A DNA stretch of 64,000 bases, taken from the NCBI GenBank assembly GCA_963750165.1, contig CAVVPN010000003.1, forward strand, positions 512,001 to 576,000, given 5' to 3'. The stretch is from an uncultured Gemmataceae bacterium. GTDB lineage: Bacteria > Planctomycetota > Planctomycetia > Gemmatales > Gemmataceae. Shown piece by piece: positions 1 to 64,000 of this stretch. Both the position numbers and the translations under genes were made by a program. Each line of letters starts with the position of its first letter. The first letter of the stretch is position 1. Below the pieces are notes generated by a model that saw only the letters and a program-made list of their open reading frames with translations, was not told the DNA's origin and did not search any database.

Positions 1-59
1 CCCGTATGCACGAGGGGTTGAAACGCCTGCGCCTGCTCCTGGGAGCCGACCATGCCTGA
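1..59 (+). CDS. 3' end of a probable ECF RNA polymerase sigma factor (partial)
   Basis: Frame from 3 reads RMHEGLKRLRLLLGADHA*, resembling a sigma region-4 C-terminus; it overlaps the start of an anti-sigma-like gene. Confidence 0.5.
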   Translation, partial: RMHEGLKRLRLLLGADHA

Positions 60-664
60 CCGCCACAGCGCCCGGGACGCCGACGACCTGCTGGCCCTCC
101 AGGCGTTGCTGTACGCCGGTGGCGCTCTGTCGGCAGGCGAGGCGCACGCCTTCGAGCAATTGCTGAGCCAGGACCAGCGCGCCGCGAAGCGCTCGGACTC
201 GCTGCCCGTGCGGTCCACACCGCCGACCCTGACACCGACCCGGTTCCCGACCCCGCCTACCGCGGGCGGCTGCGGGCGCGCTTCGCGCCGCGGCCGCCTT
301 TGTGGGCGTGGCTGTGCCGGCGGCGCAGTTACCCTGGTCATCCGGCGTTCTGGGGTAGCGCCGGTGCCGCCGCCGCCGCGGTGCTCGTGCTGGTCCTGCT
401 CCGCGCCTTCTGGGCCGAGCCCAGTCCCTCGCCGTGTGCCGCCCCCGCAGCCGTACCGGTTCGGGAGGCCCAGGCGCCCCACGGCACCGAGCTGATCGAG
501 CCGGCCGACGAGCGCGAAGAGGCCCACATCTGGGCCGAGCTACCGCACGGCGATCACCTGCTGAAAGCTCACCACGAGGAGGCGCAACGCCGCGCCCGTT
601 CCGAACGGCTGTCGCGCCTGGAAGAGAGCCGGTTGCGGCGCAAACCCCAGCGTACCACCATTAA
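52..664 (+). CDS. Putative anti-sigma factor, single TM (apparent frameshifts)
   Basis: N-terminus LYAGGALSAGEAHAFEQLL (ORF 52) resembles an anti-sigma domain; it continues in the ORF-300 frame through the TM segment AAAAAVLVLVLL. The end is uncertain. Confidence 0.5.
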
Positions 665-679
665 GCGAGGAACCCCCGG

Positions 680-1267
680 ATGCGGACCCTTCGTAGCGGA
701 CATCTGCTGTGCTGGGCGCTGTCGGTCGTCGCGGCGGCGCTGTGCGCCTGGCTGCTGTCCCGGCCGGTCCAGGCGCAACCGGCCGCCGACAACCTGCCGC
801 GCTTCACCGAGGAGCGCGAGGCCGCGGCCCGGTTCTTCGTCAAGAAACACCTGCCCGAACTGCTGCCGGTGCTCGACACCCTCAAAAAGTCCAGCGTCGA
901 GGACTACCAGCGCGAGATTCGTGAAATCTTCCAGGTGACCGAACTGCTCGCCGACCTGCGCGACGACAGGCAGCGCCACGAACTGGAAGTAAAAATCTGG
1001 GTCGCGGAGAACCGCGCGCACCTGCTCATCGCCCGGCTGTCCACGCCCAACGCGGAGGAGCGCAAGAAAATCCTGGGCCAGTTGCAGGACATCTCCCGAC
1101 AGCTGGTGGGCCTGGACCTGGAAGTGCTGGAGCACAAGGCGGAGCAACTCGACCGCGAACTGGGCGAGATCAAGGACGAGGTCGTCCGCATCCGCGACAA
1201 CCGCGACAAGCAGGCCAGGGAACGCTACGAGGCGCTGCTGCAAAAGGTCAAGAAACGGAAGATGTAA
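680..1267 (+). CDS. Secreted alpha-helical/coiled-coil hypothetical protein
   Basis: Signal-peptide-like N-terminus and charged helical body; third gene of the ECF/anti-sigma cluster. Confidence 0.7.
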   Translation: MRTLRSGHLLCWALSVVAAALCAWLLSRPVQAQPAADNLPRFTEEREAAARFFVKKHLPELLPVLDTLKKSSVEDYQREIREIFQVTELLADLRDDRQRHELEVKIWVAENRAHLLIARLSTPNAEERKKILGQLQDISRQLVGLDLEVLEHKAEQLDRELGEIKDEVVRIRDNRDKQARERYEALLQKVKKRKM

Positions 1268-1275
1268 AGCAGCGG

Positions 1276-1337
1276 GATCCACAGATAACACAGCTAAAGA
1301 CAAATTAAGAGGTCTTTAGCTGTGTTATCTGTGGATC
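1276..1337. repeat. Perfect 26-bp inverted repeat between convergent genes (bidirectional terminator / REP-like)
   Basis: GATCCACAGATAACACAGCTAAAGAC (1276-1301) and its reverse complement (1312-1337). Confidence 0.85.
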
Positions 1338-1345
1338 AATCTTCC

Positions 1346-2002
1346 TCACCGAGCCGCGAAATCCACGATCACGTGCTGCCCCGCCCGCACGCGCACCGTG
1401 CGGGTCTGATCGACGGTCCCATTCGGGCTCTGCCAGCGCGCCCGAATTTCATAGCCGTAGCCGTCGCCTGGCGGTACTGGCGGCGACCGGAACTCACGCC
1501 GGGCTCCCGTCTGAGTGGTCTTGCTGCCGTTGAACCAGACTTCCGCGTTGGCCGGCACCCGCACCGACACCGACACCGGCGCCGCAACGCCCGTCCCCGC
1601 GTCGGCCATTGGCGGGACGTTCGACTGCGCATTGCTGGGCGAATCGGTATTGTTCTGGTCCGAACTGATAGTGCTCTTGTAGGTGCTCGGCACGTACGAA
1701 TAGGGCGAGCTGAGGCTCAGGCCGTTGTAGTAGGCGAAGCCGTACGGGCTGTAGGAACTGCCCGGTCGCGCCAGGTAGGGGCCGCTGCCGTAGGTGTACG
1801 GGCCGTAGCCGTAGGTGGCGTAAGGGCCGTAGCCGCTGTAGGCGTAGGCTCCGGTGAGGCCGCCCAGGGGGCGACTGGTGTATGGGTAGAGCCCGCCGCC
1901 AGAGCCGCCGAACCGCTGGGCCTGGGCCGCCGCCGGCACACCCAGCACACCCATGCTCACCAAGACCGCCGTCAACCCGGGCCCGAGCACGCGCGTCCAC
2001 AT
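1346..2002 (-). CDS. TIGR03000 planctomycete domain protein
   Basis: Signal peptide, Tyr/Gly-rich linker, then VRVPANAEVWFNG..TTQTGARREFRSPP...YEIRARW...TRTVRVRAGQHVIVDF. Confidence 0.85.
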   Translation of the reverse strand: MWTRVLGPGLTAVLVSMGVLGVPAAAQAQRFGGSGGGLYPYTSRPLGGLTGAYAYSGYGPYATYGYGPYTYGSGPYLARPGSSYSPYGFAYYNGLSLSSPYSYVPSTYKSTISSDQNNTDSPSNAQSNVPPMADAGTGVAAPVSVSVRVPANAEVWFNGSKTTQTGARREFRSPPVPPGDGYGYEIRARWQSPNGTVDQTRTVRVRAGQHVIVDFAAR

Positions 2003-2183
2003 GATGGCACCCTCTGGGCGAAACGAAGAAACGCAACGCTCCCCTTCAACAGGCTATTGTCGGACCTGGCGTCTGCTCCTGCAAGGGCACCCGTGTATTC
2101 CGGGCGTCAGGCGCCTCGACCCGATCAACGCACTTTGCTATGAATGACCGTGGGAAGGCTTACCGCCATTCCGCGAAAGGAGA

Positions 2184-2726
2184 GTGCCCGTGATGCGCAA
2201 CCTGATCCTGACGTGTGCCGCACTGCTGGGAACCGCGGCGCTGTTGACCGCCGAGGAGAACGCCGCCGAGCACGCCCGGGCCAACGCGTTCGCCGCCAAA
2301 CTCAAGGCCAAGGTCGAAACCGTCAACACCGACAACGGCCCCGCCATCGTCTCGCTGGACTTCGGCAGCATGCCCGTGCAGGACCGGGACCTGTACATCG
2401 TGGCTGGCCTGCGGTCGATGCGCGACCTGTATCTGGACGGCACCAAGATCACCAACGCGGGCCTGGCCCAGCTGGCCAACCTGAAGAAACTGCACATGCT
2501 CGACCTGGCCAACACGCAGATCGGCGATGCCGGCCTGGTGCATCTCAAAAGCCTGGCCAGCCTGGACTCGCTCTTCCTGGACCGCACACAGGTCAGCGAC
2601 GCCGGGCTGGTCCACCTGAAAGGACTGAAGAACCTCAAAATGCTCGACCTGACCGGCACCAAATGCACCAGGGAGGGCGCCAAACAACTGCGCCAGGCGC
2701 TGCCGAATTTGCAGATCAGCCAGTGA
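2184..2726 (+). CDS. Secreted leucine-rich repeat protein
   Basis: 24-aa repeats such as LYLDGTKITNAGLAQL, LDLANTQIGDAGLVHL and LFLDRTQVSDAGLVHL. Confidence 0.9.
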   Translation: MPVMRNLILTCAALLGTAALLTAEENAAEHARANAFAAKLKAKVETVNTDNGPAIVSLDFGSMPVQDRDLYIVAGLRSMRDLYLDGTKITNAGLAQLANLKKLHMLDLANTQIGDAGLVHLKSLASLDSLFLDRTQVSDAGLVHLKGLKNLKMLDLTGTKCTREGAKQLRQALPNLQISQ

Positions 2727-2740
2727 GCGGTCGCGGACTC

Positions 2741-4803
2741 TTATGGTGCGGGATTGGTAAACAGCGGCCGCAGTTTGGCACGGTTGGCCGTCAAGCGCTG
2801 CTCATCCTCCGGCAGCAGGTAACGTCCCCGCACCAGGTCGGCGCAGGCGGCGGCAAAGCGCTTCTGATACATCGCGAAGTCGCTGTAGCGCTCCTCCAGC
2901 GATTGCCGTGGATCACCCGTTTTCTGCCGCTCCACCCTGGTGCGCGGAAACGGCAGGTACGAACCCGTCAGGCTCACCAGTGCCCCGGCCGCCCCGAAGT
3001 CCGGCCGGCGCACATTCCAGCCGGTGTAGGTCGCCAGCGGCACCATCACCTCCGGCGGCAGCAGCGTGCCCAGGTCGTTGCCGTCCACGTCGCACTTCGG
3101 CACGCGCACGACGTAGTGGCCGAGGATCTTCGGCGGCACCTCCGTCAGCAGGCCATGCGTGTAGAACTGCGGCCCGTTGTCCTGCGCCGCGGGCTGGTGA
3201 ATCCGTTGCGGATACTTCACGCCCGGAATGTTCGGAAAGCCCGTCGCCTGCTGGTGCCAATCGACCAGCGTCTTGTTTTGGATGTGCGGGTAGACGCTCG
3301 GCGGCGGTGCCTTGCCATCGACCACCCAGGCGTCGAGGGCGTCGAGCAGCGCCCGCAGCAGCGGCCGGTAGTCGCCGGGGTTGGCCAGGTGCTCGCCGAT
3401 GCCGCGCGCAGGCGGGTCCGCGGCCGGGCCGTGCTGCGTGCCGCCGAAAGCGTAGACGCGCACGTTCTCGGGGATCACCACATCCTTGATGCCGAGCGGA
3501 TCGGTATGGACCAGCGAGCCGGCGCGGTGCCAGTACTCCGCGGCGCTCTGTGTGTGCATGACGCGCGGCATGGCCTTCGGCGACTCCGCTCGCAGCCGCT
3601 TCAGGATGCCGTCCGTGCGCTTCGTGAGCGGGTCGGTCAGCTCGCCGTAGGTGAACGGGAAGCGGTCGGTGGGGTAGAGGTGTTCCTCGTGCTGGGCGTT
3701 GTGCCGCGTCGGCTGGGCGAAGCGGTGGTTGAAGTGGCCGAGGCCGCCGCCGGCGACATGCGGCATCACGCCATCGAAGACCATGCGGTCCTGCTCGTCG
3801 GCGTTGAAGCCCCAGTACAGGAACTCCCGCAGAAACCGGCCGCTCTGCGATACGCCGAAGCCGTGCGCACGGTTGAACGCCGCCTTGCCCGTCTTGCCGG
3901 TGAGCGGGTTGCGTTTCGAGGTGTCGTGGCGTAGAAACGAGATCAGGTCGCGCGTCGCCGCGAAGCCAACGCCCTGCATGATCGGTCCCTGCACTTCACA
4001 GATCAGTTCATAGATGTACCCCGGCTCGAAGCCGTCTTTCAGGTGCAACCGCACCTGGGGCAGTGTGCCGGGTACGCCCTGCTTGACCGTCGGCACCGCC
4101 AATCGCTCCAACTTCCACTGGTCGCGCGGCACCACCACGCGCTTGTCCGTCTCGTGCTGCCGTTTCGTCAGTACGCCCTCGGACTCGCCCTGGGCGGTCG
4201 GTGGGTAGCTGCCGTGGTTGTCGCGCCGCGCCAGCGGCAAGCTCTTCACTCGCTTGTCGGCAACCATCTCGTAGCGCACCAGGCCGCGGATGGGCTTGCC
4301 GTCGTCGGTGGCGATGGGGGCGCGGAGCAGCAACCGGTCGCCGCCGGGCAGCAGTTCGCCGATCCAACCGCACCAGACCACTGTGTAGCCGCGGCGCATC
4401 AGGAAACCGTTGCCCGGCTCGGCGGCGCCGGCTGCCGTGTTGAACATGCGCAGCGCCAGCTTGTTGCCGCGGTTGTTCACGTCGTAGAACAGTGCCCCGT
4501 TGCCTTTGCTCAGATCCTTCGGGGCCAGGATGTACACGTCCGCCTCGAACTCAACCTTGCCCTGGGCGTTCCGGGCGCGCGGTCCAGATCGACAATCACG
4601 CGGTTGTGCTTATCCTTGGGGTCGATGGCGAAGTAGGCGACGCCAGCGATGATCTCATAGGGGCCGGTGTCGCCGAAGCTGACGCCGCCGGCGTAGGGCT
4701 GGCGCGTGTGTACGACCAGTTTCACCAGCTCGGCGTGGGCGGCCGACGCCGGCAGGAGCAGCGCGAGGAGCGCGAACAGGAGAGCGCGGCGGTGGGTGGA
4801 CAT
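2741..4803 (-). CDS. Secreted alpha/beta-hydrolase-domain protein (apparent frameshift ~4560-4590)
   Basis: Signal peptide in ORF 4510-4803 joins ORF 2741-4537; motifs YDVNNRGNK, GVSQSGRFLR (GxSxxG nucleophile elbow) and DVDGND. Confidence 0.75.
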
Positions 4804-4904
4804 GATGAACCTTTCTTGAACGCCGGGACCAGGGGTTTCGGGGCCGAGCCCGAGCGCCAGCGCGGGGCCAGCGCTGCCCCGCGCTGGCGCTCGAACTCGG
4901 ATTC

Positions 4905-5360
4905 CTACTGCTGCCGGGCATGCACGTCATTGATGAAGGTGCGTAACACCTGGGCTTCCGGCGCCTTCCACGCCGATCCGTTTTTGGGCGGCGGCATGCG
5001 CCGCTTGGGGCTTGGGTCGGCGACGCGCTCCACGAGGTTGCCGGGGTCGTCCTTCAGCAAGAAGCCGTCGCGCAGCAGCATGGTGAAGTCCTTGTCAGCG
5101 TTGCCGCTGAAACGCAGCGTTCCACCACCCTTGGCGTGGCAGCCGACACACCCGTCCTTGCCATTGCGCTGCAGCAGCGGCCAGATTTCCTTCTTGAAGC
5201 GCACCGCGAAGGCGGCGCGGTCCTCGTCCGAGAGCCGGTCGAAGGACTTCTTCTGACCGGCCCCGAGTCCCGGCAACCCGGACCAGGCGGTCGCCAACCC
5301 CAGCAGCCCCAGCAGCAGCACACAGCGTCGCGCTCGCATGAGATCGTCTCGCTTTTCCAA
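4905..5360 (-). CDS. Secreted c-type cytochrome-domain protein
   Basis: Signal peptide, CVGCH haem motif and a downstream RMPP (possible Met axial ligand). Confidence 0.6.
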   Translation of the reverse strand: MEKRDDLMRARRCVLLLGLLGLATAWSGLPGLGAGQKKSFDRLSDEDRAAFAVRFKKEIWPLLQRNGKDGCVGCHAKGGGTLRFSGNADKDFTMLLRDGFLLKDDPGNLVERVADPSPKRRMPPPKNGSAWKAPEAQVLRTFINDVHARQQ

Positions 5361-5556
5361 ACGGGATTAATTACACTACCTTGGCAAGAGCGTACCAGCG
5401 CCGGCGGCCCCGGCCAAGGGGCGAAATTACGAAACTTCGGCCACCGCCAGGCGGTAGTTATAACACGACCTTGCGCTGCCCGGCCGTGCCGTGTGCCGCA
5501 AGGTTCCCGACTCGCGCTGATCGTTTCTTAACCGACTCAAACAGGGGGAGAGAATC

Positions 5557-6450
5557 ATGCGGACGCATGTGTGGACGCTGACGCTGCTGATGCTGGCGGG
5601 GCTCGGCCTGCCGGCCCAGGCGCAGACCAAGATGGAGTGGAAGTTCACCGAGGGCGAGAAGTTTTACATCGAAGAGGTCAGCGACCAGAAGCAGCAGATC
5701 ACCGTGATGGGCCAGGACATCAAGATGGCCAGCAAGACGACCAACATCTCCAGCTACACCGTCAAGCGCGTCGCCGGCAACGCGGTGACGATGGAGATGA
5801 AGGTCGAGTTCATGGAGGTCAAGTCGGACGGCAACCAGTTCGGCGGCGGCATGGAAAAGATGCAGGAGAAGATGCAGGGCGCCACCTTCACCTTCACTCT
5901 GGAAGGCGGCAAGATCACCAAGTTCCAGGGTCACGCGGAGTTCCTGAAGAAGCTGGCCGACGGCGACGAGAACATGGCCAAGTTCGGCAAACTGATCTTC
6001 ACCGAGGATCTGCTCAAGAAGGGCATTGAGGAAGCGTTCACCAACCTGCCGACCCGGGCGGTTAACCGCGGCGACAAGTGGACCAAGGACCGCACCCTGC
6101 CGCTGGGGCCGCTCGGCAAACTCAAGTTGGTCAACCAGTACACGTTCAAGGGCTCCGAGAAGGACGGCGATCTGATCACCTACACGGGCTCGCTTAGCTG
6201 GGTGGCGCCCAAGGACGGCGCAGGCTTCGGCGACATGTTCAAGATCAGCAAGGCCAACTTCAAGTCCGACAATGTCCGCGGCAGCCTGCTGTTCGACGCC
6301 AAGGCTGGCCGCCTGGTGCGCACCACCAGCTCCATGACCATGACCGGCTCGATGACCATCGACGTGATGGGCAACGAGCTGGAGATGCAGATGACCCAGG
6401 ACTCTGCCAGCACCACGCGCGTCCTGCGCAAGAACCCGCGGGCGAACTGA
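5557..6450 (+). CDS. Secreted beta-rich protein, DUF6263-like (paralogue 1)
   Basis: Signal peptide; WKFTEGEKFY, LPTRAVNRGDKW and FDAKAGRLVR are shared with the two downstream paralogues. Confidence 0.7.
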   Translation: MRTHVWTLTLLMLAGLGLPAQAQTKMEWKFTEGEKFYIEEVSDQKQQITVMGQDIKMASKTTNISSYTVKRVAGNAVTMEMKVEFMEVKSDGNQFGGGMEKMQEKMQGATFTFTLEGGKITKFQGHAEFLKKLADGDENMAKFGKLIFTEDLLKKGIEEAFTNLPTRAVNRGDKWTKDRTLPLGPLGKLKLVNQYTFKGSEKDGDLITYTGSLSWVAPKDGAGFGDMFKISKANFKSDNVRGSLLFDAKAGRLVRTTSSMTMTGSMTIDVMGNELEMQMTQDSASTTRVLRKNPRAN

Positions 6451-6453
6451 TTG

Positions 6454-6520
6454 GTCAGTGGTCCGTGGTCCGTTGCAACGGACCACGGACCACTGACAAC
6501 TGACAACTGACGACCGACAA
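6454..6520. repeat. 44-bp perfect palindrome plus heptamer (AACTGAC) repeats
   Basis: GTCAGTGGTCCGTGGTCCGTTG|CAACGGACCACGGACCACTGAC at 6454-6497. Confidence 0.85.
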
Positions 6521-6548
6521 CAGACATCTCTTAGCGGAGGAAAGTACG

Positions 6549-7438
6549 ATGCTGCGACGTGCCTGCGGGCTGGCACTGCTGGTGCTGGCGGGGCTGGGGC
6601 TGCCGGCCCGCGCCAGACCACCCTGGAATGGAAGTTCAAGGAGGGCGACAAGTTTTATGTGCAGGACGTCAGCGACATGCGATTGTCCCTGTCCGTGGCC
6701 GGCAAGGATTTCAACCAGAAAGTCAAGACCACCATCGTCGAAAGCTACACCGTCAAGTCGGTGACCGGCAAGACCGTGCGGATGGAGAAGAAGACCGAGT
6801 CCGTGGAGGTGCTTTCCAGCGGCGACAGCATGGGCGGCCAGCTCGAGAAGATCATGGAAAAACTCAAGGGAGCCAGCTTCATCTTCACGCTCACCGACGG
6901 CAAGGTGACCAAGTTCGAGGGCTACAACGAGTTCCTCAAGAAGGTGTCCGGCGACGACGAATACGCGACCAAGTTCGCCAAGGAGATGCTCAGCGAACGC
7001 CTGCTCAAGAAGTCCCTGGAAATGACTTTCGGGGAACTGCCCAGCAAGGCCGTCAAGGTCGGCGACACCTGGTCGCAGAACAACACCATTCCGTTCGAGC
7101 TGGGCGACTTCAAGGCCGCACAGGACTTCACCTTCAAGAAGCGCGACAAGGAAGGCGCCGAGTTGACCTTCAAGGGCAACATCACCTTCGCGCCACCCAA
7201 GGGCGCCGGCCTCCTCGGGGGCATGCTCAAGATCGTCAAGGGCAAGGCGAAGTCCGACAACTTCAAGGGCACCCGCGTTTTCGACATCGAGAAGGGCCGC
7301 CTCGTCCGGGCCACCAGCGCGATGCAGGTGCGCGGCGCGCTGACTGTCGAGATCATGGGCAACCAGCTCGACCTGGACTTCCGCATTGATCAAACCACCA
7401 CGACGCGCATGCTGGCCAAGAACCCCAAGTCCGACTGA
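6549..7438 (+). CDS. DUF6263-like secreted protein (paralogue 2; apparent frameshift ~6610-6625)
   Basis: GGAGG RBS; signal peptide in ORF 6549 and body in ORF 6659-7438, homologous to its neighbours. Confidence 0.7.
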
Positions 7439-7443
7439 AGCAA

Positions 7444-7502
7444 GGGATGAGGGATGAGGGATGAAGGATGAACAGCTAGATTCATCCCTCATCCCTCATC
7501 CT
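7444..7502. repeat. Inverted heptamer arrays (GGGATGA)n ... (TCATCCC)n
   Basis: Read directly from the sequence; intergenic. Confidence 0.8.
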
Positions 7503-7519
7503 TTTTGGGAGAGTGATTC

Positions 7520-8419
7520 ATGGTCCGACAATTGTTGCCGGCGGCGGTCCTGCTCGGCGTGGTCCTGGCGGTGCCGGCCGTGGCCCGGGCGCAGACCTCC
7601 CTTCGCTGGCAGCTCAAGGCCGGTGAAAAATTCTACGTCGAGGAGGCCATCAAGGCCGACCAGAACGTCACTGTCATGGGCATGAATCTCAAGCAGACGA
7701 CGACCACCCGGCGGGTGTCGCAGTTCACTGTGAAGGCCGCCGACGCTGGCGGCTACCAGCTGGAGCAGAAGATCCTGACCTGGACTGCCAAGCAGGAAGG
7801 CGGCGCTGCCCCCGACGACGGCAAACTGGACAAGGTGGCGCGCGGAGCCACCTTCCGAATCCACCTGGCCCCGAACGGCACCCTGTCGCGCTTCCAGGGC
7901 TACGAGGACTTCCTGAAGAAGATCGGCGATCAGGACGCGAACGAGGCCAAGGTGTTCCGCATGATCCTGACGGAGGATGCCATCAAGTCGCCGCTGGAGA
8001 TGATCTTCAGCGTCCTGCCGGCCAAGGCGGTCAAGCAGGGCGATCAGTGGCAGCAGAAGTTGAAGGTGCCGACCGGCCCGATGGGCACGTTCCTGTTTGA
8101 CGTGGACTACAAATACCGCGGGGCGATCAGTGGCGACCTGGTGGAGTTCGCGATGCGGGGCAAGTTCGAATACAAGCCACCGACCAAGGAGGTGGAAGGG
8201 GCGCCTTTCACGATCAAGAAAGCAGACCTGAAATCGACCGGCTCGACCGGGACCGTCACCTTCGACGCCCGGGCGGGCCGCCTGGTGCGGTACACCTTGA
8301 CCATGCCGGTCAGCGGGTCACTGACGCTGGAGGTCATGATGAACCAGCTGGAGATGAGCCTGGACGGCACCGAGACGCGGACGATCCGCCTGCTGACGAA
8401 GAACCCCGTGACGGATTAA
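7520..8419 (+). CDS. DUF6263-like secreted protein (paralogue 3)
   Basis: Signal peptide; WQLKAGEKFY, LPAKAVKQGDQW, FDARAGRLVR. Confidence 0.7.
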   Translation: MVRQLLPAAVLLGVVLAVPAVARAQTSLRWQLKAGEKFYVEEAIKADQNVTVMGMNLKQTTTTRRVSQFTVKAADAGGYQLEQKILTWTAKQEGGAAPDDGKLDKVARGATFRIHLAPNGTLSRFQGYEDFLKKIGDQDANEAKVFRMILTEDAIKSPLEMIFSVLPAKAVKQGDQWQQKLKVPTGPMGTFLFDVDYKYRGAISGDLVEFAMRGKFEYKPPTKEVEGAPFTIKKADLKSTGSTGTVTFDARAGRLVRYTLTMPVSGSLTLEVMMNQLEMSLDGTETRTIRLLTKNPVTD

Positions 8420-8431
8420 GGCAGTTTGATC

Positions 8432-8607
8432 ATTCACCACAGAGAACGCGGAGAGCGCAGAGCAAAGACAAAAGAGGAACCACAGATAGCACAGATGGAA
8501 CACAGATAAAGTCCTTTTCATTTGGTCTTTATCGGAGTTCATCTGTGTCATCTGTGGATCGATTCCTCGGTCTTCTCTCTGCGCGCTCCGCGTTCTCTGT
8601 GGTGAAT
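8432..8607. repeat. Nested inverted repeats of ~9-nt-period units between convergent genes
   Basis: Outer arms 8432-8462 and 8577-8607; inner CCACAGAT.. / ..ATCTGTGG arms are related to the 1276 element. Confidence 0.8.
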
Positions 8608-8615
8608 CCTCCGGG

Positions 8616-8843
8616 TTAGCTTGTTTCACCATCCGAAGCCAGCTCCCCGGCTTGAAAGCCGCAGTCGCGGTGTGAGCCATCGCAGAACGGCCGGCGCCGC
8701 GAGTGGCCGCAGCGGCACAGGGCCACGAACTCCTTGCCCTCGGGCAGCGCGAACTCGTTGCCCTGGTGATCGACAACGCGCACGGGCCCCTGAATGACCA
8801 GGGGCCCGTGTTCGCGCAAACGCACGGTGATCGGCGTGCTCAT
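8616..8843 (-). CDS. CDGSH iron-sulfur domain protein
   Basis: ALCRCGHSRRRPFCDGSH. Confidence 0.92.
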   Translation of the reverse strand: MSTPITVRLREHGPLVIQGPVRVVDHQGNEFALPEGKEFVALCRCGHSRRRPFCDGSHRDCGFQAGELASDGETS

Positions 8844-8855
8844 GACGCGGCCTCG

Positions 8856-9558
8856 TCAGTCGGAGTCGTACTTGTCGCGCGGCTCATACGGAGCGAAGTT
8901 CCGGGCCACCTCGCGGCTGATGCGGTCCAGGAACTTGGCGCGGAACTGCACCGGCCCCATGTCGCTGAGGTCAATGAACCGTTCCTTCGGGTACGTACAC
9001 TCGAATTCCTGGTCCCAGGGGACGTTTTCGCCTTCGGGCTTGTCGGTTTCGGTCACCTTGATGTAAATTTCCGCTTTGCCCTGATAGATCTGCGCCTGCC
9101 GGCCGCGGTTAAACAGGGTCATGTGGTTGATCTGCAGGGTGACCACGAAGTCGGCCCCCAGGCTCTCGCCCAGCTTGCTGGCCTTCATGGTCCGCCAGGT
9201 GGCCGCGTTCCGATTCAGGAACGATTTCACCTTGTAGTACGGCACCAGCGTCACCTTCGGGACGTTGTCCTTGAAGCGTCCCTCCAGTTCCTTGGTCAGC
9301 AGCTGGCCCAGGTTCTCGTCCATCCGCGCCAGATCGCTGCTGACCTCCAGGTTCTCGAACGTGGAAATGATGGCGATGCGCGTCTCCTTGTCCTTGCGCC
9401 AGCGAGAAAACCGGATCCTCGATCCGATCGGGCATCAGGAAGTAGGACAGGATCGTCAGCGGGCTGCAGCCGAGGACCGGCAGCGCCAGGGCCAGCAGCA
9501 GCACCGCCAACCCCCAGCGGCGCGGCAGGCGAGCGGGAACATGCGTCCGTGTCAACAT
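8856..9558 (-). CDS. Hypothetical lipoprotein (apparent frameshift ~9390-9420)
   Basis: Lipobox-like VLGC in ORF 9109-9558 and body in ORF 8856-9323. Confidence 0.6.
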
Positions 9559-9597
9559 CGGCCTCTCCTCCGTGAGGACGGGCCGCGCACGGCCTCG

Positions 9598-10113
9598 TCA
9601 GAGCAGCAGGATGACCACCACCCAGCGCAACAGCATCAGCACAAAGAACGCGACCACCAGCCGCGTCATGGTCCGCTCCACCGAGCGGACGAACAGGAAC
9701 CGTCCGGTCAGCACACAGGCAACGCTCCAGGGCAGGAACAACATGCAGAAGGCCGCCAGCAGCGCCCCGACCACATTGGCCTGCGCGGCGTTCCACACGT
9801 CGCCGCGCACCATCAGGGCGAAGCTCGTGGTCATGCCGCACGACGGGCACGGCAGTTTCGTCATCTCCTTGAAGGTACACTCCGGCAGCCCCAGCTGGCG
9901 GTGCGTCTCCATGCGCAGCGGCTGTCCGCCCCGATACGGGTCGAGGTAGACCGCCGTGGCGAAGACGGCGCTCAGCCCCAGAGCCAGCGCGACCAGCAGC
10001 AGCCGCATCCAGGGTCGCAACCGTTGCCGTGCCGGCAACGGCTCGTCCCAGGAATCTTCCGAGGAGTAAGAGGGCGGCACCATAGCGACGAGCTTTTTCG
10101 GCTGCAAGAGCAA
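9598..10113 (-). CDS. DUF2752 family membrane protein
   Basis: LPECTFKEMTKLPCPSCGMTTSF plus hydrophobic helices. Confidence 0.85.
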   Translation of the reverse strand: MLLQPKKLVAMVPPSYSSEDSWDEPLPARQRLRPWMRLLLVALALGLSAVFATAVYLDPYRGGQPLRMETHRQLGLPECTFKEMTKLPCPSCGMTTSFALMVRGDVWNAAQANVVGALLAAFCMLFLPWSVACVLTGRFLFVRSVERTMTRLVVAFFVLMLLRWVVVILLL

Positions 10114-10158
10114 ATCTCCCGGTGAGGTATCGACTGCTGGCGGGGCCGGGAAAAGGGG

Positions 10159-10214
10159 TGACCCCCGTTTACGTTTCGCGGGCTGCTACCCGCGCCAGAC
10201 GTAAACGGGGGTCA
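10159..10214. repeat. 16-bp inverted repeat hairpin (possible terminator)
   Basis: TGACCCCCGTTTACGT ... ACGTAAACGGGGGTCA, directly downstream of the 741-aa gene. Confidence 0.7.
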
Positions 10215-10222
10215 ACGAGCGG

Positions 10223-12448
10223 TCAATTCTTGAACTTGTCCTTGCCAACGATCAGTTCGCCGACGGTCTTGGTGAACAGCCCCGGCGACTTGTAGCCGGA
10301 CATGCTCTGCAGCAGTTCGAAGCCCATCAGCACGACCAGGAACATGACAGCGACGCACGGCACCAGGAAGAGAACCGGCACGACGCCCCACCGCGCCGGC
10401 TTGATGATCCGCTCGCGGACCACCTCCCGCACCGGCGCGTCCGCCAGGTCGTCCTCCACGTCGATGTCGCCTTCGTCCGTGTCCACGTCGAGATCGCTGA
10501 AGCTGGCGCCGCTCTCGTCTTCCTCGTCGTCGGGCACCGTCTTGCGGGCCGCCTTTTTGGCCGGGGCCTTCCTGCGCGGCTGGTCGTCGTCCAGTTCCTC
10601 CTCGTCGAGGGCGACGACCTCGCTGCCGCTCTCCTCCTCGTCGGCGGTCTCCTCGTCCGCCCCGAGCACCAGGTCGAAGTCGGAAGTCTCCTCGTCCACG
10701 GCGACCGCTTCCGAGCCGGACTCCTCCTCCAGTTGCGGCACATCCAGGTTGTCGCCCTCGAAGATGTCCTGCTCGGCCGCCTCGGCCAGTTCGGGCTCCT
10801 CCGCCAGCGGCGACAGGCCGCCGCTGTCGTCGAGCGTCAACTCGAACTCGCTGTCCGAATCGGTCGGGCTGCCGTCTCCCTCCTCCAGCGTCAACTCGAA
10901 CTCGCTGGACGCCTCCGCGGCGGCGCTGCCGCCGCTGTCGTCGAGCGTCAGCTCGAACTCGCTGGACTCCTCCGCAGCGGCGCTGGTGCCACTGTCGTCG
11001 AGCGTCAACTCGAACTCGCTATCGCTGGGGGCCGCCGGGCCGGGCTTGGGGGTGGTCGAATCGGCGTCCAGGCTCAGCTCGAACTCGATCTCGTCGCTGC
11101 CGTCGCCGCCCTGCTCCAGCGAGATGCCGCTGTCGGCCGGGTTCTCCAGCGAGATGCCGCTGCGCGGGGCTTTCAGGTCCGCCGGCGGGCTCGCGCCCAG
11201 GTCCACGGAGCCGTCGTCGGGGATTTCCAGCGAGAAGTCGTCGCTGCCGGTGTCGAGCGGCGACGAGCTTTCGCCGGCGGGCGTCAGCTCGAAATCGCTG
11301 CTGCTGTCCTCCATGCTTTTCTCGGGCTGCCGGCTTTTCTCGGACTGCTGGGCCACCAGCGACGAGTCGTCGGGCTCGGGCAGGCCGATTTCCGGCTCCG
11401 ACAACTCGAACGGCGAAGTGGTCGGGAACTTGAGCTTGGAGGGGGGCTGCGACTTCTCGGACGGCAGCAGCCCAGCCTTTTGCCGCTCCTCGTCGAGGTT
11501 GATCTCCTCGGTAGCCATGCCCTCGTCGCCGTGGTACGGCGGCGCCATGTCGTGTTCCAGGCGGATGTCGCTGTCGGTGGCGGACGGCGGTGACTGCTTG
11601 CCCAGGGCGACATCGTCGCTGTCAGCGCCGACGATTTTCACGTCGCTGTCGCTGTCGGTGGTCACCAGGCGGGCGTCGCTGTCGGTGTGCTCGCTGGGCG
11701 GCAGGCCGGCGTCACGCTGCAGGTCGATGGTGGACTCCCGCTTGACGGGCGACGGCGGGCCGCCGCTGGGACGCGGTGTTGGCGGGCCGCCCAGGCCACT
11801 GCTGCGCGGGCCGAGCTTGCTGCTGCGCGGCGCCGGCGAGCGTGGGCTGGATTTGGGGCCGCCCATGCCGACATCACTGTCGCCGCCAGCGTCCAGCTCG
11901 AAGTTGATGTCGCTGCCGTCGGCGACCAGGCGGACATCGCTGTCGCTGCCCGGAGGGCCGGGCGGCGGCGATTTCGGGCCCTGGCTCACCGGGGCCGGGC
12001 TGCGCGGGCCGGTATGGACGGCGCTTTTGGGACCGCTTTTCAGCCCACTCCTGGTTCCGCTCTTCGGCCCGCTTTTGGGCGGGCTTTTGGGGCCGCCCAT
12101 GCCGACGCCGCTGGGCGCCTCGTTGAACATATCCGTGCCAACGCCGATGTCCTCGTCGTCGGAGGCCAGGTCAAAGCCGAAGACCTCTTCCTCGCGGCTC
12201 TTGACCGGCGCCTGAGGGGCGGGCGGTTCGGCCGGCGGTGACGCGGGGGTTTCGTCCTGGGGCAGGTCGTGGTCGCTGCCGATGCCACGGCGGCGGGCCA
12301 ACTCCTGAATGTCCTGGACGCGGAAGCGCCAGGTGCCGCGATCCTGGAAGGCGCGGATTTCGCCCTTGCGGGCCATTTGCTTCAGCTCGTCGGCCGGCAT
12401 GTGCAGCACCTTGGCGGCCTCGTCGAGCGTGTAATATCCTTGTGCCAT
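10223..12448 (-). CDS. Excisionase-like HTH protein with long acidic disordered region and C-terminal TM helix
   Basis: N-terminal YYTLDEAAKVL...IRAFQDRGTWRFR; SDSDVRL and SEFELTLDDSG repeats; C-terminal VPVLFLVPCVAVMFLVVLMGF. Confidence 0.8.
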   Translation of the reverse strand: MAQGYYTLDEAAKVLHMPADELKQMARKGEIRAFQDRGTWRFRVQDIQELARRRGIGSDHDLPQDETPASPPAEPPAPQAPVKSREEEVFGFDLASDDEDIGVGTDMFNEAPSGVGMGGPKSPPKSGPKSGTRSGLKSGPKSAVHTGPRSPAPVSQGPKSPPPGPPGSDSDVRLVADGSDINFELDAGGDSDVGMGGPKSSPRSPAPRSSKLGPRSSGLGGPPTPRPSGGPPSPVKRESTIDLQRDAGLPPSEHTDSDARLVTTDSDSDVKIVGADSDDVALGKQSPPSATDSDIRLEHDMAPPYHGDEGMATEEINLDEERQKAGLLPSEKSQPPSKLKFPTTSPFELSEPEIGLPEPDDSSLVAQQSEKSRQPEKSMEDSSSDFELTPAGESSSPLDTGSDDFSLEIPDDGSVDLGASPPADLKAPRSGISLENPADSGISLEQGGDGSDEIEFELSLDADSTTPKPGPAAPSDSEFELTLDDSGTSAAAEESSEFELTLDDSGGSAAAEASSEFELTLEEGDGSPTDSDSEFELTLDDSGGLSPLAEEPELAEAAEQDIFEGDNLDVPQLEEESGSEAVAVDEETSDFDLVLGADEETADEEESGSEVVALDEEELDDDQPRRKAPAKKAARKTVPDDEEDESGASFSDLDVDTDEGDIDVEDDLADAPVREVVRERIIKPARWGVVPVLFLVPCVAVMFLVVLMGFELLQSMSGYKSPGLFTKTVGELIVGKDKFKN

Positions 12449-12608
12449 GGCTTCGTCCCGTGAGTGCGCCGGCGGCGCGGCGGTTCAAGAAGGGTAGGGC
12501 GAGAGGTGCGCAAGGGCCGCGCGGGCCGCACTGTACCTTTATCGATTGTAAAGCGCCGGACCTTGAATGCAAGGGACTTTGCTTACTGCGGTGGGTGACC
12601 AGAAAAGA

Positions 12609-12754
12609 GAAACCACGGCATACACGGAAAACACGGAAAAAAACCAGAATATACAAGTGGCCCGGGTTGTGGCGCAGCGCGGGCGATCATTGGCTCTTCC
12701 CGATCATCTTTTTGCTGTCTTTTTTTCCGTGTTTTCCGTGTATGCCGTGGTTTC
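12609..12754. repeat. ~35-bp inverted repeat of 9-nt-period (ACACGGAAA) units
   Basis: Arms 12609-12643 and 12720-12754. Confidence 0.85.
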
Positions 12755-14009
12755 AAACCGCGTTCAGGTTGCCCGCGGCGTCGAAGGTCAGCGGCTGCGC
12801 GGCGCCGAGAACGTCGAACGGCACCGGCCCACGCGGCAACTCCAGACACGGCTCCGACACCTCCAGTTCCTGCACGGACAACGTATTCTTGATGTGCAGG
12901 ATGCGCGCCTCTTCCGGCTCACGCGCACCGATGATCTTCAGTGCCGCGTCGATTACCTCGCGGTCGGTGTCGAAATGGACCGGCAGGTTGGCGCCCTCGG
13001 GATAGCCGGAGGTCAGGCAGTTGATGGTCGTGGCGCGGTAGTCCATCGCCTTGACCAGCCGCGTCGTTGTGAAGTCGGCGAAGCCGATGCCGGTGGCGTT
13101 GCCGTGCGTTTTGTGCGACAGCTCGCGCACGAAGATGAAGCGCATCTGCGGCTGGCCGCTGGGAGCGCCGCCCTTGAAGGCACGCTTGCGACCGACCACG
13201 TTCGTGTCCATGCCGGAGCCGCTGATCTCCTTGCCAATCTCGTCGATGATGAGCAGGTCCGCCTCCTGGTACGGCAGCCGCGCCAGCCATTGTTTCGCCA
13301 GCGCCAGCAGGTGTTCCTCGCGCGGCTCGAAGTCCGCGGGCGCGACCGCCTCGACCGCCGCCGTCTCGTCGAAGGCGTTCTCCACCAGGCCGAGGCCGAA
13401 CGCGATCCGCGCCTTCTCCCGCATGGTGCGGCCAACCGCGCGCACCACCTGGTCGTAAGGGTGTTCGAGCAGCAGACGGTGATAGTGGGCGGCGCCGACG
13501 TGCTTGCCCAGGCCGATCATCATCATCTTGAGCAGGCCGCTCTCGACGGGGCCGTGGTAGCTGGTGTGCGGCTTGACCCGGGCGACGACGCCGATGTGGT
13601 CCGCCTCGGAGGCGTGTTTGTCCAGGTAAACGGGGAAGCCCTCGGCGGTGTGGCCGAGCGTGACGACCTCCATCGCCGCGCAAATCGGAGCGCCGACGTA
13701 GGTTTCGGTGATGCCGTAGCTCTCGATGAGCTTGCGCTGGCCCTCGGCGGTGCCGCCGCCGTGGCTGCCCATCGCCGGCACCAGAAACGGCCGGGCGCCG
13801 AGGTCCTTCAGGAAACTGACGGTGGTCTTGAGCACCAGCGGAATGTTGGCGATGCCACGACTGCCGGCGGTCAGCGCCACGCTCTGGCCGGGCTTGATCG
13901 TGCGGCCGAGGTCGAGCTTTGCCAGCGTCGCCCGCACGGCGGCGGCGACGTTCTCCAGTTTGTTGTTCTCGAAGCGCTGACGCAGACGCAGCATCTTGGG
14001 GTAGGCCAC
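12753..14009 (-). CDS. Lactate racemase (LarA/DUF2088)-like domain protein
   Basis: TAGSRGIANI, PAMGSHGGGTAEGQ, RVKPHT, ESGLLKMMMIGLGKH, IGKEISGSGMDTNV. Confidence 0.75.
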   Translation of the reverse strand: MAYPKMLRLRQRFENNKLENVAAAVRATLAKLDLGRTIKPGQSVALTAGSRGIANIPLVLKTTVSFLKDLGARPFLVPAMGSHGGGTAEGQRKLIESYGITETYVGAPICAAMEVVTLGHTAEGFPVYLDKHASEADHIGVVARVKPHTSYHGPVESGLLKMMMIGLGKHVGAAHYHRLLLEHPYDQVVRAVGRTMREKARIAFGLGLVENAFDETAAVEAVAPADFEPREEHLLALAKQWLARLPYQEADLLIIDEIGKEISGSGMDTNVVGRKRAFKGGAPSGQPQMRFIFVRELSHKTHGNATGIGFADFTTTRLVKAMDYRATTINCLTSGYPEGANLPVHFDTDREVIDAALKIIGAREPEEARILHIKNTLSVQELEVSEPCLELPRGPVPFDVLGAAQPLTFDAAGNLNAV

Positions 14010-14180
14010 GGTTCACCCTGGGTTGAGGAGGGCTGGTGGGAAGTCACAAAGGGGATATTTTAGCAGAAACCACCCGCGCCAGTAGAAGTGAAAATTAAAA
14101 AGAGCAGCCTGCCTTGACGCGGTCGGCAGCTATGGGTAGCGTCCCGCCGCGATTTCGCTCCCTCAGCCCGCAAGAAGGAG

Positions 14181-14942
14181 GTGCCTGGTATGCAAAAGCG
14201 CTGGCAAATGCTGGCGGTGGGCCTGCTGGCCCTGACCACCGCCCCGGTGAGCGCCGGCCTGCGTGAACTCTCCACCGTGGAGGCCGCGGTCGGCGTGCTA
14301 AAAACGCTCGCCGCCGACCCGCACAAGAGCATCCCGCCGGAGGTGATGCGGGAGGCGCGGGGCGTGGTCATCATCCCCCATGTCGTCAAGGCGGGGTTGA
14401 TCGTGGACCGGCGGTTCGGCCGCGGCGTGCTCTTGACGCGCCGGCCGGACGGCAGTTGGAGCCACCCGGTCTTCGTTACGCTGGACGGCCACGGCATTGG
14501 TCTGGAGGCCGGCGTCGAGGCGACCGATCTGGTGCTGGTGTTCCGCACCGAGAAGAGCCTGGAACACATTCTGCAGGGCAAGGGCCAGGTGACGCTCGGC
14601 AACGACATCGCCATCGCGGCGGGGCCGTTCGGCAAGGAACTGGAAGGTGCGGCGACGCTGCGAGCGAAAGCCGAGGTCTTCGCCTACGGGCGCAGCCGTG
14701 GGCTGTTCGCCGGCGTATCGCTGGAGGGCGACTGTGTGCATAGCGATACCCAGGCCAACGAGGAGTTTTACCACATCCGCGGCTGCCAGCCGGGACACAT
14801 TCTGGCGCTTACTGGTCGGTCCACGGTGGCGGCGGTGGAGCAGCTCAAGGAGCAGGTGGGCCATATGAGCGCACCACTTCCCGTCCATGTCGTGCCGCCA
14901 CTTGCACCGGGCGTCCATCTCGTTCCGGTTCCCAGACGGTAA
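14181..14942 (+). CDS. SYLF/Ysc84 lipid-binding domain protein
   Basis: IIPHVVKAGL, WSHPVFVTL, DLVLVF, YGRSRGLFAGVSLEG. Confidence 0.88.
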   Translation: MPGMQKRWQMLAVGLLALTTAPVSAGLRELSTVEAAVGVLKTLAADPHKSIPPEVMREARGVVIIPHVVKAGLIVDRRFGRGVLLTRRPDGSWSHPVFVTLDGHGIGLEAGVEATDLVLVFRTEKSLEHILQGKGQVTLGNDIAIAAGPFGKELEGAATLRAKAEVFAYGRSRGLFAGVSLEGDCVHSDTQANEEFYHIRGCQPGHILALTGRSTVAAVEQLKEQVGHMSAPLPVHVVPPLAPGVHLVPVPRR

Positions 14943-15097
14943 TCCGCGGCAGCGGCGATGTGGTCTTCACCGTGGAGCCGCGAGCGAAGAAGTAAAAGAA
15001 TTAGAGTCGTCATGAACTGAAGTTCACCCAGAGTTCATGAAAATTGGCCGCTACTACTGAACGTACCATCAGGAATGCGGCCTATTCACAGAGCAGT

Positions 15098-15325
15098 GGT
15101 CATGTGGCTGCGCGACTCCCTGAAACGATGAAAATGGGGTCAGCGCCGGCTATGTTGTCTGTAGCTTTGCTCTGGATGAAGGCCGATTGTCGCTTGGTGC
15201 TTCGAGCCCGCAGAGCCGTGTGGCCTGGACATCGCCACGAACCCGAAACTGTCGCCCCGACCGTCGGGGAGCACGCAGGGTAGATTGGTGCTTTTTGCGA
15301 TGTCCTCCGGGGCAGAGCCGAATCC
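15098..15325 (+). ncRNA. Candidate IS110 bridge-RNA region
   Basis: Non-coding left end with several hairpins and short matches to the inferred target and donor; boundaries are approximate. Confidence 0.5.
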
Positions 15326-15335
15326 GGAGGCTGCC

Positions 15336-16574
15336 CTGGACATTCTCTACCGTTGTTGTGCCGGACTGGACGTTCACAAGAAGACCGTGGTCGCCTGCGT
15401 GCGCCGGGTCGATGGGGCCGGGGCAGCGTCTCAGGAGATCCGCACCTTCGGGACCATGACCTGCGATCTGCTGGTCTTGTCCGATTGGCTGGCCGAGCAG
15501 GGCGTGGAACAAGTGGCCATGGAATCGACCGGCGTTTACTGGAAGCCCGTGTTCAACCTCTTGGAAAGCCGCTTCGCCGTACTGCTGGTCAACGCCCAGC
15601 ACAGCAAGCAGGTGCCCGGGCGCAAGACGGACGTCAAGGATTGTGCCTGGATCGCGCAGTTGCTGCAACATGGTCTGCTCCGCGCCAGTTTCGTGCCCCC
15701 GCCGCCGATCCGGGAGTTGCGCGACCTGACGCGGCAACGTGCCCAGTTGGTCGTCGAGAAGGCCACCGCAGCCAACCGCATCCAGAAGGTGCTGGAGGAC
15801 GCCAACATCAAGCTGGCCTCGGTCGCCACGGACGTGCTGGGGGTTTCCGGCCGGGACATGCTGGAAGCGCTCATCGCCGGTGAGGACGCTGCGGAGAAGC
15901 TGGCCGACAAGGTGCGCAAGCGGCTGCGCAACCAGATCCCTGCCCTGCAGAGCGCCCTGCGCGGGCGCGTGACCGCGCATCATCGCTTCCAGCTGCGGTT
16001 GCTGCTGGATCACGTGACGCATCTGGAGGAACTGATCGGCCGGCTGGGGAGCCGGATCCAGGAGGTGATGGCCCCTTTTGCCGAGGCGGTGGCGCGGCTG
16101 ACGACGATCCCGGGGGTGGAGCAACGCGCGGCGGAGACCGTGATCGCGGAGATCGGACCGAACCTGGAGCAGTTCCCCAGCGCCGACCATTTGGCGTCGT
16201 GGGCGGGGATGTGCCCAGGGAATAACGAGAGCGCCGGCAAGCGTCAGAGCGGCCGGACGACCAAGGGGAGTCGGTGGCTGCGGCAGATGCTGACGCAAGC
16301 GGCCTGGGCGGCCAGCCACACGAAGGACACGTATGTGGCGGCGCAGTACCGGCGGCTGGCGGCGCGTCGGGGCAAGAAGCGTGCGTTGGTGGCCTTGGGT
16401 CACACGCTCTTGGTGATCATATACCACCTGCTGAAGCAGCGAACGACCTACCAGGAGTTGGGCGGAGACTTCCTGGAGCGCTTGGAGCCGGACCGGCAGA
16501 CCCGGCAACTGGTCAAACGACTGGAGAAGTTGGGCCATAACGTCATCCTACAACCAAAAGACGATGCCGCCTAA
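15336..16574 (+). CDS. IS110 transposase (DEDD recombinase)
   Basis: GLDVHK, MESTGVYW, KTDVKD, LASWAGMCPGNNESAGK; start placed at CTG, 5 nt after GGAGG. Confidence 0.95.
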   Translation: MDILYRCCAGLDVHKKTVVACVRRVDGAGAASQEIRTFGTMTCDLLVLSDWLAEQGVEQVAMESTGVYWKPVFNLLESRFAVLLVNAQHSKQVPGRKTDVKDCAWIAQLLQHGLLRASFVPPPPIRELRDLTRQRAQLVVEKATAANRIQKVLEDANIKLASVATDVLGVSGRDMLEALIAGEDAAEKLADKVRKRLRNQIPALQSALRGRVTAHHRFQLRLLLDHVTHLEELIGRLGSRIQEVMAPFAEAVARLTTIPGVEQRAAETVIAEIGPNLEQFPSADHLASWAGMCPGNNESAGKRQSGRTTKGSRWLRQMLTQAAWAASHTKDTYVAAQYRRLAARRGKKRALVALGHTLLVIIYHLLKQRTTYQELGGDFLERLEPDRQTRQLVKRLEKLGHNVILQPKDDAA

Positions 16575-16613
16575 CTGGTTATTTTCAGGGTAGCAGTTCC
16601 CAGTCGCGTGGAC

Positions 16614-16688
16614 CACAAGTCGTGGGACGGCTCTCCAGAGCCGTCGGGAGAACGCTGACGGCTCTGGAGAGCCGTCCCACGACTTGTG
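16614..16688. repeat. REP doublet: perfect 32-bp inverted repeat whose arms are themselves hairpins
   Basis: CACAAGTCGTGGGACGGCTCTCCAGAGCCGTC (16614-16645) and its reverse complement (16657-16688). Confidence 0.88.
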
Positions 16689-16711
16689 CGCTACCCAAAC
16701 GCGAACCGCTC

Positions 16712-16768
16712 TAGTTAACAGGGTTCGAGCACTGGGATTTCCGCCCAGCGCTCGAACCCTGTTAACTA
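16712..16768 (-). terminator. 19-bp inverted repeat downstream of the Cys/Met-rich gene
   Basis: TAGTTAACAGGGTTCGAGC / GCTCGAACCCTGTTAACTA. Confidence 0.6.
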
Positions 16769-16791
16769 ATGCCTGATGCCTAACGCCGAGA

Positions 16792-17253
16792 TCAGCAGCA
16801 GCAGACGGGCATGCCGTTCATCATGACGCAGCAGGTGCAGCCGGCGGTCACCATGGCGCTCATGCAGTCGCAGCAGGACTGAATCATGGCGCTGCAGTCC
16901 TTGTCGCCGCTGGTGCAGGTGATGCACACGCCGTCCTTGGTCATCTCGCACTTGCACATGCCCATCGTCAGGTTGCAGCAGCACATGACCATGCCGTTCA
17001 TCAGGCAGCAGCAGCTGCACATGGTGCCGGCCAGCGACGTACACAGGTTCTGCAGCGTGGTCGCGGCCATCTTGTCGTCACAGACGCACGTGACCTTCAT
17101 GCCGCCCGTGACCTTCTCGAACTTCATCTTGCAGCGCGGCATCATCGCCACGTTCATGGGCATCATGCCCGGCATGGGCGTGCCCATGGTCGGCGTCATC
17201 ATGCCGGGCATGCCCATGCCCAGGTTCGTCGGGTTCGTCATTGTGTTCATCAT
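16792..17253 (-). CDS. Cys/Met-rich small protein (metallothionein-like composition)
   Basis: AGGAG RBS before ATG 17253; ~153 aa with about 25 Cys and 30 Met by hand count; two internal repeats ending MNGMxxCCC. Confidence 0.75.
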   Translation of the reverse strand: MMNTMTNPTNLGMGMPGMMTPTMGTPMPGMMPMNVAMMPRCKMKFEKVTGGMKVTCVCDDKMAATTLQNLCTSLAGTMCSCCCLMNGMVMCCCNLTMGMCKCEMTKDGVCITCTSGDKDCSAMIQSCCDCMSAMVTAGCTCCVMMNGMPVCCC

Positions 17254-17409
17254 GATCCACTGTCTCCTTGACCAGAAAGCTCCCCACCGGGCGGCCAATC
17301 CGCTGACCGCTCCTCGGGTGGGAAAGCATGACGTGCAGGGGATAGCATACCCTTTTCGGCGCCGTTGGCAATCGTTGCGCAACTTGTGCAGGCTGACCGC
17401 CCGCCCTGG

Positions 17410-18071
17410 TCACTTCAGTTCCTTGAAGCGGACGTTGCGGAACTCCACGCGGTCGGTGTGGCTTTGCAGGCCGATGTGGCCGGTCGTGCGGGCCAACCCG
17501 GGATGCTCCTTCGCCACGGCCGGATCGCGCAGGTACCAGTTCAGGTCAGCGTCCACGACGGTCTTGCCATTGAGGAGCACGGTCACGCGGCGGCCGTAGG
17601 CGCGGACGGTCAGGTCGTTCCACTGGCCGGCGGCCTTGCCGGCGCGGCGTGTCGGCGGCACCACATGATAGATCGAGCCGGTGTACTGGTAAAAGTCGAT
17701 CTTCGCGTAACTGGGATGGTTATCATCCAGGATCTGAATTTCCATGCCGACGCGGCTGATGTGGCCTTCTTTCGCGCGCGGAGGTAGACGCCGCTGTTGC
17801 CGCCGGGCTTCAGGCGGTACTGGAGCCGCAACTCGAAGTTGGCGTACTCGCGCTCGGTGCCCAGCCAACCGCCGCCCGCGCCCGCGCAGACGACCAGATC
17901 GCCCTCGATCTTCCAAACGTCCTTCTTGCCGGCGAACTGTTTCCAGCCGGTCAGATCACGGCCGTTGAACAGCGGCTTGAAGCCGTCCGCTTTTTCCTGG
18001 TCGTCCTGCGGCGCAGCCGCCAGCGGGGTTAGGAAAAGCAGCGCCGCCAGCGGGGAGAGGAGTCGGTGCAT
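17410..18071 (-). CDS. DUF1080 / 3-keto-disaccharide hydrolase family (apparent frameshift ~17775)
   Basis: FKPLFNGRDLTGW, GNSGVYLR, MEIQILDD, GHIGLQSH, VEFRNV. Confidence 0.88.
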
Positions 18072-18109
18072 GGAGCGTCTCGATGATGAAGTGGGGGTCG
18101 GACCTTCGG

Positions 18110-18325
18110 TTACTGCCGCTGGCACCACGGTGCGCCGCATGGTGGGCCACTGCCCTCGCAGCGCAGCGGCAGACCGGCGCCGCTCGCGGCCGGCTTCGCC
18201 GGAGCGCTCAGCAACCGCTCCAGCCGGGCGCTGCGGCACGACGGGCACGTCACCGCCTCGTCGCCGAACACCAGTTCCTCAAAGGCGTGCTGACACTCCT
18301 GACAGACGTACTCGAATAGCGGCAT
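18110..18325 (-). CDS. FmdB-family zinc-ribbon protein
   Basis: MPLFEYVCQECQHAFEELV...CPSC. Confidence 0.88.
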   Translation of the reverse strand: MPLFEYVCQECQHAFEELVFGDEAVTCPSCRSARLERLLSAPAKPAASGAGLPLRCEGSGPPCGAPWCQRQ

Positions 18326-18349
18326 CGCTGGCTCCTCTGGCTCCCCACG

Positions 18350-19300
18350 TCACGAGCGCCGGCGACGGTACATGTCGCTGGCGCGCTGCAAAATCTGCTT
18401 TTCGCTCTCGGTCAAACTTTCCTGGCCGTAGCGTGCGACCTTCTCCAGAACCGCGTCCAGCTTGGCCTCGAGTTGCTCGTCCATGTCACCAGAGACCGGC
18501 GGTGGGCCAGCCGCGACGCGCTGCCGCACCTCCTCCTCGCCGCGGAAGACGCGCAACTTCGGCCGCGACCGCGCCCGCTTCCACGCCCGAAAATCGGGAA
18601 CCCATGACAGCAGGTGCCAGTGTGCCTTGTAGTACGCGAAGGCGAAGCCCGCCCCGGCCAGGTGGACCACCACCGCCGTGCCCGTCTTGATGCCGCCGAC
18701 GAACACGAAGGCGTCCTGCGCCACCTGGAACACCACGAACAACCAGATCGGCACCGGCAGTATGAAAAAGAGCAGGATGACGCGGCGCGGAAAGTGACAG
18801 GCGCATAGCACCATGACCGCCGTCACCGCGCCGGACGCCCCCAGGCAGTACGTCGAATGCGGTTGACCGCCCAGCAGCCAGCCGGGAGTACGGCCGTCGC
18901 CGGTCAGCAGCCACAGCGCTTCAAAGGCCACGCCGCCGGCCACCGCCGACACCAGGTAGATCGCCAGGAACTCCTTCGGCCCGTACAACGTTTCGATGTC
19001 GTTGCCGAACCACCAGAGAAAGAGCATGTTGAAGACGATGTGCCAGATGGTGTGGGTGTCGTGCAGGAAGGCATAGGTCAGCAGCCGCCACACCTCGCCG
19101 TGCATGACGCGCGCGGTGTCGAGGACGAACAGGTCCGTGACCAGGCCGAAGCTGGTCCGCGTCATCGGCGTCAGCAGCTGGGCGATGAACAGGGCGACGT
19201 TGATCGCCAGCAGCCATTTGATGACCTGACCCTGCATCCCGATCGCATACAGGAAGCTGGGCCCTTCGCGGCGGTAATACTCACGGTCGTAAATCCCCAT
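18350..19300 (-). CDS. Rhomboid intramembrane serine protease with C-terminal helical domain
   Basis: WRLLTYAFLH, HIVFNM, GASG, HLAGA; C-terminal LDAVLEKVARYGQESLT. Confidence 0.92.
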   Translation of the reverse strand: MGIYDREYYRREGPSFLYAIGMQGQVIKWLLAINVALFIAQLLTPMTRTSFGLVTDLFVLDTARVMHGEVWRLLTYAFLHDTHTIWHIVFNMLFLWWFGNDIETLYGPKEFLAIYLVSAVAGGVAFEALWLLTGDGRTPGWLLGGQPHSTYCLGASGAVTAVMVLCACHFPRRVILLFFILPVPIWLFVVFQVAQDAFVFVGGIKTGTAVVVHLAGAGFAFAYYKAHWHLLSWVPDFRAWKRARSRPKLRVFRGEEEVRQRVAAGPPPVSGDMDEQLEAKLDAVLEKVARYGQESLTESEKQILQRASDMYRRRRS

Positions 19301-19321
19301 GACCGCCCATCCCCTCCGCAA

Positions 19322-19405
19322 GATTGCAGATTGCTAATCGCAGATGGCAAATTGAAAGACAGACAGGTTGTTGGTTTGTCAATTTGCAATCTGCAATTTG
19401 CAATC
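19322..19405. repeat. Inverted degenerate heptamer arrays (ATTGCAR)n ... (YTGCAAT)n
   Basis: AT-rich intergenic stretch read directly from the sequence. Confidence 0.65.
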
Positions 19406-19416
19406 GAATTTCCGGT

Positions 19417-19899
19417 TCAAGGTGCCTGTTGTGCCGGCTGGCGGAACAGCACCATATCATGTCGGCGGATGATGACGCCGGGCCGGCTGTCCAGCCGCGG
19501 CCCCATGGTATAGACCCCGAACTTGCCGGTGGTCGTCTCGGCCAGGTACAGCGCCGACTGGCCGTTGGTAACGATGCCGGTCGTCATCAGGAAATGCACG
19601 TTCTGCTTGGGTTGGATGCCGAACTCGCCCACCAGGTCCACCTCCGCCCAGGCGATGATGCGAGCGGTGTTGCGGTCGATGACCGTGCCCAGCAGCTTGC
19701 CGGCACGGTAGTCCAGCAGCCAGACGCCCTCGGTCTGCGCATTCGGCAGGACCGCCACGTGGCCGGTGCAGAGGATGAAGTCCTCATAGCGGTCGTTGTA
19801 GGCGTGGACCTCCTTCGGTTTGCCGACGTACAGCCACACGCCGCCCGCCCCAAGGACGAGCCCTACCAGTAACGCCAACCACTGGTTGAGTCCTTTCAT
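19417..19899 (-). CDS. Hypothetical membrane-anchored/secreted protein
   Basis: N-terminal hydrophobic helix and a protein-like body. Confidence 0.65.
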   Translation of the reverse strand: MKGLNQWLALLVGLVLGAGGVWLYVGKPKEVHAYNDRYEDFILCTGHVAVLPNAQTEGVWLLDYRAGKLLGTVIDRNTARIIAWAEVDLVGEFGIQPKQNVHFLMTTGIVTNGQSALYLAETTTGKFGVYTMGPRLDSRPGVIIRRHDMVLFRQPAQQAP

Positions 19900-20057
19900 G
19901 CCACCGCCTCCGCACGCGCCCGGCAGTCCTGCCGGGCCAGGTCTGCGCCAGCGCCGCCAGCAATCACTATACCAAAGGGACAGCGGCGACACCACTGTTG
20001 TTGGCTCGCCGCGCCAACAGGGTTTACCCTCTTCCTTTTCTGACGAAGGTGCCCCCC

Positions 20058-21113
20058 ATGCGCAATCACCTCGTCCGCCGGTTTGTCGCCCTGCTTTCCG
20101 GGCTGCTGCTGTTCGCGGCCGTGGTGGCCGGCTGCCGCAATCCTCCCGGGCCGCCCCCGGACGAAACGGGGGGCAAGGGCGAGCGCACCGTCTTTTTCTG
20201 TTTCTGGAACGCGGAAAACTTTTTCGACGACCAAGACGATAAGCGCAAGGGCCCGGGCGACAAGGAGTACGACCCCTGGTTCGCCAACCACCCGGAGGTT
20301 CTCAAGTTGAAGCTGGAGAAGCTGACCGAGGCGTTGCTGAAGATGAACGACAGGAAAGGCCCGGACATCATCGCCCTGGTGGAGGTCGAGAGCGTCCGCG
20401 CCGGCGAGTTGCTCAAGGACGCCCTGAACGCCAAACTGGATAAATCCCTGGCGTACACCAGCGTGGTGATGCGGGAGGTGAAAGTGGGCCGGCACATCGC
20501 GCCGTGCGTCATCACCCGGCTGCCGGTGGAGGCGGATCGAACGCAACAGCTCGACAAGAAGATGCGCATCCTGAAGATGCACGTGATAGTGAATGATCGA
20601 GAACTGGTGCTGTTCGTGACGCACTTCACATCGCGGCTGAGCGGCGGCAAGGAGCGGCGGGCGGAGTACGGCAACAAGATTTACGGCGCCTACCGGGCGA
20701 TGGTCACGAACAACCCGAAAGTCGATGTGCTGGTGTGCGGCGACTTCAACGACGGGCCGGACGACGTGAGCATTGTGCAGCACCTGCACGCGGTGGGCGA
20801 CCGTGCGGCGGTGCTGAAGTCGGGCGACGAGCCGAAGCTGTTCAACCTGATGGCGGGCAAGGACGCGAAGGAATACGGCACCTACTACGAGGGCCACTGG
20901 GACATGTTCGACCAGATCATGGTGTCGCCGGGCATGCTGGACCGTCAGGGTTGGTGGTGCGACGAGGCGTCGGTGCGGCCGTTCAAGGAGACGGCGCGGC
21001 CGAAGGACCGGCTGGGCCGGCCGTGGCGCTTCGGCAACCCGAACGACATGGCACCGCGCGGCTACAGCGACCACTTCCCGGTGACGCTGCGGCTGCACGT
21101 GCAGGGCGGCTGA
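20058..21113 (+). CDS. Endonuclease/exonuclease/phosphatase family lipoprotein
   Basis: WNAENFFD, ALVEVE, GDFND, FDQIMVS, YSDHFPV; lipobox VAGC. Confidence 0.9.
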   Translation: MRNHLVRRFVALLSGLLLFAAVVAGCRNPPGPPPDETGGKGERTVFFCFWNAENFFDDQDDKRKGPGDKEYDPWFANHPEVLKLKLEKLTEALLKMNDRKGPDIIALVEVESVRAGELLKDALNAKLDKSLAYTSVVMREVKVGRHIAPCVITRLPVEADRTQQLDKKMRILKMHVIVNDRELVLFVTHFTSRLSGGKERRAEYGNKIYGAYRAMVTNNPKVDVLVCGDFNDGPDDVSIVQHLHAVGDRAAVLKSGDEPKLFNLMAGKDAKEYGTYYEGHWDMFDQIMVSPGMLDRQGWWCDEASVRPFKETARPKDRLGRPWRFGNPNDMAPRGYSDHFPVTLRLHVQGG

Positions 21114-21296
21114 CGCCCTGGCACCGCCGCCCTGCCCAGGGGCAAATTCGGCGAAATCCTGGAATCCTGCTTGTAAAGGCGCGTGTGTGCCTGCTATACT
21201 TTGAGAGGAAAGTGAGTTGGAACCCCCCGCAGGGAGCGATCACTACTCCCTTCGTCGATTCCCACCTGAAGACTCCCAATCAGAAGGAGGAGCCTC

Positions 21297-21443
21297 GTGA
21301 TTGAACTGGGGCTGCCGGAAATGCTGGTCATGGCGCTCGTGGCCGCGACATTCTGCTACCTGCGCTGGCCGTTGCCGAAGGCCGTGCCCTGTGTGGCCCC
21401 TGCCAGGAAAGCCGCTCCCGTCCGCCCGAAGCCGCGCCGCTGA
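21297..21443 (+). CDS. 48-aa small membrane protein, absent from the ORF track
   Basis: AGGAGG RBS and GTG start; MIELGLPEMLVMALVAATFCYLRWPLPKAVPCVAPARKAAPVRPKPRR. Confidence 0.5.
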   Translation: MIELGLPEMLVMALVAATFCYLRWPLPKAVPCVAPARKAAPVRPKPRR

Positions 21444-21604
21444 GGCGCTGGCGCCCGACCGTCAGCCGGAGTTGTTTGCCCGGCCTGAATTCGTGCTTGT
21501 GTTGCAGAATCGAGGGCTGTTATAGTGGCCAGAGAGCGGGTAACGTGGCCCCGCCTGGCAAAGCGGCCCGGTCCAGGTGCCACCGATCGAACGAGGATAC
21601 TCCG

Positions 21605-21907
21605 ATGACATCACTGTTGGCGATCTTCAACCTCGGCACCCCGGAAATCATCGTGCTGCTGGTGCTGGGTGTGCTACTGTTCGGCCGTCGGCTGCCCGAA
21701 GTGGGCCGCTATCTCGGCAAAGGCATTGTGGAGTTCAAGAAGGGCGTCAAGGGTCTGGAAGACGAGATGGACATCAACGGCAACGCCGCCGCCGCGCAGG
21801 CGCCGCAGGTGACCAGTGAGCAGATCCGCGCCCCGCAGCGTGTCGCGGCCACCGCGCCGAAGTTCGAGGACGCCCCCGCGAACATTTCCGCGCCGCCGCG
21901 CGTCTAA
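21605..21907 (+). CDS. tatA: Twin-arginine translocase TatA/E subunit
   Basis: LGTPEIIVLLVLGVLLFGRRLPEVGRYLGKGIVEFKKG. Confidence 0.92.
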   Translation: MTSLLAIFNLGTPEIIVLLVLGVLLFGRRLPEVGRYLGKGIVEFKKGVKGLEDEMDINGNAAAAQAPQVTSEQIRAPQRVAATAPKFEDAPANISAPPRV

Positions 21908-21998
21908 TCCAACGACGACCGGGTTGCCTGTTCCTGTGGTCGGCGGCGGGAGCGTCCGCAACAATGCCGACGACAGCAACAGGCAACCTGCTTTAGCC

Positions 21999-22071
21999 GG
22001 GCGCTTAACTCAGCGGCTAGAGTGCTATCCTCACACGGTAGAAGTCACTGGTTCGAATCCAGTAGCGCCCA
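21999..22071 (+). tRNA. tRNA-Val (anticodon CAC)
   Basis: Acceptor stem GGGCGCT/AGCGCCC, anticodon loop CT-CAC-AC, T-loop GGTTCGAATCC; CCA is not encoded. Confidence 0.95.
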
Positions 22072-22180
22072 CTCAGCTTAAGTCCTTTGCCGAACGCATT
22101 TTAAGCGTACCCATTCGCGGTGAATGGTGCAGCCTGGAAGTGAAAACTTCTCCGTAGTCTACGGAAAACGGGCTTGCATC

Positions 22181-23080
22181 ATGTCCAAACGTACCCCTTC
22201 CCTTTGCCGCCACAAGGCGACCGGCCAGGCCGTCGTGCGGATCGACGGCCGCGATTTCTACTGCGGCGCCTACGGCACCCCCGAAGCCCAGGCCGAGTAC
22301 GACCGCTTGATCGCCGAGTGGCTGAGCAGCGGCCGCTGCCTGCCGGAGGCCGCCGACACGCTGACCGTCAACAAACTGATCCTGGCGCACTGGCGCTGGG
22401 CGGAAGCGTACTATCGTTGGGGCAAGCGCGGCGGTCAATGTCTGCGATATGCCCTGGCAGTCCTCCGCGACCTGTACGGCCACACCCCGGCCAAGGAGTT
22501 CGGGCCGCGTGCCCTGAAAGCGTGCAGGCAACGCATGATCGAAAAGCGCTGGTCCCGCACCTACACGAACACGCAGACGAACCGCATCCGCGGCTGCTTC
22601 AAGTGGGCCGCCGAAGAAGAATTGTTGCCCGGCAGCATCCACCAAAATCTGAACGCCGTGGCCGGTCTTCAGGCTGGGCACACCGAGGCCAGAGAAACCG
22701 AGCGGGTCAAGCCCGTGCCGCAGGAGACGGTGGACGCCACGTTACCGCACCTGCCGAAGCCCGTCCAGGCGATGGTGCGGCTTCAACTCCTGACCGGCTG
22801 CCGGCCCGGGGAGGTGTGCGCCATCCGGCCGGTGGACCTGGACATGAAGAACCCGGCGTGCTGGGTGTACCGCCCCGGCAGCGACCAGGGACCACACGGC
22901 CAGCACAAGACCGCTCATCACGGACACGACCGGCTCATCCTGATCGGCCCGAAGGCCCAGGAGGTGTTGCTCCCGTACCTGGGGACGAAGCTGGACGCCT
23001 ACTGCTTCAGCCCGGCGGAGTCGGAGGCGCAACGCAACGCGGCCAGGAAGGAACGGCGACAGACACCCATGACGCCCAGC
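22181..23080 (+). pseudogene. Tyrosine integrase, C-terminally truncated
   Basis: HKATGQAVVRIDGRDFY, LLTGCRPGEVC and QHKT are present; after TPMTPS the frame runs into unrelated sequence with no HxxR/GH/Y motifs. Confidence 0.85.
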
Positions 23081-23706
23081 GACACGTCGAAGATCATCGG
23101 TTTTCTCCTGTTCGTTCTTGGTAACACGCTTTGCCGTCAGAACCTCCGGAAGGCTACCAATCGTGACGGCAGCGGTGGTGACGGTGGCAGCCCACGCCAT
23201 CGGCGAGTTGGGCGTCCGCGGGTTGTCATTGAGCACGTGGACCCGGCGCTTGAGGTCGCCCCGGCAGGGCGATCCGGTGGTCGCTACTGTGCTGCAACGT
23301 CAGGCCCATGCGCCGACTCCCAGGAAAACCCCCGCGCCCATCCGGGGGCGCCGCGGGAATGGTATCAACGGCCGCTGGCGTTTCAAAAGGGGCGGGGGCA
23401 ACCCCGCCCCGGGATCGCGGCTGACCCAACTGCGGTTTGGAGCGTGATGGCCCCCAATGTCGGGGCTGGGCACCCCGCCCCGGAGTTAGCCCCGCCGCAT
23501 GCTCTGACAGTCACCACCGCAGTGACCCACACTACCCGCGCAGCCAGGGGCGGACGTAGCGGCCTGCGGCTACCCGTTCTGGGCTAGAGTGAGGCCGGGT
23601 CAGCCCCATCCGGGCTGCGGGTCATCGCTTCCGGTTAAGGAAAACCATCACCGTTTGGAAGATGATACTGAGCATCGGCAACGTGAGGCGAGGTCGCTGC
23701 TCGCGG

Positions 23707-24420
23707 TCATATTTCCTTCAGTGTCATGTCACCTTCTTCGGTGCACGCTTTGACGGTGTAATGGGCTCCGTTGTCGAGGCGGTGCTTCTTTGGTGCATCC
23801 CAACCGTTTGCTGTAATGCGGATAGCGTCTCCCGCTGCCAGAGAAAGGCCCGCCGGAGCGTGGACGGCGAAGTGGTCTGCTCGCGGAGGTGATACCGCAC
23901 GAAGCAATTCATCTCCTCCAATTCGGTCGCCTGCTCTAGAAGCTCCCGAATCTCGGTGGGGCTGAAGGACCTCCGTGCCGTCGTATCTTTCCCGATCAGC
24001 TTTCTCAGCTTCCGTCCAAGCCAGCGGCCGAAGCGTCTCGAATGCTCGCTCATCCTTCCACTTCCCTTCCGCCTTCAGCCCGCGGATCTCGGCGGTGATT
24101 CCGTCTTTCTCAACGTGCGTCGGCGCCACGATCAGAACGGGCTTTTTCGTTCACCGCCGCCACGTAAGTCATCGACCTGGAGCTTGTTGCGGTCGAAGAT
24201 CGGCACCCGATGAATGTAGTCCAGATCGATGAGCATGTCACGGGCTTTCAGAAAGTCGCCCGCGTCGCTCGCGGCGCCGGTCTGTTTGTACATTCCTTTC
24301 TGCCTGCGGATGTCCCGCAACTCGGCGGCGGGGAGGTTCGCGTATTCCTGAAGCACGTTGAACATGTTGCCGTGTCGCCCGCCGCTCTTGTGCTGCTTCG
24401 AGTCGCGGCACCGCAAGTGC
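23707..24420 (-). pseudogene. MobF/TraI relaxase-helicase remnant
   Basis: DSKQHKS, LPAAELRDIRRQKG, PTHVEKDGITAEIR, LAWTEAEK, GDAIRITANG, RLDNG, split across frames. Confidence 0.7.
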
Positions 24421-24499
24421 CGACGGATGCCGCGGTCGATGTGACCCAATTATTCTCGCTGCGCGAGAACGCCATCGCCAAGGAACCGGGGGCGCTATG

Positions 24500-26446
24500 T
24501 TAAGCCCTGGCGGTGTGTGTCTCGACTCGGGCGGAAGAATGGTGGCGCAGACTCCCAGGAGTCTTCCCCGTATGTGACTCTGAGCCGGGGAGGTTTTCGG
24601 CCTCATCACTGGTGACCCCGACCCGGGGGCTCCGCCCCCGAGCGCGTGGTTCCCGTTTGCAACAGTGACTCGTGTTTGACCACTGCCGCCTCCCCCGCAC
24701 ACCGCCTCTGGGCACGCCCATTCCTTTCCCGCTCCTGTCCTTTGCGGAGTCCTCCCATGACGGCACCCACGGCCAGACACCCACCCGCCTCCCCGCCTCC
24801 CGGCGCCCAGCCCGCGCAGGCGCCGGCCCACCGCCAGGCCTACCGCCGGCGCAAGACCCGGGCCCAGGACCGGCGCGACGCCCGTCAGCGGCGGGAGGCC
24901 GCCCGGGTCGAGGCCCTCCCCCTGCAACGTCCGCACGCCGCCGGCATCGACGTCGGCTCCCGCTCCCACTGGGTCTGCGTCGGCTTCACCACCGACGCCC
25001 ACTCCGGCTTGATTCAAGAGTTCCCGGGCCACACGGCCGGCCTGCAAGCCGTTGCCGCCTTCCTGCGGGAGCATCAGGTCACCTCGATCGCCCTGGAATC
25101 GACCGGCATCTACTGGATCCCCCTGTACGAACTGCTCCAGGCCGAGGGGTTTGAGGTCCTGCTGGTCGATCCCAGCTACAGCCGCCAATTGCGCGGGCGC
25201 CCCAAGACGGACCGCCGCGACTGCCAGTGGATCTACCGGCTGCACAGCGTCGGCCTGCTGGCGGCGGCCTTCCGGCCCGATGAGCGGACCTGCCAGTTAC
25301 GGGCCTACCTGCGGCAGCGGGCCAACGTGATCCGCCAGGCCAGCCAGCACGTGCAGCACCTGCAAAAGGCGCTGGAGCAGATGAACCTGAAGCTGACGGA
25401 GGTCCTCAGCGACATCACGGGCCTCACCGGGCGGGCCATCCTCCGGGCGATCCTGCGCGGGACGCGGGCGCCGGAGAAGTTGGCCAGGTACCGCGACAAG
25501 CAATGCAAGGCCAGTGAGGTGGAGATCGCCCAGGCCTTGACCGGGTCGTACCGGGAAGAGCACCTGTTCGAGCTGAGGCTGGCCTACGAGGCCTGGCAGT
25601 TCTCCCTGGGGCAAGTGGCGAAGGTGGACGCGCAGGTCGCCCTGCAGTTGGGGCGGATGAAGTGCGACCGCGCCTTGCCGCCGCTGAAGCCGAAGGCGCG
25701 GCCGAAGCGCCGCGCCGACTCGCCCCGCTTCGACGTGCGGACGGCGTTGTACTACGTGGTCGGGTTGGATTTGACGGAGATCGAAGGGGTCAGCGACTTG
25801 ACGGCGCTGACCGTGGTCAGCGAGATCGGCCCGGGGGTGTCGCAGTTCGCGACGGTGAAGCAGTTCTGTAGCTGGCTGGGGCTGTGCCCCAACTGGAAGA
25901 AGACGGGCGGCCGGGTCAAGTCCAGCCGGACGCGCCGGGGGGTGAACCGCGCGGCGCAGGCGCTGCGGCTGGCGGCCCAGAGCCTGCACCACAGCCAGGG
26001 GGCCCGGGGCGGGTTCCTACGGCGCATGAAAGGGCGGCTGGGGGCGCAGGCGGCCGTGACGGCGACGGCGCACAAGCTGGCGCGCATCGTCTACCTGGCG
26101 CTGAAGCACGGCCTGCCGTACGTGCGTCAAAGTCAGGAGGAGTACGAGGCCCAGATGAAAGAGAAGCAGATCAAGGCGCTGTGGCGGAAAGCACGCCAGC
26201 TGGGACTGGACATCGTTGAGCAGGCGGCGGCCGGCGCTCCGGCAGCGGCCGCGGCGTCGGCGCAGGGGTAAAGAAGCGGAAGCGGGTAGCAGAAGTGGTG
26301 GGCCGTGGGGCGGAGGAGGAGGACGAGGAAGGAGAGCCAATCAGACAAGTCCGTGGCCCTGGCGGGGCACCCTGCGCCGAGGAGAACCAGGGAGAAAGAT
26401 CGCCTCGCTGCTCTGGGCAAGCCATCGGTGGGAGGTTCCTTGCAAC
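24500..26446 (+). mobile_element. IS110-family insertion sequence (copy B; ends approximate)
   Basis: ~250-nt structured non-coding leader, transposase, and a 3' tail to GGTTCCTTGCAAC. Confidence 0.6.
24757..26271 (+). CDS. IS110 transposase (different subfamily from copy A)
   Basis: AAGIDVG, ALESTGIYW, KTDRRD, FCSWLGLCP, ATAHKLARIVY. Confidence 0.93.
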   Translation: MTAPTARHPPASPPPGAQPAQAPAHRQAYRRRKTRAQDRRDARQRREAARVEALPLQRPHAAGIDVGSRSHWVCVGFTTDAHSGLIQEFPGHTAGLQAVAAFLREHQVTSIALESTGIYWIPLYELLQAEGFEVLLVDPSYSRQLRGRPKTDRRDCQWIYRLHSVGLLAAAFRPDERTCQLRAYLRQRANVIRQASQHVQHLQKALEQMNLKLTEVLSDITGLTGRAILRAILRGTRAPEKLARYRDKQCKASEVEIAQALTGSYREEHLFELRLAYEAWQFSLGQVAKVDAQVALQLGRMKCDRALPPLKPKARPKRRADSPRFDVRTALYYVVGLDLTEIEGVSDLTALTVVSEIGPGVSQFATVKQFCSWLGLCPNWKKTGGRVKSSRTRRGVNRAAQALRLAAQSLHHSQGARGGFLRRMKGRLGAQAAVTATAHKLARIVYLALKHGLPYVRQSQEEYEAQMKEKQIKALWRKARQLGLDIVEQAAAGAPAAAAASAQG

Positions 26447-26447
26447 C

Positions 26448-26684
26448 TCAGCACCCAACAGCATGACACAAGTACGCTTCGGGGGTCGGGACCGCCGCGC
26501 GCACGGCCATCCGGGCACACCGGTTTTCGAGCCTTTCCCACGCCGACACGGTAAAACACGACATTTCCGCGGTCTCGACCCCTCCCACCGGGGCGCGCAC
26601 TTGCTGCGCGTACAGCGGCAGGGCCCGGGTGCCCGCCGCCAAGGCCGCGCGGGCGACGGTGACAGGGGATTTCGTGGTGAACAT
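26448..26684 (-). pseudogene. Possible internally deleted transposase remnant
   Basis: KSPVTVARAALAAGTRALPLYA resembles N-termini of planctomycete IS4/IS5-type transposases, then degenerates. Confidence 0.3.
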
Positions 26685-26758
26685 GCCCCGTTAGAGAAGC
26701 CTCGGAATCTCATGGATTCCGAGGTTTTCTACGGAGTTGGCGCGGCCCCTTCACAGGG

Positions 26759-27139
26759 CTATTTCTTCTTGGCTTCGCGGAATAGCGGAGCCTGAGCCAG
26801 GGTGAAGAGAACGACTTCCTCGCCGGTAACGGTGCTGATGTCGTGATGCAGGCTCAGCACCTTGACGCCAGTGGCCGCCTGGAGCATGGCCTCCAGGAAG
26901 GGGCGGGCGGTTTCAACCAGCTGAGTCCGGACTTGTTTGAGCAGGTCTCTGCCCTTCTCTGGCGGGAGCGTTTTGACCAGTTGTTGTTCGGCCGCGGTCA
27001 ACACCCCCATGAGACGGACCACGAGCAGGTCAGCGATCAGGTGGGTGTGGATGTCCTTGGGACCACGGCCCATGTACTCCAGTTCAAAGCGGCGCATGCC
27101 CTCGGAGACGGCGGCTTCGATCTCCCCTTGCGTTTTCAT
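26759..27139 (-). CDS. DUF2294 (MpsC-like) family protein
   Basis: GEIEAAVS..FELEYMGRGPK..LVVRLMGVLTAAE..R..L..TGVKVLSLHHDISTVTGEEVVLFTL. Confidence 0.9.
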   Translation of the reverse strand: MKTQGEIEAAVSEGMRRFELEYMGRGPKDIHTHLIADLLVVRLMGVLTAAEQQLVKTLPPEKGRDLLKQVRTQLVETARPFLEAMLQAATGVKVLSLHHDISTVTGEEVVLFTLAQAPLFREAKKK

Positions 27140-27349
27140 GGCAGCCTCAACGAGCCTCCGGTGCCAGTCTCAGGTCTGCACGGGAGAAACGCCCGCACCG
27201 GCGGAACGCGGTCCTCGACTCCAACCAACCTGCATATTATCCGACGCGGGGCCATAATCCACTTGTATTTTGGCTCCTGCCCCGTAGAATAGCTTTGAGA
27301 GGGCTGACATCGCTGATTCTCGGTCGGCCCCGAAATCCCTTGATTTGCT

Positions 27350-27460
27350 GTCGTCGGATGACTTGATAAGGGGCAACCCGGCTGAACCGGGGGGTCCGTT
27401 GACGAGTATGCCGGCGTGGTCGGAATACCCAACGGTGTTCGGCCACGCCGGCTTTTTTTT
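27350..27460 (+). promoter_or_regulatory. Conserved structured leader ending in an intrinsic terminator (copy 1)
   Basis: Stem 27410-27422/27440-27452 plus T8, upstream of DUF2294; homologous to 41260-41369. Confidence 0.75.
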
Positions 27461-27507
27461 CGCAAACGGTGGTGCGGAGCGGCCGTGATCACCAAAGGCT
27501 AAACAGG

Positions 27508-27978
27508 ATGAACCAGTCCAACGCAACCATGGCGCAGCAGATCGCCCAGGCGGCCAGCGCGTTCGAGCGGCGGCGGACCGGACACGGGCCCAGGTCCGTT
27601 ACCGTGGTCCTGAGCGCGGACACGCTGGTGATCACGCTGCACGGCGCCCTGTCGCCGGCGGAAACGGTCCTGGCGAGCAGCCCGGCGGGCGCCGCCCAGG
27701 TCCAGGAGTTTCACCGGCAGTTATTCACGAACTCGTCCGAGGAGTTGCGCCAGGAGATCAAACGGATCACCGGGGTGGAGGTACGCGAGGCCGCCTCGGA
27801 GGTCGAGACGACCACCGGCACCGTCGTCCAGGTGTTCACGACCGGGACCATGGTGCAAGTGTTCCTACTGGCCCACGGGGTGGCGCCGGGCACCTGGAGC
27901 GGGGCCGACCCCGGCGTTTTGGAAAAAGCACCACAGCTCGATGGCGAACTTAAGGGGCAGCGGCCAGGCAGCCTGTGA
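27508..27978 (+). CDS. DUF2294 (MpsC-like) family protein, divergent paralogue
   Basis: FERRRTGHGPRSV..LVITLHGALSPAE..IKRITGVEV..TTTGT..VFLL. Confidence 0.8.
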   Translation: MNQSNATMAQQIAQAASAFERRRTGHGPRSVTVVLSADTLVITLHGALSPAETVLASSPAGAAQVQEFHRQLFTNSSEELRQEIKRITGVEVREAASEVETTTGTVVQVFTTGTMVQVFLLAHGVAPGTWSGADPGVLEKAPQLDGELKGQRPGSL

Positions 27979-28035
27979 CGCGGGAGCGTGTCCCGCGTGG
28001 GGCGAACTCGGCCGAGTCCTTTCCAGGTGTGAGGA

Positions 28036-28332
28036 GTGATGAACATGACCGTGGGTACCCTTCTGAGTTGGATGTTGTGCGGGCTGATCGTGGGGCTGAT
28101 TGCACGCCTCCTGGTCCCTGGGCGTCAGAACATGAGCCTGCTCCTGACGATGGTCCTGGGGATCGTCGGGGCGGTCGTGGGCGGCTTCCTTTACTCGTTG
28201 ATTCAGGGGGTGCCGGCAGAGCCGTTCTCGCTTGCCGGCAACGCCTGGCACGGCTGGATCGTGGCTATCCTCGGGGCCGTGCTCGTGCTCTGGGCTTACG
28301 GGGCCTACTACCCAAGGCGGTGGTGGCAGTGA
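28036..28332 (+). CDS. GlsB/YeaQ/YmgE (transglycosylase-associated) membrane protein
   Basis: [41 protein letters not shown]. Confidence 0.88.
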
Positions 28333-28456
28333 CCTCCGCGTGTGGCGGGCGCCCCGTCCAGGGGGTATCGACGGGGCAACCACGCCTCCCGCCCGCTCCG
28401 GCGCCACCCCGGATTCTCGTGGATTGGACGAAGTCGAAAGGATAATTCCGCAAGCC

Positions 28457-28693
28457 ATGACCACCGAAGCACAAAACGTCAAGTTCCGCCGGCAGATGGC
28501 CAGGCTGACGGCCAGCCGGTTGACTCCCGACAAGGTCAAGATGCCCCCCCGTGAACAAATCCGGATCAAACGGCGCTGCAACCTGTGCGGCCGGGCGCGG
28601 GCGGTGTACCGCAAGTTCGGCATCTGCCGCATCTGCTTCCGCAACCTGGCCAGCGACGGCCTGATCCCCGGCGTCCGTAAAGCGAGTTGGTAA
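28457..28693 (+). CDS. rpsN: 30S ribosomal protein S14, zinc-binding type, extra copy
   Basis: [40 protein letters not shown]. Confidence 0.92.
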
Positions 28694-28721
28694 GCAGATC
28701 ATTCTTCATTGAGGAGGTTCC

Positions 28722-29009
28722 ATGGCCGCCACCACAGCACAACAACAAGAACTGCGCGAGAAGGTTTCGGCCCTGATTCAATTCCGGTTTGAAGGCGATT
28801 ATCGCAAGGCGTTCGACCACTACGACAGTCGCCAAAAAGACGGCAAGATTGACAAAGTCGAGTTGAAACGACTCCTCGCCGACGCCGGCGTTGGCAGCTG
28901 GCTCACGCGGGATGCGTGGGCGGACGGAATCATCACTGCCCTGGACACCGACCAGGACGGTACGATTTCTTCGGTTGAATTTGAGAAGACGTTGCAGGAG
29001 TCGTCCTGA
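28722..29009 (+). CDS. EF-hand protein
   Basis: DSRQKDGKIDKVEL and DTDQDGTISSVEF loops. Confidence 0.82.
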   Translation: MAATTAQQQELREKVSALIQFRFEGDYRKAFDHYDSRQKDGKIDKVELKRLLADAGVGSWLTRDAWADGIITALDTDQDGTISSVEFEKTLQESS

Positions 29010-29039
29010 TATTCTTCCCCGAACTCAAGAGAAACTAGC

Positions 29040-29897
29040 ATGTCCGTTGCAACCGCGCCGCCGCCGACCGCAGTCCGAACCGCGCCGAGTGAAATCCGCG
29101 TCGTCAGCCACTCCAACCTGTTCTACTGGTGGCCGGTCTGGGCCGTCGGCTTCGTGCTGAGCTTCCTGACCATGATCGACGGGCACTTCCTGGTCATCGT
29201 CCCCGGGGGCGCCATGGCGTTGAAAGACGCCGCCGTGACCGCCGAGATGGACGGCAAGACGACCACGTTCAAGAAGAATGATGTCCTCGTCCTGCCCAAG
29301 GGTCACCTGCCCGGGGCAGACGGCGTCCTCGACCAACCGCACCTGCACGCCGCCAACAACCGAGGGTATGGCGTGCTGTTCGCCACCGTGCTGCTGCTGG
29401 TCATCTTCATCACCAACGTCCCGCTGCGCGGCCTGTGGTCGGTCATGGTCATTGGCCTGATCATCCTGCTGTCGATCATCTTCCAGCTGGCCGGCTTCTG
29501 GGAGCACATCCTGCGTGAGGCATCCCTGCTGGATGTCCGCATCAACGCCGCCGGCTACTTCCTGATCTCCAGCGTGCTGTTCGGCATGTGGCTGTTCACC
29601 ATGCTGCTGTTCGACCGTCAGATCCACATGACCTTCACGTCGGGCCAGCTGAAGGTCCGGACGGAGATCGGCGGCGGCGAGAAGGTCTACGACGCGGTCG
29701 GCATGACGCTGGAGAAGCAACGCAGCGACCTGTTCCGGCACTGGCTGATCGGCCTGGGCTCAGGCGACCTGATCGTGCGGACCTCGGGCGCCCAGGCTCA
29801 CCAGTTCGAGATGCCGAACGTGCTGTTCATCGGCCGCAAGGTGCGGGCGATCGAGGACCTGCTCCGGGAGAAATCGATCGTCGCGGCGCCCCATTAA
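29040..29897 (+). CDS. Hypothetical multi-pass membrane protein
   Basis: Several TM helices; the C-terminal GLGSGDLIVRTSG resembles a bacterial PH-like domain. Confidence 0.7.
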   Translation: MSVATAPPPTAVRTAPSEIRVVSHSNLFYWWPVWAVGFVLSFLTMIDGHFLVIVPGGAMALKDAAVTAEMDGKTTTFKKNDVLVLPKGHLPGADGVLDQPHLHAANNRGYGVLFATVLLLVIFITNVPLRGLWSVMVIGLIILLSIIFQLAGFWEHILREASLLDVRINAAGYFLISSVLFGMWLFTMLLFDRQIHMTFTSGQLKVRTEIGGGEKVYDAVGMTLEKQRSDLFRHWLIGLGSGDLIVRTSGAQAHQFEMPNVLFIGRKVRAIEDLLREKSIVAAPH

Positions 29898-30010
29898 CAG
29901 AGCGAAGGGAACCGGCGAAATACGGTCGGGGAAAGGGCCATTCAGCTACAACGTGCTTCAGGCATCAGGGTGATCGAGTGCCAGCCCCGCATGTGAGGGG
30001 GGAGGGAACC

Positions 30011-30454
30011 ATGCTGAGGAAAAGTCGTCCGGGCATTCTGGTAGTGGACGACCTGGTGGACGCGGCCGACAGCTATGCGATTCTGCTCGAACTGTGGGGG
30101 TATGACACCAGGGTATGCTACGACGGGGCCACGGCCCTGGAGACCGCCCGCGCTTTCCGGCCCCAGGCCGTGCTGCTGGACGTCGCCATGCCCGGCATGG
30201 ACGGCCTCCAGGTGGCCCGGCGCCTCCGAGGGTGGCCCGAGTTTGCCACCACCGCGATCATCGGCATCAGCGGCTACTGCGGGGCGACCTACCGCAGCCA
30301 GGCCCTCCAGGCGGGGTTTGACCGCTACCTGGCCAAACCCGTGGACCCCGATGGCCTTCGGGACCTGTTAGGCCACTTCGCCCCGCAACAGGTGCTGTTC
30401 GACATGTTGGAACCCGAACAACAACCAGTGGCGATTTCCCAAGTGCGGTCGTGA
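30011..30454 (+). CDS. Single-domain response regulator
   Basis: ILVVDD, LLDVAMPGMDG, ISG, YLAKPV. Confidence 0.9.
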   Translation: MLRKSRPGILVVDDLVDAADSYAILLELWGYDTRVCYDGATALETARAFRPQAVLLDVAMPGMDGLQVARRLRGWPEFATTAIIGISGYCGATYRSQALQAGFDRYLAKPVDPDGLRDLLGHFAPQQVLFDMLEPEQQPVAISQVRS

Positions 30455-30469
30455 AAACGGAGGTTCCCC

Positions 30470-30694
30470 ATGTTAGTCTTGACGCGGAAAAGTCAGGAAG
30501 CGGTTGTGGTTGGCGGTGCCAACGGCTTCGAGCACCTGCTCAAGGTCACCGTGCTCGACATTAAAGGCGGCAAGGTGAGACTGGGCTTCGAGATCGATGC
30601 CGCCATCCCGATCCATCGCTGGGAGGTGTGGGAACGCATCCGCGGCGGCCACCGGCCGGATGGCCCAGAAGGAGAAGCCCCCATAGGCGAATGA
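30470..30694 (+). CDS. csrA: Carbon storage regulator CsrA
   Basis: MLVLTRK..VTVLDIKGGKVRLGFE...PIHRWEVWERI. Confidence 0.88.
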   Translation: MLVLTRKSQEAVVVGGANGFEHLLKVTVLDIKGGKVRLGFEIDAAIPIHRWEVWERIRGGHRPDGPEGEAPIGE

Positions 30695-30742
30695 GTGAAA
30701 ACACCTGGAGTTCGGTCTGAACTTGTACCAGAAAGTCTCATC

Positions 30743-31090
30743 ATGTCCGTCAATTGCGATGTGATCCTGCGCTGGAGTGCGACGCCGGGACAGCTCAGGG
30801 CCGTCGGCTCTGCCCTGTGGCTCTGGTGCAACCGTACCGCGGGGAACGCGGGCATCTACCAGTACCTCGACAGCCAGGCACTGGCCGACCTCATCGCCGG
30901 CCGGCTGCCGGGTGCAAACGAAACGCCACGACAGGACGATGGGCGCGGCGCCCATTTCCGGGTGCGGGACGAAGCGTCCCAGAATCGCCAGGAGTCCATC
31001 GACCGTCTGCGCCGGGAGCTGCCGGCCGAGGGGGTCGAGGACGTCGTGGTCGATGGCGTCAGTTGGAACCTGTCTACGAATAGAAATTGA
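30743..31090 (+). CDS. Hypothetical protein
   Basis: Co-oriented ORF filling the operon gap. Confidence 0.55.
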   Translation: MSVNCDVILRWSATPGQLRAVGSALWLWCNRTAGNAGIYQYLDSQALADLIAGRLPGANETPRQDDGRGAHFRVRDEASQNRQESIDRLRRELPAEGVEDVVVDGVSWNLSTNRN

Positions 31091-31151
31091 CGCCGGCCGC
31101 GACGTTCGCGGCCGCGTCCGCCCAATCTCAGACTCTCGAAAGGGGTCAGCC

Positions 31152-31319
31152 ATGGGCTTGCTGTTGTTGATCATTCTGGTCGTGTTACTCCTGGGCGGTT
31201 TGCCGTCCTGGAACTACAGCCGCAACTGGGGCTACGGCCCGAGCGGCGCCGTGGGGTTGCTGGTGGTGGTCGTGCTGGTGCTCGTCGTCATCGGGACCGT
31301 TCACCCGTTTAACTTCTGA
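31152..31319 (+). CDS. DUF3309 family small membrane protein
   Basis: LLLIILVVLLLGGLPSWNYSRNWGYGPSG. Confidence 0.88.
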   Translation: MGLLLLIILVVLLLGGLPSWNYSRNWGYGPSGAVGLLVVVVLVLVVIGTVHPFNF

Positions 31320-31386
31320 GCGGCGGAGTTGGCCCGGTGAGGAGACCGCCCTCGTTTCGGAGACCTCATCGCCCGAGGAATACATC

Positions 31387-31638
31387 ATGACTATTTGGGA
31401 TTGGATCGCCGGCAACTGGAAGGAACTCATTGGCAAAGCGCAGGAGAAGTGGGGCAAACTGACCCACGACGAACTGATGGTGACGGCCGGGAAGCGTGAG
31501 CAACTCGCCGGCCTCCTGCAGAAACATTACGGCTACCAACGGACCCACGCGGAACAGCAACTCGACGAGTTCGCGGCAACGCTGCGAGCCCACGCGGAGA
31601 AGGAAGTCGAACAATTCGCGCAGACGCTGACGCCGTGA
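31387..31638 (+). CDS. CsbD-family general stress protein
   Basis: WDWIAGNWKELIGKAQEKWGKLTHDEL..GKREQLAGLLQKHYG. Confidence 0.88.
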   Translation: MTIWDWIAGNWKELIGKAQEKWGKLTHDELMVTAGKREQLAGLLQKHYGYQRTHAEQQLDEFAATLRAHAEKEVEQFAQTLTP

Positions 31639-31839
31639 GTTTGCTGAAGCGCTGGCGCAGCCGCATTGGAACAGAGCCGATGATGCCAGGCCCGGGCCTG
31701 GGGCCTCAAGAATGCGCTCGGAACCATTCCTGAGGCCCACTTTCCGCCCTCATTTCCGACCGTCTCGCCCGACACTTTGGGAACCGCTCGATCGCAAAAT
31801 GAACGTGAGCGGTCCCGGCTTAGCGAAAGGTGATTCCGC

Positions 31840-32622
31840 ATGAAGAGGTTAATCGTTGGTTCGTCGGTGTTGGCGCTGGCGCTGGTTGCCTTCACCGGCT
31901 GTGGTGATCGGGGCACTTCGGGCGGACCGGGGGCCACCGACTCAGGCACCAAGCAACCCCTGATCGGTCAGGTGGACGATACGTTCAATCTGAGCGTGCC
32001 TTCCAGCTTGCCCTTTGAGTCCACCACCGTCAAGCAGGGCGGGGCGGCGCAGGTCGTGGTCGGCATCAAGCGCGGCAAGAACTTCGACCAGGACGTCACA
32101 ATCAAGTTCGACGGCCTGCCCAGCGGAGTGACCCTCGATCCCGCCAGCGCCGACATCAAGCGAGGCGAAACGGAGGCGAAATTCACGCTCAAGGCAACGG
32201 ATGTCGCCGCCCTGGGGGACTTCACGGTCAAGGTGACGGGACACCCGGCCAAGGGGGGCGACGCCAAAAACGAATTCAAAGTCACCGTCGAAAAGAAAAG
32301 CACGTTCACCCTGAGCGTGCCTTACAGCCTGCCCTTGATGTCAACCAGCGTCAAGCAGGGCAAGACGACGAAGGTCGCGATCGGCATCAACCGTGACAAG
32401 CACTTCGACCAGGACGTCACCCTCAAGTTCGCCGGACTGCCCAAGGGAGTGACCCTCGACCCCGCCAGTTCCGTCATCAAACACGGGGACACGGGAACGA
32501 ACGTCACGCTGGTGGCCGCGGACAACGCCGTTCTGGGTGACTTCACCCTCAGCGTGACCGGACACCCGACGACGGGGCGCGACGCTACCAGTGACTTCAA
32601 AGTCACCGTCACCACACGGTAG
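31840..32622 (+). CDS. Lipoprotein with two tandem Ig-like beta-sandwich repeats
   Basis: Lipobox FTGC; duplicated TFxLSVP..VKQG..FDQDVT.KF.GLP.GVTLDPAS..LGDFT..VTGHP. Confidence 0.8.
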   Translation: MKRLIVGSSVLALALVAFTGCGDRGTSGGPGATDSGTKQPLIGQVDDTFNLSVPSSLPFESTTVKQGGAAQVVVGIKRGKNFDQDVTIKFDGLPSGVTLDPASADIKRGETEAKFTLKATDVAALGDFTVKVTGHPAKGGDAKNEFKVTVEKKSTFTLSVPYSLPLMSTSVKQGKTTKVAIGINRDKHFDQDVTLKFAGLPKGVTLDPASSVIKHGDTGTNVTLVAADNAVLGDFTLSVTGHPTTGRDATSDFKVTVTTR

Positions 32623-32791
32623 CTTGAAGAGGGGAACAGGACCGCGCCGACTTCCCTGAACGGTGGAAGAGCGGTCTTGTTCCCACCTCGGGTACTCGTG
32701 TATTTACTGTTTCCAGTGACTTACGGAGCCCTCACCGTCTACCGCCGAGTGGGCGAACGGTTTCTCGCTATTGCGGAATCGGAGCTGCAAC

Positions 32792-33385
32792 ATGGACACC
32801 CTTCAAATCGTCAGAGAAATCGCTCAAATCGTGTACTACGTCGCCCTGAGCATTGCCGGCCCGTTGGCTGTCATTGAGTACCTGAAAGCCAAGAAGACAG
32901 ACCGGCTGGCACGGGAGTACAAGACTTACGACGAACTGGACTCGAAGTTCTTTGAATACCAGAAGCTGGCGTTGCAGTATTACGACCTGGACATTCTCGA
33001 CGTTCCCAATAACGATCCCTCGCTGGCGTTCGACAAAAAACGCAAGCAGGAGCAGGTCGCGTTCTCCATCCTCTTTTCATTGTTTGAAAGGGGGTTCCTC
33101 ATGTTCAAATTCCATACGGAAGAATTCAAGACGAAACAGTGGTCCGGGTGGAAGCATTTTCTCGATGATTTTATCCGGCGCGAGAGCATTCGCTCCGCCT
33201 GGCAACTGAGCAGGACACGGTACGATGCCGATTTTCAGGCGTTCATGGATGGAAAAATCGCAGAGGTACTGGCGGCCCGTCCGGTTTCGGGTGCGGATCC
33301 TGGGAAGGCGAACGGCAGGGTGGTTGCCGAGTTCGTTGGGACTGTCGCCGAAACGTCGCCCGGGCATTCGCCCCCCAGCACGTGA
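32792..33385 (+). CDS. Hypothetical N-terminally anchored protein, lower GC
   Basis: GGAG RBS, one TM helix and a helical body. Confidence 0.65.
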   Translation: MDTLQIVREIAQIVYYVALSIAGPLAVIEYLKAKKTDRLAREYKTYDELDSKFFEYQKLALQYYDLDILDVPNNDPSLAFDKKRKQEQVAFSILFSLFERGFLMFKFHTEEFKTKQWSGWKHFLDDFIRRESIRSAWQLSRTRYDADFQAFMDGKIAEVLAARPVSGADPGKANGRVVAEFVGTVAETSPGHSPPST

Positions 33386-33488
33386 CGTGAGGCGAGTACC
33401 GTAAACCACGGTGCCGGCGGTCTTGCTCACCCGCCGAAATCGACTGGGGCCGTTGAGCGTGTAACCATTCGGGAGAAGGGAACTGCGC

Positions 33489-33698
33489 ATGCTAAGTAGT
33501 TACTCGGTGCTCTGCCCGCTCGAAGGCTGTGACTGGAGCGGCAGCTTGGTGCCGTCCCACCTCCGGGGCGGGGCCGACGCGGAGATCGTGTCCATGCACC
33601 GGGCCTGGTTTCGCTGCCCGCGCTGCCAGCGCGACTGGGAAGTGCGCATCACCAACGACAAGGTGACGATCCTGCCGGCGGTCGAGCGCGGTGGCTGA
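33489..33698 (+). CDS. Small zinc-finger-like hypothetical protein
   Basis: CPLEGC ... CPRC. Confidence 0.55.
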   Translation: MLSSYSVLCPLEGCDWSGSLVPSHLRGGADAEIVSMHRAWFRCPRCQRDWEVRITNDKVTILPAVERGG

Positions 33699-33768
33699 AG
33701 CGCAGCGTCTGCCCGGGGCGAAAGTAGTCTTGGACCGTTCCCTTGTTCAACCGATGGCACTTACGACC

Positions 33769-34230
33769 ATGAAAAAGCTCTCGCTGCTCGAACAACGTCG
33801 GCTCGCGGAATCACCCGAAGTCCCCTGCACGCCTTCCCGGGCATTCGGCATTCTGGTCGTCGATGACGAAATGTGCGTGCGCGACGTGCTGAACGACGGG
33901 ATGCGCGGCTATGGTTTTGCCGTGTGGTTGGCGGCCGATGGGGAGGAGGCCCTCGACGTGTACCGGCGCCACCACGAGACCATCGACGTGGTCCTGATGG
34001 ACGTGTGCATGTCGGGACAGGACGGCCCCCAGGCGCTGGCGGCGCTGCGAGCGTTCAACCCACAGGTTCGCTGCTGTTTCATGACCGGCGATCTCGGCAG
34101 TTACTCCGCGGAGCATCTGCACACCCTGAGCGCCGCCGCCGTCCTCCGGAAGCCGTTTCGCCTCGCCGAAGTCGCCCGGGCGCTTGGCGAACACGCGCGC
34201 CAGGCCCCCCAGTTACCGTCCAGCCCGTAA
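33769..34230 (+). CDS. Single-domain response regulator (start uncertain)
   Basis: ILVVDDE, VLMDVCMSGQDG, FMTG, LRKPF. Confidence 0.85.
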   Translation: MKKLSLLEQRRLAESPEVPCTPSRAFGILVVDDEMCVRDVLNDGMRGYGFAVWLAADGEEALDVYRRHHETIDVVLMDVCMSGQDGPQALAALRAFNPQVRCCFMTGDLGSYSAEHLHTLSAAAVLRKPFRLAEVARALGEHARQAPQLPSSP

Positions 34231-34278
34231 GCGTGCATTCGCCAACCAGGAGCAAGGAACCAACTCAGGAGGTGACGC

Positions 34279-35511
34279 GTGGCTGTCGTTCGGCCCCTTT
34301 TCATATCGACCTATCCGCCGGAAGAGTGCGGGCTGGCAACGTTCACCCGGGATTCGGCAGACGCGGTGGACCTGGCGGCGCGGGAGTCGGTGTCCTCGGT
34401 GGTGGCGATCCAGAAGACGCCCGGGCTCCGTCACGAAGACCCGCGCGTGGTTCATGTCATCGATAACCAGCGCCCGGGCGCTTACCACCTGGCCGCGGAG
34501 GTGGCCAACGACGGCCCGTGCGACGTGGTCAGTTTGCAGCATGAATTCGGCCTCTATCCCGGGGACTGGGGTAGTAACGTGCTGGACTTTGTGCGAACCT
34601 GTCGCAAGCCCATCGTCACCACCTTCCATACGCTGATCACGCGGCCGGACCCGCTGCCGCGGCGACTGATCCAGCACCTGGCAGACCACAGCCGGGGCGT
34701 GGTGGTCATGACGAACCTCGCGGCCAGGCTGCTGGCGAACGTCTACGGGGTGTCAGGGCGGCACGTGCGGGTGATCCCCCACGGCGTCCCGGTGGTCCCG
34801 CGGGAACGCGACGACGGGCCTAAAACCCGGCTGGGGCTGCGCGGCCGGCGCGTCCTCTGCACCTTCGGGCTCATCAACCGGGGCAAGGGGCTGGAGTACA
34901 TGATCGAGGCCATGCCCCGCATCGTGGCCGCGTTCCCGGACGCCCTGTACCTGATCGTGGGCGCCACCCACCCCCAGGTCAAGCGCCACGAAGGCGAGGT
35001 TTACCGCGAGAGCCTGGTCGCGAAGGCCGCGGCGCTGGGCGTGGGCGATCACGTGCGGTTCGTGAACCGCTACCTCAGCCTCGCCGAACTCCTGGAACAC
35101 CTGCAGTCCTGCGACGTGTACGTCACGCCGTACCCCGGCAAGGACCAGATCGCCAGCGGCACCCTGGCGTACGCCCTGGCCGCGGGGGGCGCGGTGGTGA
35201 GCACCCCGTACCTGTACGCCGAAGAGGTCCTGGCCGACGGCAGGGGCCAGCTGGTGCCGTTTGCCGACAGCGGGGCCATGGCCGGGGCCACGCTCCGTTA
35301 CCTGAGCGAGCCTGCGTTTCAGGCAGAGACCCGGCGCCGGGCGTACGAATATGCCCGGCCGATGTTCTGGCCGAATGTCGGCCGGCAGTACCTGGAACTC
35401 TTCGACCAGGTCGCGACGGCCAGCCGGAGGCGGGTGGAATCGCTTTGCCGCGCGTCTTTTCCGAGTCCCCGTGGCCAGCGCCACCCAATCGAACCGCTGC
35501 AAGGAGGCTAA
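34279..35511 (+). CDS. Glycosyltransferase family 4
   Basis: [42 protein letters not shown]. Confidence 0.9.
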
Positions 35512-35513
35512 AA

Positions 35514-36590
35514 ATGCTGTTCGGTGCTGAACTCCCGATGGACCACCTGGACCGCCTGACCGACTCGACCGGGCTGATCCAGCACGCCATTTACACCGTC
35601 CCGCGGCGCGAGAGCGGCTACACGACGGATGACAACGCCCGGGCGCTGCGCCTCTGCACCCGCCTGTGGGGCCGGCGCCCGGACGAGCGCATGCTGGACC
35701 GAGTGACGGGCTACCTGAGCTTCCTGGAATTCGCCCGCTGCCCTGGCGGTGGGTTCCACAACTTCCTGAGCTACCAGCGTGACTGGCTGGATGTGGAAGG
35801 TTGCGGGGACTGCCAGGGGCAGGCGGTGCGTGCCCTGGCCGAGGTCCTGGGCAGCGGCCTGCCCGAAGACTACCGCGCCCTGGCCCGGGACCTGATCGAG
35901 GCCGTCCTGCCGGCGCTCGCCGACCTGCGCAGCATCCGCGCCCAGGCTTACATCATTCTGGCCTGGGGCCATCTGTGGACGGCCGGGGTGTCCGACATGG
36001 ACCCCCTGGAGGCAGTCGCCTGGTCCGCGGCGCGGCGGCTGGTGGAGAGCTACGACCGCGCCCGGCGGCCGGACTGGCCGTGGTTCGAGTCGCGGATGAC
36101 CTACGCGAACGCGGTGCTGCCCCACGCCCTGTTCGTCGCCGCCCGGCGCTGGCCCGGCGAGCCGTTCCGCGCGGCCGCGGAGGAAGCGTTCGCCTTCCTC
36201 GACCGGGAGACCACCGCCGAAAACTTCTTCTGCCCCGTCGGGAACGACGGCTGGTATCCCCACGGGGGAACGAAGGCGGTGTACGACCAGCAGCCGGTGG
36301 AGGCCGACACGATGGGCGAGGCCGCCCTGGCCGCGTTCAGCCTGCTTGGCGAGGCGAAGTACCTGGAGACGTTCCGACGCACGGTCGGCTGGTTCCGCGG
36401 CGAGAACAGCTTGGGGCTGCCCCTCAACGACGCCCGGCGCGGCGCCTGTTACGACGGCCTCCAGCCCACCGGCGTGAACCGGAACCAGGGGGCGGAATCG
36501 ACCCTCGCCTACCTGGCGGCGGCATTGCACGAACTTGAAGTCCGCCAGGCCCTGGCGGACGGTAGCCAGACCGCGGTTGCGAGCGCATGA
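35514..36590 (+). CDS. GT4-associated six-hairpin glycosidase-like protein
   Basis: HLDRLTDSTGLIQHA, GYTTDDNARAL, DQQPVEA, NRNQGAESTLAY. Confidence 0.8.
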   Translation: MLFGAELPMDHLDRLTDSTGLIQHAIYTVPRRESGYTTDDNARALRLCTRLWGRRPDERMLDRVTGYLSFLEFARCPGGGFHNFLSYQRDWLDVEGCGDCQGQAVRALAEVLGSGLPEDYRALARDLIEAVLPALADLRSIRAQAYIILAWGHLWTAGVSDMDPLEAVAWSAARRLVESYDRARRPDWPWFESRMTYANAVLPHALFVAARRWPGEPFRAAAEEAFAFLDRETTAENFFCPVGNDGWYPHGGTKAVYDQQPVEADTMGEAALAAFSLLGEAKYLETFRRTVGWFRGENSLGLPLNDARRGACYDGLQPTGVNRNQGAESTLAYLAAALHELEVRQALADGSQTAVASA

Positions 36591-36628
36591 CACCTTCCTC
36601 GCTGCGAGGATTACTCAAGGAACTTGTA

Positions 36629-37618
36629 ATGAATCGGGAACCGAAGCCGCCCGGCCTGTATGCCGAACTGTTCCACCGCCACCCCGCCAACCCGATCCTC
36701 ACCGCCCGGGACTGGCCGTACCCGGCCCACACGGTGTTCAACGCCGGCGCGTGCCAGGTGGGTGAGGAAACGGTGCTGCTCGTCCGCGTCGAGGATCGGC
36801 GCGGGCATTCCCACCTGACCGTGGCCCGGAGCAAGGACGGCGTGTCGAACTGGCACATCGACTCCAAACCCAGTTTCGCCCCCGACCCGAACACGTTTTC
36901 GGAGGAAGCCTGGGGCGTGGAAGACCCGCGCCTCACCTGGGTCGAGGAGCGCGAGGCGTGGGTCATCGCCTACACGGCCTTCTCGCCGAGCGGGCCGATG
37001 GTGTCGCTGGCCCAGACGAAAGACTTCCGGACCTTCACCCGGCTCGGCCCGGTCATGCCGCCGGAGGACAAGGACGCGGCCGTCTTCCCCCGCCGCTTCG
37101 GGAACCGCTACGCGATGATCCACCGGCCGGTGTCCGCGGGCAGCTCGGGCGCGCACATCTGGCTGTCCTTCTCGCCGGACCTGACGCACTGGGGCGACCA
37201 CCACATCCTGCTGCACGCCCGACGCGGCGCCTGGTGGGACGCCAACAAGATCGGCCTAAGCCCGCCGCCGCTGGAGACCCCGGAGGGCTGGCTGCTCCTC
37301 TACCACGGCGTCCGCCACACCGCCGGGGGCTGCCTGTACCGCCTGGGGCTCGCGCTGCTCGACCTGGAAGACCCGCGCCGGGTCCTGCGCCGCACCGACG
37401 AGTGGGTGTTCGCGCCGGAGCTGCCCTACGAGCGCCAGGGGGACGTCAACGGCGTGGTGTTCCCCTGCGGCTGGGTGCTCGACAAGGCCAGTGGTTTGAT
37501 CCGCATGTATTACGGCGGCGCGGACAGTTGCGTGGCCCTGGCCACTGCCCAACTTTCCGACCTGCTCGGCCACCTGCGCAAGTGCCCCGCACCCCTGGCG
37601 CGCAGCGCACGGGCATGA
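36629..37618 (+). CDS. GH130-family glycosidase/phosphorylase
   Basis: NPIL, VFNAGA, GVEDPRL, EDKDA, YHGV, VVFPCG, YYGGAD. Confidence 0.9.
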   Translation: MNREPKPPGLYAELFHRHPANPILTARDWPYPAHTVFNAGACQVGEETVLLVRVEDRRGHSHLTVARSKDGVSNWHIDSKPSFAPDPNTFSEEAWGVEDPRLTWVEEREAWVIAYTAFSPSGPMVSLAQTKDFRTFTRLGPVMPPEDKDAAVFPRRFGNRYAMIHRPVSAGSSGAHIWLSFSPDLTHWGDHHILLHARRGAWWDANKIGLSPPPLETPEGWLLLYHGVRHTAGGCLYRLGLALLDLEDPRRVLRRTDEWVFAPELPYERQGDVNGVVFPCGWVLDKASGLIRMYYGGADSCVALATAQLSDLLGHLRKCPAPLARSARA

Positions 37619-37690
37619 CACTGCCCGAGTGAGCAGCAACGCCGGGGTGGGGTCAGGGATGCGTCTCGGGTCTGGTTCCTTTGTGCGGTT

Positions 37691-37897
37691 TTGGGTTTCG
37701 CCGTTGGTCTGGGAGTGGCTTTCCTCGTCGTCGCCCTGATCGCTGCCCTGCTCGGCTTCGGCGGAGTCGCGGGCATGTCGTTCGCTGGGGCGGAGATATT
37801 CTTCGTCATCTTCCTCGTGCTCGTACTGTTGACTTTCGTCGGGGGCTTCGTGATGAGGAGCAGGGCGGGCGATGACGCGGGGTGGCGCCGATGGTAA
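37691..37897 (+). CDS. DUF1328-family small membrane protein (start uncertain)
   Basis: FLVVALIAALLGFGGVAG..IFFVIFLVL. Confidence 0.75.
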   Translation: MGFAVGLGVAFLVVALIAALLGFGGVAGMSFAGAEIFFVIFLVLVLLTFVGGFVMRSRAGDDAGWRRW

Positions 37898-38401
37898 AGG
37901 AGCTCACCCGGGCAGAGAAGGACATCCGGGCAATAGACGGAAGTGTGCGGGGAACGAACCCACCGCACATTTCACGCGCAGGGGTGTTGAGTCGATCCTG
38001 GCTGCGGGCGCAAACAAGACCCAAAAGCACTGCCGAGGAGAACCAAATCATGACGGAATTACGACAGACTGCAAAGGAGTGACAGGCCAACAAAGGAACG
38101 GAGCCCGCGTGATGAAGGTGCTGAGAACCCTCGCCTGCTGGTGCCTCGGCCACGCCCCGATCACGGAGCGCCGCGGCGACGACAGCGTGCTCGCTTGCGA
38201 GCGGTGCCACCGCCTGTTCGAGGTGTTCGTGCGAAACCTCTATGCGAAAAATCACCCGGCCAGGCCGCCCCTGGCACCGGAGGAGGCTGTACCGTGACGG
38301 AACGGCGAGATGATTGAGACCATCTACGCGCGGTTCACGCACGGATTGCGCACAAGTAACGGCGGGCACGGGCTGACCTCCAGCGGCCTGCGCTGCCACA
38401 G

Positions 38402-38431
38402 CAAGGGGGCCAAGGGGGCCAAGGGGGCCAA
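38402..38431. repeat. Tandem 9-bp repeat (CAAGGGGGC)x3
   Basis: Read directly from the sequence. Confidence 0.85.
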
Positions 38432-38616
38432 CTTTTTCACACGTCGAGATTCGGCGCCTGGCAGCGCCGGCCTGCCGTTCGTGGTCCACACAACTGCGAA
38501 CCGCGCTAGGTGGGGATGTTGACCGAGGAACTGGGTAAGGCCCGTGGGCCGGACGAGACCCCGGCAGTCGCGCCCCCTGCAACAACAGTGAGCCCCAACG
38601 CGAACAGGAGGCAACG

Positions 38617-38937
38617 ATGGAGAAGAGCATTGCGGCGTTGATCACGGCGGGCCTCGTGGCGGTTGCGGCCCTCGCCGCCCTGGCCATTTTGAGGTGGCGG
38701 CAGCGGCAGCGCGTCCGCCAGGTCGGGCTGTGGGTGAAGGACTACCTGGCGCACCGTAACGGCGGGCCGGCGGAGCAACTGGCCATTCACTGCTCCGACG
38801 ACCGCCTGTGGCCGGTGCTGGTGACCTTCCGGGCACCGGCCGACGGGGTCCGACACACCCTGCAGTTTTCTTGCCCCGGGCAGCAGTCCTCTCTGTCACT
38901 CCTCTCGGAGAAGGAGGAATGCGTGCCAGGGGCCTGA
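38617..38937 (+). CDS. Hypothetical membrane-anchored protein
   Basis: AGGAGG RBS and an N-terminal TM helix. Confidence 0.6.
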   Translation: MEKSIAALITAGLVAVAALAALAILRWRQRQRVRQVGLWVKDYLAHRNGGPAEQLAIHCSDDRLWPVLVTFRAPADGVRHTLQFSCPGQQSSLSLLSEKEECVPGA

Positions 38938-39254
38938 TGCCCTCGGCGGCCCAGTTCGTTCACCCCGTCCGCTACTCTTGCTGCGCGGAGTGCCGCTTCA
39001 TGGTCGCGATTCCAATCCTCAGGTGCTACTCGGTCCCGAGAGGGTGCGCGATTCAGACGATGGACAGGGCCCCGGAATACGTGGACCATGTCCGCGCGTT
39101 GTGCGACCCGCTCGGCTGGCCTGTCGTCGAGGAGTTCAGAAGAACGGGAGCGGCGCCGAACCCGTTCCTCATCTTCATTAACGGCCCCACTGCCGCAGAA
39201 TTCCTGAGTCGCTTCAGGGACGACTCACAACTTGATTTCTCGCGGTGCCAGTAG
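38937..39254 (+). CDS. Hypothetical protein
   Basis: TGATG coupling to the upstream gene, preceded by AGGGG. Confidence 0.35.
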   Translation: MPSAAQFVHPVRYSCCAECRFMVAIPILRCYSVPRGCAIQTMDRAPEYVDHVRALCDPLGWPVVEEFRRTGAAPNPFLIFINGPTAAEFLSRFRDDSQLDFSRCQ

Positions 39255-39997
39255 CACTGACCAATCCTTTGGGTTCCCTCCCTGCTTGATTTCTACACCC
39301 CAACCAGATGCCGTATGGAACTGCAATTCTGTGTGCATCGGCGCCATTCTCGACGGGGGCGCGCGGTTCGCGCGGGACCGAAGGGCCGATGGTCCAACCG
39401 CCAACAAGGAGCCCTCTCCGTGTCAAGCACCGGCCAAGAAGGAGCGGGACCGCCCCTGCCACCCCCTCCTATCCCACCATCGCCGCCGGGCCTGCTGCTG
39501 ATTGGCTTCTGGATGCTGCTCGGGGCGTCCGGTGGCATCACCGCCGCCCAGAGCGCCTGGCGACTACTCGACATCCCCGTCGGAGTGGTGAGCATCGCCG
39601 TGCCGGTCGGCGGTGCTGCCGGCGCCCTCGTCGGGGCACTGCTGGGCCTGATCCGCGACCCACGCCTGCAGGCGCTGTTGCTGGCGGTGTTCGCCGGCGC
39701 GGCCGCCGGCGGTGTCGCCGGCCGGGTTTCCTGGGGCGAGGTCGGGGAGGTCGGCGGTCAGGTGGCCGGCGGACTATTGGGAGCGGTCGCCTGGGCGTCC
39801 TGGTTGTACTACGGTCGCAAGAGGTCGTAGACTCCGACGTGAGGTTCTCCGGGGGCGCCGTCCGACTATTCCACGCAATCGTACGGCCCTGCGACGCCAC
39901 CGCCCTGGTACTGGGTATAATGAGTCGGAGGATGTGGGAAAAATACGCTGCAAAAGCAGGCGAAACGAACGATAACAAATCCATCGAAGGGGCACCG

Positions 39998-40201
39998 ATG
40001 CATCAGTTATCAAGCGCCGAGCGGCTCTTCACAACGCGCGAGTTCGACCGCTGGTGGGAGGCCCAGGGCCGAGCCGGCGCACTGCAATACTCGCTCGACC
40101 CCGCTTCGGCCAGGGTTCTGGCCTGGGAAGCGTGGCGGAAGGGACGAGAGCAACTGAGCGAGGCCACGGCCGCGCAGCTGTTGCAACCGGCTCGCAAGTA
40201 G
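39998..40201 (+). CDS. Small hypothetical protein
   Basis: AAGGGG RBS; FDRWWEAQG..AWEAWRKGR. Confidence 0.4.
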   Translation: MHQLSSAERLFTTREFDRWWEAQGRAGALQYSLDPASARVLAWEAWRKGREQLSEATAAQLLQPARK

Positions 40202-40272
40202 GTTCCGCGCGCGGGCGATCCGCGCGCACGGAGTCCAAAATTCTTTCCCGCCCGTACTGAACGGAGACCCGG

Positions 40273-40518
40273 ATGAGGAAGGTTGCGACGGTTGTGTCGT
40301 GGGTCGTCTACCTGATGACCGTTTACAAGAAGGAGGGGAGCATGCGCGCCGTCTGCGAGCAGGGCGAGTGGGACGAGATGGAACTGGCGCGACCCGGCTA
40401 CCACACGCTCGTCCAGTCCGGCATCCCGAACGAGGGCGAGGCGGAGCGGCTGGCGCGGGGCACTTCGGGCGACACGCACAGACAGGGTTATGCGAAAAAG
40501 TCGTCCATCAGGGGATAG
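40273..40518 (+). CDS. Small hypothetical protein
   Basis: GGAG RBS; protein-like AVCEQGEWDEME..NEGEAERLAR. Confidence 0.55.
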   Translation: MRKVATVVSWVVYLMTVYKKEGSMRAVCEQGEWDEMELARPGYHTLVQSGIPNEGEAERLARGTSGDTHRQGYAKKSSIRG

Positions 40519-40789
40519 CGCGCGACAGGAGCCCTGGGTTCCCGGTCTGGGGACGACGACAGCCTGGGAAAACGGTCGAGGGCCAGGCGCAGTGCCGGTG
40601 CTGGCTGAATCCCCGGGTAGGAATCGGGAAGCCGTTTGTGGAGAGTTGGAAGGGGGCCGGTATGGCCACCACCCCTGGGGCATCCTCCGTGAATGGCCCG
40701 TGGGGGTGGCGTAAGCGGTTGGGCAAATCAAGGTGGAAATCGGCCTCTTGGCGGCCCACTCCCTTCCTCACGGCACAGGAGTGGCGGAA

Positions 40790-41083
40790 TCAAGGGGAGG
40801 GCAGCATAGGCCCCTCGCGCACGTACATCTGTCGGCCGCAGAACATCGCCGGTTCGCAGTCCGCATGGTCGGTCAGTTCGTTGTACTCCGCCTGGGTGAA
40901 TACCTCGGGGGGGCCCCGGGTCAGGCAGGTTTTGCGGAGATAGATCTCCTCGCGATCGACCGTGACGTGACGGGGCGCCTCCACCCCCAGGCGCACTTTG
41001 GCACTAACGATCTCGGCCACGACCACGCGAATCTTGCCTGCGATGACGATGGCCTCATGCACTCTGCGGGTCAACACCAACAT
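40790..41083 (-). CDS. csrA: Second CsrA with C-terminal extension
   Basis: AAGGAGG RBS; MLVLTRRVHEAIVIAGKIRVVV..KVRLGVEAPRHVTVDREEIY. Confidence 0.88.
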   Translation of the reverse strand: MLVLTRRVHEAIVIAGKIRVVVAEIVSAKVRLGVEAPRHVTVDREEIYLRKTCLTRGPPEVFTQAEYNELTDHADCEPAMFCGRQMYVREGPMLPSP

Positions 41084-41259
41084 GGCATTCCCTCCTTGAC
41101 GTCTCGGCCGCCGACATGACGGCCGACTCGGCGGACCTCCGGGGAGGGGGAAGGGGGGCGCCCGCACTTCCTTGCGCAGCAATGGCCGTCCCAAGGCCCC
41201 GCCGACCCCTTCCCGCCACCCCGGAATTGCTCCGGCCCGCTCGTCCCGTCATCGGCGAC

Positions 41260-41369
41260 AAAAAAAGCCGACGCGGTGGAACGCTCCAAGGCATTCGACC
41301 GCGTCGGCTTACTCTTCAACGGCCCTCCCTGCGTCGGCGGGTTGGCCTTTGATTAGTCATCCGATGACT
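41260..41369 (-). promoter_or_regulatory. Conserved structured leader ending in an intrinsic terminator (copy 2)
   Basis: The reverse complement aligns along its whole length with 27350-27460; it lies upstream of csrA. Confidence 0.75.
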
Positions 41370-41632
41370 TAGAGGTAGAGGGTATGTGCTGACGCTGAGG
41401 AAATCAAGTGCAGTATCGTTCAGCTGAATTGCAGCGGATATCAACGATCTTATCACTGTTGTTTTGAAGCGGCCCACTTCCGCCAGTTCCTTCAGCCACT
41501 CTACAACCAAAGGGAAAAAACCGGAGACGTTGGCACGCGCTGAACTGGCCGGGGCGGGAAGGCTTGTTGCCACTCGATGGAAGTAATATGTTCTTGAACG
41601 GTGGTCCCGGAAAGGCGCGTCTTGTATGAGGC

Positions 41633-42784
41633 ATGACCATGTCGCACCTTTTTGCCGTCTCGGTTCTCTTCATGGCGGGTGCAGCGGTTCAATCACCCGG
41701 CAACCCGGACAAGGAGTTCTCGGCTCTCAAGAAAGAATACGAAGCCGATGACAAGAAACTGAGGGAGTTGATCGAACCGTTGCTCAAGCAACGCGACGCC
41801 ACGAAAGACAAGGAGGAAGAACATCAGCTGAACCTGAAGGCCGAGGCGCTGCTCAGCGAACGAGCGCGGAAATACGCGGCCAGGTTCCTGGCGTTCGCGG
41901 AAGCCCATCCGCAAGCCCCGGCAGCTTTTGAGGCGTTGGTCCTTGCCCTGCGTGCGGGGGGCCAGTACGCGGTTGACTCGGGCGTGCGTTGGAAAGTCAT
42001 CGATCGGTTGACCGATTACGCCGCCAGCCCCAAGATCAAGGAGATTCTGCGCCAGGCCACGGGCATTCCCCATGAATCCGCCGACAGGCTGGCGCGGGAA
42101 GTCATCAAGAAAAACCCGGACCGCACGATCCAGGCGCTGGCCTGCCAGGGCACAGCCGATGGCTTGTGGTTGGTGGCCCGCGCTGCCGAGAAGGCCAGGA
42201 CCGACGCCGGGAGACGAGCGGACCTCGAACGCCGGGTCGGCAAGAAATACGCCGAGCAGGCCCTCGCCGGAGTGGCCAAGGCCCGCAAGGACGCCGCGGC
42301 GTGGGACGCCATCGTCTGGAAGAATTACGCGGACGTTGTTTTTGATTCATCGGTCGGCAAGCCGGCCCCGGAATTGATCGGCAGCGATCTCGCGGGCAAG
42401 GAAGTGCGGCTGAGCACTCTCAAGGGCAAGGTGGTGGTCCTGGAGGTGTGGGCCTCTTCGGAGCGCACCTGTCGGGGCGTGATCCCGCTGCAACGAGAAT
42501 TGGTGGAGCGGCACAAGGGCAGTCCCTTCGTATTCGTCGGGATCAGCGCTGACAAGAAGAAGGAAACCCTCCTGGAATTCCTGGCCCGGGAGCCCCTGCC
42601 CTGGACGCACTGGTGGAACGGCAGCGAGGGCGGCATACTCTCGGCCTGGAAGATCAGCGTCCTGCCGACCGTCATTGTTCTGGATGCGAAAGGGGTCATT
42701 CGTTATCGAGCCGCGGGCAATGAAGGCATTGCCGGTATGCACCGCGCCGTCGATAGGTTGCTCAAGGAACTGAAGGATAGGTAA
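41633..42784 (+). CDS. Secreted TlpA/redoxin-fold protein with degenerate active site
   Basis: VGKPAPELIGSDLAGKEVRLSTLKGKVVVLEVWASSERTC..LPT.IVLDAKGVIRYR. Confidence 0.82.
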   Translation: MTMSHLFAVSVLFMAGAAVQSPGNPDKEFSALKKEYEADDKKLRELIEPLLKQRDATKDKEEEHQLNLKAEALLSERARKYAARFLAFAEAHPQAPAAFEALVLALRAGGQYAVDSGVRWKVIDRLTDYAASPKIKEILRQATGIPHESADRLAREVIKKNPDRTIQALACQGTADGLWLVARAAEKARTDAGRRADLERRVGKKYAEQALAGVAKARKDAAAWDAIVWKNYADVVFDSSVGKPAPELIGSDLAGKEVRLSTLKGKVVVLEVWASSERTCRGVIPLQRELVERHKGSPFVFVGISADKKKETLLEFLAREPLPWTHWWNGSEGGILSAWKISVLPTVIVLDAKGVIRYRAAGNEGIAGMHRAVDRLLKELKDR

Positions 42785-43318
42785 GCCCGGGACCGCGATA
42801 GCATAGTGGACCCCGAAAACTGGATCGCCAATGCCGCCTCAAAGGACCCAGGACCGTCAATGAGTTGGCCAGCCAGTACGGGGTCCGCCCGACTCACCCA
42901 TCAAGACGACGGACACCGACAGTAATGTTGCGGTGGGACTGATCGATGGGCCGAGTGGTGGCGCCAAATCGTCGTTGGTGCAGGCGATACTCAAGGATCC
43001 TTGCCGGTGCTACGGCCGCCACCGCAGTCCTTTCGGTAGCCGGCACTGTCGTAATAACGCCCAAGTTGTCCTCAAGACCAATGAGGCAACCGCGTCCTGT
43101 CGAAGGGGTGTCCCCTCACACCGCCGTGGTAGATCGAGGGAGAACAGCCAATCAAACAGGGCAGTGGCCCTGGAAGGCGGGCCTGCGCGCCGAGGGCAAC
43201 CGGACCGACAGATTACCTCGGTGCGCTGGGCAAACCGGCTGGCGAGAGGTTCCTTGTAACCGAAGGGCGCAAGCCGCCGGCCTCACAGATCGTCCAGCCG
43301 TAAACAGCAGGAAACTCG

Positions 43319-44038
43319 TCAGCCACACACCTCGACGCCGGCCCTCCGTCCTCGTCGCAGGACCCACCAGGCGGCGGGCGACAGAGCCGTGATCGCGAGC
43401 AGCAGTGATGACGGCTCCGGCACCACGGCCGACCCCGAACCGCTCACAGTGATCGTCCCGTCCGGCGCGTTGAAACTGAGGTTGTTGTCCTGGTCGTCCG
43501 AAAGGCTGGTCGTCGGATAGGACAGGAACGAGACAGTGACCGGGCCGTTCGGCGTGCCCGCGGCGACGTTGAACGACACGTGAGCCAGGCCCACCGTTTC
43601 ACCCGACCCCAGTGACGTGCCGCCGACGGCGGCGAAATCGGAGGCCGTCAACGAGAGGCCCGGCGCGGACGGGGCGATGTCCGGCCCGAACAGGGAGTTG
43701 CCCACGGACGTGGTGATGTCCGGCCCGAACAGAGAGTTGCCAGCGAAGACGTACGGTAACGTCGTGTTGATCTGGGCGTCCGTGAACGTGATATTCGACG
43801 ACGAACTCTGGATGCCGAACGAAAAGCCGGCGATCGTCACCGCGCTGGAACCGGAATTGGTCAGCGTGATTTCGAGGTCATTGCTCGTTGAGCCGGCAGT
43901 TGCCGTGGTCGATTGTACGTTCAAGGTCAGTATGAAACCCGCCGAGGCGGGTGCGACGGCGAGTAGCAGCACTGCCACGGCGACGGCCAGGTACCGGAAC
44001 TCCGCGAAGGAGCAAGAACGGTTGGGTGAGTGGTTCAT
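43319..44038 (-). CDS. PEP-CTERM protein with cohesin-like domain
   Basis: Signal peptide; C-terminal VPEPSSLLL + TM + RRGRR; the beta-sandwich pattern resembles cohesin. Confidence 0.78.
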   Translation of the reverse strand: MNHSPNRSCSFAEFRYLAVAVAVLLLAVAPASAGFILTLNVQSTTATAGSTSNDLEITLTNSGSSAVTIAGFSFGIQSSSSNITFTDAQINTTLPYVFAGNSLFGPDITTSVGNSLFGPDIAPSAPGLSLTASDFAAVGGTSLGSGETVGLAHVSFNVAAGTPNGPVTVSFLSYPTTSLSDDQDNNLSFNAPDGTITVSGSGSAVVPEPSSLLLAITALSPAAWWVLRRGRRAGVEVCG

Positions 44039-44145
44039 GAAGCATTCCTCAAGTCAGAGTAACGAAGGTCTTTTCCATCCATCCTACCAACGCCGGCGTT
44101 TCGTGTCCCCCGCCGCCGGCCTCCTGGACACAGGGCCGGAGTCGG

Positions 44146-47100
44146 TTACAGGTGGGCTCCGATCCGGCTGCGTGCGAGCCCCATGTCCGTGTTGTCCACC
44201 ACGCCGTCGCCGTTGATGTCCATGAAGATGTCGTAGGGCTGGCCGATGGCGTTCCGGACCGCAACCACGTCGGCAGCGTCCACGGCCCCGTGGCCGAGGG
44301 TGTCGCCGTAGAGGACATTGAAATTCTGCGCGAAACCATCGCCCAGCGTATTCCCGGCCGCGTCCTTGACGGCGTCGGGACCGCTGCCGGCCAGCAAGGT
44401 CGAAAACGCGCCAATGGTCAGGGGGCTGATGGTCCAGGTCAGGCTATCGGTGCCCAGACCGCTGAAGCCGGTGACGCTGAGGCCCGCGAGGCTGTTGGCG
44501 TCGGCGGAGGCGATCGGCTTGCTGAAGACGACTTCGATGCCGGTGATCTGCCAGGGCAGGTCGAAGCGTGCCGAGCCGATCAGGTCGTACTTCTGCGAGC
44601 CGAACAGGACGTAGAAGTGCAGCACCGTCGGGGCGGTCGTGTCGATGACCAGGTTGCTGTTGGCGCTGAGCGACCCTGCGGTTCCGGGCGCGGACAGGGC
44701 GAGCAGTGCAGGGTTGGGGTTGTTGTCGGTGTCGGCGATACTGCCGCCCTCGAGCGCCAGGGCGAAGGACGTGGCGGCGTCGAGGCGAGCGCTGTTCTCG
44801 CCGGCACCGACGACGTAGGTGAAGGAGAGGGTGCTCGTGCCGCTGCCGCTGGTGTACTGGGCCGTGCCGCCGGAATTGAGCGCCAGCTGCGGGGTGCCTG
44901 TCACAACCACCGGCTTGCTGAAGGTGACCTGGACCAGGATGGTGGTCCCAATGCCGTAGGTCCCGTTCGCCGTCGTCGTGGTGACGTTTGTCACCGCCGG
45001 GGCGACGGTGTCGATGACCAGGTTGCTGCTGGCACCGAGCGACCCGGGGCCACCGGCGGACGCCAGCGTCAGCACGACCGCGTTCCCATCGGCGTCGCGG
45101 ATGGCGCCGCCATTGAGGGACAGCGCGTTCGAGTCGGTGTAGTCGAGGTGACTGCTGTTCTGGCCACCGGCCACGACGTAGGTGAACACGAGCGTGCTGG
45201 AGCCACTGCCGCGGGTGTACGAGGCCGTGCCGCCAGAATCGAGCGCCAGCTGCGGCGTGCCGGTGACGTTGACGGTCCCGTTGAAGCTCACGCTCATCAG
45301 GATCGTGGCGCCGACGCCGTAGGTTCCGTTCGCCGTCGTCGTGGTGACACTGATCACCGTCAGGGACGAGTTGACGTCCTGCTCGAGGGCAACGGGCGTG
45401 CTGCTCGGCAGAGAGTCGTCCTGGCCGGTATAGGAGGCGGTAATGAAATGCTGGCCGACGGACAGGGTCGAAACGGGGAGCGTCGCCACCCTCCCGACCA
45501 GATCGCTGGTCCCAAGCACGGCCTGGCCGTCGTAGAAGGTGACGCTGCCCGCCGGGACGACACCGCCGGTCGCGGACTGGACGGTGGCCGAGAAGGTGAC
45601 CGTCTGGCCGTAGACCGACCCCGACGGTGCGTCGGAAGTCAGCGTGGTCGTGGTGGCCGAGGCAACGGCGACATCGGAGATGCTGACGGAGCCGTTGAGC
45701 TGCGACGCGTCCGAACCGCCGATGAAGCGGAAGACGAGCCGTCCCGCAAGGCCTTGCAGAGAGGAGATGTCCAGGGTGACAACCTCGGAGCCGCTTGTCG
45801 CGCTCGCCGTAACGGTGACCCCCGTTGCTGCGACAGGCGTCGAGCCGGGCACCACGTCCTGGGCAAAGAACGAGTCGGTCTGCCCCTCAGCCGAGGGGAC
45901 CAGGGTGGCCTGCGTGGTCGGGTCGAGGAGCGAAACTCCGAATGCGTCCGGTGTGGCGCCGGACGGCACGGATTGATCGTACGTGAAGCCGTTGACGGTG
46001 AACGTGAGGGTCGATGCGCCGGTGGGGATGAGGAAGTCCTGGTACAGATCGACTTCGGCGTTCGTCGCGCTCTCGCTGATGACCGCCTGGTGGTTCGCGT
46101 TCACAATCACGTACTGCGGCTCGGACGTGGACCAGGCGGCCAGGTTGTTGGATCCCTGGTTGAACTGACCGTTGGTGAACGGCCCGACCGGCCCGGACGG
46201 CGGCGAGAGCAACAGCGGCTCCCCGTAGGCCGCGATCGGTGTGATGCTCGACTGGGCCAGCGGTAATGTGAACTGCGTGGCGCCGGAGGGTGTGCCCGAG
46301 GTTGTGCCGGAACTGGTTATCGGGGTCTGTGTCGAGGTCAGGGTCGTGGGCGTGGGTGGCGGAGAAGCGGCGTTCGCGACCGCCGCCACAGTGCCTGGGT
46401 TCGAAATGGCGGCGACCGTCCCGGTGCCGGTGGGTTGAGCGGTCTGGTCGATCGGGTCGAGCGCCAGCAGGTCTGCGAGTTGCGGGATGCGCCGCACCCC
46501 GGGCGTGATGGTGAGGTCCATCAGGTCGTGGGGTTCGGCGGAGTTATCGACGTCGGGCAACCCGAGCACGTGGCCCATTTCGTGTTCGACAACGGTGAGC
46601 AAATCGACCGCGCCGTAGGCCGGGCTGCTGCTGGTGGCGTCGAACTCAGTCGGCACAACGGTCTGGCTGAATACGGAGTTGTCCTCCGGGGTGGGGTCGA
46701 TGAACCATCCCGTGCCGGCTGCATCGGGGCTGATGGTGACGACGTTGACCGTGGTCGAGCCGACCTCATCAGCCGGCAGGGTGCCGATCTGGTAGGTGGC
46801 GGTTTGCAGCGCCTGGATCTGCGCGGCGGACGCGCCGGCCGCGGCCCAGTCGGCGATGGCCTGGGCGACGACGGTGCCGAGGATGTTCGGGGTGACCGTT
46901 TCGGACGCCGGGACCGTGCTCGGCGCCGGGGTGGGATCTTGGAGTAGAGCCTGTTGGGGGAGGGGTTGTGGGCTGGGTGCAGCAATGCGCACGTGGTAGT
47001 GCCCGTTGTGCCCAGAGGACCAACTAACGAACCCGACAAAGCCACTGGCAGGGTCATGCCAGAAGTAAGGGTCGTCGTAGAAAATCTGACCGACCGTGGG

Positions 47101-50100
47101 TGCCGTAGCATTCGCTTGGGCGTTCAATTGCTTAAAGTCGTTGAACTGGTTGATCAACAATGGCCTCACCACGTTCAGGTAGACTGGGTCGTAGGCCAGC
47201 AAACCCAGATCGTACAGCAAGGAGAGTTTGGCCTTGGCATTCGAACCCAGCAACTCGGTGGCGGGAACGGGCAGCCAGCCTTGCCAAACGCCCGTTCCGA
47301 TAAACAGGCTCTGAAGTGTGTCGGCCACAGAGCGGACCGCGAACACGTTCGTTCCTTGCGCATTCGTTCCGTAGTATTCCCACAAGACGCCAACGCCGGG
47401 CACAGTGCCCGAGGGATCTTGTGCCGCCGCGAGGCCGTAGAGCGCGGCGGTCGGTCCAGTCTTTTGATTGAACCACTGGAAGAACAAATGCGCGTTGGGG
47501 GCAATTCCTTCAGCGACATGGATCGGCCCTGTCGGATCAACGTCGAATTCGATACCACCTTGATGATCGTGGTGGGAAGGGTTCTTTTTCCCCGGCGCCC
47601 AGAACGGGCCACCCTGGGACAGACTGATGTCGCCGATCTGGAAATTATAGAAATCGAACGGATTGTAAGTGGCCACCTTTGTGACGGCAGCCAGCACCTG
47701 TCCGATCCATTGCGTTCCCCACGTGACGGAACTGTTGGTGAGGGCTGGGGAGTGGAGATTGTAGAAGCCGGAGTAAGGGCTCGCTTGAGCCAGTTGATTC
47801 CAAACCTGGGCGTTCGCCGCATTGAGGTAGGACAAGGTCTGCAGCGGGTCTTGAGAGGCTGTGACAACGCCCGATTGCGCTGCGACCGTGTAATTACCGT
47901 TTTGTCCGGTCACCAGAGCCGCTTGGAACAGCTTGATTGCATAAATCGTTGCGTCATCCGGTTGACCGTTCACCACAAGTCCCTCTGGCTGCGGTGTGTA
48001 TGGGGCGGGGAACGGGACCATGCTACGTGCGCCGGGAATTGTCGTCATTGTCGTCGGCGCGGCGGTGGTCTCGGGATAACCGAGGTAGCGGAGACGCTGT
48101 TGGACGCGGTAGACGTCGAGGGCATAGTCGAGGACGAAATTGGAGCCAGATTGGGGGGAAACGTCGATGGCGTTATTCGCCGGACCGACCGCTCTCGTGT
48201 CGAGCGAAAACGAAGAGTAATCGGGAGAACCGTTGTTGCCGATGCGGACGTACAGAGTCCCGTATTGACGGCCGTACCCAGGATAGGTAAAGGAAAAGGT
48301 CCCCCACACCCAGGTGGCAGGAGGAATGATGCCGTTCCGCAGTCCCAACACCTCCTGATCCGTGATCTTGGGAGCGAGGTAGAAAATGCCGGTGCTTGCG
48401 AAACTTGAGCTGGCGGTAGGCTGCAGGCCTGGGCTGATGAGGTTCGGCGGCTGAACAATGTCGAATTGGGCCGGCATGGTGTTTGGGGCGGGCGGAGTGT
48501 ACAGCAAGACGTCGGCGCCCGAGGCGTCAAAGGAATTGATGTCGAGAATGAAATCGGACGCGCCGTGAATCAGATCCTTCAAATTCTCTTCGACGATGTC
48601 TCCGTAGCCGTGTGGTCCCGAACCGGTGTCTACCACGATGTTATCGTTGGCAAACTGCTGGGAGCCGGACGTTTGAAGGTACTCGGGGCTGCCGGTGTCG
48701 CTGTCGCCGGAAGTGACGCCGACGAGGTACGACTGCATGGCCAGCCCGTGCGGGAGGCCGCCGATGGCGATGGGCGGCTCATCCCCAGGCGCCGGGTTGA
48801 CGGGCTCGAACGACGGGGCGTACGAATCGATCAGGCTCGGGTTGTACACGACGGACGGCGGCAACTGATAGTTGGCATCGACGTCGATGGCCGGATTGAC
48901 CGCGTCGATGCCCTGGACCGTCAGGATTCCCGGGGCTTCCTGGAGGACTTGCGCGATGTTATCAGGCAGGCCCGTGTTGTTCAGTGTGTCACTGATCTGC
49001 CGGATATCATACACCATCAGCGCCCCGGACCCACCCGTGACCGGGATGCCCGCGAAACTGGCGTACAGGTAGTTGCCGTCAGGCGAGACGGCAAGATCGA
49101 ACGGATACCCGTTGGGGATGGTGCGCGTCGCCGCAACGAGCTTCGGGTCGGTGAATGGGTTGGCGATGATGCCAATGGTGCTGCCGGCGGGGTTGAAGGC
49201 CGGGACGCCCTGGTTGTGGCTCGGGATGTTCGGATCCGGAAGGTTGTAGCCGGCGACGAAGGCGTACTTCCCGTCCGGTGTAATGGCGACGGCGCGCGCG
49301 TTGTTGACTTCGAACTCGTCATTCGCATTTCCCTGGAAACTGAACCCGGTAAAGTTGGCCGTCGTGCCCCCCTTGGTGATCAGCCCGAAGGCCTGGTCGT
49401 TGTGCACATAGTCGGTGAATGTGATGCTGTCGTCAGGCCCGGCGGTGACGCCGAACGGGTCCTGGCCCGCGTCGATCGAGTTCACCAACTGCCAGGATGG
49501 GATTTTGTTAGAACCGAGGGTCAGGTCGATGACGAAAATGTGGCCGTTGGCCGGCACGGGCGGCGTGGGCGGCAGTTCCTCGGTAGGGAGCGTGTTGGGC
49601 ACAGCGACGTAGAGCCGGCTGCCGTCGCTGTTGATCGCCAGGCCGCGTAACCCGTACGGGGCGGGGTTGATCCCCCCGAACTGCTGGACGACGGCGTTGG
49701 TCGGATCATCGAGGTTGATCGTGTATCTCAGGGTGTTGTAATGGGGCGACGCCGGGTCAATGTCGATGACGTAAACGAGTGGGTGTGACTCGTCGGTCAC
49801 GTAGGCGTACTGGTCGGCGGGATCGATCGTGATCTGGTACGGGGCGGCGTAGGGTGGAAGCCCGGTGACAGTGGCGACTTGCCGGAGCGCCATGGCATCG
49901 ACCACCGCGATACCCTGATAACCAAGCTCCGTGACGTACGCCCGGGTGTTGTCATGGGTCACCGCCACGTCTCCGGGGAAACTACCCGAGCCCAGCGAGA
50001 TCTCCGCCACGAGCTGGTTGAAGTTCGGGTTGGCGGTGGTCTGGGTGGGGTCATTTAAGTTCACCAGCACGGGCCGTGCGTCGAGCACCGCGAGCTGACC

Positions 50101-53100
50101 CAGGCTGTTCTGGCCCGAGCTGTATTGGGCCGCAAACAGGTAGCCGCCGGTGGGAGTCAGACTCGGCGCGTTGCTGACCAGTTCCTCGTTGGTGTCCGGG
50201 TCCAGCTTGGTAATGTCCACCGTCAGCGTGCCCACGGCGAGCGTCGGGGGCACCTGGACCTGGACCAGGGTGTCGGTGGGGGAGCCGACGACCTGAGCCG
50301 CCATGGGCGTGCCTTGACCGGGCGGGTTGAACCAAACGTTGGGGGTGGTCCCGCCGGGGCCCAACAGGTTCTGCCCCGAAATGTCCAGCAAGGGAGTCGT
50401 CTGGTTGAAGTCCAACTTCAGTGAGGTAATCTGGGCCACCTGTGGCTCGTAGCTCGGGTCCGGCATGAAGGTCGTCTGGAAGGTGTTGGCGGCGTCGGCG
50501 TTGATGCCGATCTGCTGCACCTGCGCGAGGGGTGGGCCGAGGACAGGGATGGAGACAAACTTGAACGTGTTCGGGCCGACGGGCGCCGTCAGAAGCAGCG
50601 TGGTCAGGGCGGCGGTGGTCGCGGTCAGGGCGTAGACGCCCGCGGTCGTGCCAACCAGGAATGCTCCGGTCGCGGTGAAGCCGGCGCCAAGGGTGATGCT
50701 CGCGGTCAGGAGGGCGGTGTTGACGGCAACCGCCGCCGCGACGTAGATGCCCGGTAGCCAGATGTGAGGGTACTGCGAGGCCGGCCGGGCATACCCGTCG
50801 GTGCCGATCACACCGCTGTCCGTTTGCAGCCAGAGCGACACGGTCCCGCCGCTGCCGTCCGGCATGCTTCCGTATCGGTAGAAGACCACGGTCGTGCCCG
50901 GGGTCACACCAGGCATCGGAATCGCCACTTCGACTGGTTGATTCAAGCTGGCACCACCAAAATCCAGATTAAACGGGCTGGCGGCCGTGACCCAGTTCGG
51001 CAGGGTAAGAGGTAGTGTCCCCTGGTATGGGGTGATGCTCACCTGTGCCGGCTGACTCAGCGCTCCTGGCGGTATCTTCACCAGGGCGCCGTTGGCCGCG
51101 CTCACGACCCCGCCGACCGGCCCAACCGTTGCCGGGCCCACCAGGGGCGGGCTGCCCGTTACCGGAACCACCAATTCCTGGCCGTTCTGGATGACCGTCA
51201 CCTTCGCGCTACCCGGCGCGACCACCGTGACCAGCCCGTCGGCACTTACCTGAGCGACGGCGGTGTTACTCGAAAAGTACAGCGCGCCAGAGGCGGCCTC
51301 GCTGGCGTCCTGGCCGTCCTGGGTAACTTCCAGTTGACGGCTGCTCCCGGGCGCCAGGGCGAGCGCCTGGGGATAGACTGCCAGGCCGGTGTAATCGGGT
51401 GTTGCGTCAAGGTCCGGGTCGTCAACGTTCACCACCGTCGCCGCCTGGATGCCGTGGCTGGAAACGACGAGCGCGGCGCTGCCCGGCGCGACCGCGGTGA
51501 GCTGACCCGTCGCGGCCACCGTCGTCACGGTCGGGTCGGTGGTCTGAAACGTCACGTAACTGGCCGGCAGCGCCACGCCCTGCTGGTCCGCGAAGTCGCC
51601 GGTGATCGTCATCTGCTGGGTGTCGCCCGGGTTGAGTTCCGGTGCGCGATCGGTGATGTCCAGCCCCACGAGTGCGGCGCTGCTCACCGTCACCGACACC
51701 GTGCCCGCGGGCGAGGTGCCGTACCCGTCGTCCGCCTGGAACTGGAAGCTCGCGGGGCCAGTGTACCCCGGCGCGGGTGTGAACGTCACCGTGTGCCCGT
51801 CCGGGTTCAGCACGGCTGTGCCGTCCTGAGCGCTCATCACCCGATAGTAGAGCGGATCGCCCAGCGGGTCGGTCGCGAGCGTCAACAGATCGACCGTCGT
51901 CGGCAAGTCCTGGTGCGTCAGCGCCTGACCGGCCGTGACGGACGGCGGCTGGCTCGACTGGAACCCCAGGTCGGCCGCCAGCAACTGCTCGTCGGCCGCG
52001 CTCACCGTCCCGTCCAGGTTCGCATCCGCCCCGAGCACATACCCCGGCTGACCCACCGACGTACCCAGCGCCGCAGCCAGCAACTGCCCGTCCACCCCGT
52101 TCACCGTGCCGTCGCCGTTCACGTCCCCGGCCACGAACGGCCGCAGCGAGTACCCGCCCGAGGTCCCGTTGGCACTCGGCACATCGAGCAGCTCCAGCCC
52201 CTCGCTCGTGATCGTGAACAGGGCGAACGAACCATTCGGACCGGAACTCGTCATCAGCGGCGTCAGCCCGGCGATCACCGGAATGCCCGGCTGGAGCGAA
52301 CTCCCGGCGGTGGGCGTCACCTGCACTCCAAGGTAGATCTCGCCGCTGTTGGTGGACCCGATCTCCGAAGCGCGGAACGTGAATACGTACCGGTCCGTGC
52401 CGCCCGCGGAGAGCGTGCCGGTCTGCGTACTCGTCAGGAATTGACCCGAAGTGCCCAGGTTTGCCGTCAGCGGCAGCACCAGCGGGGCCGGGGTGTACTG
52501 CACCACGGCGCTGTCACTGGCCACCGGCGAAACGATCAGATCCAGGAGGTGGGTGCCGGCCGAGTACCCGTACCGGCTCGACTGCCCCAGCGCGATGTTC
52601 CGCGCCGACATCAGATTGCCGGCCGAATCGTAGCTGTAAACTACCTGGCTCCCGTCGGACGCAGTGATCGTGGCGATGCGCCCTTGCGCGTCCGTCACAA
52701 ACGTAAGCGTGTCGCCGGTGGAACTGGTGATGCCGCCGTTGGTGAAGTACAGTACCGTCCCACCCGGCGTGGTTTCCTCCACGAGCTTGCCGGTGGCGCT
52801 CAGGTCGTACACGGTGCCGTCCGGACCTGTCAGCGTGTACGCCGCGCCGCTGAATTGTCCGCTGGCCGGGTTGTACGGCACCGCCGTCTTCAGGTCATAG
52901 AACCGATCGCCTGCCTTCACCAGGACACCGCCCGCGGAGGAGAGCATCCAGTTCATGCCCGGATCCGCCTGCCAGGCCGGAGTGTAGTACGTCACACCCG
53001 TTTGCGTGTGCGCCACCGGCTCGAAGGTGAACCCCACACGGCTGCCGTCCGGCAGCGTCAGGTACAACCGGGTTCCGACCCGGAACGGGTTGTACACACC

Positions 53101-56100
53101 CTGATCTTCCGACCCCGATGGCGGGACGTTGGTCTGGACGGCGAAATCGGTGTTGGCCAGCCGCCAGCCGTTGCCGAAGGTGCCGGACTGGTTGGCGGTG
53201 AGCGAATCGTACTGACGGGTCAGGGTCACCGACACACCGCCGAGCTGCACCGTCAGGTCGGACTCAGTGCGCAGGTACTGTGTGGACTTGGCCGCCGTGT
53301 CCACTTCGACCACGGCTTCGGTCTGGCTGGTGCGGCCGCTGATGTTCGTTGCCGTCAGCCGGAGTTCGTAGAATCCGTTCTCCAGGGCGGTCGGGTCGAA
53401 CGACGCCAGGGCGCCTGAGAACACGTTGGCGTTGCCCTGCGCCAGGGTGGTGAAGTCGGTGCTCCCGAGCGGCGCGAAATCCAGCACCCACGAATCCAGG
53501 TTCGTGTCGCTGATCGTGCCGACGACGCTCGTCGGAGCCTTCAGCGGGTCCGCGCTCAGGTGCGGGTCGAGTTCCACGACCGGCACGGCAAGGTCGTTCG
53601 GGTCGCGCACCTTGAGCACGGTGGCGTACTGGCCGACGAGCCCGTCGCCGTCGGTCGCCGATGCGTTGACGGAGTAGCGACCGGGGGTTGGTGGGGTGAA
53701 CGTCCCGCGGCCCTGGCTGTCGAGGGTGAGCACCTGGCCGTTCACCTCGGCGGTGAGCCCGGCGATCGGCGCGACGCTGGCGGCGATGACGTGGATCAGC
53801 ACCGGCGACCCGGGCAGGTCCGGGAAGCTCGGGGTCAGGACGACCTGGACGCTCGGCGCCATCGAGGCGAGCGTGGACCGCAGGAGCACCGTCTGACTGG
53901 TGCTCGTCTGGCTGTCGGCGGCGGAGAACGTCACCGAGTAATCACCCACCTGGGTCGGCCCGGGCGTCCAGGTGAACTGACCCGTTTGCGCGTTCAGAAC
54001 GGCCCCTTCGGGCATTCCGAGGGCCGAGTAACTCAGGGTCAGTCCCTGGTTCAGCTCGGTGCCCACCAGTTGGAAGTTGAGTGCTTGACCGACGACCGCG
54101 GAGTGGCCGATCACACTCAGGGTCGGGGTGCGGTACGTCGGATCGATGTGGACCTGGACGGAGATGGTGTCACTCAGCCCGGTCGCATCGGTGGCACTGA
54201 ACTGGACCGTGTAGTCGCCCGCCTGAACGTAGTTCGGGGTCCACTGGAACTCGCCCGAAGTATTGTTGAACGTCGCGCCGGTCGGGAGCCCGGTGGCGCT
54301 GTAGGCAACCGGGTCGCCGTTCGGGTCGCCGGCGACGACGGCGAACTGGATCGGCGTCCCCTCGCGCCGGACTGCGGCACCAGCGGCACCAGGGTCGGGG
54401 CCTGGTTCAGGTGCGCGACCGTGACGCTCACGGTGGTGGACGCGCTCAGGTAGCCGTCGCTGGCGGTGACGCCGATGGTGTAGTTCCCCTCCTCGAAGGT
54501 GTTCGGCGTCCAGGTGATCGTCCCGGTGCGCGGGTCGATGGCCGCGCCGGGCGGCAGGCCGGTGGCCGCGTAGGTGAGCGCGTTGCCGTCCGCGTCCGTG
54601 GCGGCCACGGTCACCGAGAAGGGCTGGCCGGCGACGACCGCCTGGGGGTTGACCGGCGGGAACATCGGCGCATCATCGCTGGCGCGGACGGTGATGTGAA
54701 CCGTCTGCTCGTCACCCAGCACCGGACCGGCGCCATTGTTGCCGTTATCGGCCACCTGGAAGACCACCGTGTCCATCCCGGCGTCGGCGTCGGCGGGCGT
54801 CCAGGCGAACACCGCCTGACCGTACGTGTTCGTCGGAGTCAAGGTCGCGGTGCCCGGCAGGCCCAGCGCGCTGAAGGTGAGCGGATCCTGGTCGCCGTCG
54901 GTGGCCTGGAGGGTGAACTGCAACGGCTGACCGATGACGGCCACCTTGTCGCCGGTGGGGACCAGGTGGGGCGGTTCGTTGGGCACGTTCACCGAAAGCA
55001 CAAATGACTGGCTCGTGGACAGGATCGCATACCGGCCGTTCCCGTCGCCGTTGTCGGTGGCGGTCAGGGTGATCGTGTAGTTGCCGCGGTCGGACAGCCC
55101 CGGCGCGAACTGGAACTGCCCGGTCCCGTCGCCGTTGTCCATGAACGTGGCGAACGTTGGCAGGCCGGTCACGGTCAACTTCAGCGGGTCGCCGTCCGGG
55201 TCGGTGGCCGTCACCGGCAGCGCCAGGGTCGCGCCCCCGTTCACGGTCTGGTTGGCAATGGTCGGAACGACCGGGGCCTGGTTAACGTTCAGCACCGTGA
55301 TCGGCACCGTGACGCTGGTGCTGAGCGGGGTGCCGGTGCCGTCGCCGTCGTTGGTGGCGGTGAACGTGACGTTGTACGTCCCGGCGTCGGTGTAGCCCGT
55401 CCGCCAGTTGAACTCGGCCGTGACCGGGTCGAACGTCGCGTCGGCGGGCAACCCGCTGACGGTATAGGTGATCGTCGGGTTGGTGCCCTCGAGCGGGGTG
55501 AGCGTCCCGTTCGCGGTCCGGTCCTGGGGGATGAACCCTGGGTTATTCGGGTCCGTGGCGAACGCCAGGAACGTGATGTCCTGGCCTTCGGCCACGCGCC
55601 ACCCGCCCAGGTTGTCGAACACCGGGGGTGCGTTCACGTTCAGCACTGTGAACGTGGTCGTCACAGTGGTGGACTGCTGCCCGTTGTTGACGGTGAACGG
55701 GACCTGGTAGACGCCGTGCTGATCGTACCCTGGGGTCCAGTCGAACACACCCGTGTTCGGGTCCAGGTACGCGCCACCTGGCAGGAAGGCGCTCGAGTAC
55801 GTGAGCGCCAGACCGTTCGGGTCGGTCGCCGCGAGCGGGATGTGGATCGACTCGCCCTCGAGCACGGTGCGGTCTGCCGGGCGCTGGATTGCCGGCGGCT
55901 GAACGGTCGGCGCGATGAGCAGCGTTGTAGTTTCGCTCACCGTGCTGATCCCGTCGCTGACGAAGAACGTGACGTTCAGGTACGTGCCCGCCTGCCCGGC
56001 GGCCGGGGTCCAGGTGAGGGTCTGTTGCTGCTCATCGAACACCGCGCCGGGTGGCAGGTTGTCGGCCCAGTAGACGAGCGGGTTGTCGGCGGGGTCGGTG

Positions 56101-59100
56101 GCGCTGACGGCGATCTGGAGCTGTTGCCCTTCCTGGCCGTTCTCGATGGCTGGCAGCGAGGTGAACACCGGCGGCGCGTTCACGCCGGAAACGGATACGG
56201 TGAACGTCTGCTGGGCGTGCGAACCGCGGGAGTTGTACACCTCGACGATCACCGAAGCCTGACCCGGGCTGGCTACGGTCGGCGTCCAGGTGATGAGGCC
56301 CGAGCGCGGGTCGATCGTCATCCCGGCCGGACCCTGGTACAGCAGGTAGCTCAGCGCGGCGTCGTTCGGGTCGTGGGCCGCGACCTGATACTGGTATTCC
56401 TGGCCGACGGCCCCCGTCGCGACCGGCTGCGAGTCGATGATCGGCGGCGCGCTCGGGGCCGGCATGGCCAGCGCGCCGGTCTGGAACGACGGGCGCAGCC
56501 CGGATGGGTCCGAGAACGTGATGGTGATCGGCGCGGACGTCTGGCCGGGCGTCAGCCGCCCGCCCGCCACCGCGCTGCTGAGGTCCACCCACCAGGTCCC
56601 AGTGGGCGACTGCTGGCCCGGCAGGTTGAGCACCCGGGCGTCGGTCGGGCCGAGCGAGTCGAAGGTCAGGACGAACGGCGCCAGGATGTCGTAGCCGGTG
56701 ATGTTGGTCAGGGTGATGTCGTACGAGTACGTCTGGGTGACCGCGTCCGCCCGGCCGTTGGCGAAGTGGATGGTCACGAGCGCGGTGGCGTCGGCCACCG
56801 CGCGAAAGTCGGTGGCGTAAGGGGAAACGAGGGTCAGGCCGTTGGCGGCCTCGACGCCGATGCCGACCGTGAGGGTGTAGTGGTCCGGGGCGAGGGAATC
56901 GAACGTCAGGACAGCCGTCCGGGTGGCCGCGGCGTAGGTGACGCCGGAGATGGTGATCGGGCCGGCGTTGTCTCCGACGAGGGTGTAGTTGGCCGGGTTG
57001 GTGACCGAGTTCGGGTCGGTCGGGCTGTCGGCCAGCATGTCCTCGTCGAACGTGACGCTCAGGCTCCCCAGGGGCAGCGCCACGAGCCCCTGCGCCGGCG
57101 GGTTGGTGCTCGACACCAGGGGCGGCTGGATCGGGCTGATTACGTCGATCTGGTTCGTCTGGCTCAGGAACACCCGGCCGTCGGCGCTGGTCTTGAGTTC
57201 GTCGCCGCGGGTGCCGCCGGTCGCCACCGCGACCTGCTGGAGGGTGGCCAGATCGACCATCGAGAGTTCGGTCCCGGACGCGCCCGGGTCCGGCTCATCG
57301 TGCGACACGAACAGAAGCCCGTCGAGCTTGCTCCCCGAAACGCCGAAGGCGATCGAATCGACCGGCGCGGCGAACTGGAGCATCACCTGCGGTGAAACCG
57401 CCGACTGAGGCTTGGTCAGGTCGAACCGGACCACGTCGTTGGTGCTGTCCGGCCAGGCGGCGGCCCACAGGCTGCCGTCCGGGGCGAACGCCAGGCTGCC
57501 GACCCGGATGTCGCTGTAGTGGCGGAACGTGTGCGCCACCGGGTCGAAGATCTCGATCCCGCTGCCGGACGACACGTAAATGAGGCCGGTGCCGGGCTGG
57601 ATCGCGAGGCTCTGGGTCAGGCTGTCGCCCCACTGGCCAAGCACCGCGACGGTGGTCGGGTTCAGTTCCACCAGGGGGCCGCCGCCGGTGGTGGCCCAGA
57701 CGTTCCCGGCGCTGTCGAGCGCCATGTCGTAGATTGGGAACGGCTCGGTCGCCAGCGGCGTGCCGGCCGTGCCGCCGCCGCTGGGGAACAGGAACAACTG
57801 ATTGCGGGCCGGGCCGCCGCTGGCGAGGACGGTGTGGTCGGGCAGCGGCAGCAGCGCCAGCGGGCCGATGCCGGCCTCGCTCTGGCCGATGCCGGTGGCG
57901 AACGCCTGGGCCGAGAACGGCTGGAGCACGCTCTTGAACTCGGACGGATTGCTCGCCGGGGTCGAGGCCGGGATCCCCTGCTGGGCCTGGGTGAACAGCG
58001 CGTTGGTGGACTGACCGGTGGGCTGGGCGGGAGTACCGAGGCTCGTCTGGGTGGTCGTGACCGTGGGGAGGGTGCCCAGGTTCGCACCCGAGCCGGAATC
58101 CGGAACCAAGAGCGGCGGCGGCGGTGGCTCGACGTTGCCGGCGTTGTCGGTGGCCAGCGCCAGGAACTGGTACATGTGCCCGGCCTGGCCGTTGTAGATG
58201 CCGCTGGTGGCGGTGGTCTGGTCGAGCCAGATCTGGTAGTCGCCGCCGTCCTCGGACACGAACACGGTCACCGATTTGACCCCGGACCCGCCCGGGTCGT
58301 CGGTGGCGGTCCACTGGACGTTGTAATCGGACCCGCCGGGCGTGATGGGGGCGACCGTCAGGGTCGTGGTTGGGGCCGTGCCGTCCACGGTGCTGGTGGC
58401 GGTGTTGGTGGTTTGCGGGGGCGCGTTGTTGAGCTGCACCTGGGCCTGGGCGCTGATGGTCGTGCCGGTGGCCAGCCCGGCCAGCGGCTGGACCGTGTAC
58501 GTGACGAACCCTTCACCGGCCCCGCTGGCGTCATTCGGCGGGAGCAGCCCCCTGGTCGGGTTCTGGATGAGCGTACCGGTGTTCGGGTCGATCGCCTGGA
58601 TGAGCCAGGTGATGGCGTCGCTACTGATGTCGATGCCGGCCGAGACGCGGAGGATGAACCCCTTCGTATCGGTGTAGTCGAAGTCGCCCTGGAACGAGCC
58701 CAGTCCCGCCGGAATGTTGACCGACAGATCCCCGATCTGGAGGCTGCCGAGGCGGAAGCTGCGCGGGTCCAGCTTCGGGTCGAGCTGTTCAATGATCTGG
58801 ATCTGATTGGTTGTGGAGGACGCGCCGGCGGGGTTGGCGAACTGGATCGTGTACGGCAGCGCGTGGCCCACCGGGACAAACTGCTGGACCCCGAACCCGT
58901 ACGGGCCGGTGATCGTGTCCTGGCCCTGGGCAGCCGTCGCGGAGAGGTACTGGGTCAGGTTCGGCGGCGCGACCGTGACAAAGTTCGGGTTCTCGGGGTG
59001 GGTCACGTCGGAACCGGCCGAGTCGTCGTCGCCCGGACCGGCGTCAAAATCGTTGGCGTACGGGACGTACACGTTGAACGCCTCGAAGTGGGTCGGCTGG

Positions 59101-62100
59101 GAGGCTTGCAGGTCGTACATGCTGGCCGGCGGGGTGTTGGCCTGGAGGTATGGTCCGCTCCCGTCGTCGTCCGCCGGGTTCAGGTCCTCCCCGGTGCCGA
59201 TGTACGGGGACACCTGCGTCTGGTCGCCCCCGTACCAGGTGCGCACCTGGGCGAAGAACTGGGTCAGGTTCCCGGTGGTAATGATCTGCTGGCCGGCCGG
59301 GCCGGCGAGGATCCCAGCACTCAGGGTGGCGATCAGGCTCGGCACCAGCGGGTTGGCCCGCACCGCGGGTGGCACATCGACCGGCTGGAGGATCCCGGCC
59401 TGGGACAGGGCCGTCAGGTACAGCGCGTCCCAGTTGGTCGCGTCGGCCGCCAGGATCTGGAGGCCCGGCGCGGCCGTCGGGTCCTTGAGGATGGCCTGCC
59501 GGAGCTGCTCGGCGAACGCGGTCTGCTGGGCGACGAACTCGGCGCCCGTCAGCGGCGTGGCCGCGGCCATGATGTGGAACGCGAACGCCGTTTCGGCCGG
59601 CGGGTTCATGCCCGCGCCGGGCGGGAGACCGTTGGGGTAGGTCTGGACGTTGAACGTCAGCCCGATGTTCGAGCGGTCGGCGAAATTGACGGCGTAGCCG
59701 GTGGCCAGGTCCTCGCCCCCGGTGTTGATGACGTTGCCGGCGGTGTCCCAGGCCACGCCGGACACGTTCGGATCACTGTCGGCGCCCAGGTTGGTGGTGA
59801 ACCCCAGGTACGGGACCGGGGGGGATGAGCCGTCGCCGGGGTTCAGCGGCAGGGCCGGGATCCCGTACTGGAACTCGACGTAGGGGATATCGACGTTGGT
59901 GAGGCTCTGGAGAGTGAACCCGTAGAGCCCGGAACTTCCGGCCCAGACGACCCGCGGGCCGCCGAGCCCGACCGTGACGTCCGGGGGTAGCGCCTGCTCG
60001 ACCAGGTATCGGTACGGGGCGAACGCGGTCGAGCCGTCCGGGTTGATCACCTCGATGTCGTACAGCCCGTGCGGGGCGCTCGTGAGGTCGAAGATGGCCA
60101 CGATGGTGGTGCTGTTCACCACCTGGTAACTGGCCGGCTCGTATTCGGCGAACCCGGGACGGACCAGCTTGACGACGGCATCCGGGGAGAACTGCGCGCC
60201 GGTGATGGTGGTGGTGACGTACTTGCTGTCGCCCCCGTTGTCCGGGGTCACGTCGGTGACCTCGAACGGCAGCACCTGCGCCAGGAGGGTGACCGCCGTG
60301 GGGCCGGACGGTTCCGACTGCCCACGGACCAGGACGTAGTACACCCCAGCCTTCGTGGAAGGGATGACGGCGTACTGGTTCGCCTGGAGCGGGCCCTGGT
60401 AGATGGCGTCGTAGACGGACCCGGTCGGGACCGCGTTGTACCGCAGGTACAGTTCGTTGGACGCCGCCGGATCGGACGAGGTGAGGTCCACGCGCAGGGT
60501 CTGGCCCTGTGCCACGGTCACCTGGTAGAGCTGGGTCTGGCCGGTGGCGAGGGTGGTGCTCAGGGGCACGCCCAGGTGCAACTCGGGCACGGTCACGCTC
60601 ACCACGTCCGCCGAGGCGGTGGTGTTGTTGAGCTTGTTGCTCTCGGGCACCTGGTCGAAGATGTCGGTGCGGACGATCACCCGGTACTGCCCGGCGCGAC
60701 GGCGGGCATGGTGACATCGGTGGCGCCGGTGTACGTCTGGCCCGGCATGAGCGTGCCGCCGGAGTATCTGATCGTGCCCAGGAGCGGATCACTGATGGAC
60801 CAGGTGGCGTCCGGGGACAGGTACAGGGCGTCGCTCCAGGAGCCGTACGCCGCGTACGTGCCGATGTTCTCGACCGTCCACTGAATGTGGGCCGACTGAC
60901 CGGCCATGGCCGACCCCGGCACGGGGACCGTTTCGACCTCAAGGTCGGCCGGCGGCGGCTGGTCGATGATGAGCGGGACGGTGGTGGCGGTGGCGTTGTT
61001 GGTCTCGTTGGACTCGTACACGCTGCCGCGCGGGTCCGCACCGACGAGCGGGTCGGTGATGACGATGACGTACCAGGGGCCGAGCAGACCCGTCGGGGTC
61101 TGGAAGGTGAGCGTGTTGGTGTAGCCGGCCCCGGCGGCCAGCGCGCCGGAGTGCTGGAAGAATCCGAGGTACGTGTCCGCCGGGTCCAGGATCGGGTCGC
61201 GCGACAGGTAGACGGCGTCGGTCCAACTGGTCTGCCGGGCGAGGGTGGCGCCGGCGCCCTCATTGGTGACCGTATACGTGACGGTAAACGACTGGCCGGA
61301 GTAAACGTGGTCGGTCTGCATCGGGTCGGGGCCGGCGGCCGCGGCCGCGGTGACCTGGAGGTCCGGCAACAGGGTCGCCTGGACCGGCAGGAGGCCTGCC
61401 GTAACGTTGTCCCCCTCACCCTGGAACTCCGGGACCATGTTCATGGCCTCGGTGACATACGGAACGTCCAGCGGCGTGGTGCTCGGCTTCACCGAGTCGG
61501 TGTAGACGAGGATGTAGTAGTTCCCCTGGATCCCGTACGGCAGGGTGACGTTGAGCCCGGCGGTGTACGAGCCGCCCATCGGCAGGCCGGACGTGTGAGG
61601 CACGACTCCCAAGGACACGGCGGTGTCGTCCAGCGACGGGGACTGCGACAGGTACACGCTATCGACCCAGTACCCCTCGCGGGTGTCGCGGCTGCCGACG
61701 TTGGTGACGGTCCAGGTGACCGGGATGGTGTCCCCGGCGTGCGGGGCCGTGGTCGGCACGACCAGGTTCGTCACCCGGAGGTCCGGCTCGCGGTAGAGCA
61801 CCGGGATCGACCCGCCGCCGATGTTGTTCGTCGGGTCCTCGTACCCGTTGCTCTCGAAGTAGTCGCGGCTGGCGTCGTTGTCCGTACCTCCCGTGCGCGT
61901 CAGGCCGTAGGGGTCCGTGACGACGTACACGTAGAACGGCGCCGGGGCGTTCCCCATGCCGCCGATGCCGCGCGGGAGCGTGAAGGTGAGCGTGCCGGTG
62001 TAGCTCTGCCCCGTGCCCAGCGGCTGGTCGTTGCTGTGTGGGACGCTCCCGACCAGAAGCGTGTATGCGTCGTCGGGCAGGAACGTCGAGTACGGGGACA

Positions 62101-64000
62101 CGTACACCTCGTCGGTCCAGTACCGGGTGCCGGACCAGACCGTGCGCCGAAGTTCTCGACAGTCCACTGAACGGCGGTTTTCTCGCCCGAGTAGTTGGAC
62201 GCGGGGCCGGTCACGGAGGTGACCCGGAGGTCGGCGGTCGGCAGCGGGGTGACCAGGGTCGATGCGGAAGCGGTGTTGTTGTTAGTGTACGGCCCCTCCC
62301 ATGTCGGGAGGGTATTGGGGCCGCCCGTATTGGTGTCCACGATCACGTACGTCCCGGAGATCTCCGGGGACAACTGGAACGTCTGCTGGGCCGTGTAACT
62401 GGCCCCGGCCGCGACGGCCCCGTCGTGCTCGACCACGCCCAGGAGCCACTGCTTGGCGCCAGGTGCGTTGAGGGTCGGCTGGTTCGACAGGTACACGGTG
62501 TCGTACAGGACCGAGTCCTCGGTCGGGCTTGTCCCCTCGTTCTGGACCGTCCAGCTCACCGTGTAGTTGTCCCCGCCCACCGCGGTCGCCTGCGGGTGGA
62601 CGGCGGTCACGACGAGGTCCGGCGGCGGGGTGAGCAGGACGGTGATCGGCCGGGCCTTGTAGTTGTCGTTGTTGAGCTGGTGCGGGTCGTCCGGGTTGAT
62701 GTTGACGTCGAAGGTGCTCTTGATGAGCGTGTCGAACGAGTCGGCCCAGGGTGTGATGTAGTACTGCCCGGAAATGTGCTTGGGCAGGGTGACCGTGGTG
62801 CTGACCGTGTAACTCCCGGGTGGGGACAGGACGCTCGGGTCGTTGCCCAGGACCCCCTGGTGGGTGAGTGTGGTCAGGAGTACGTCACCCTTCGACGGGT
62901 TCGGCCGGGTGGGGTCGTGGGTCAGCCAGATGGTGTCGGCCCAACTCGGCAGATCGGTCGGGCCGGCGCCCTTGTTGGACACAGTGTACTGGACGGTGAT
63001 GGTGGTGCCGTCGTACGTCTGGTCCGGGGCCGCCACCGCGCCGGTGACCAAGTCGGCCGGCGGCAGCGGGCTGATGGTGATCGGCCAAACGAACGTGTTA
63101 TTGTTGCCGTTCGGGCCCTCGTTCACCGCGTCGTCGCTGTTGGTCTGGACGATCAGGTACGCGGGGCCGCTGAACCGCTGGGGGATGACCAGGTCGCCGG
63201 TCTGGGTCTGGTACTCCGCGTTCGGGTCGAGGGCCGACTGGTTGGCGAACCTGCCCAGGAGCGTGGCGCTACCGTCGAGCGTGCCGTGGAGCGACAGGTA
63301 CACGCTGTCGTGCCAGTTCGGCGCGTTGGTCGGCACGGTCCCCTGGTTGATGATCGTGAAGCTCAGGGACACGGTCCCGCCGGCCTGGCCGGTCGTGGGG
63401 GCCGAAACGGACTGGACCTGGAGGTCCGGTTCGGCCGGCAGCGCCAGGGTGATCGGGGTCGGGTCGGAGAGCGTGGGGTTTGCCGTCGCGCCCCCCTCGT
63501 ACAAGGTTCCGGTGGAGTTGGTCGTCACCGCGAGCTGGAACACGCCCTGGACGTTCTGCGGCAACTGGACCTGTTCGGTGCGGGTGTACGACAGGCCCGA
63601 CTGGAGCGGGTAGGGGTAGACGAAGCTGCCGAGCGAGTACGAGGTGCCAGTGCCGCCCACCTGCTTCAGGGTCAGTTGATCGGCCCAGGAACCAGAGGCG
63701 GCGCCGGGACCGACGTTCTGCACGGTCCAGGTAACGTCGATCTTGTCGCCGGCGTTCGCCTGGGACACCGACGCGCTCAGGGCGGTGGGGGTGAGGGCCG
63801 GCGCGGGGGTCACTGTCACCGCGACCGGTCCGCTGACGGCGGTGTTGTTGTTCGTGTAAACGAACTCGTACGGTCCGCCGGTGTGGACTACCAGGTAGTA
63901 CGTGCCGGCGGCCAGAGTCAAGGGGAGGGTGACGGTGGCCGTTTCGGTGTAGCTCCCGTCCACCGCCAGCGCGCCCGTGTGGCCTAAGGCGCCCAGGTCG
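44146..64000 (-). CDS. Giant multidomain surface protein (CARDB, Ig/He_PIG, YD repeats, beta-propellers, PG-binding, MepA-like and HExxH peptidases, dockerins); 5' end outside the window
   Basis: ORFs 61900-63963, 60677-62167, 54174-60680 and 44146-54114 join through 1-nt slips at ~62143, ~60690 and ~54365; the frame is open to 64000, giving >6,600 codons. Confidence 0.85.

Follow-up and report, generated by a model that had tools for sequence, protein, structure and literature searches.

The window analysed here, a stretch of 64,000 nt from an uncultured Gemmataceae bacterium (genome G000, 93% complete), contains two copies of an RNA element with a predicted terminator. As the preliminary description of this DNA had claimed, both copies lie 5' of a gene in the same orientation: copy A precedes a divergent type II MpsC/DUF2294 gene (ATG 27508) and copy B a CsrA-family gene (ATG 41083) (Table 1). 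According to the alignments, the type II protein carries a Glu in place of the near-invariant Lys68 of the family and has lost the C-terminal D..GE motif. A conserved type I mpsC gene is situated on the other side of copy A, and its product is our candidate for a trans-acting antiterminator. The csrA gene starts 177 nt past the T run of copy B, and a long G/C-rich hairpin (41134-41226) is located between the terminator of this copy and the csrA start codon.

The surrounding DNA shows several further features. The left side of a stress-gene island is marked by a tRNA gene, an IS110 transposase and an integrase-like ORF for which Pfam gave no match (21999-26271). Inside the island, a gene for ribosomal protein S14 (PF00253; 28457-28693) follows two genes after the attenuated type II mpsC, and a second CsrA-family gene (30470-30694) is found after a single-domain receiver gene, the genome having seven CsrA matches in total. 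The region 44146-60680 is occupied on the minus strand by two very long ORFs of 3322 and 2168 aa, the first of which contains, by eye, YD-like repeats and dockerin/Ig-like stretches. An AT-rich palindromic intergenic repeat at 19336-19400 was rejected as a further copy of the RNA, as it has no terminator and scored weakly on two RNA models (25.7 and 17.8 bits).

Table 1. Features of the two RNA copies, their neighbouring genes and the second island. Coordinates refer to the window unless a locus or genome is named.
Feature	Position	Strand	Remarks
Possible sigma70-like promoter, copy A	27263..27290	+	TTGTAT, 16 nt, TAGAAT by eye; weak; not called by consensus scan
Copy A, attenuator RNA	27350-27460	+	Terminator stem 27410-27452, 8 T at 27453-27460
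Copy A, conserved rod (antiterminator state)	27350..27416	+	Predicted fold, covariation; CM 81.7 bits (copy in training set)
Copy A, intrinsic terminator (predicted)	27410..27460	+	5' arm doubles as 3' strand of P1
MpsC/DUF2294, divergent type II	27508..27978	+	First gene after copy A; PF10057 90 bits
MpsC/DUF2294, conserved type I	26759..27139	-	Points away from copy A, no attenuator ahead; PF10057 122 bits
Copy B, attenuator RNA	41368-41260	-	Terminator stem 41308-41267, 7 T at 41266-41260
Copy B, conserved rod (antiterminator state)	41303..41368	-	Predicted fold, covariation; CM 79.1 bits (copy in training set)
Copy B, intrinsic terminator (predicted)	41260..41308	-	Stem 41308-41267 and 7 T
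CsrA-family gene	40790..41083	-	PF02599 66 bits; first ATG-start gene with Pfam match behind copy B
Receiver-MpsC fusion	L246:13313-14167	-	Second island of the same genome
mpsC split over two frames	G000:C3:2014907-2015241		Second island of the same genome

Two predicted folds of the window copies

The sequence blocks that the preliminary description had reported as shared are all present in copies A and B, and in the same order. Its claim of a covarying terminator stem is borne out by two compensatory changes (G-C to A-U and U-A to C-G), and that of an inner helix which changes while staying paired by one (G-U to C-G). However, the description had overlooked the antiterminator helix, which forms between the (G)UCGG block at the 5' end and the 5' arm of the terminator, CCG(A/G)C. 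From its base upward, the predicted rod of copy A consists of P1 (27352-27357/27411-27416), a 3x3 purine-rich internal loop and an ACU/AGU helix, followed by more short helices and a variable apical hairpin.

To judge the stability of these structures, 200 dinucleotide shuffles were used as controls. With the terminator, copies A and B reach -62.8 and -58.9 kcal/mol (z of -5.8 and -6.9), and none of the 200 shuffles was equally stable in either case. Without the 3' arm of the terminator, each copy instead forms one long irregular rod at -37.1 (A) and -28.0 kcal/mol (B), with z of -3.5 and -2.4 and equally good folds in 0 and 5 of 200 shuffles, respectively. Since the terminator and the base of the rod compete for one strand, the 5' arm of the former, the two structures are, by prediction and covariation, mutually exclusive, and the terminator is predicted to outcompete the rod by default. 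A promoter consensus scan found nothing, while a -10-like hexamer similar to that ahead of copy A occurs at the same position ahead of three other copies in the genome.

A covarying RNA family in Planctomycetota

A 15-base core pattern was searched in 150 genomes of the same family and matched 47 of them, with a maximum of 10 matches in one genome. Fifteen of 28 aligned pattern loci are true copies, and the other 13, none of which reached E≤1, were discarded as chance matches, as were three one-mismatch matches in coding sequence of G000. Copies A and B, 14 of the 15 true loci (one with a long insertion was omitted) and 40 extra pattern matches from multi-copy genomes were then combined in an alignment of 56 rows, all of which finish, by eye, in a stem and a T-rich tail. 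In this alignment, pairing in the rod amounts to 93%, with double changes in 12 of 23 pairs and a covariation score that none of 500 shuffles matched, and the terminator is likewise 93% paired, with double changes in 15 of 19 pairs; these values apply to rows in which the 3' core columns are fixed by the pattern, related genomes are not independent and the 3' strand of P1 is common to the terminator. When the rod pairing was slid along the alignment as a control, only 26-51% of positions were paired. A rival 5' hairpin, GUCRU/AUGAC, is predicted in the terminated folds; nonetheless it received no covariation support in planctomycetes, its 74.6% pairing being at shuffle level.

A covariance model built from 40 planctomycete rods (R1) located eight copies in G000, distributed over the window and a second island (C3:1.94-2.03 Mb). 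It was positive in 51 of the 150 family genomes and gave 245 matches including those of G000, with up to 22 per genome. Beyond the family, four clear and three marginal positives were obtained among 150 genomes of the phylum; a strict 5' pattern with no match in 300 such genomes was too strict, since R1 found copies there. A pattern scan of GTDB yielded at least 132 stretches; among the 80 listed, 76 have planctomycete titles from several orders and classes, and 72 of the 73 scored are strong copies. Strong copies also occur in assemblies labelled delta proteobacterium and Gemmatimonadetes (L118, L119 and L155), with planctomycete-like neighbours; these copies may reflect either transfer or mis-binning. 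No clear plasmid copy of the RNA was found by blastn.

These results bear on the preliminary description in several ways. The two copies on which it was based are both real, but the genome holds eight, in two islands. The covarying homologues that it predicted were found, with rod and terminator covarying over the 56 copies. It had also matched the element to no riboswitch or RAT/ANTAR consensus, and a comparison with Rfam gave no family at gathering score for the element. In the whole window, tRNA was the only Rfam 15 family at gathering score, and at E≤10 copies A and B gave unrelated sub-threshold matches only (e.g. miRNA precursors) and no riboswitch family. Full-text searches, covering result listings and the starts of abstracts, gave no description of the RNA; the motif catalogues of the Breaker laboratory are largely placed in supplements, where it may carry another name. 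A term look-up in the main text of PMC11109978, PMC8632094 and bioRxiv 10.64898/2026.10.21.760802 likewise gave no description.

Seven of the eight copies in G000 were traced to a co-oriented ORF starting close after the terminator, and the eighth to an mpsC-like remnant. Besides this remnant, the first genes encode type II MpsC (twice), CsrA, an Hsp20-like protein (under the Pfam cut-off), a ferritin-like protein and two lipoproteins, one lacking a Pfam match and the other with an overlapping DUF2934 ORF ahead of it. At other planctomycete-type loci, all seven traced copies are found 5' of a co-oriented gene. Type II MpsC-like proteins are encoded in L080, in L130 (a short ORF whose similarity ends after about 45 residues) and, as the second gene, in L155; the remaining targets are Hsp20, NifU, DnaK and an ORF that was judged by eye to be AMP-ligase-like. 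The L119 copy sits ahead of a sigma70 factor. Taken as a sample and not a census, the planctomycete targets read as a general stress regulon. No match to DabA was found in G000, which excludes a DAB pump as a target of the local copies.

Association with MpsC in two phyla

All nine PF10057 matches of G000 are located inside the two islands carrying the eight RNAs. One of them is fused to a receiver domain, suggesting that MpsC acts as an output domain, as in REC-ANTAR proteins. Type I MpsC gave a confident alpha/beta structure model (pLDDT 93). No solved relative was found, and Foldseek returned nothing at E≤0.001; the best structural comparison was with VIA (Z 6.3, rmsd 3.1, 91 aligned), and RbfA gave Z 5.1 (rmsd 4.0, 88 aligned). 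No relative of MpsC was detected in viral contigs, while type I MpsC used as query against plasmids retrieved three records.

MpsC is present in 80 of the 150 family genomes, namely in 47 of 51 RNA-positive versus 33 of 99 RNA-negative ones (a hand count which ignores kinship), and in all family genomes with at least two RNA matches. As RNA and mpsC reside on the same islands, linkage and kinship inflate this co-occurrence. Outside the family, four of five RNA-positive genomes have MpsC, two of them in the family layout given below. The RNA-positive genomes with no MpsC match (G334, G339, G354, G369 and G057, four of them from the family) carry a single RNA match each and are 72-94% complete. 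Conversely, no RNA match was obtained in 33 of the 80 MpsC-positive family genomes, nor at 19 of 30 Bacillota mpsC loci. Among the 150 RNA matches listed of the 245, hand counting gave 30 that are head-to-head with type I mpsC and 22 that immediately precede a type II mpsC.

In Bacillota, MpsC was found in 65 of 201 genomes. When the planctomycete-only model R1 was applied to the 30 best Bacillota mpsC loci, 12 matches at E<1 were obtained in 11 loci. Ten of the 12 lie within 300 nt of mpsC, a zone that makes up about a fifth of the flanks, and eight of these ten are situated just downstream of mpsC on the same strand. In Acetoanaerobium, the best R1 match in 51 kb directly follows mpsC and has the same core and an overlapping terminator. 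Thirteen of 15 aligned Bacillota copies possess a complementary arm and a T run, while two have no clear terminator, and the three copies that were folded all show the same predicted switch between rod and terminator. A joint alignment of planctomycete and Bacillota copies shows covariation in 11 of 16 pairs. The corresponding joint model (R2) was positive in 11 of 151 whole Bacillota genomes, comprising six training genomes, two new ones with the RNA tied to mpsC (G585 and G573), two other MpsC-positive genomes and one chance match in a genome without MpsC. A pattern match in Ruminococcus (L129) and the Bacillota model match in G529 were dismissed as chance.

The Bacillota genes behind the RNA encode PEP carboxylase (twice), PurE (twice), biotin carboxylase, SbtA, DUF4914, a CO_dh-beta and POR_N oxidoreductase and a membrane protein with no Pfam match on the part tested. 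Most of these families use or import CO2 or bicarbonate. In Anoxybacillus, only a weak match (E 0.21) was found ahead of sbtA. Rfam 15 gave nothing at gathering score on eight Bacillota loci except two c-di-AMP riboswitches elsewhere in L299 (668-810 and 2162-2302); these flank the pair of mpsC and RNA and may hint at a signal.

The position of the RNA relative to genes is not random, as had been predicted: every traced copy lies 5' of a co-oriented gene, save one Bacillota copy that is convergent to mpsC. This complete copy with its terminator (L256:1299-1400) is placed on the opposite strand and aimed at the 3' end of mpsC, unlike the others. Between Planctomycetota and Bacillota the targets change entirely while mpsC persists. 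The RNA represents a real and covarying attenuator family that is uncatalogued and, in both phyla, linked to MpsC/DUF2294. Of the earlier proposal, a new cis-regulatory RNA gating the regulon of this island, the uncatalogued attenuator is retained, but the restriction to one island was too narrow for an element that is multi-copy in Planctomycetota and has homologues in Bacillota.

The RNA reaches up to 22 copies per genome, its terminator is strong, and the islands carry an integrase-like ORF and IS110. These features could also indicate an independently terminated small RNA, or a mobile repeat, without control over the downstream gene. We regard this as very improbable, because traced copies are directed at a downstream gene, formation of the conserved rod is incompatible with that of the terminator, and in Bacillota the RNA is present at one or two copies before functionally coherent genes.

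Proposed control of read-through

The arrangement resembles several known attenuation systems. RAT sites of BglG, SacY and LicT are also irregular stem-loops which overlap the 5' arm of a terminator and are OFF by default, and the regulator gene often lies just upstream, similar to the order of mpsC and RNA. However, RAT is about 30 nt long with another consensus, whereas the MpsC-linked rod measures 55-80 nt, and the sugar PTS targets of BglG and LicT are not shared; the CAT RNA-binding domain (PF03123) has no match in G000. The ANTAR regulators AmiR, NasR/NasT and EutV are comparable in that a compact output domain, either free-standing or joined to a receiver domain, acts on many leaders per regulon. 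In contrast, ANTAR sites consist of two short hairpins with six-base loops, while the MpsC-linked RNA is one long rod by fold and covariation, and MpsC (PF10057), with its alpha/beta model, is a different family from ANTAR (PF03861), whose two matches in G000 are both outside the two islands. The order of regulator, terminator and genes seen at eight Bacillota mpsC loci is that of HutP and GlpP of Bacillus subtilis, and hutP, glpP and licT all show the regulator followed by the terminator. HutP and GlpP are nevertheless unrelated to MpsC and bind short sequence elements instead of a covarying rod. By this comparison, the MpsC-linked RNA would work like RAT/LicT, HutP or ANTAR attenuation but belongs to none of these systems, there being no CAT_RBD protein and no twin hairpins, and the ANTAR genes lying outside the islands.

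The mpsABC and ndhF-ybcC-ybcI operons also combine mpsC, an inorganic-carbon transporter and a terminated upstream RNA. In the sections of the source reports covered, such RNAs ahead of ndhF are tabulated, with no explanation given, as RsaX05 in S. aureus (PMC2790875) and ncr181 in B. subtilis (PMC2965217). Their likeness to the MpsC-linked RNA is one of position, and the ndhF leader of S. pettenkoferi, the sole Staphylococcus leader scored, gave no match at E≤5.

Orphan and validated riboswitches of Rfam 15 (e.g. Na+-I/DUF1646, c-di-AMP and ZTP) are similar in being 5' leaders in which an aptamer-like conserved domain overlaps a terminator, but none reaches the gathering score on any tested MpsC-linked copy. 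As the main alternative, the rod could itself be an ON-type aptamer whose ligand, a small molecule or an ion, reports low inorganic carbon, pH or general stress, in which case mpsC would merely be a frequent regulon member or neighbour. Conserved unpaired purines in symmetric internal loops, the overlap of the conserved domain with the terminator, the coherent CO2/bicarbonate targets in Bacillota and the few RNA-positive genomes without an MpsC match are compatible with this explanation, as is the normal growth in air of S. aureus without mpsC, reported in the sections covered of PMC6689103. Nevertheless, we consider it rather unlikely. The rod is unbranched, with no multi-stem junction or pseudoknot seen, type I mpsC mostly adjoins the RNA rather than lying behind it, and a single metabolite would need to explain SbtA, PurE and PEP carboxylase as well as Hsp20, DnaK and ferritin. 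Furthermore, bicarbonate as ON ligand would switch on uptake when it is plentiful, opposite to S. aureus mpsA, which falls at 5% CO2 according to the same sections of PMC6689103; a protein inhibited by the signal would resolve this conflict.

Another protein might bind the rod, with MpsC upstream as sensor or partner. CsrA deserves mention here, since the 5' end of the RNA carries a nearly invariant GGA, csrA is itself a target and CsrA matches are frequent in G000; the two ANTAR matches and the resemblance of the purine-rich loop to loop E of 5S rRNA, a possible site for a ribosomal protein, are further candidates' credentials. Even so, both G residues of GGA take part in P1, and the 5' hairpin needed to expose the motif, although predicted in the terminated folds, is the one without planctomycete covariation. 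In addition, two of five Bacillota genomes having both mpsC and the RNA gave no CsrA match, the ANTAR genes are outside both islands and the RNA does not have the twin-hairpin form. Control by such another binder therefore seems improbable to us.

As to whether a ligand or a protein controls the attenuator, the evidence leans toward a protein, MpsC/DUF2294. The RNA tracks mpsC over two phyla while the targets change, mpsC mostly lies beside or before the RNA, and the receiver fusion suggests an output role. On these grounds we somewhat prefer the reading that type I MpsC is an RNA-binding antiterminator with the RNA as its site. The dispensability of MpsC for MpsAB transport and the fall of mpsA at 5% CO2 (PMC6689103) are in line with this reading. 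The attenuator would be OFF by default, the terminator, predicted to be far more stable than the rod, capturing the 3' strand of P1. Read-through would then require the rod to be held during passage of the polymerase, and since one arm of the terminator, the 5' one, is part of the conserved rod, any binder of the rod would turn the gene ON. Most likely, the rod would be held by type I MpsC/DUF2294, the conserved form, acting as LicT, HutP or ANTAR proteins do. In Bacillota, MpsC and the RNA as a pair may control genes for CO2/bicarbonate uptake and carboxylation, with MpsC active at low inorganic carbon, whereas in Planctomycetota it may have been multiplied into a stress regulon, in which the divergent type II MpsC behind an attenuator may provide feedback. 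The normal growth of the S. aureus strain without mpsC in air (sections covered of PMC6689103) is unexpected for an obligate antiterminator of mpsAB; this objection is tempered by the tested Staphylococcus ndhF leader, which the model does not match.

In the sections covered, PMC6689103 found MpsC dispensable for MpsAB transport and left it without an assigned function. This protein can be examined with a concrete and cheap test, an in vitro termination assay with a 70-nt RNA and a 126-residue protein, and either outcome would be new, namely an antiterminator family or a riboswitch class in at least two phyla. To our knowledge, the sensing of CO2/bicarbonate for the control of uptake and carboxylation in non-autotrophic bacteria is largely open. 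As a tentative extension, which we hold to be possible but doubtful, MpsC/DUF2294 may sense CO2/bicarbonate (or pH) directly and release the rod at high inorganic carbon, and would then be, in Bacillota, the missing regulator of the genes for bicarbonate uptake and carboxylation. In Planctomycetes, receiver fusions and a non-binding feedback paralogue may have turned it into the basis of a general stress regulon that relies on transcription termination where a stress sigma factor would otherwise act. In Planctomycetota, the RNA makes a large stress regulon, with up to 22 sites per genome, readable from sequence.
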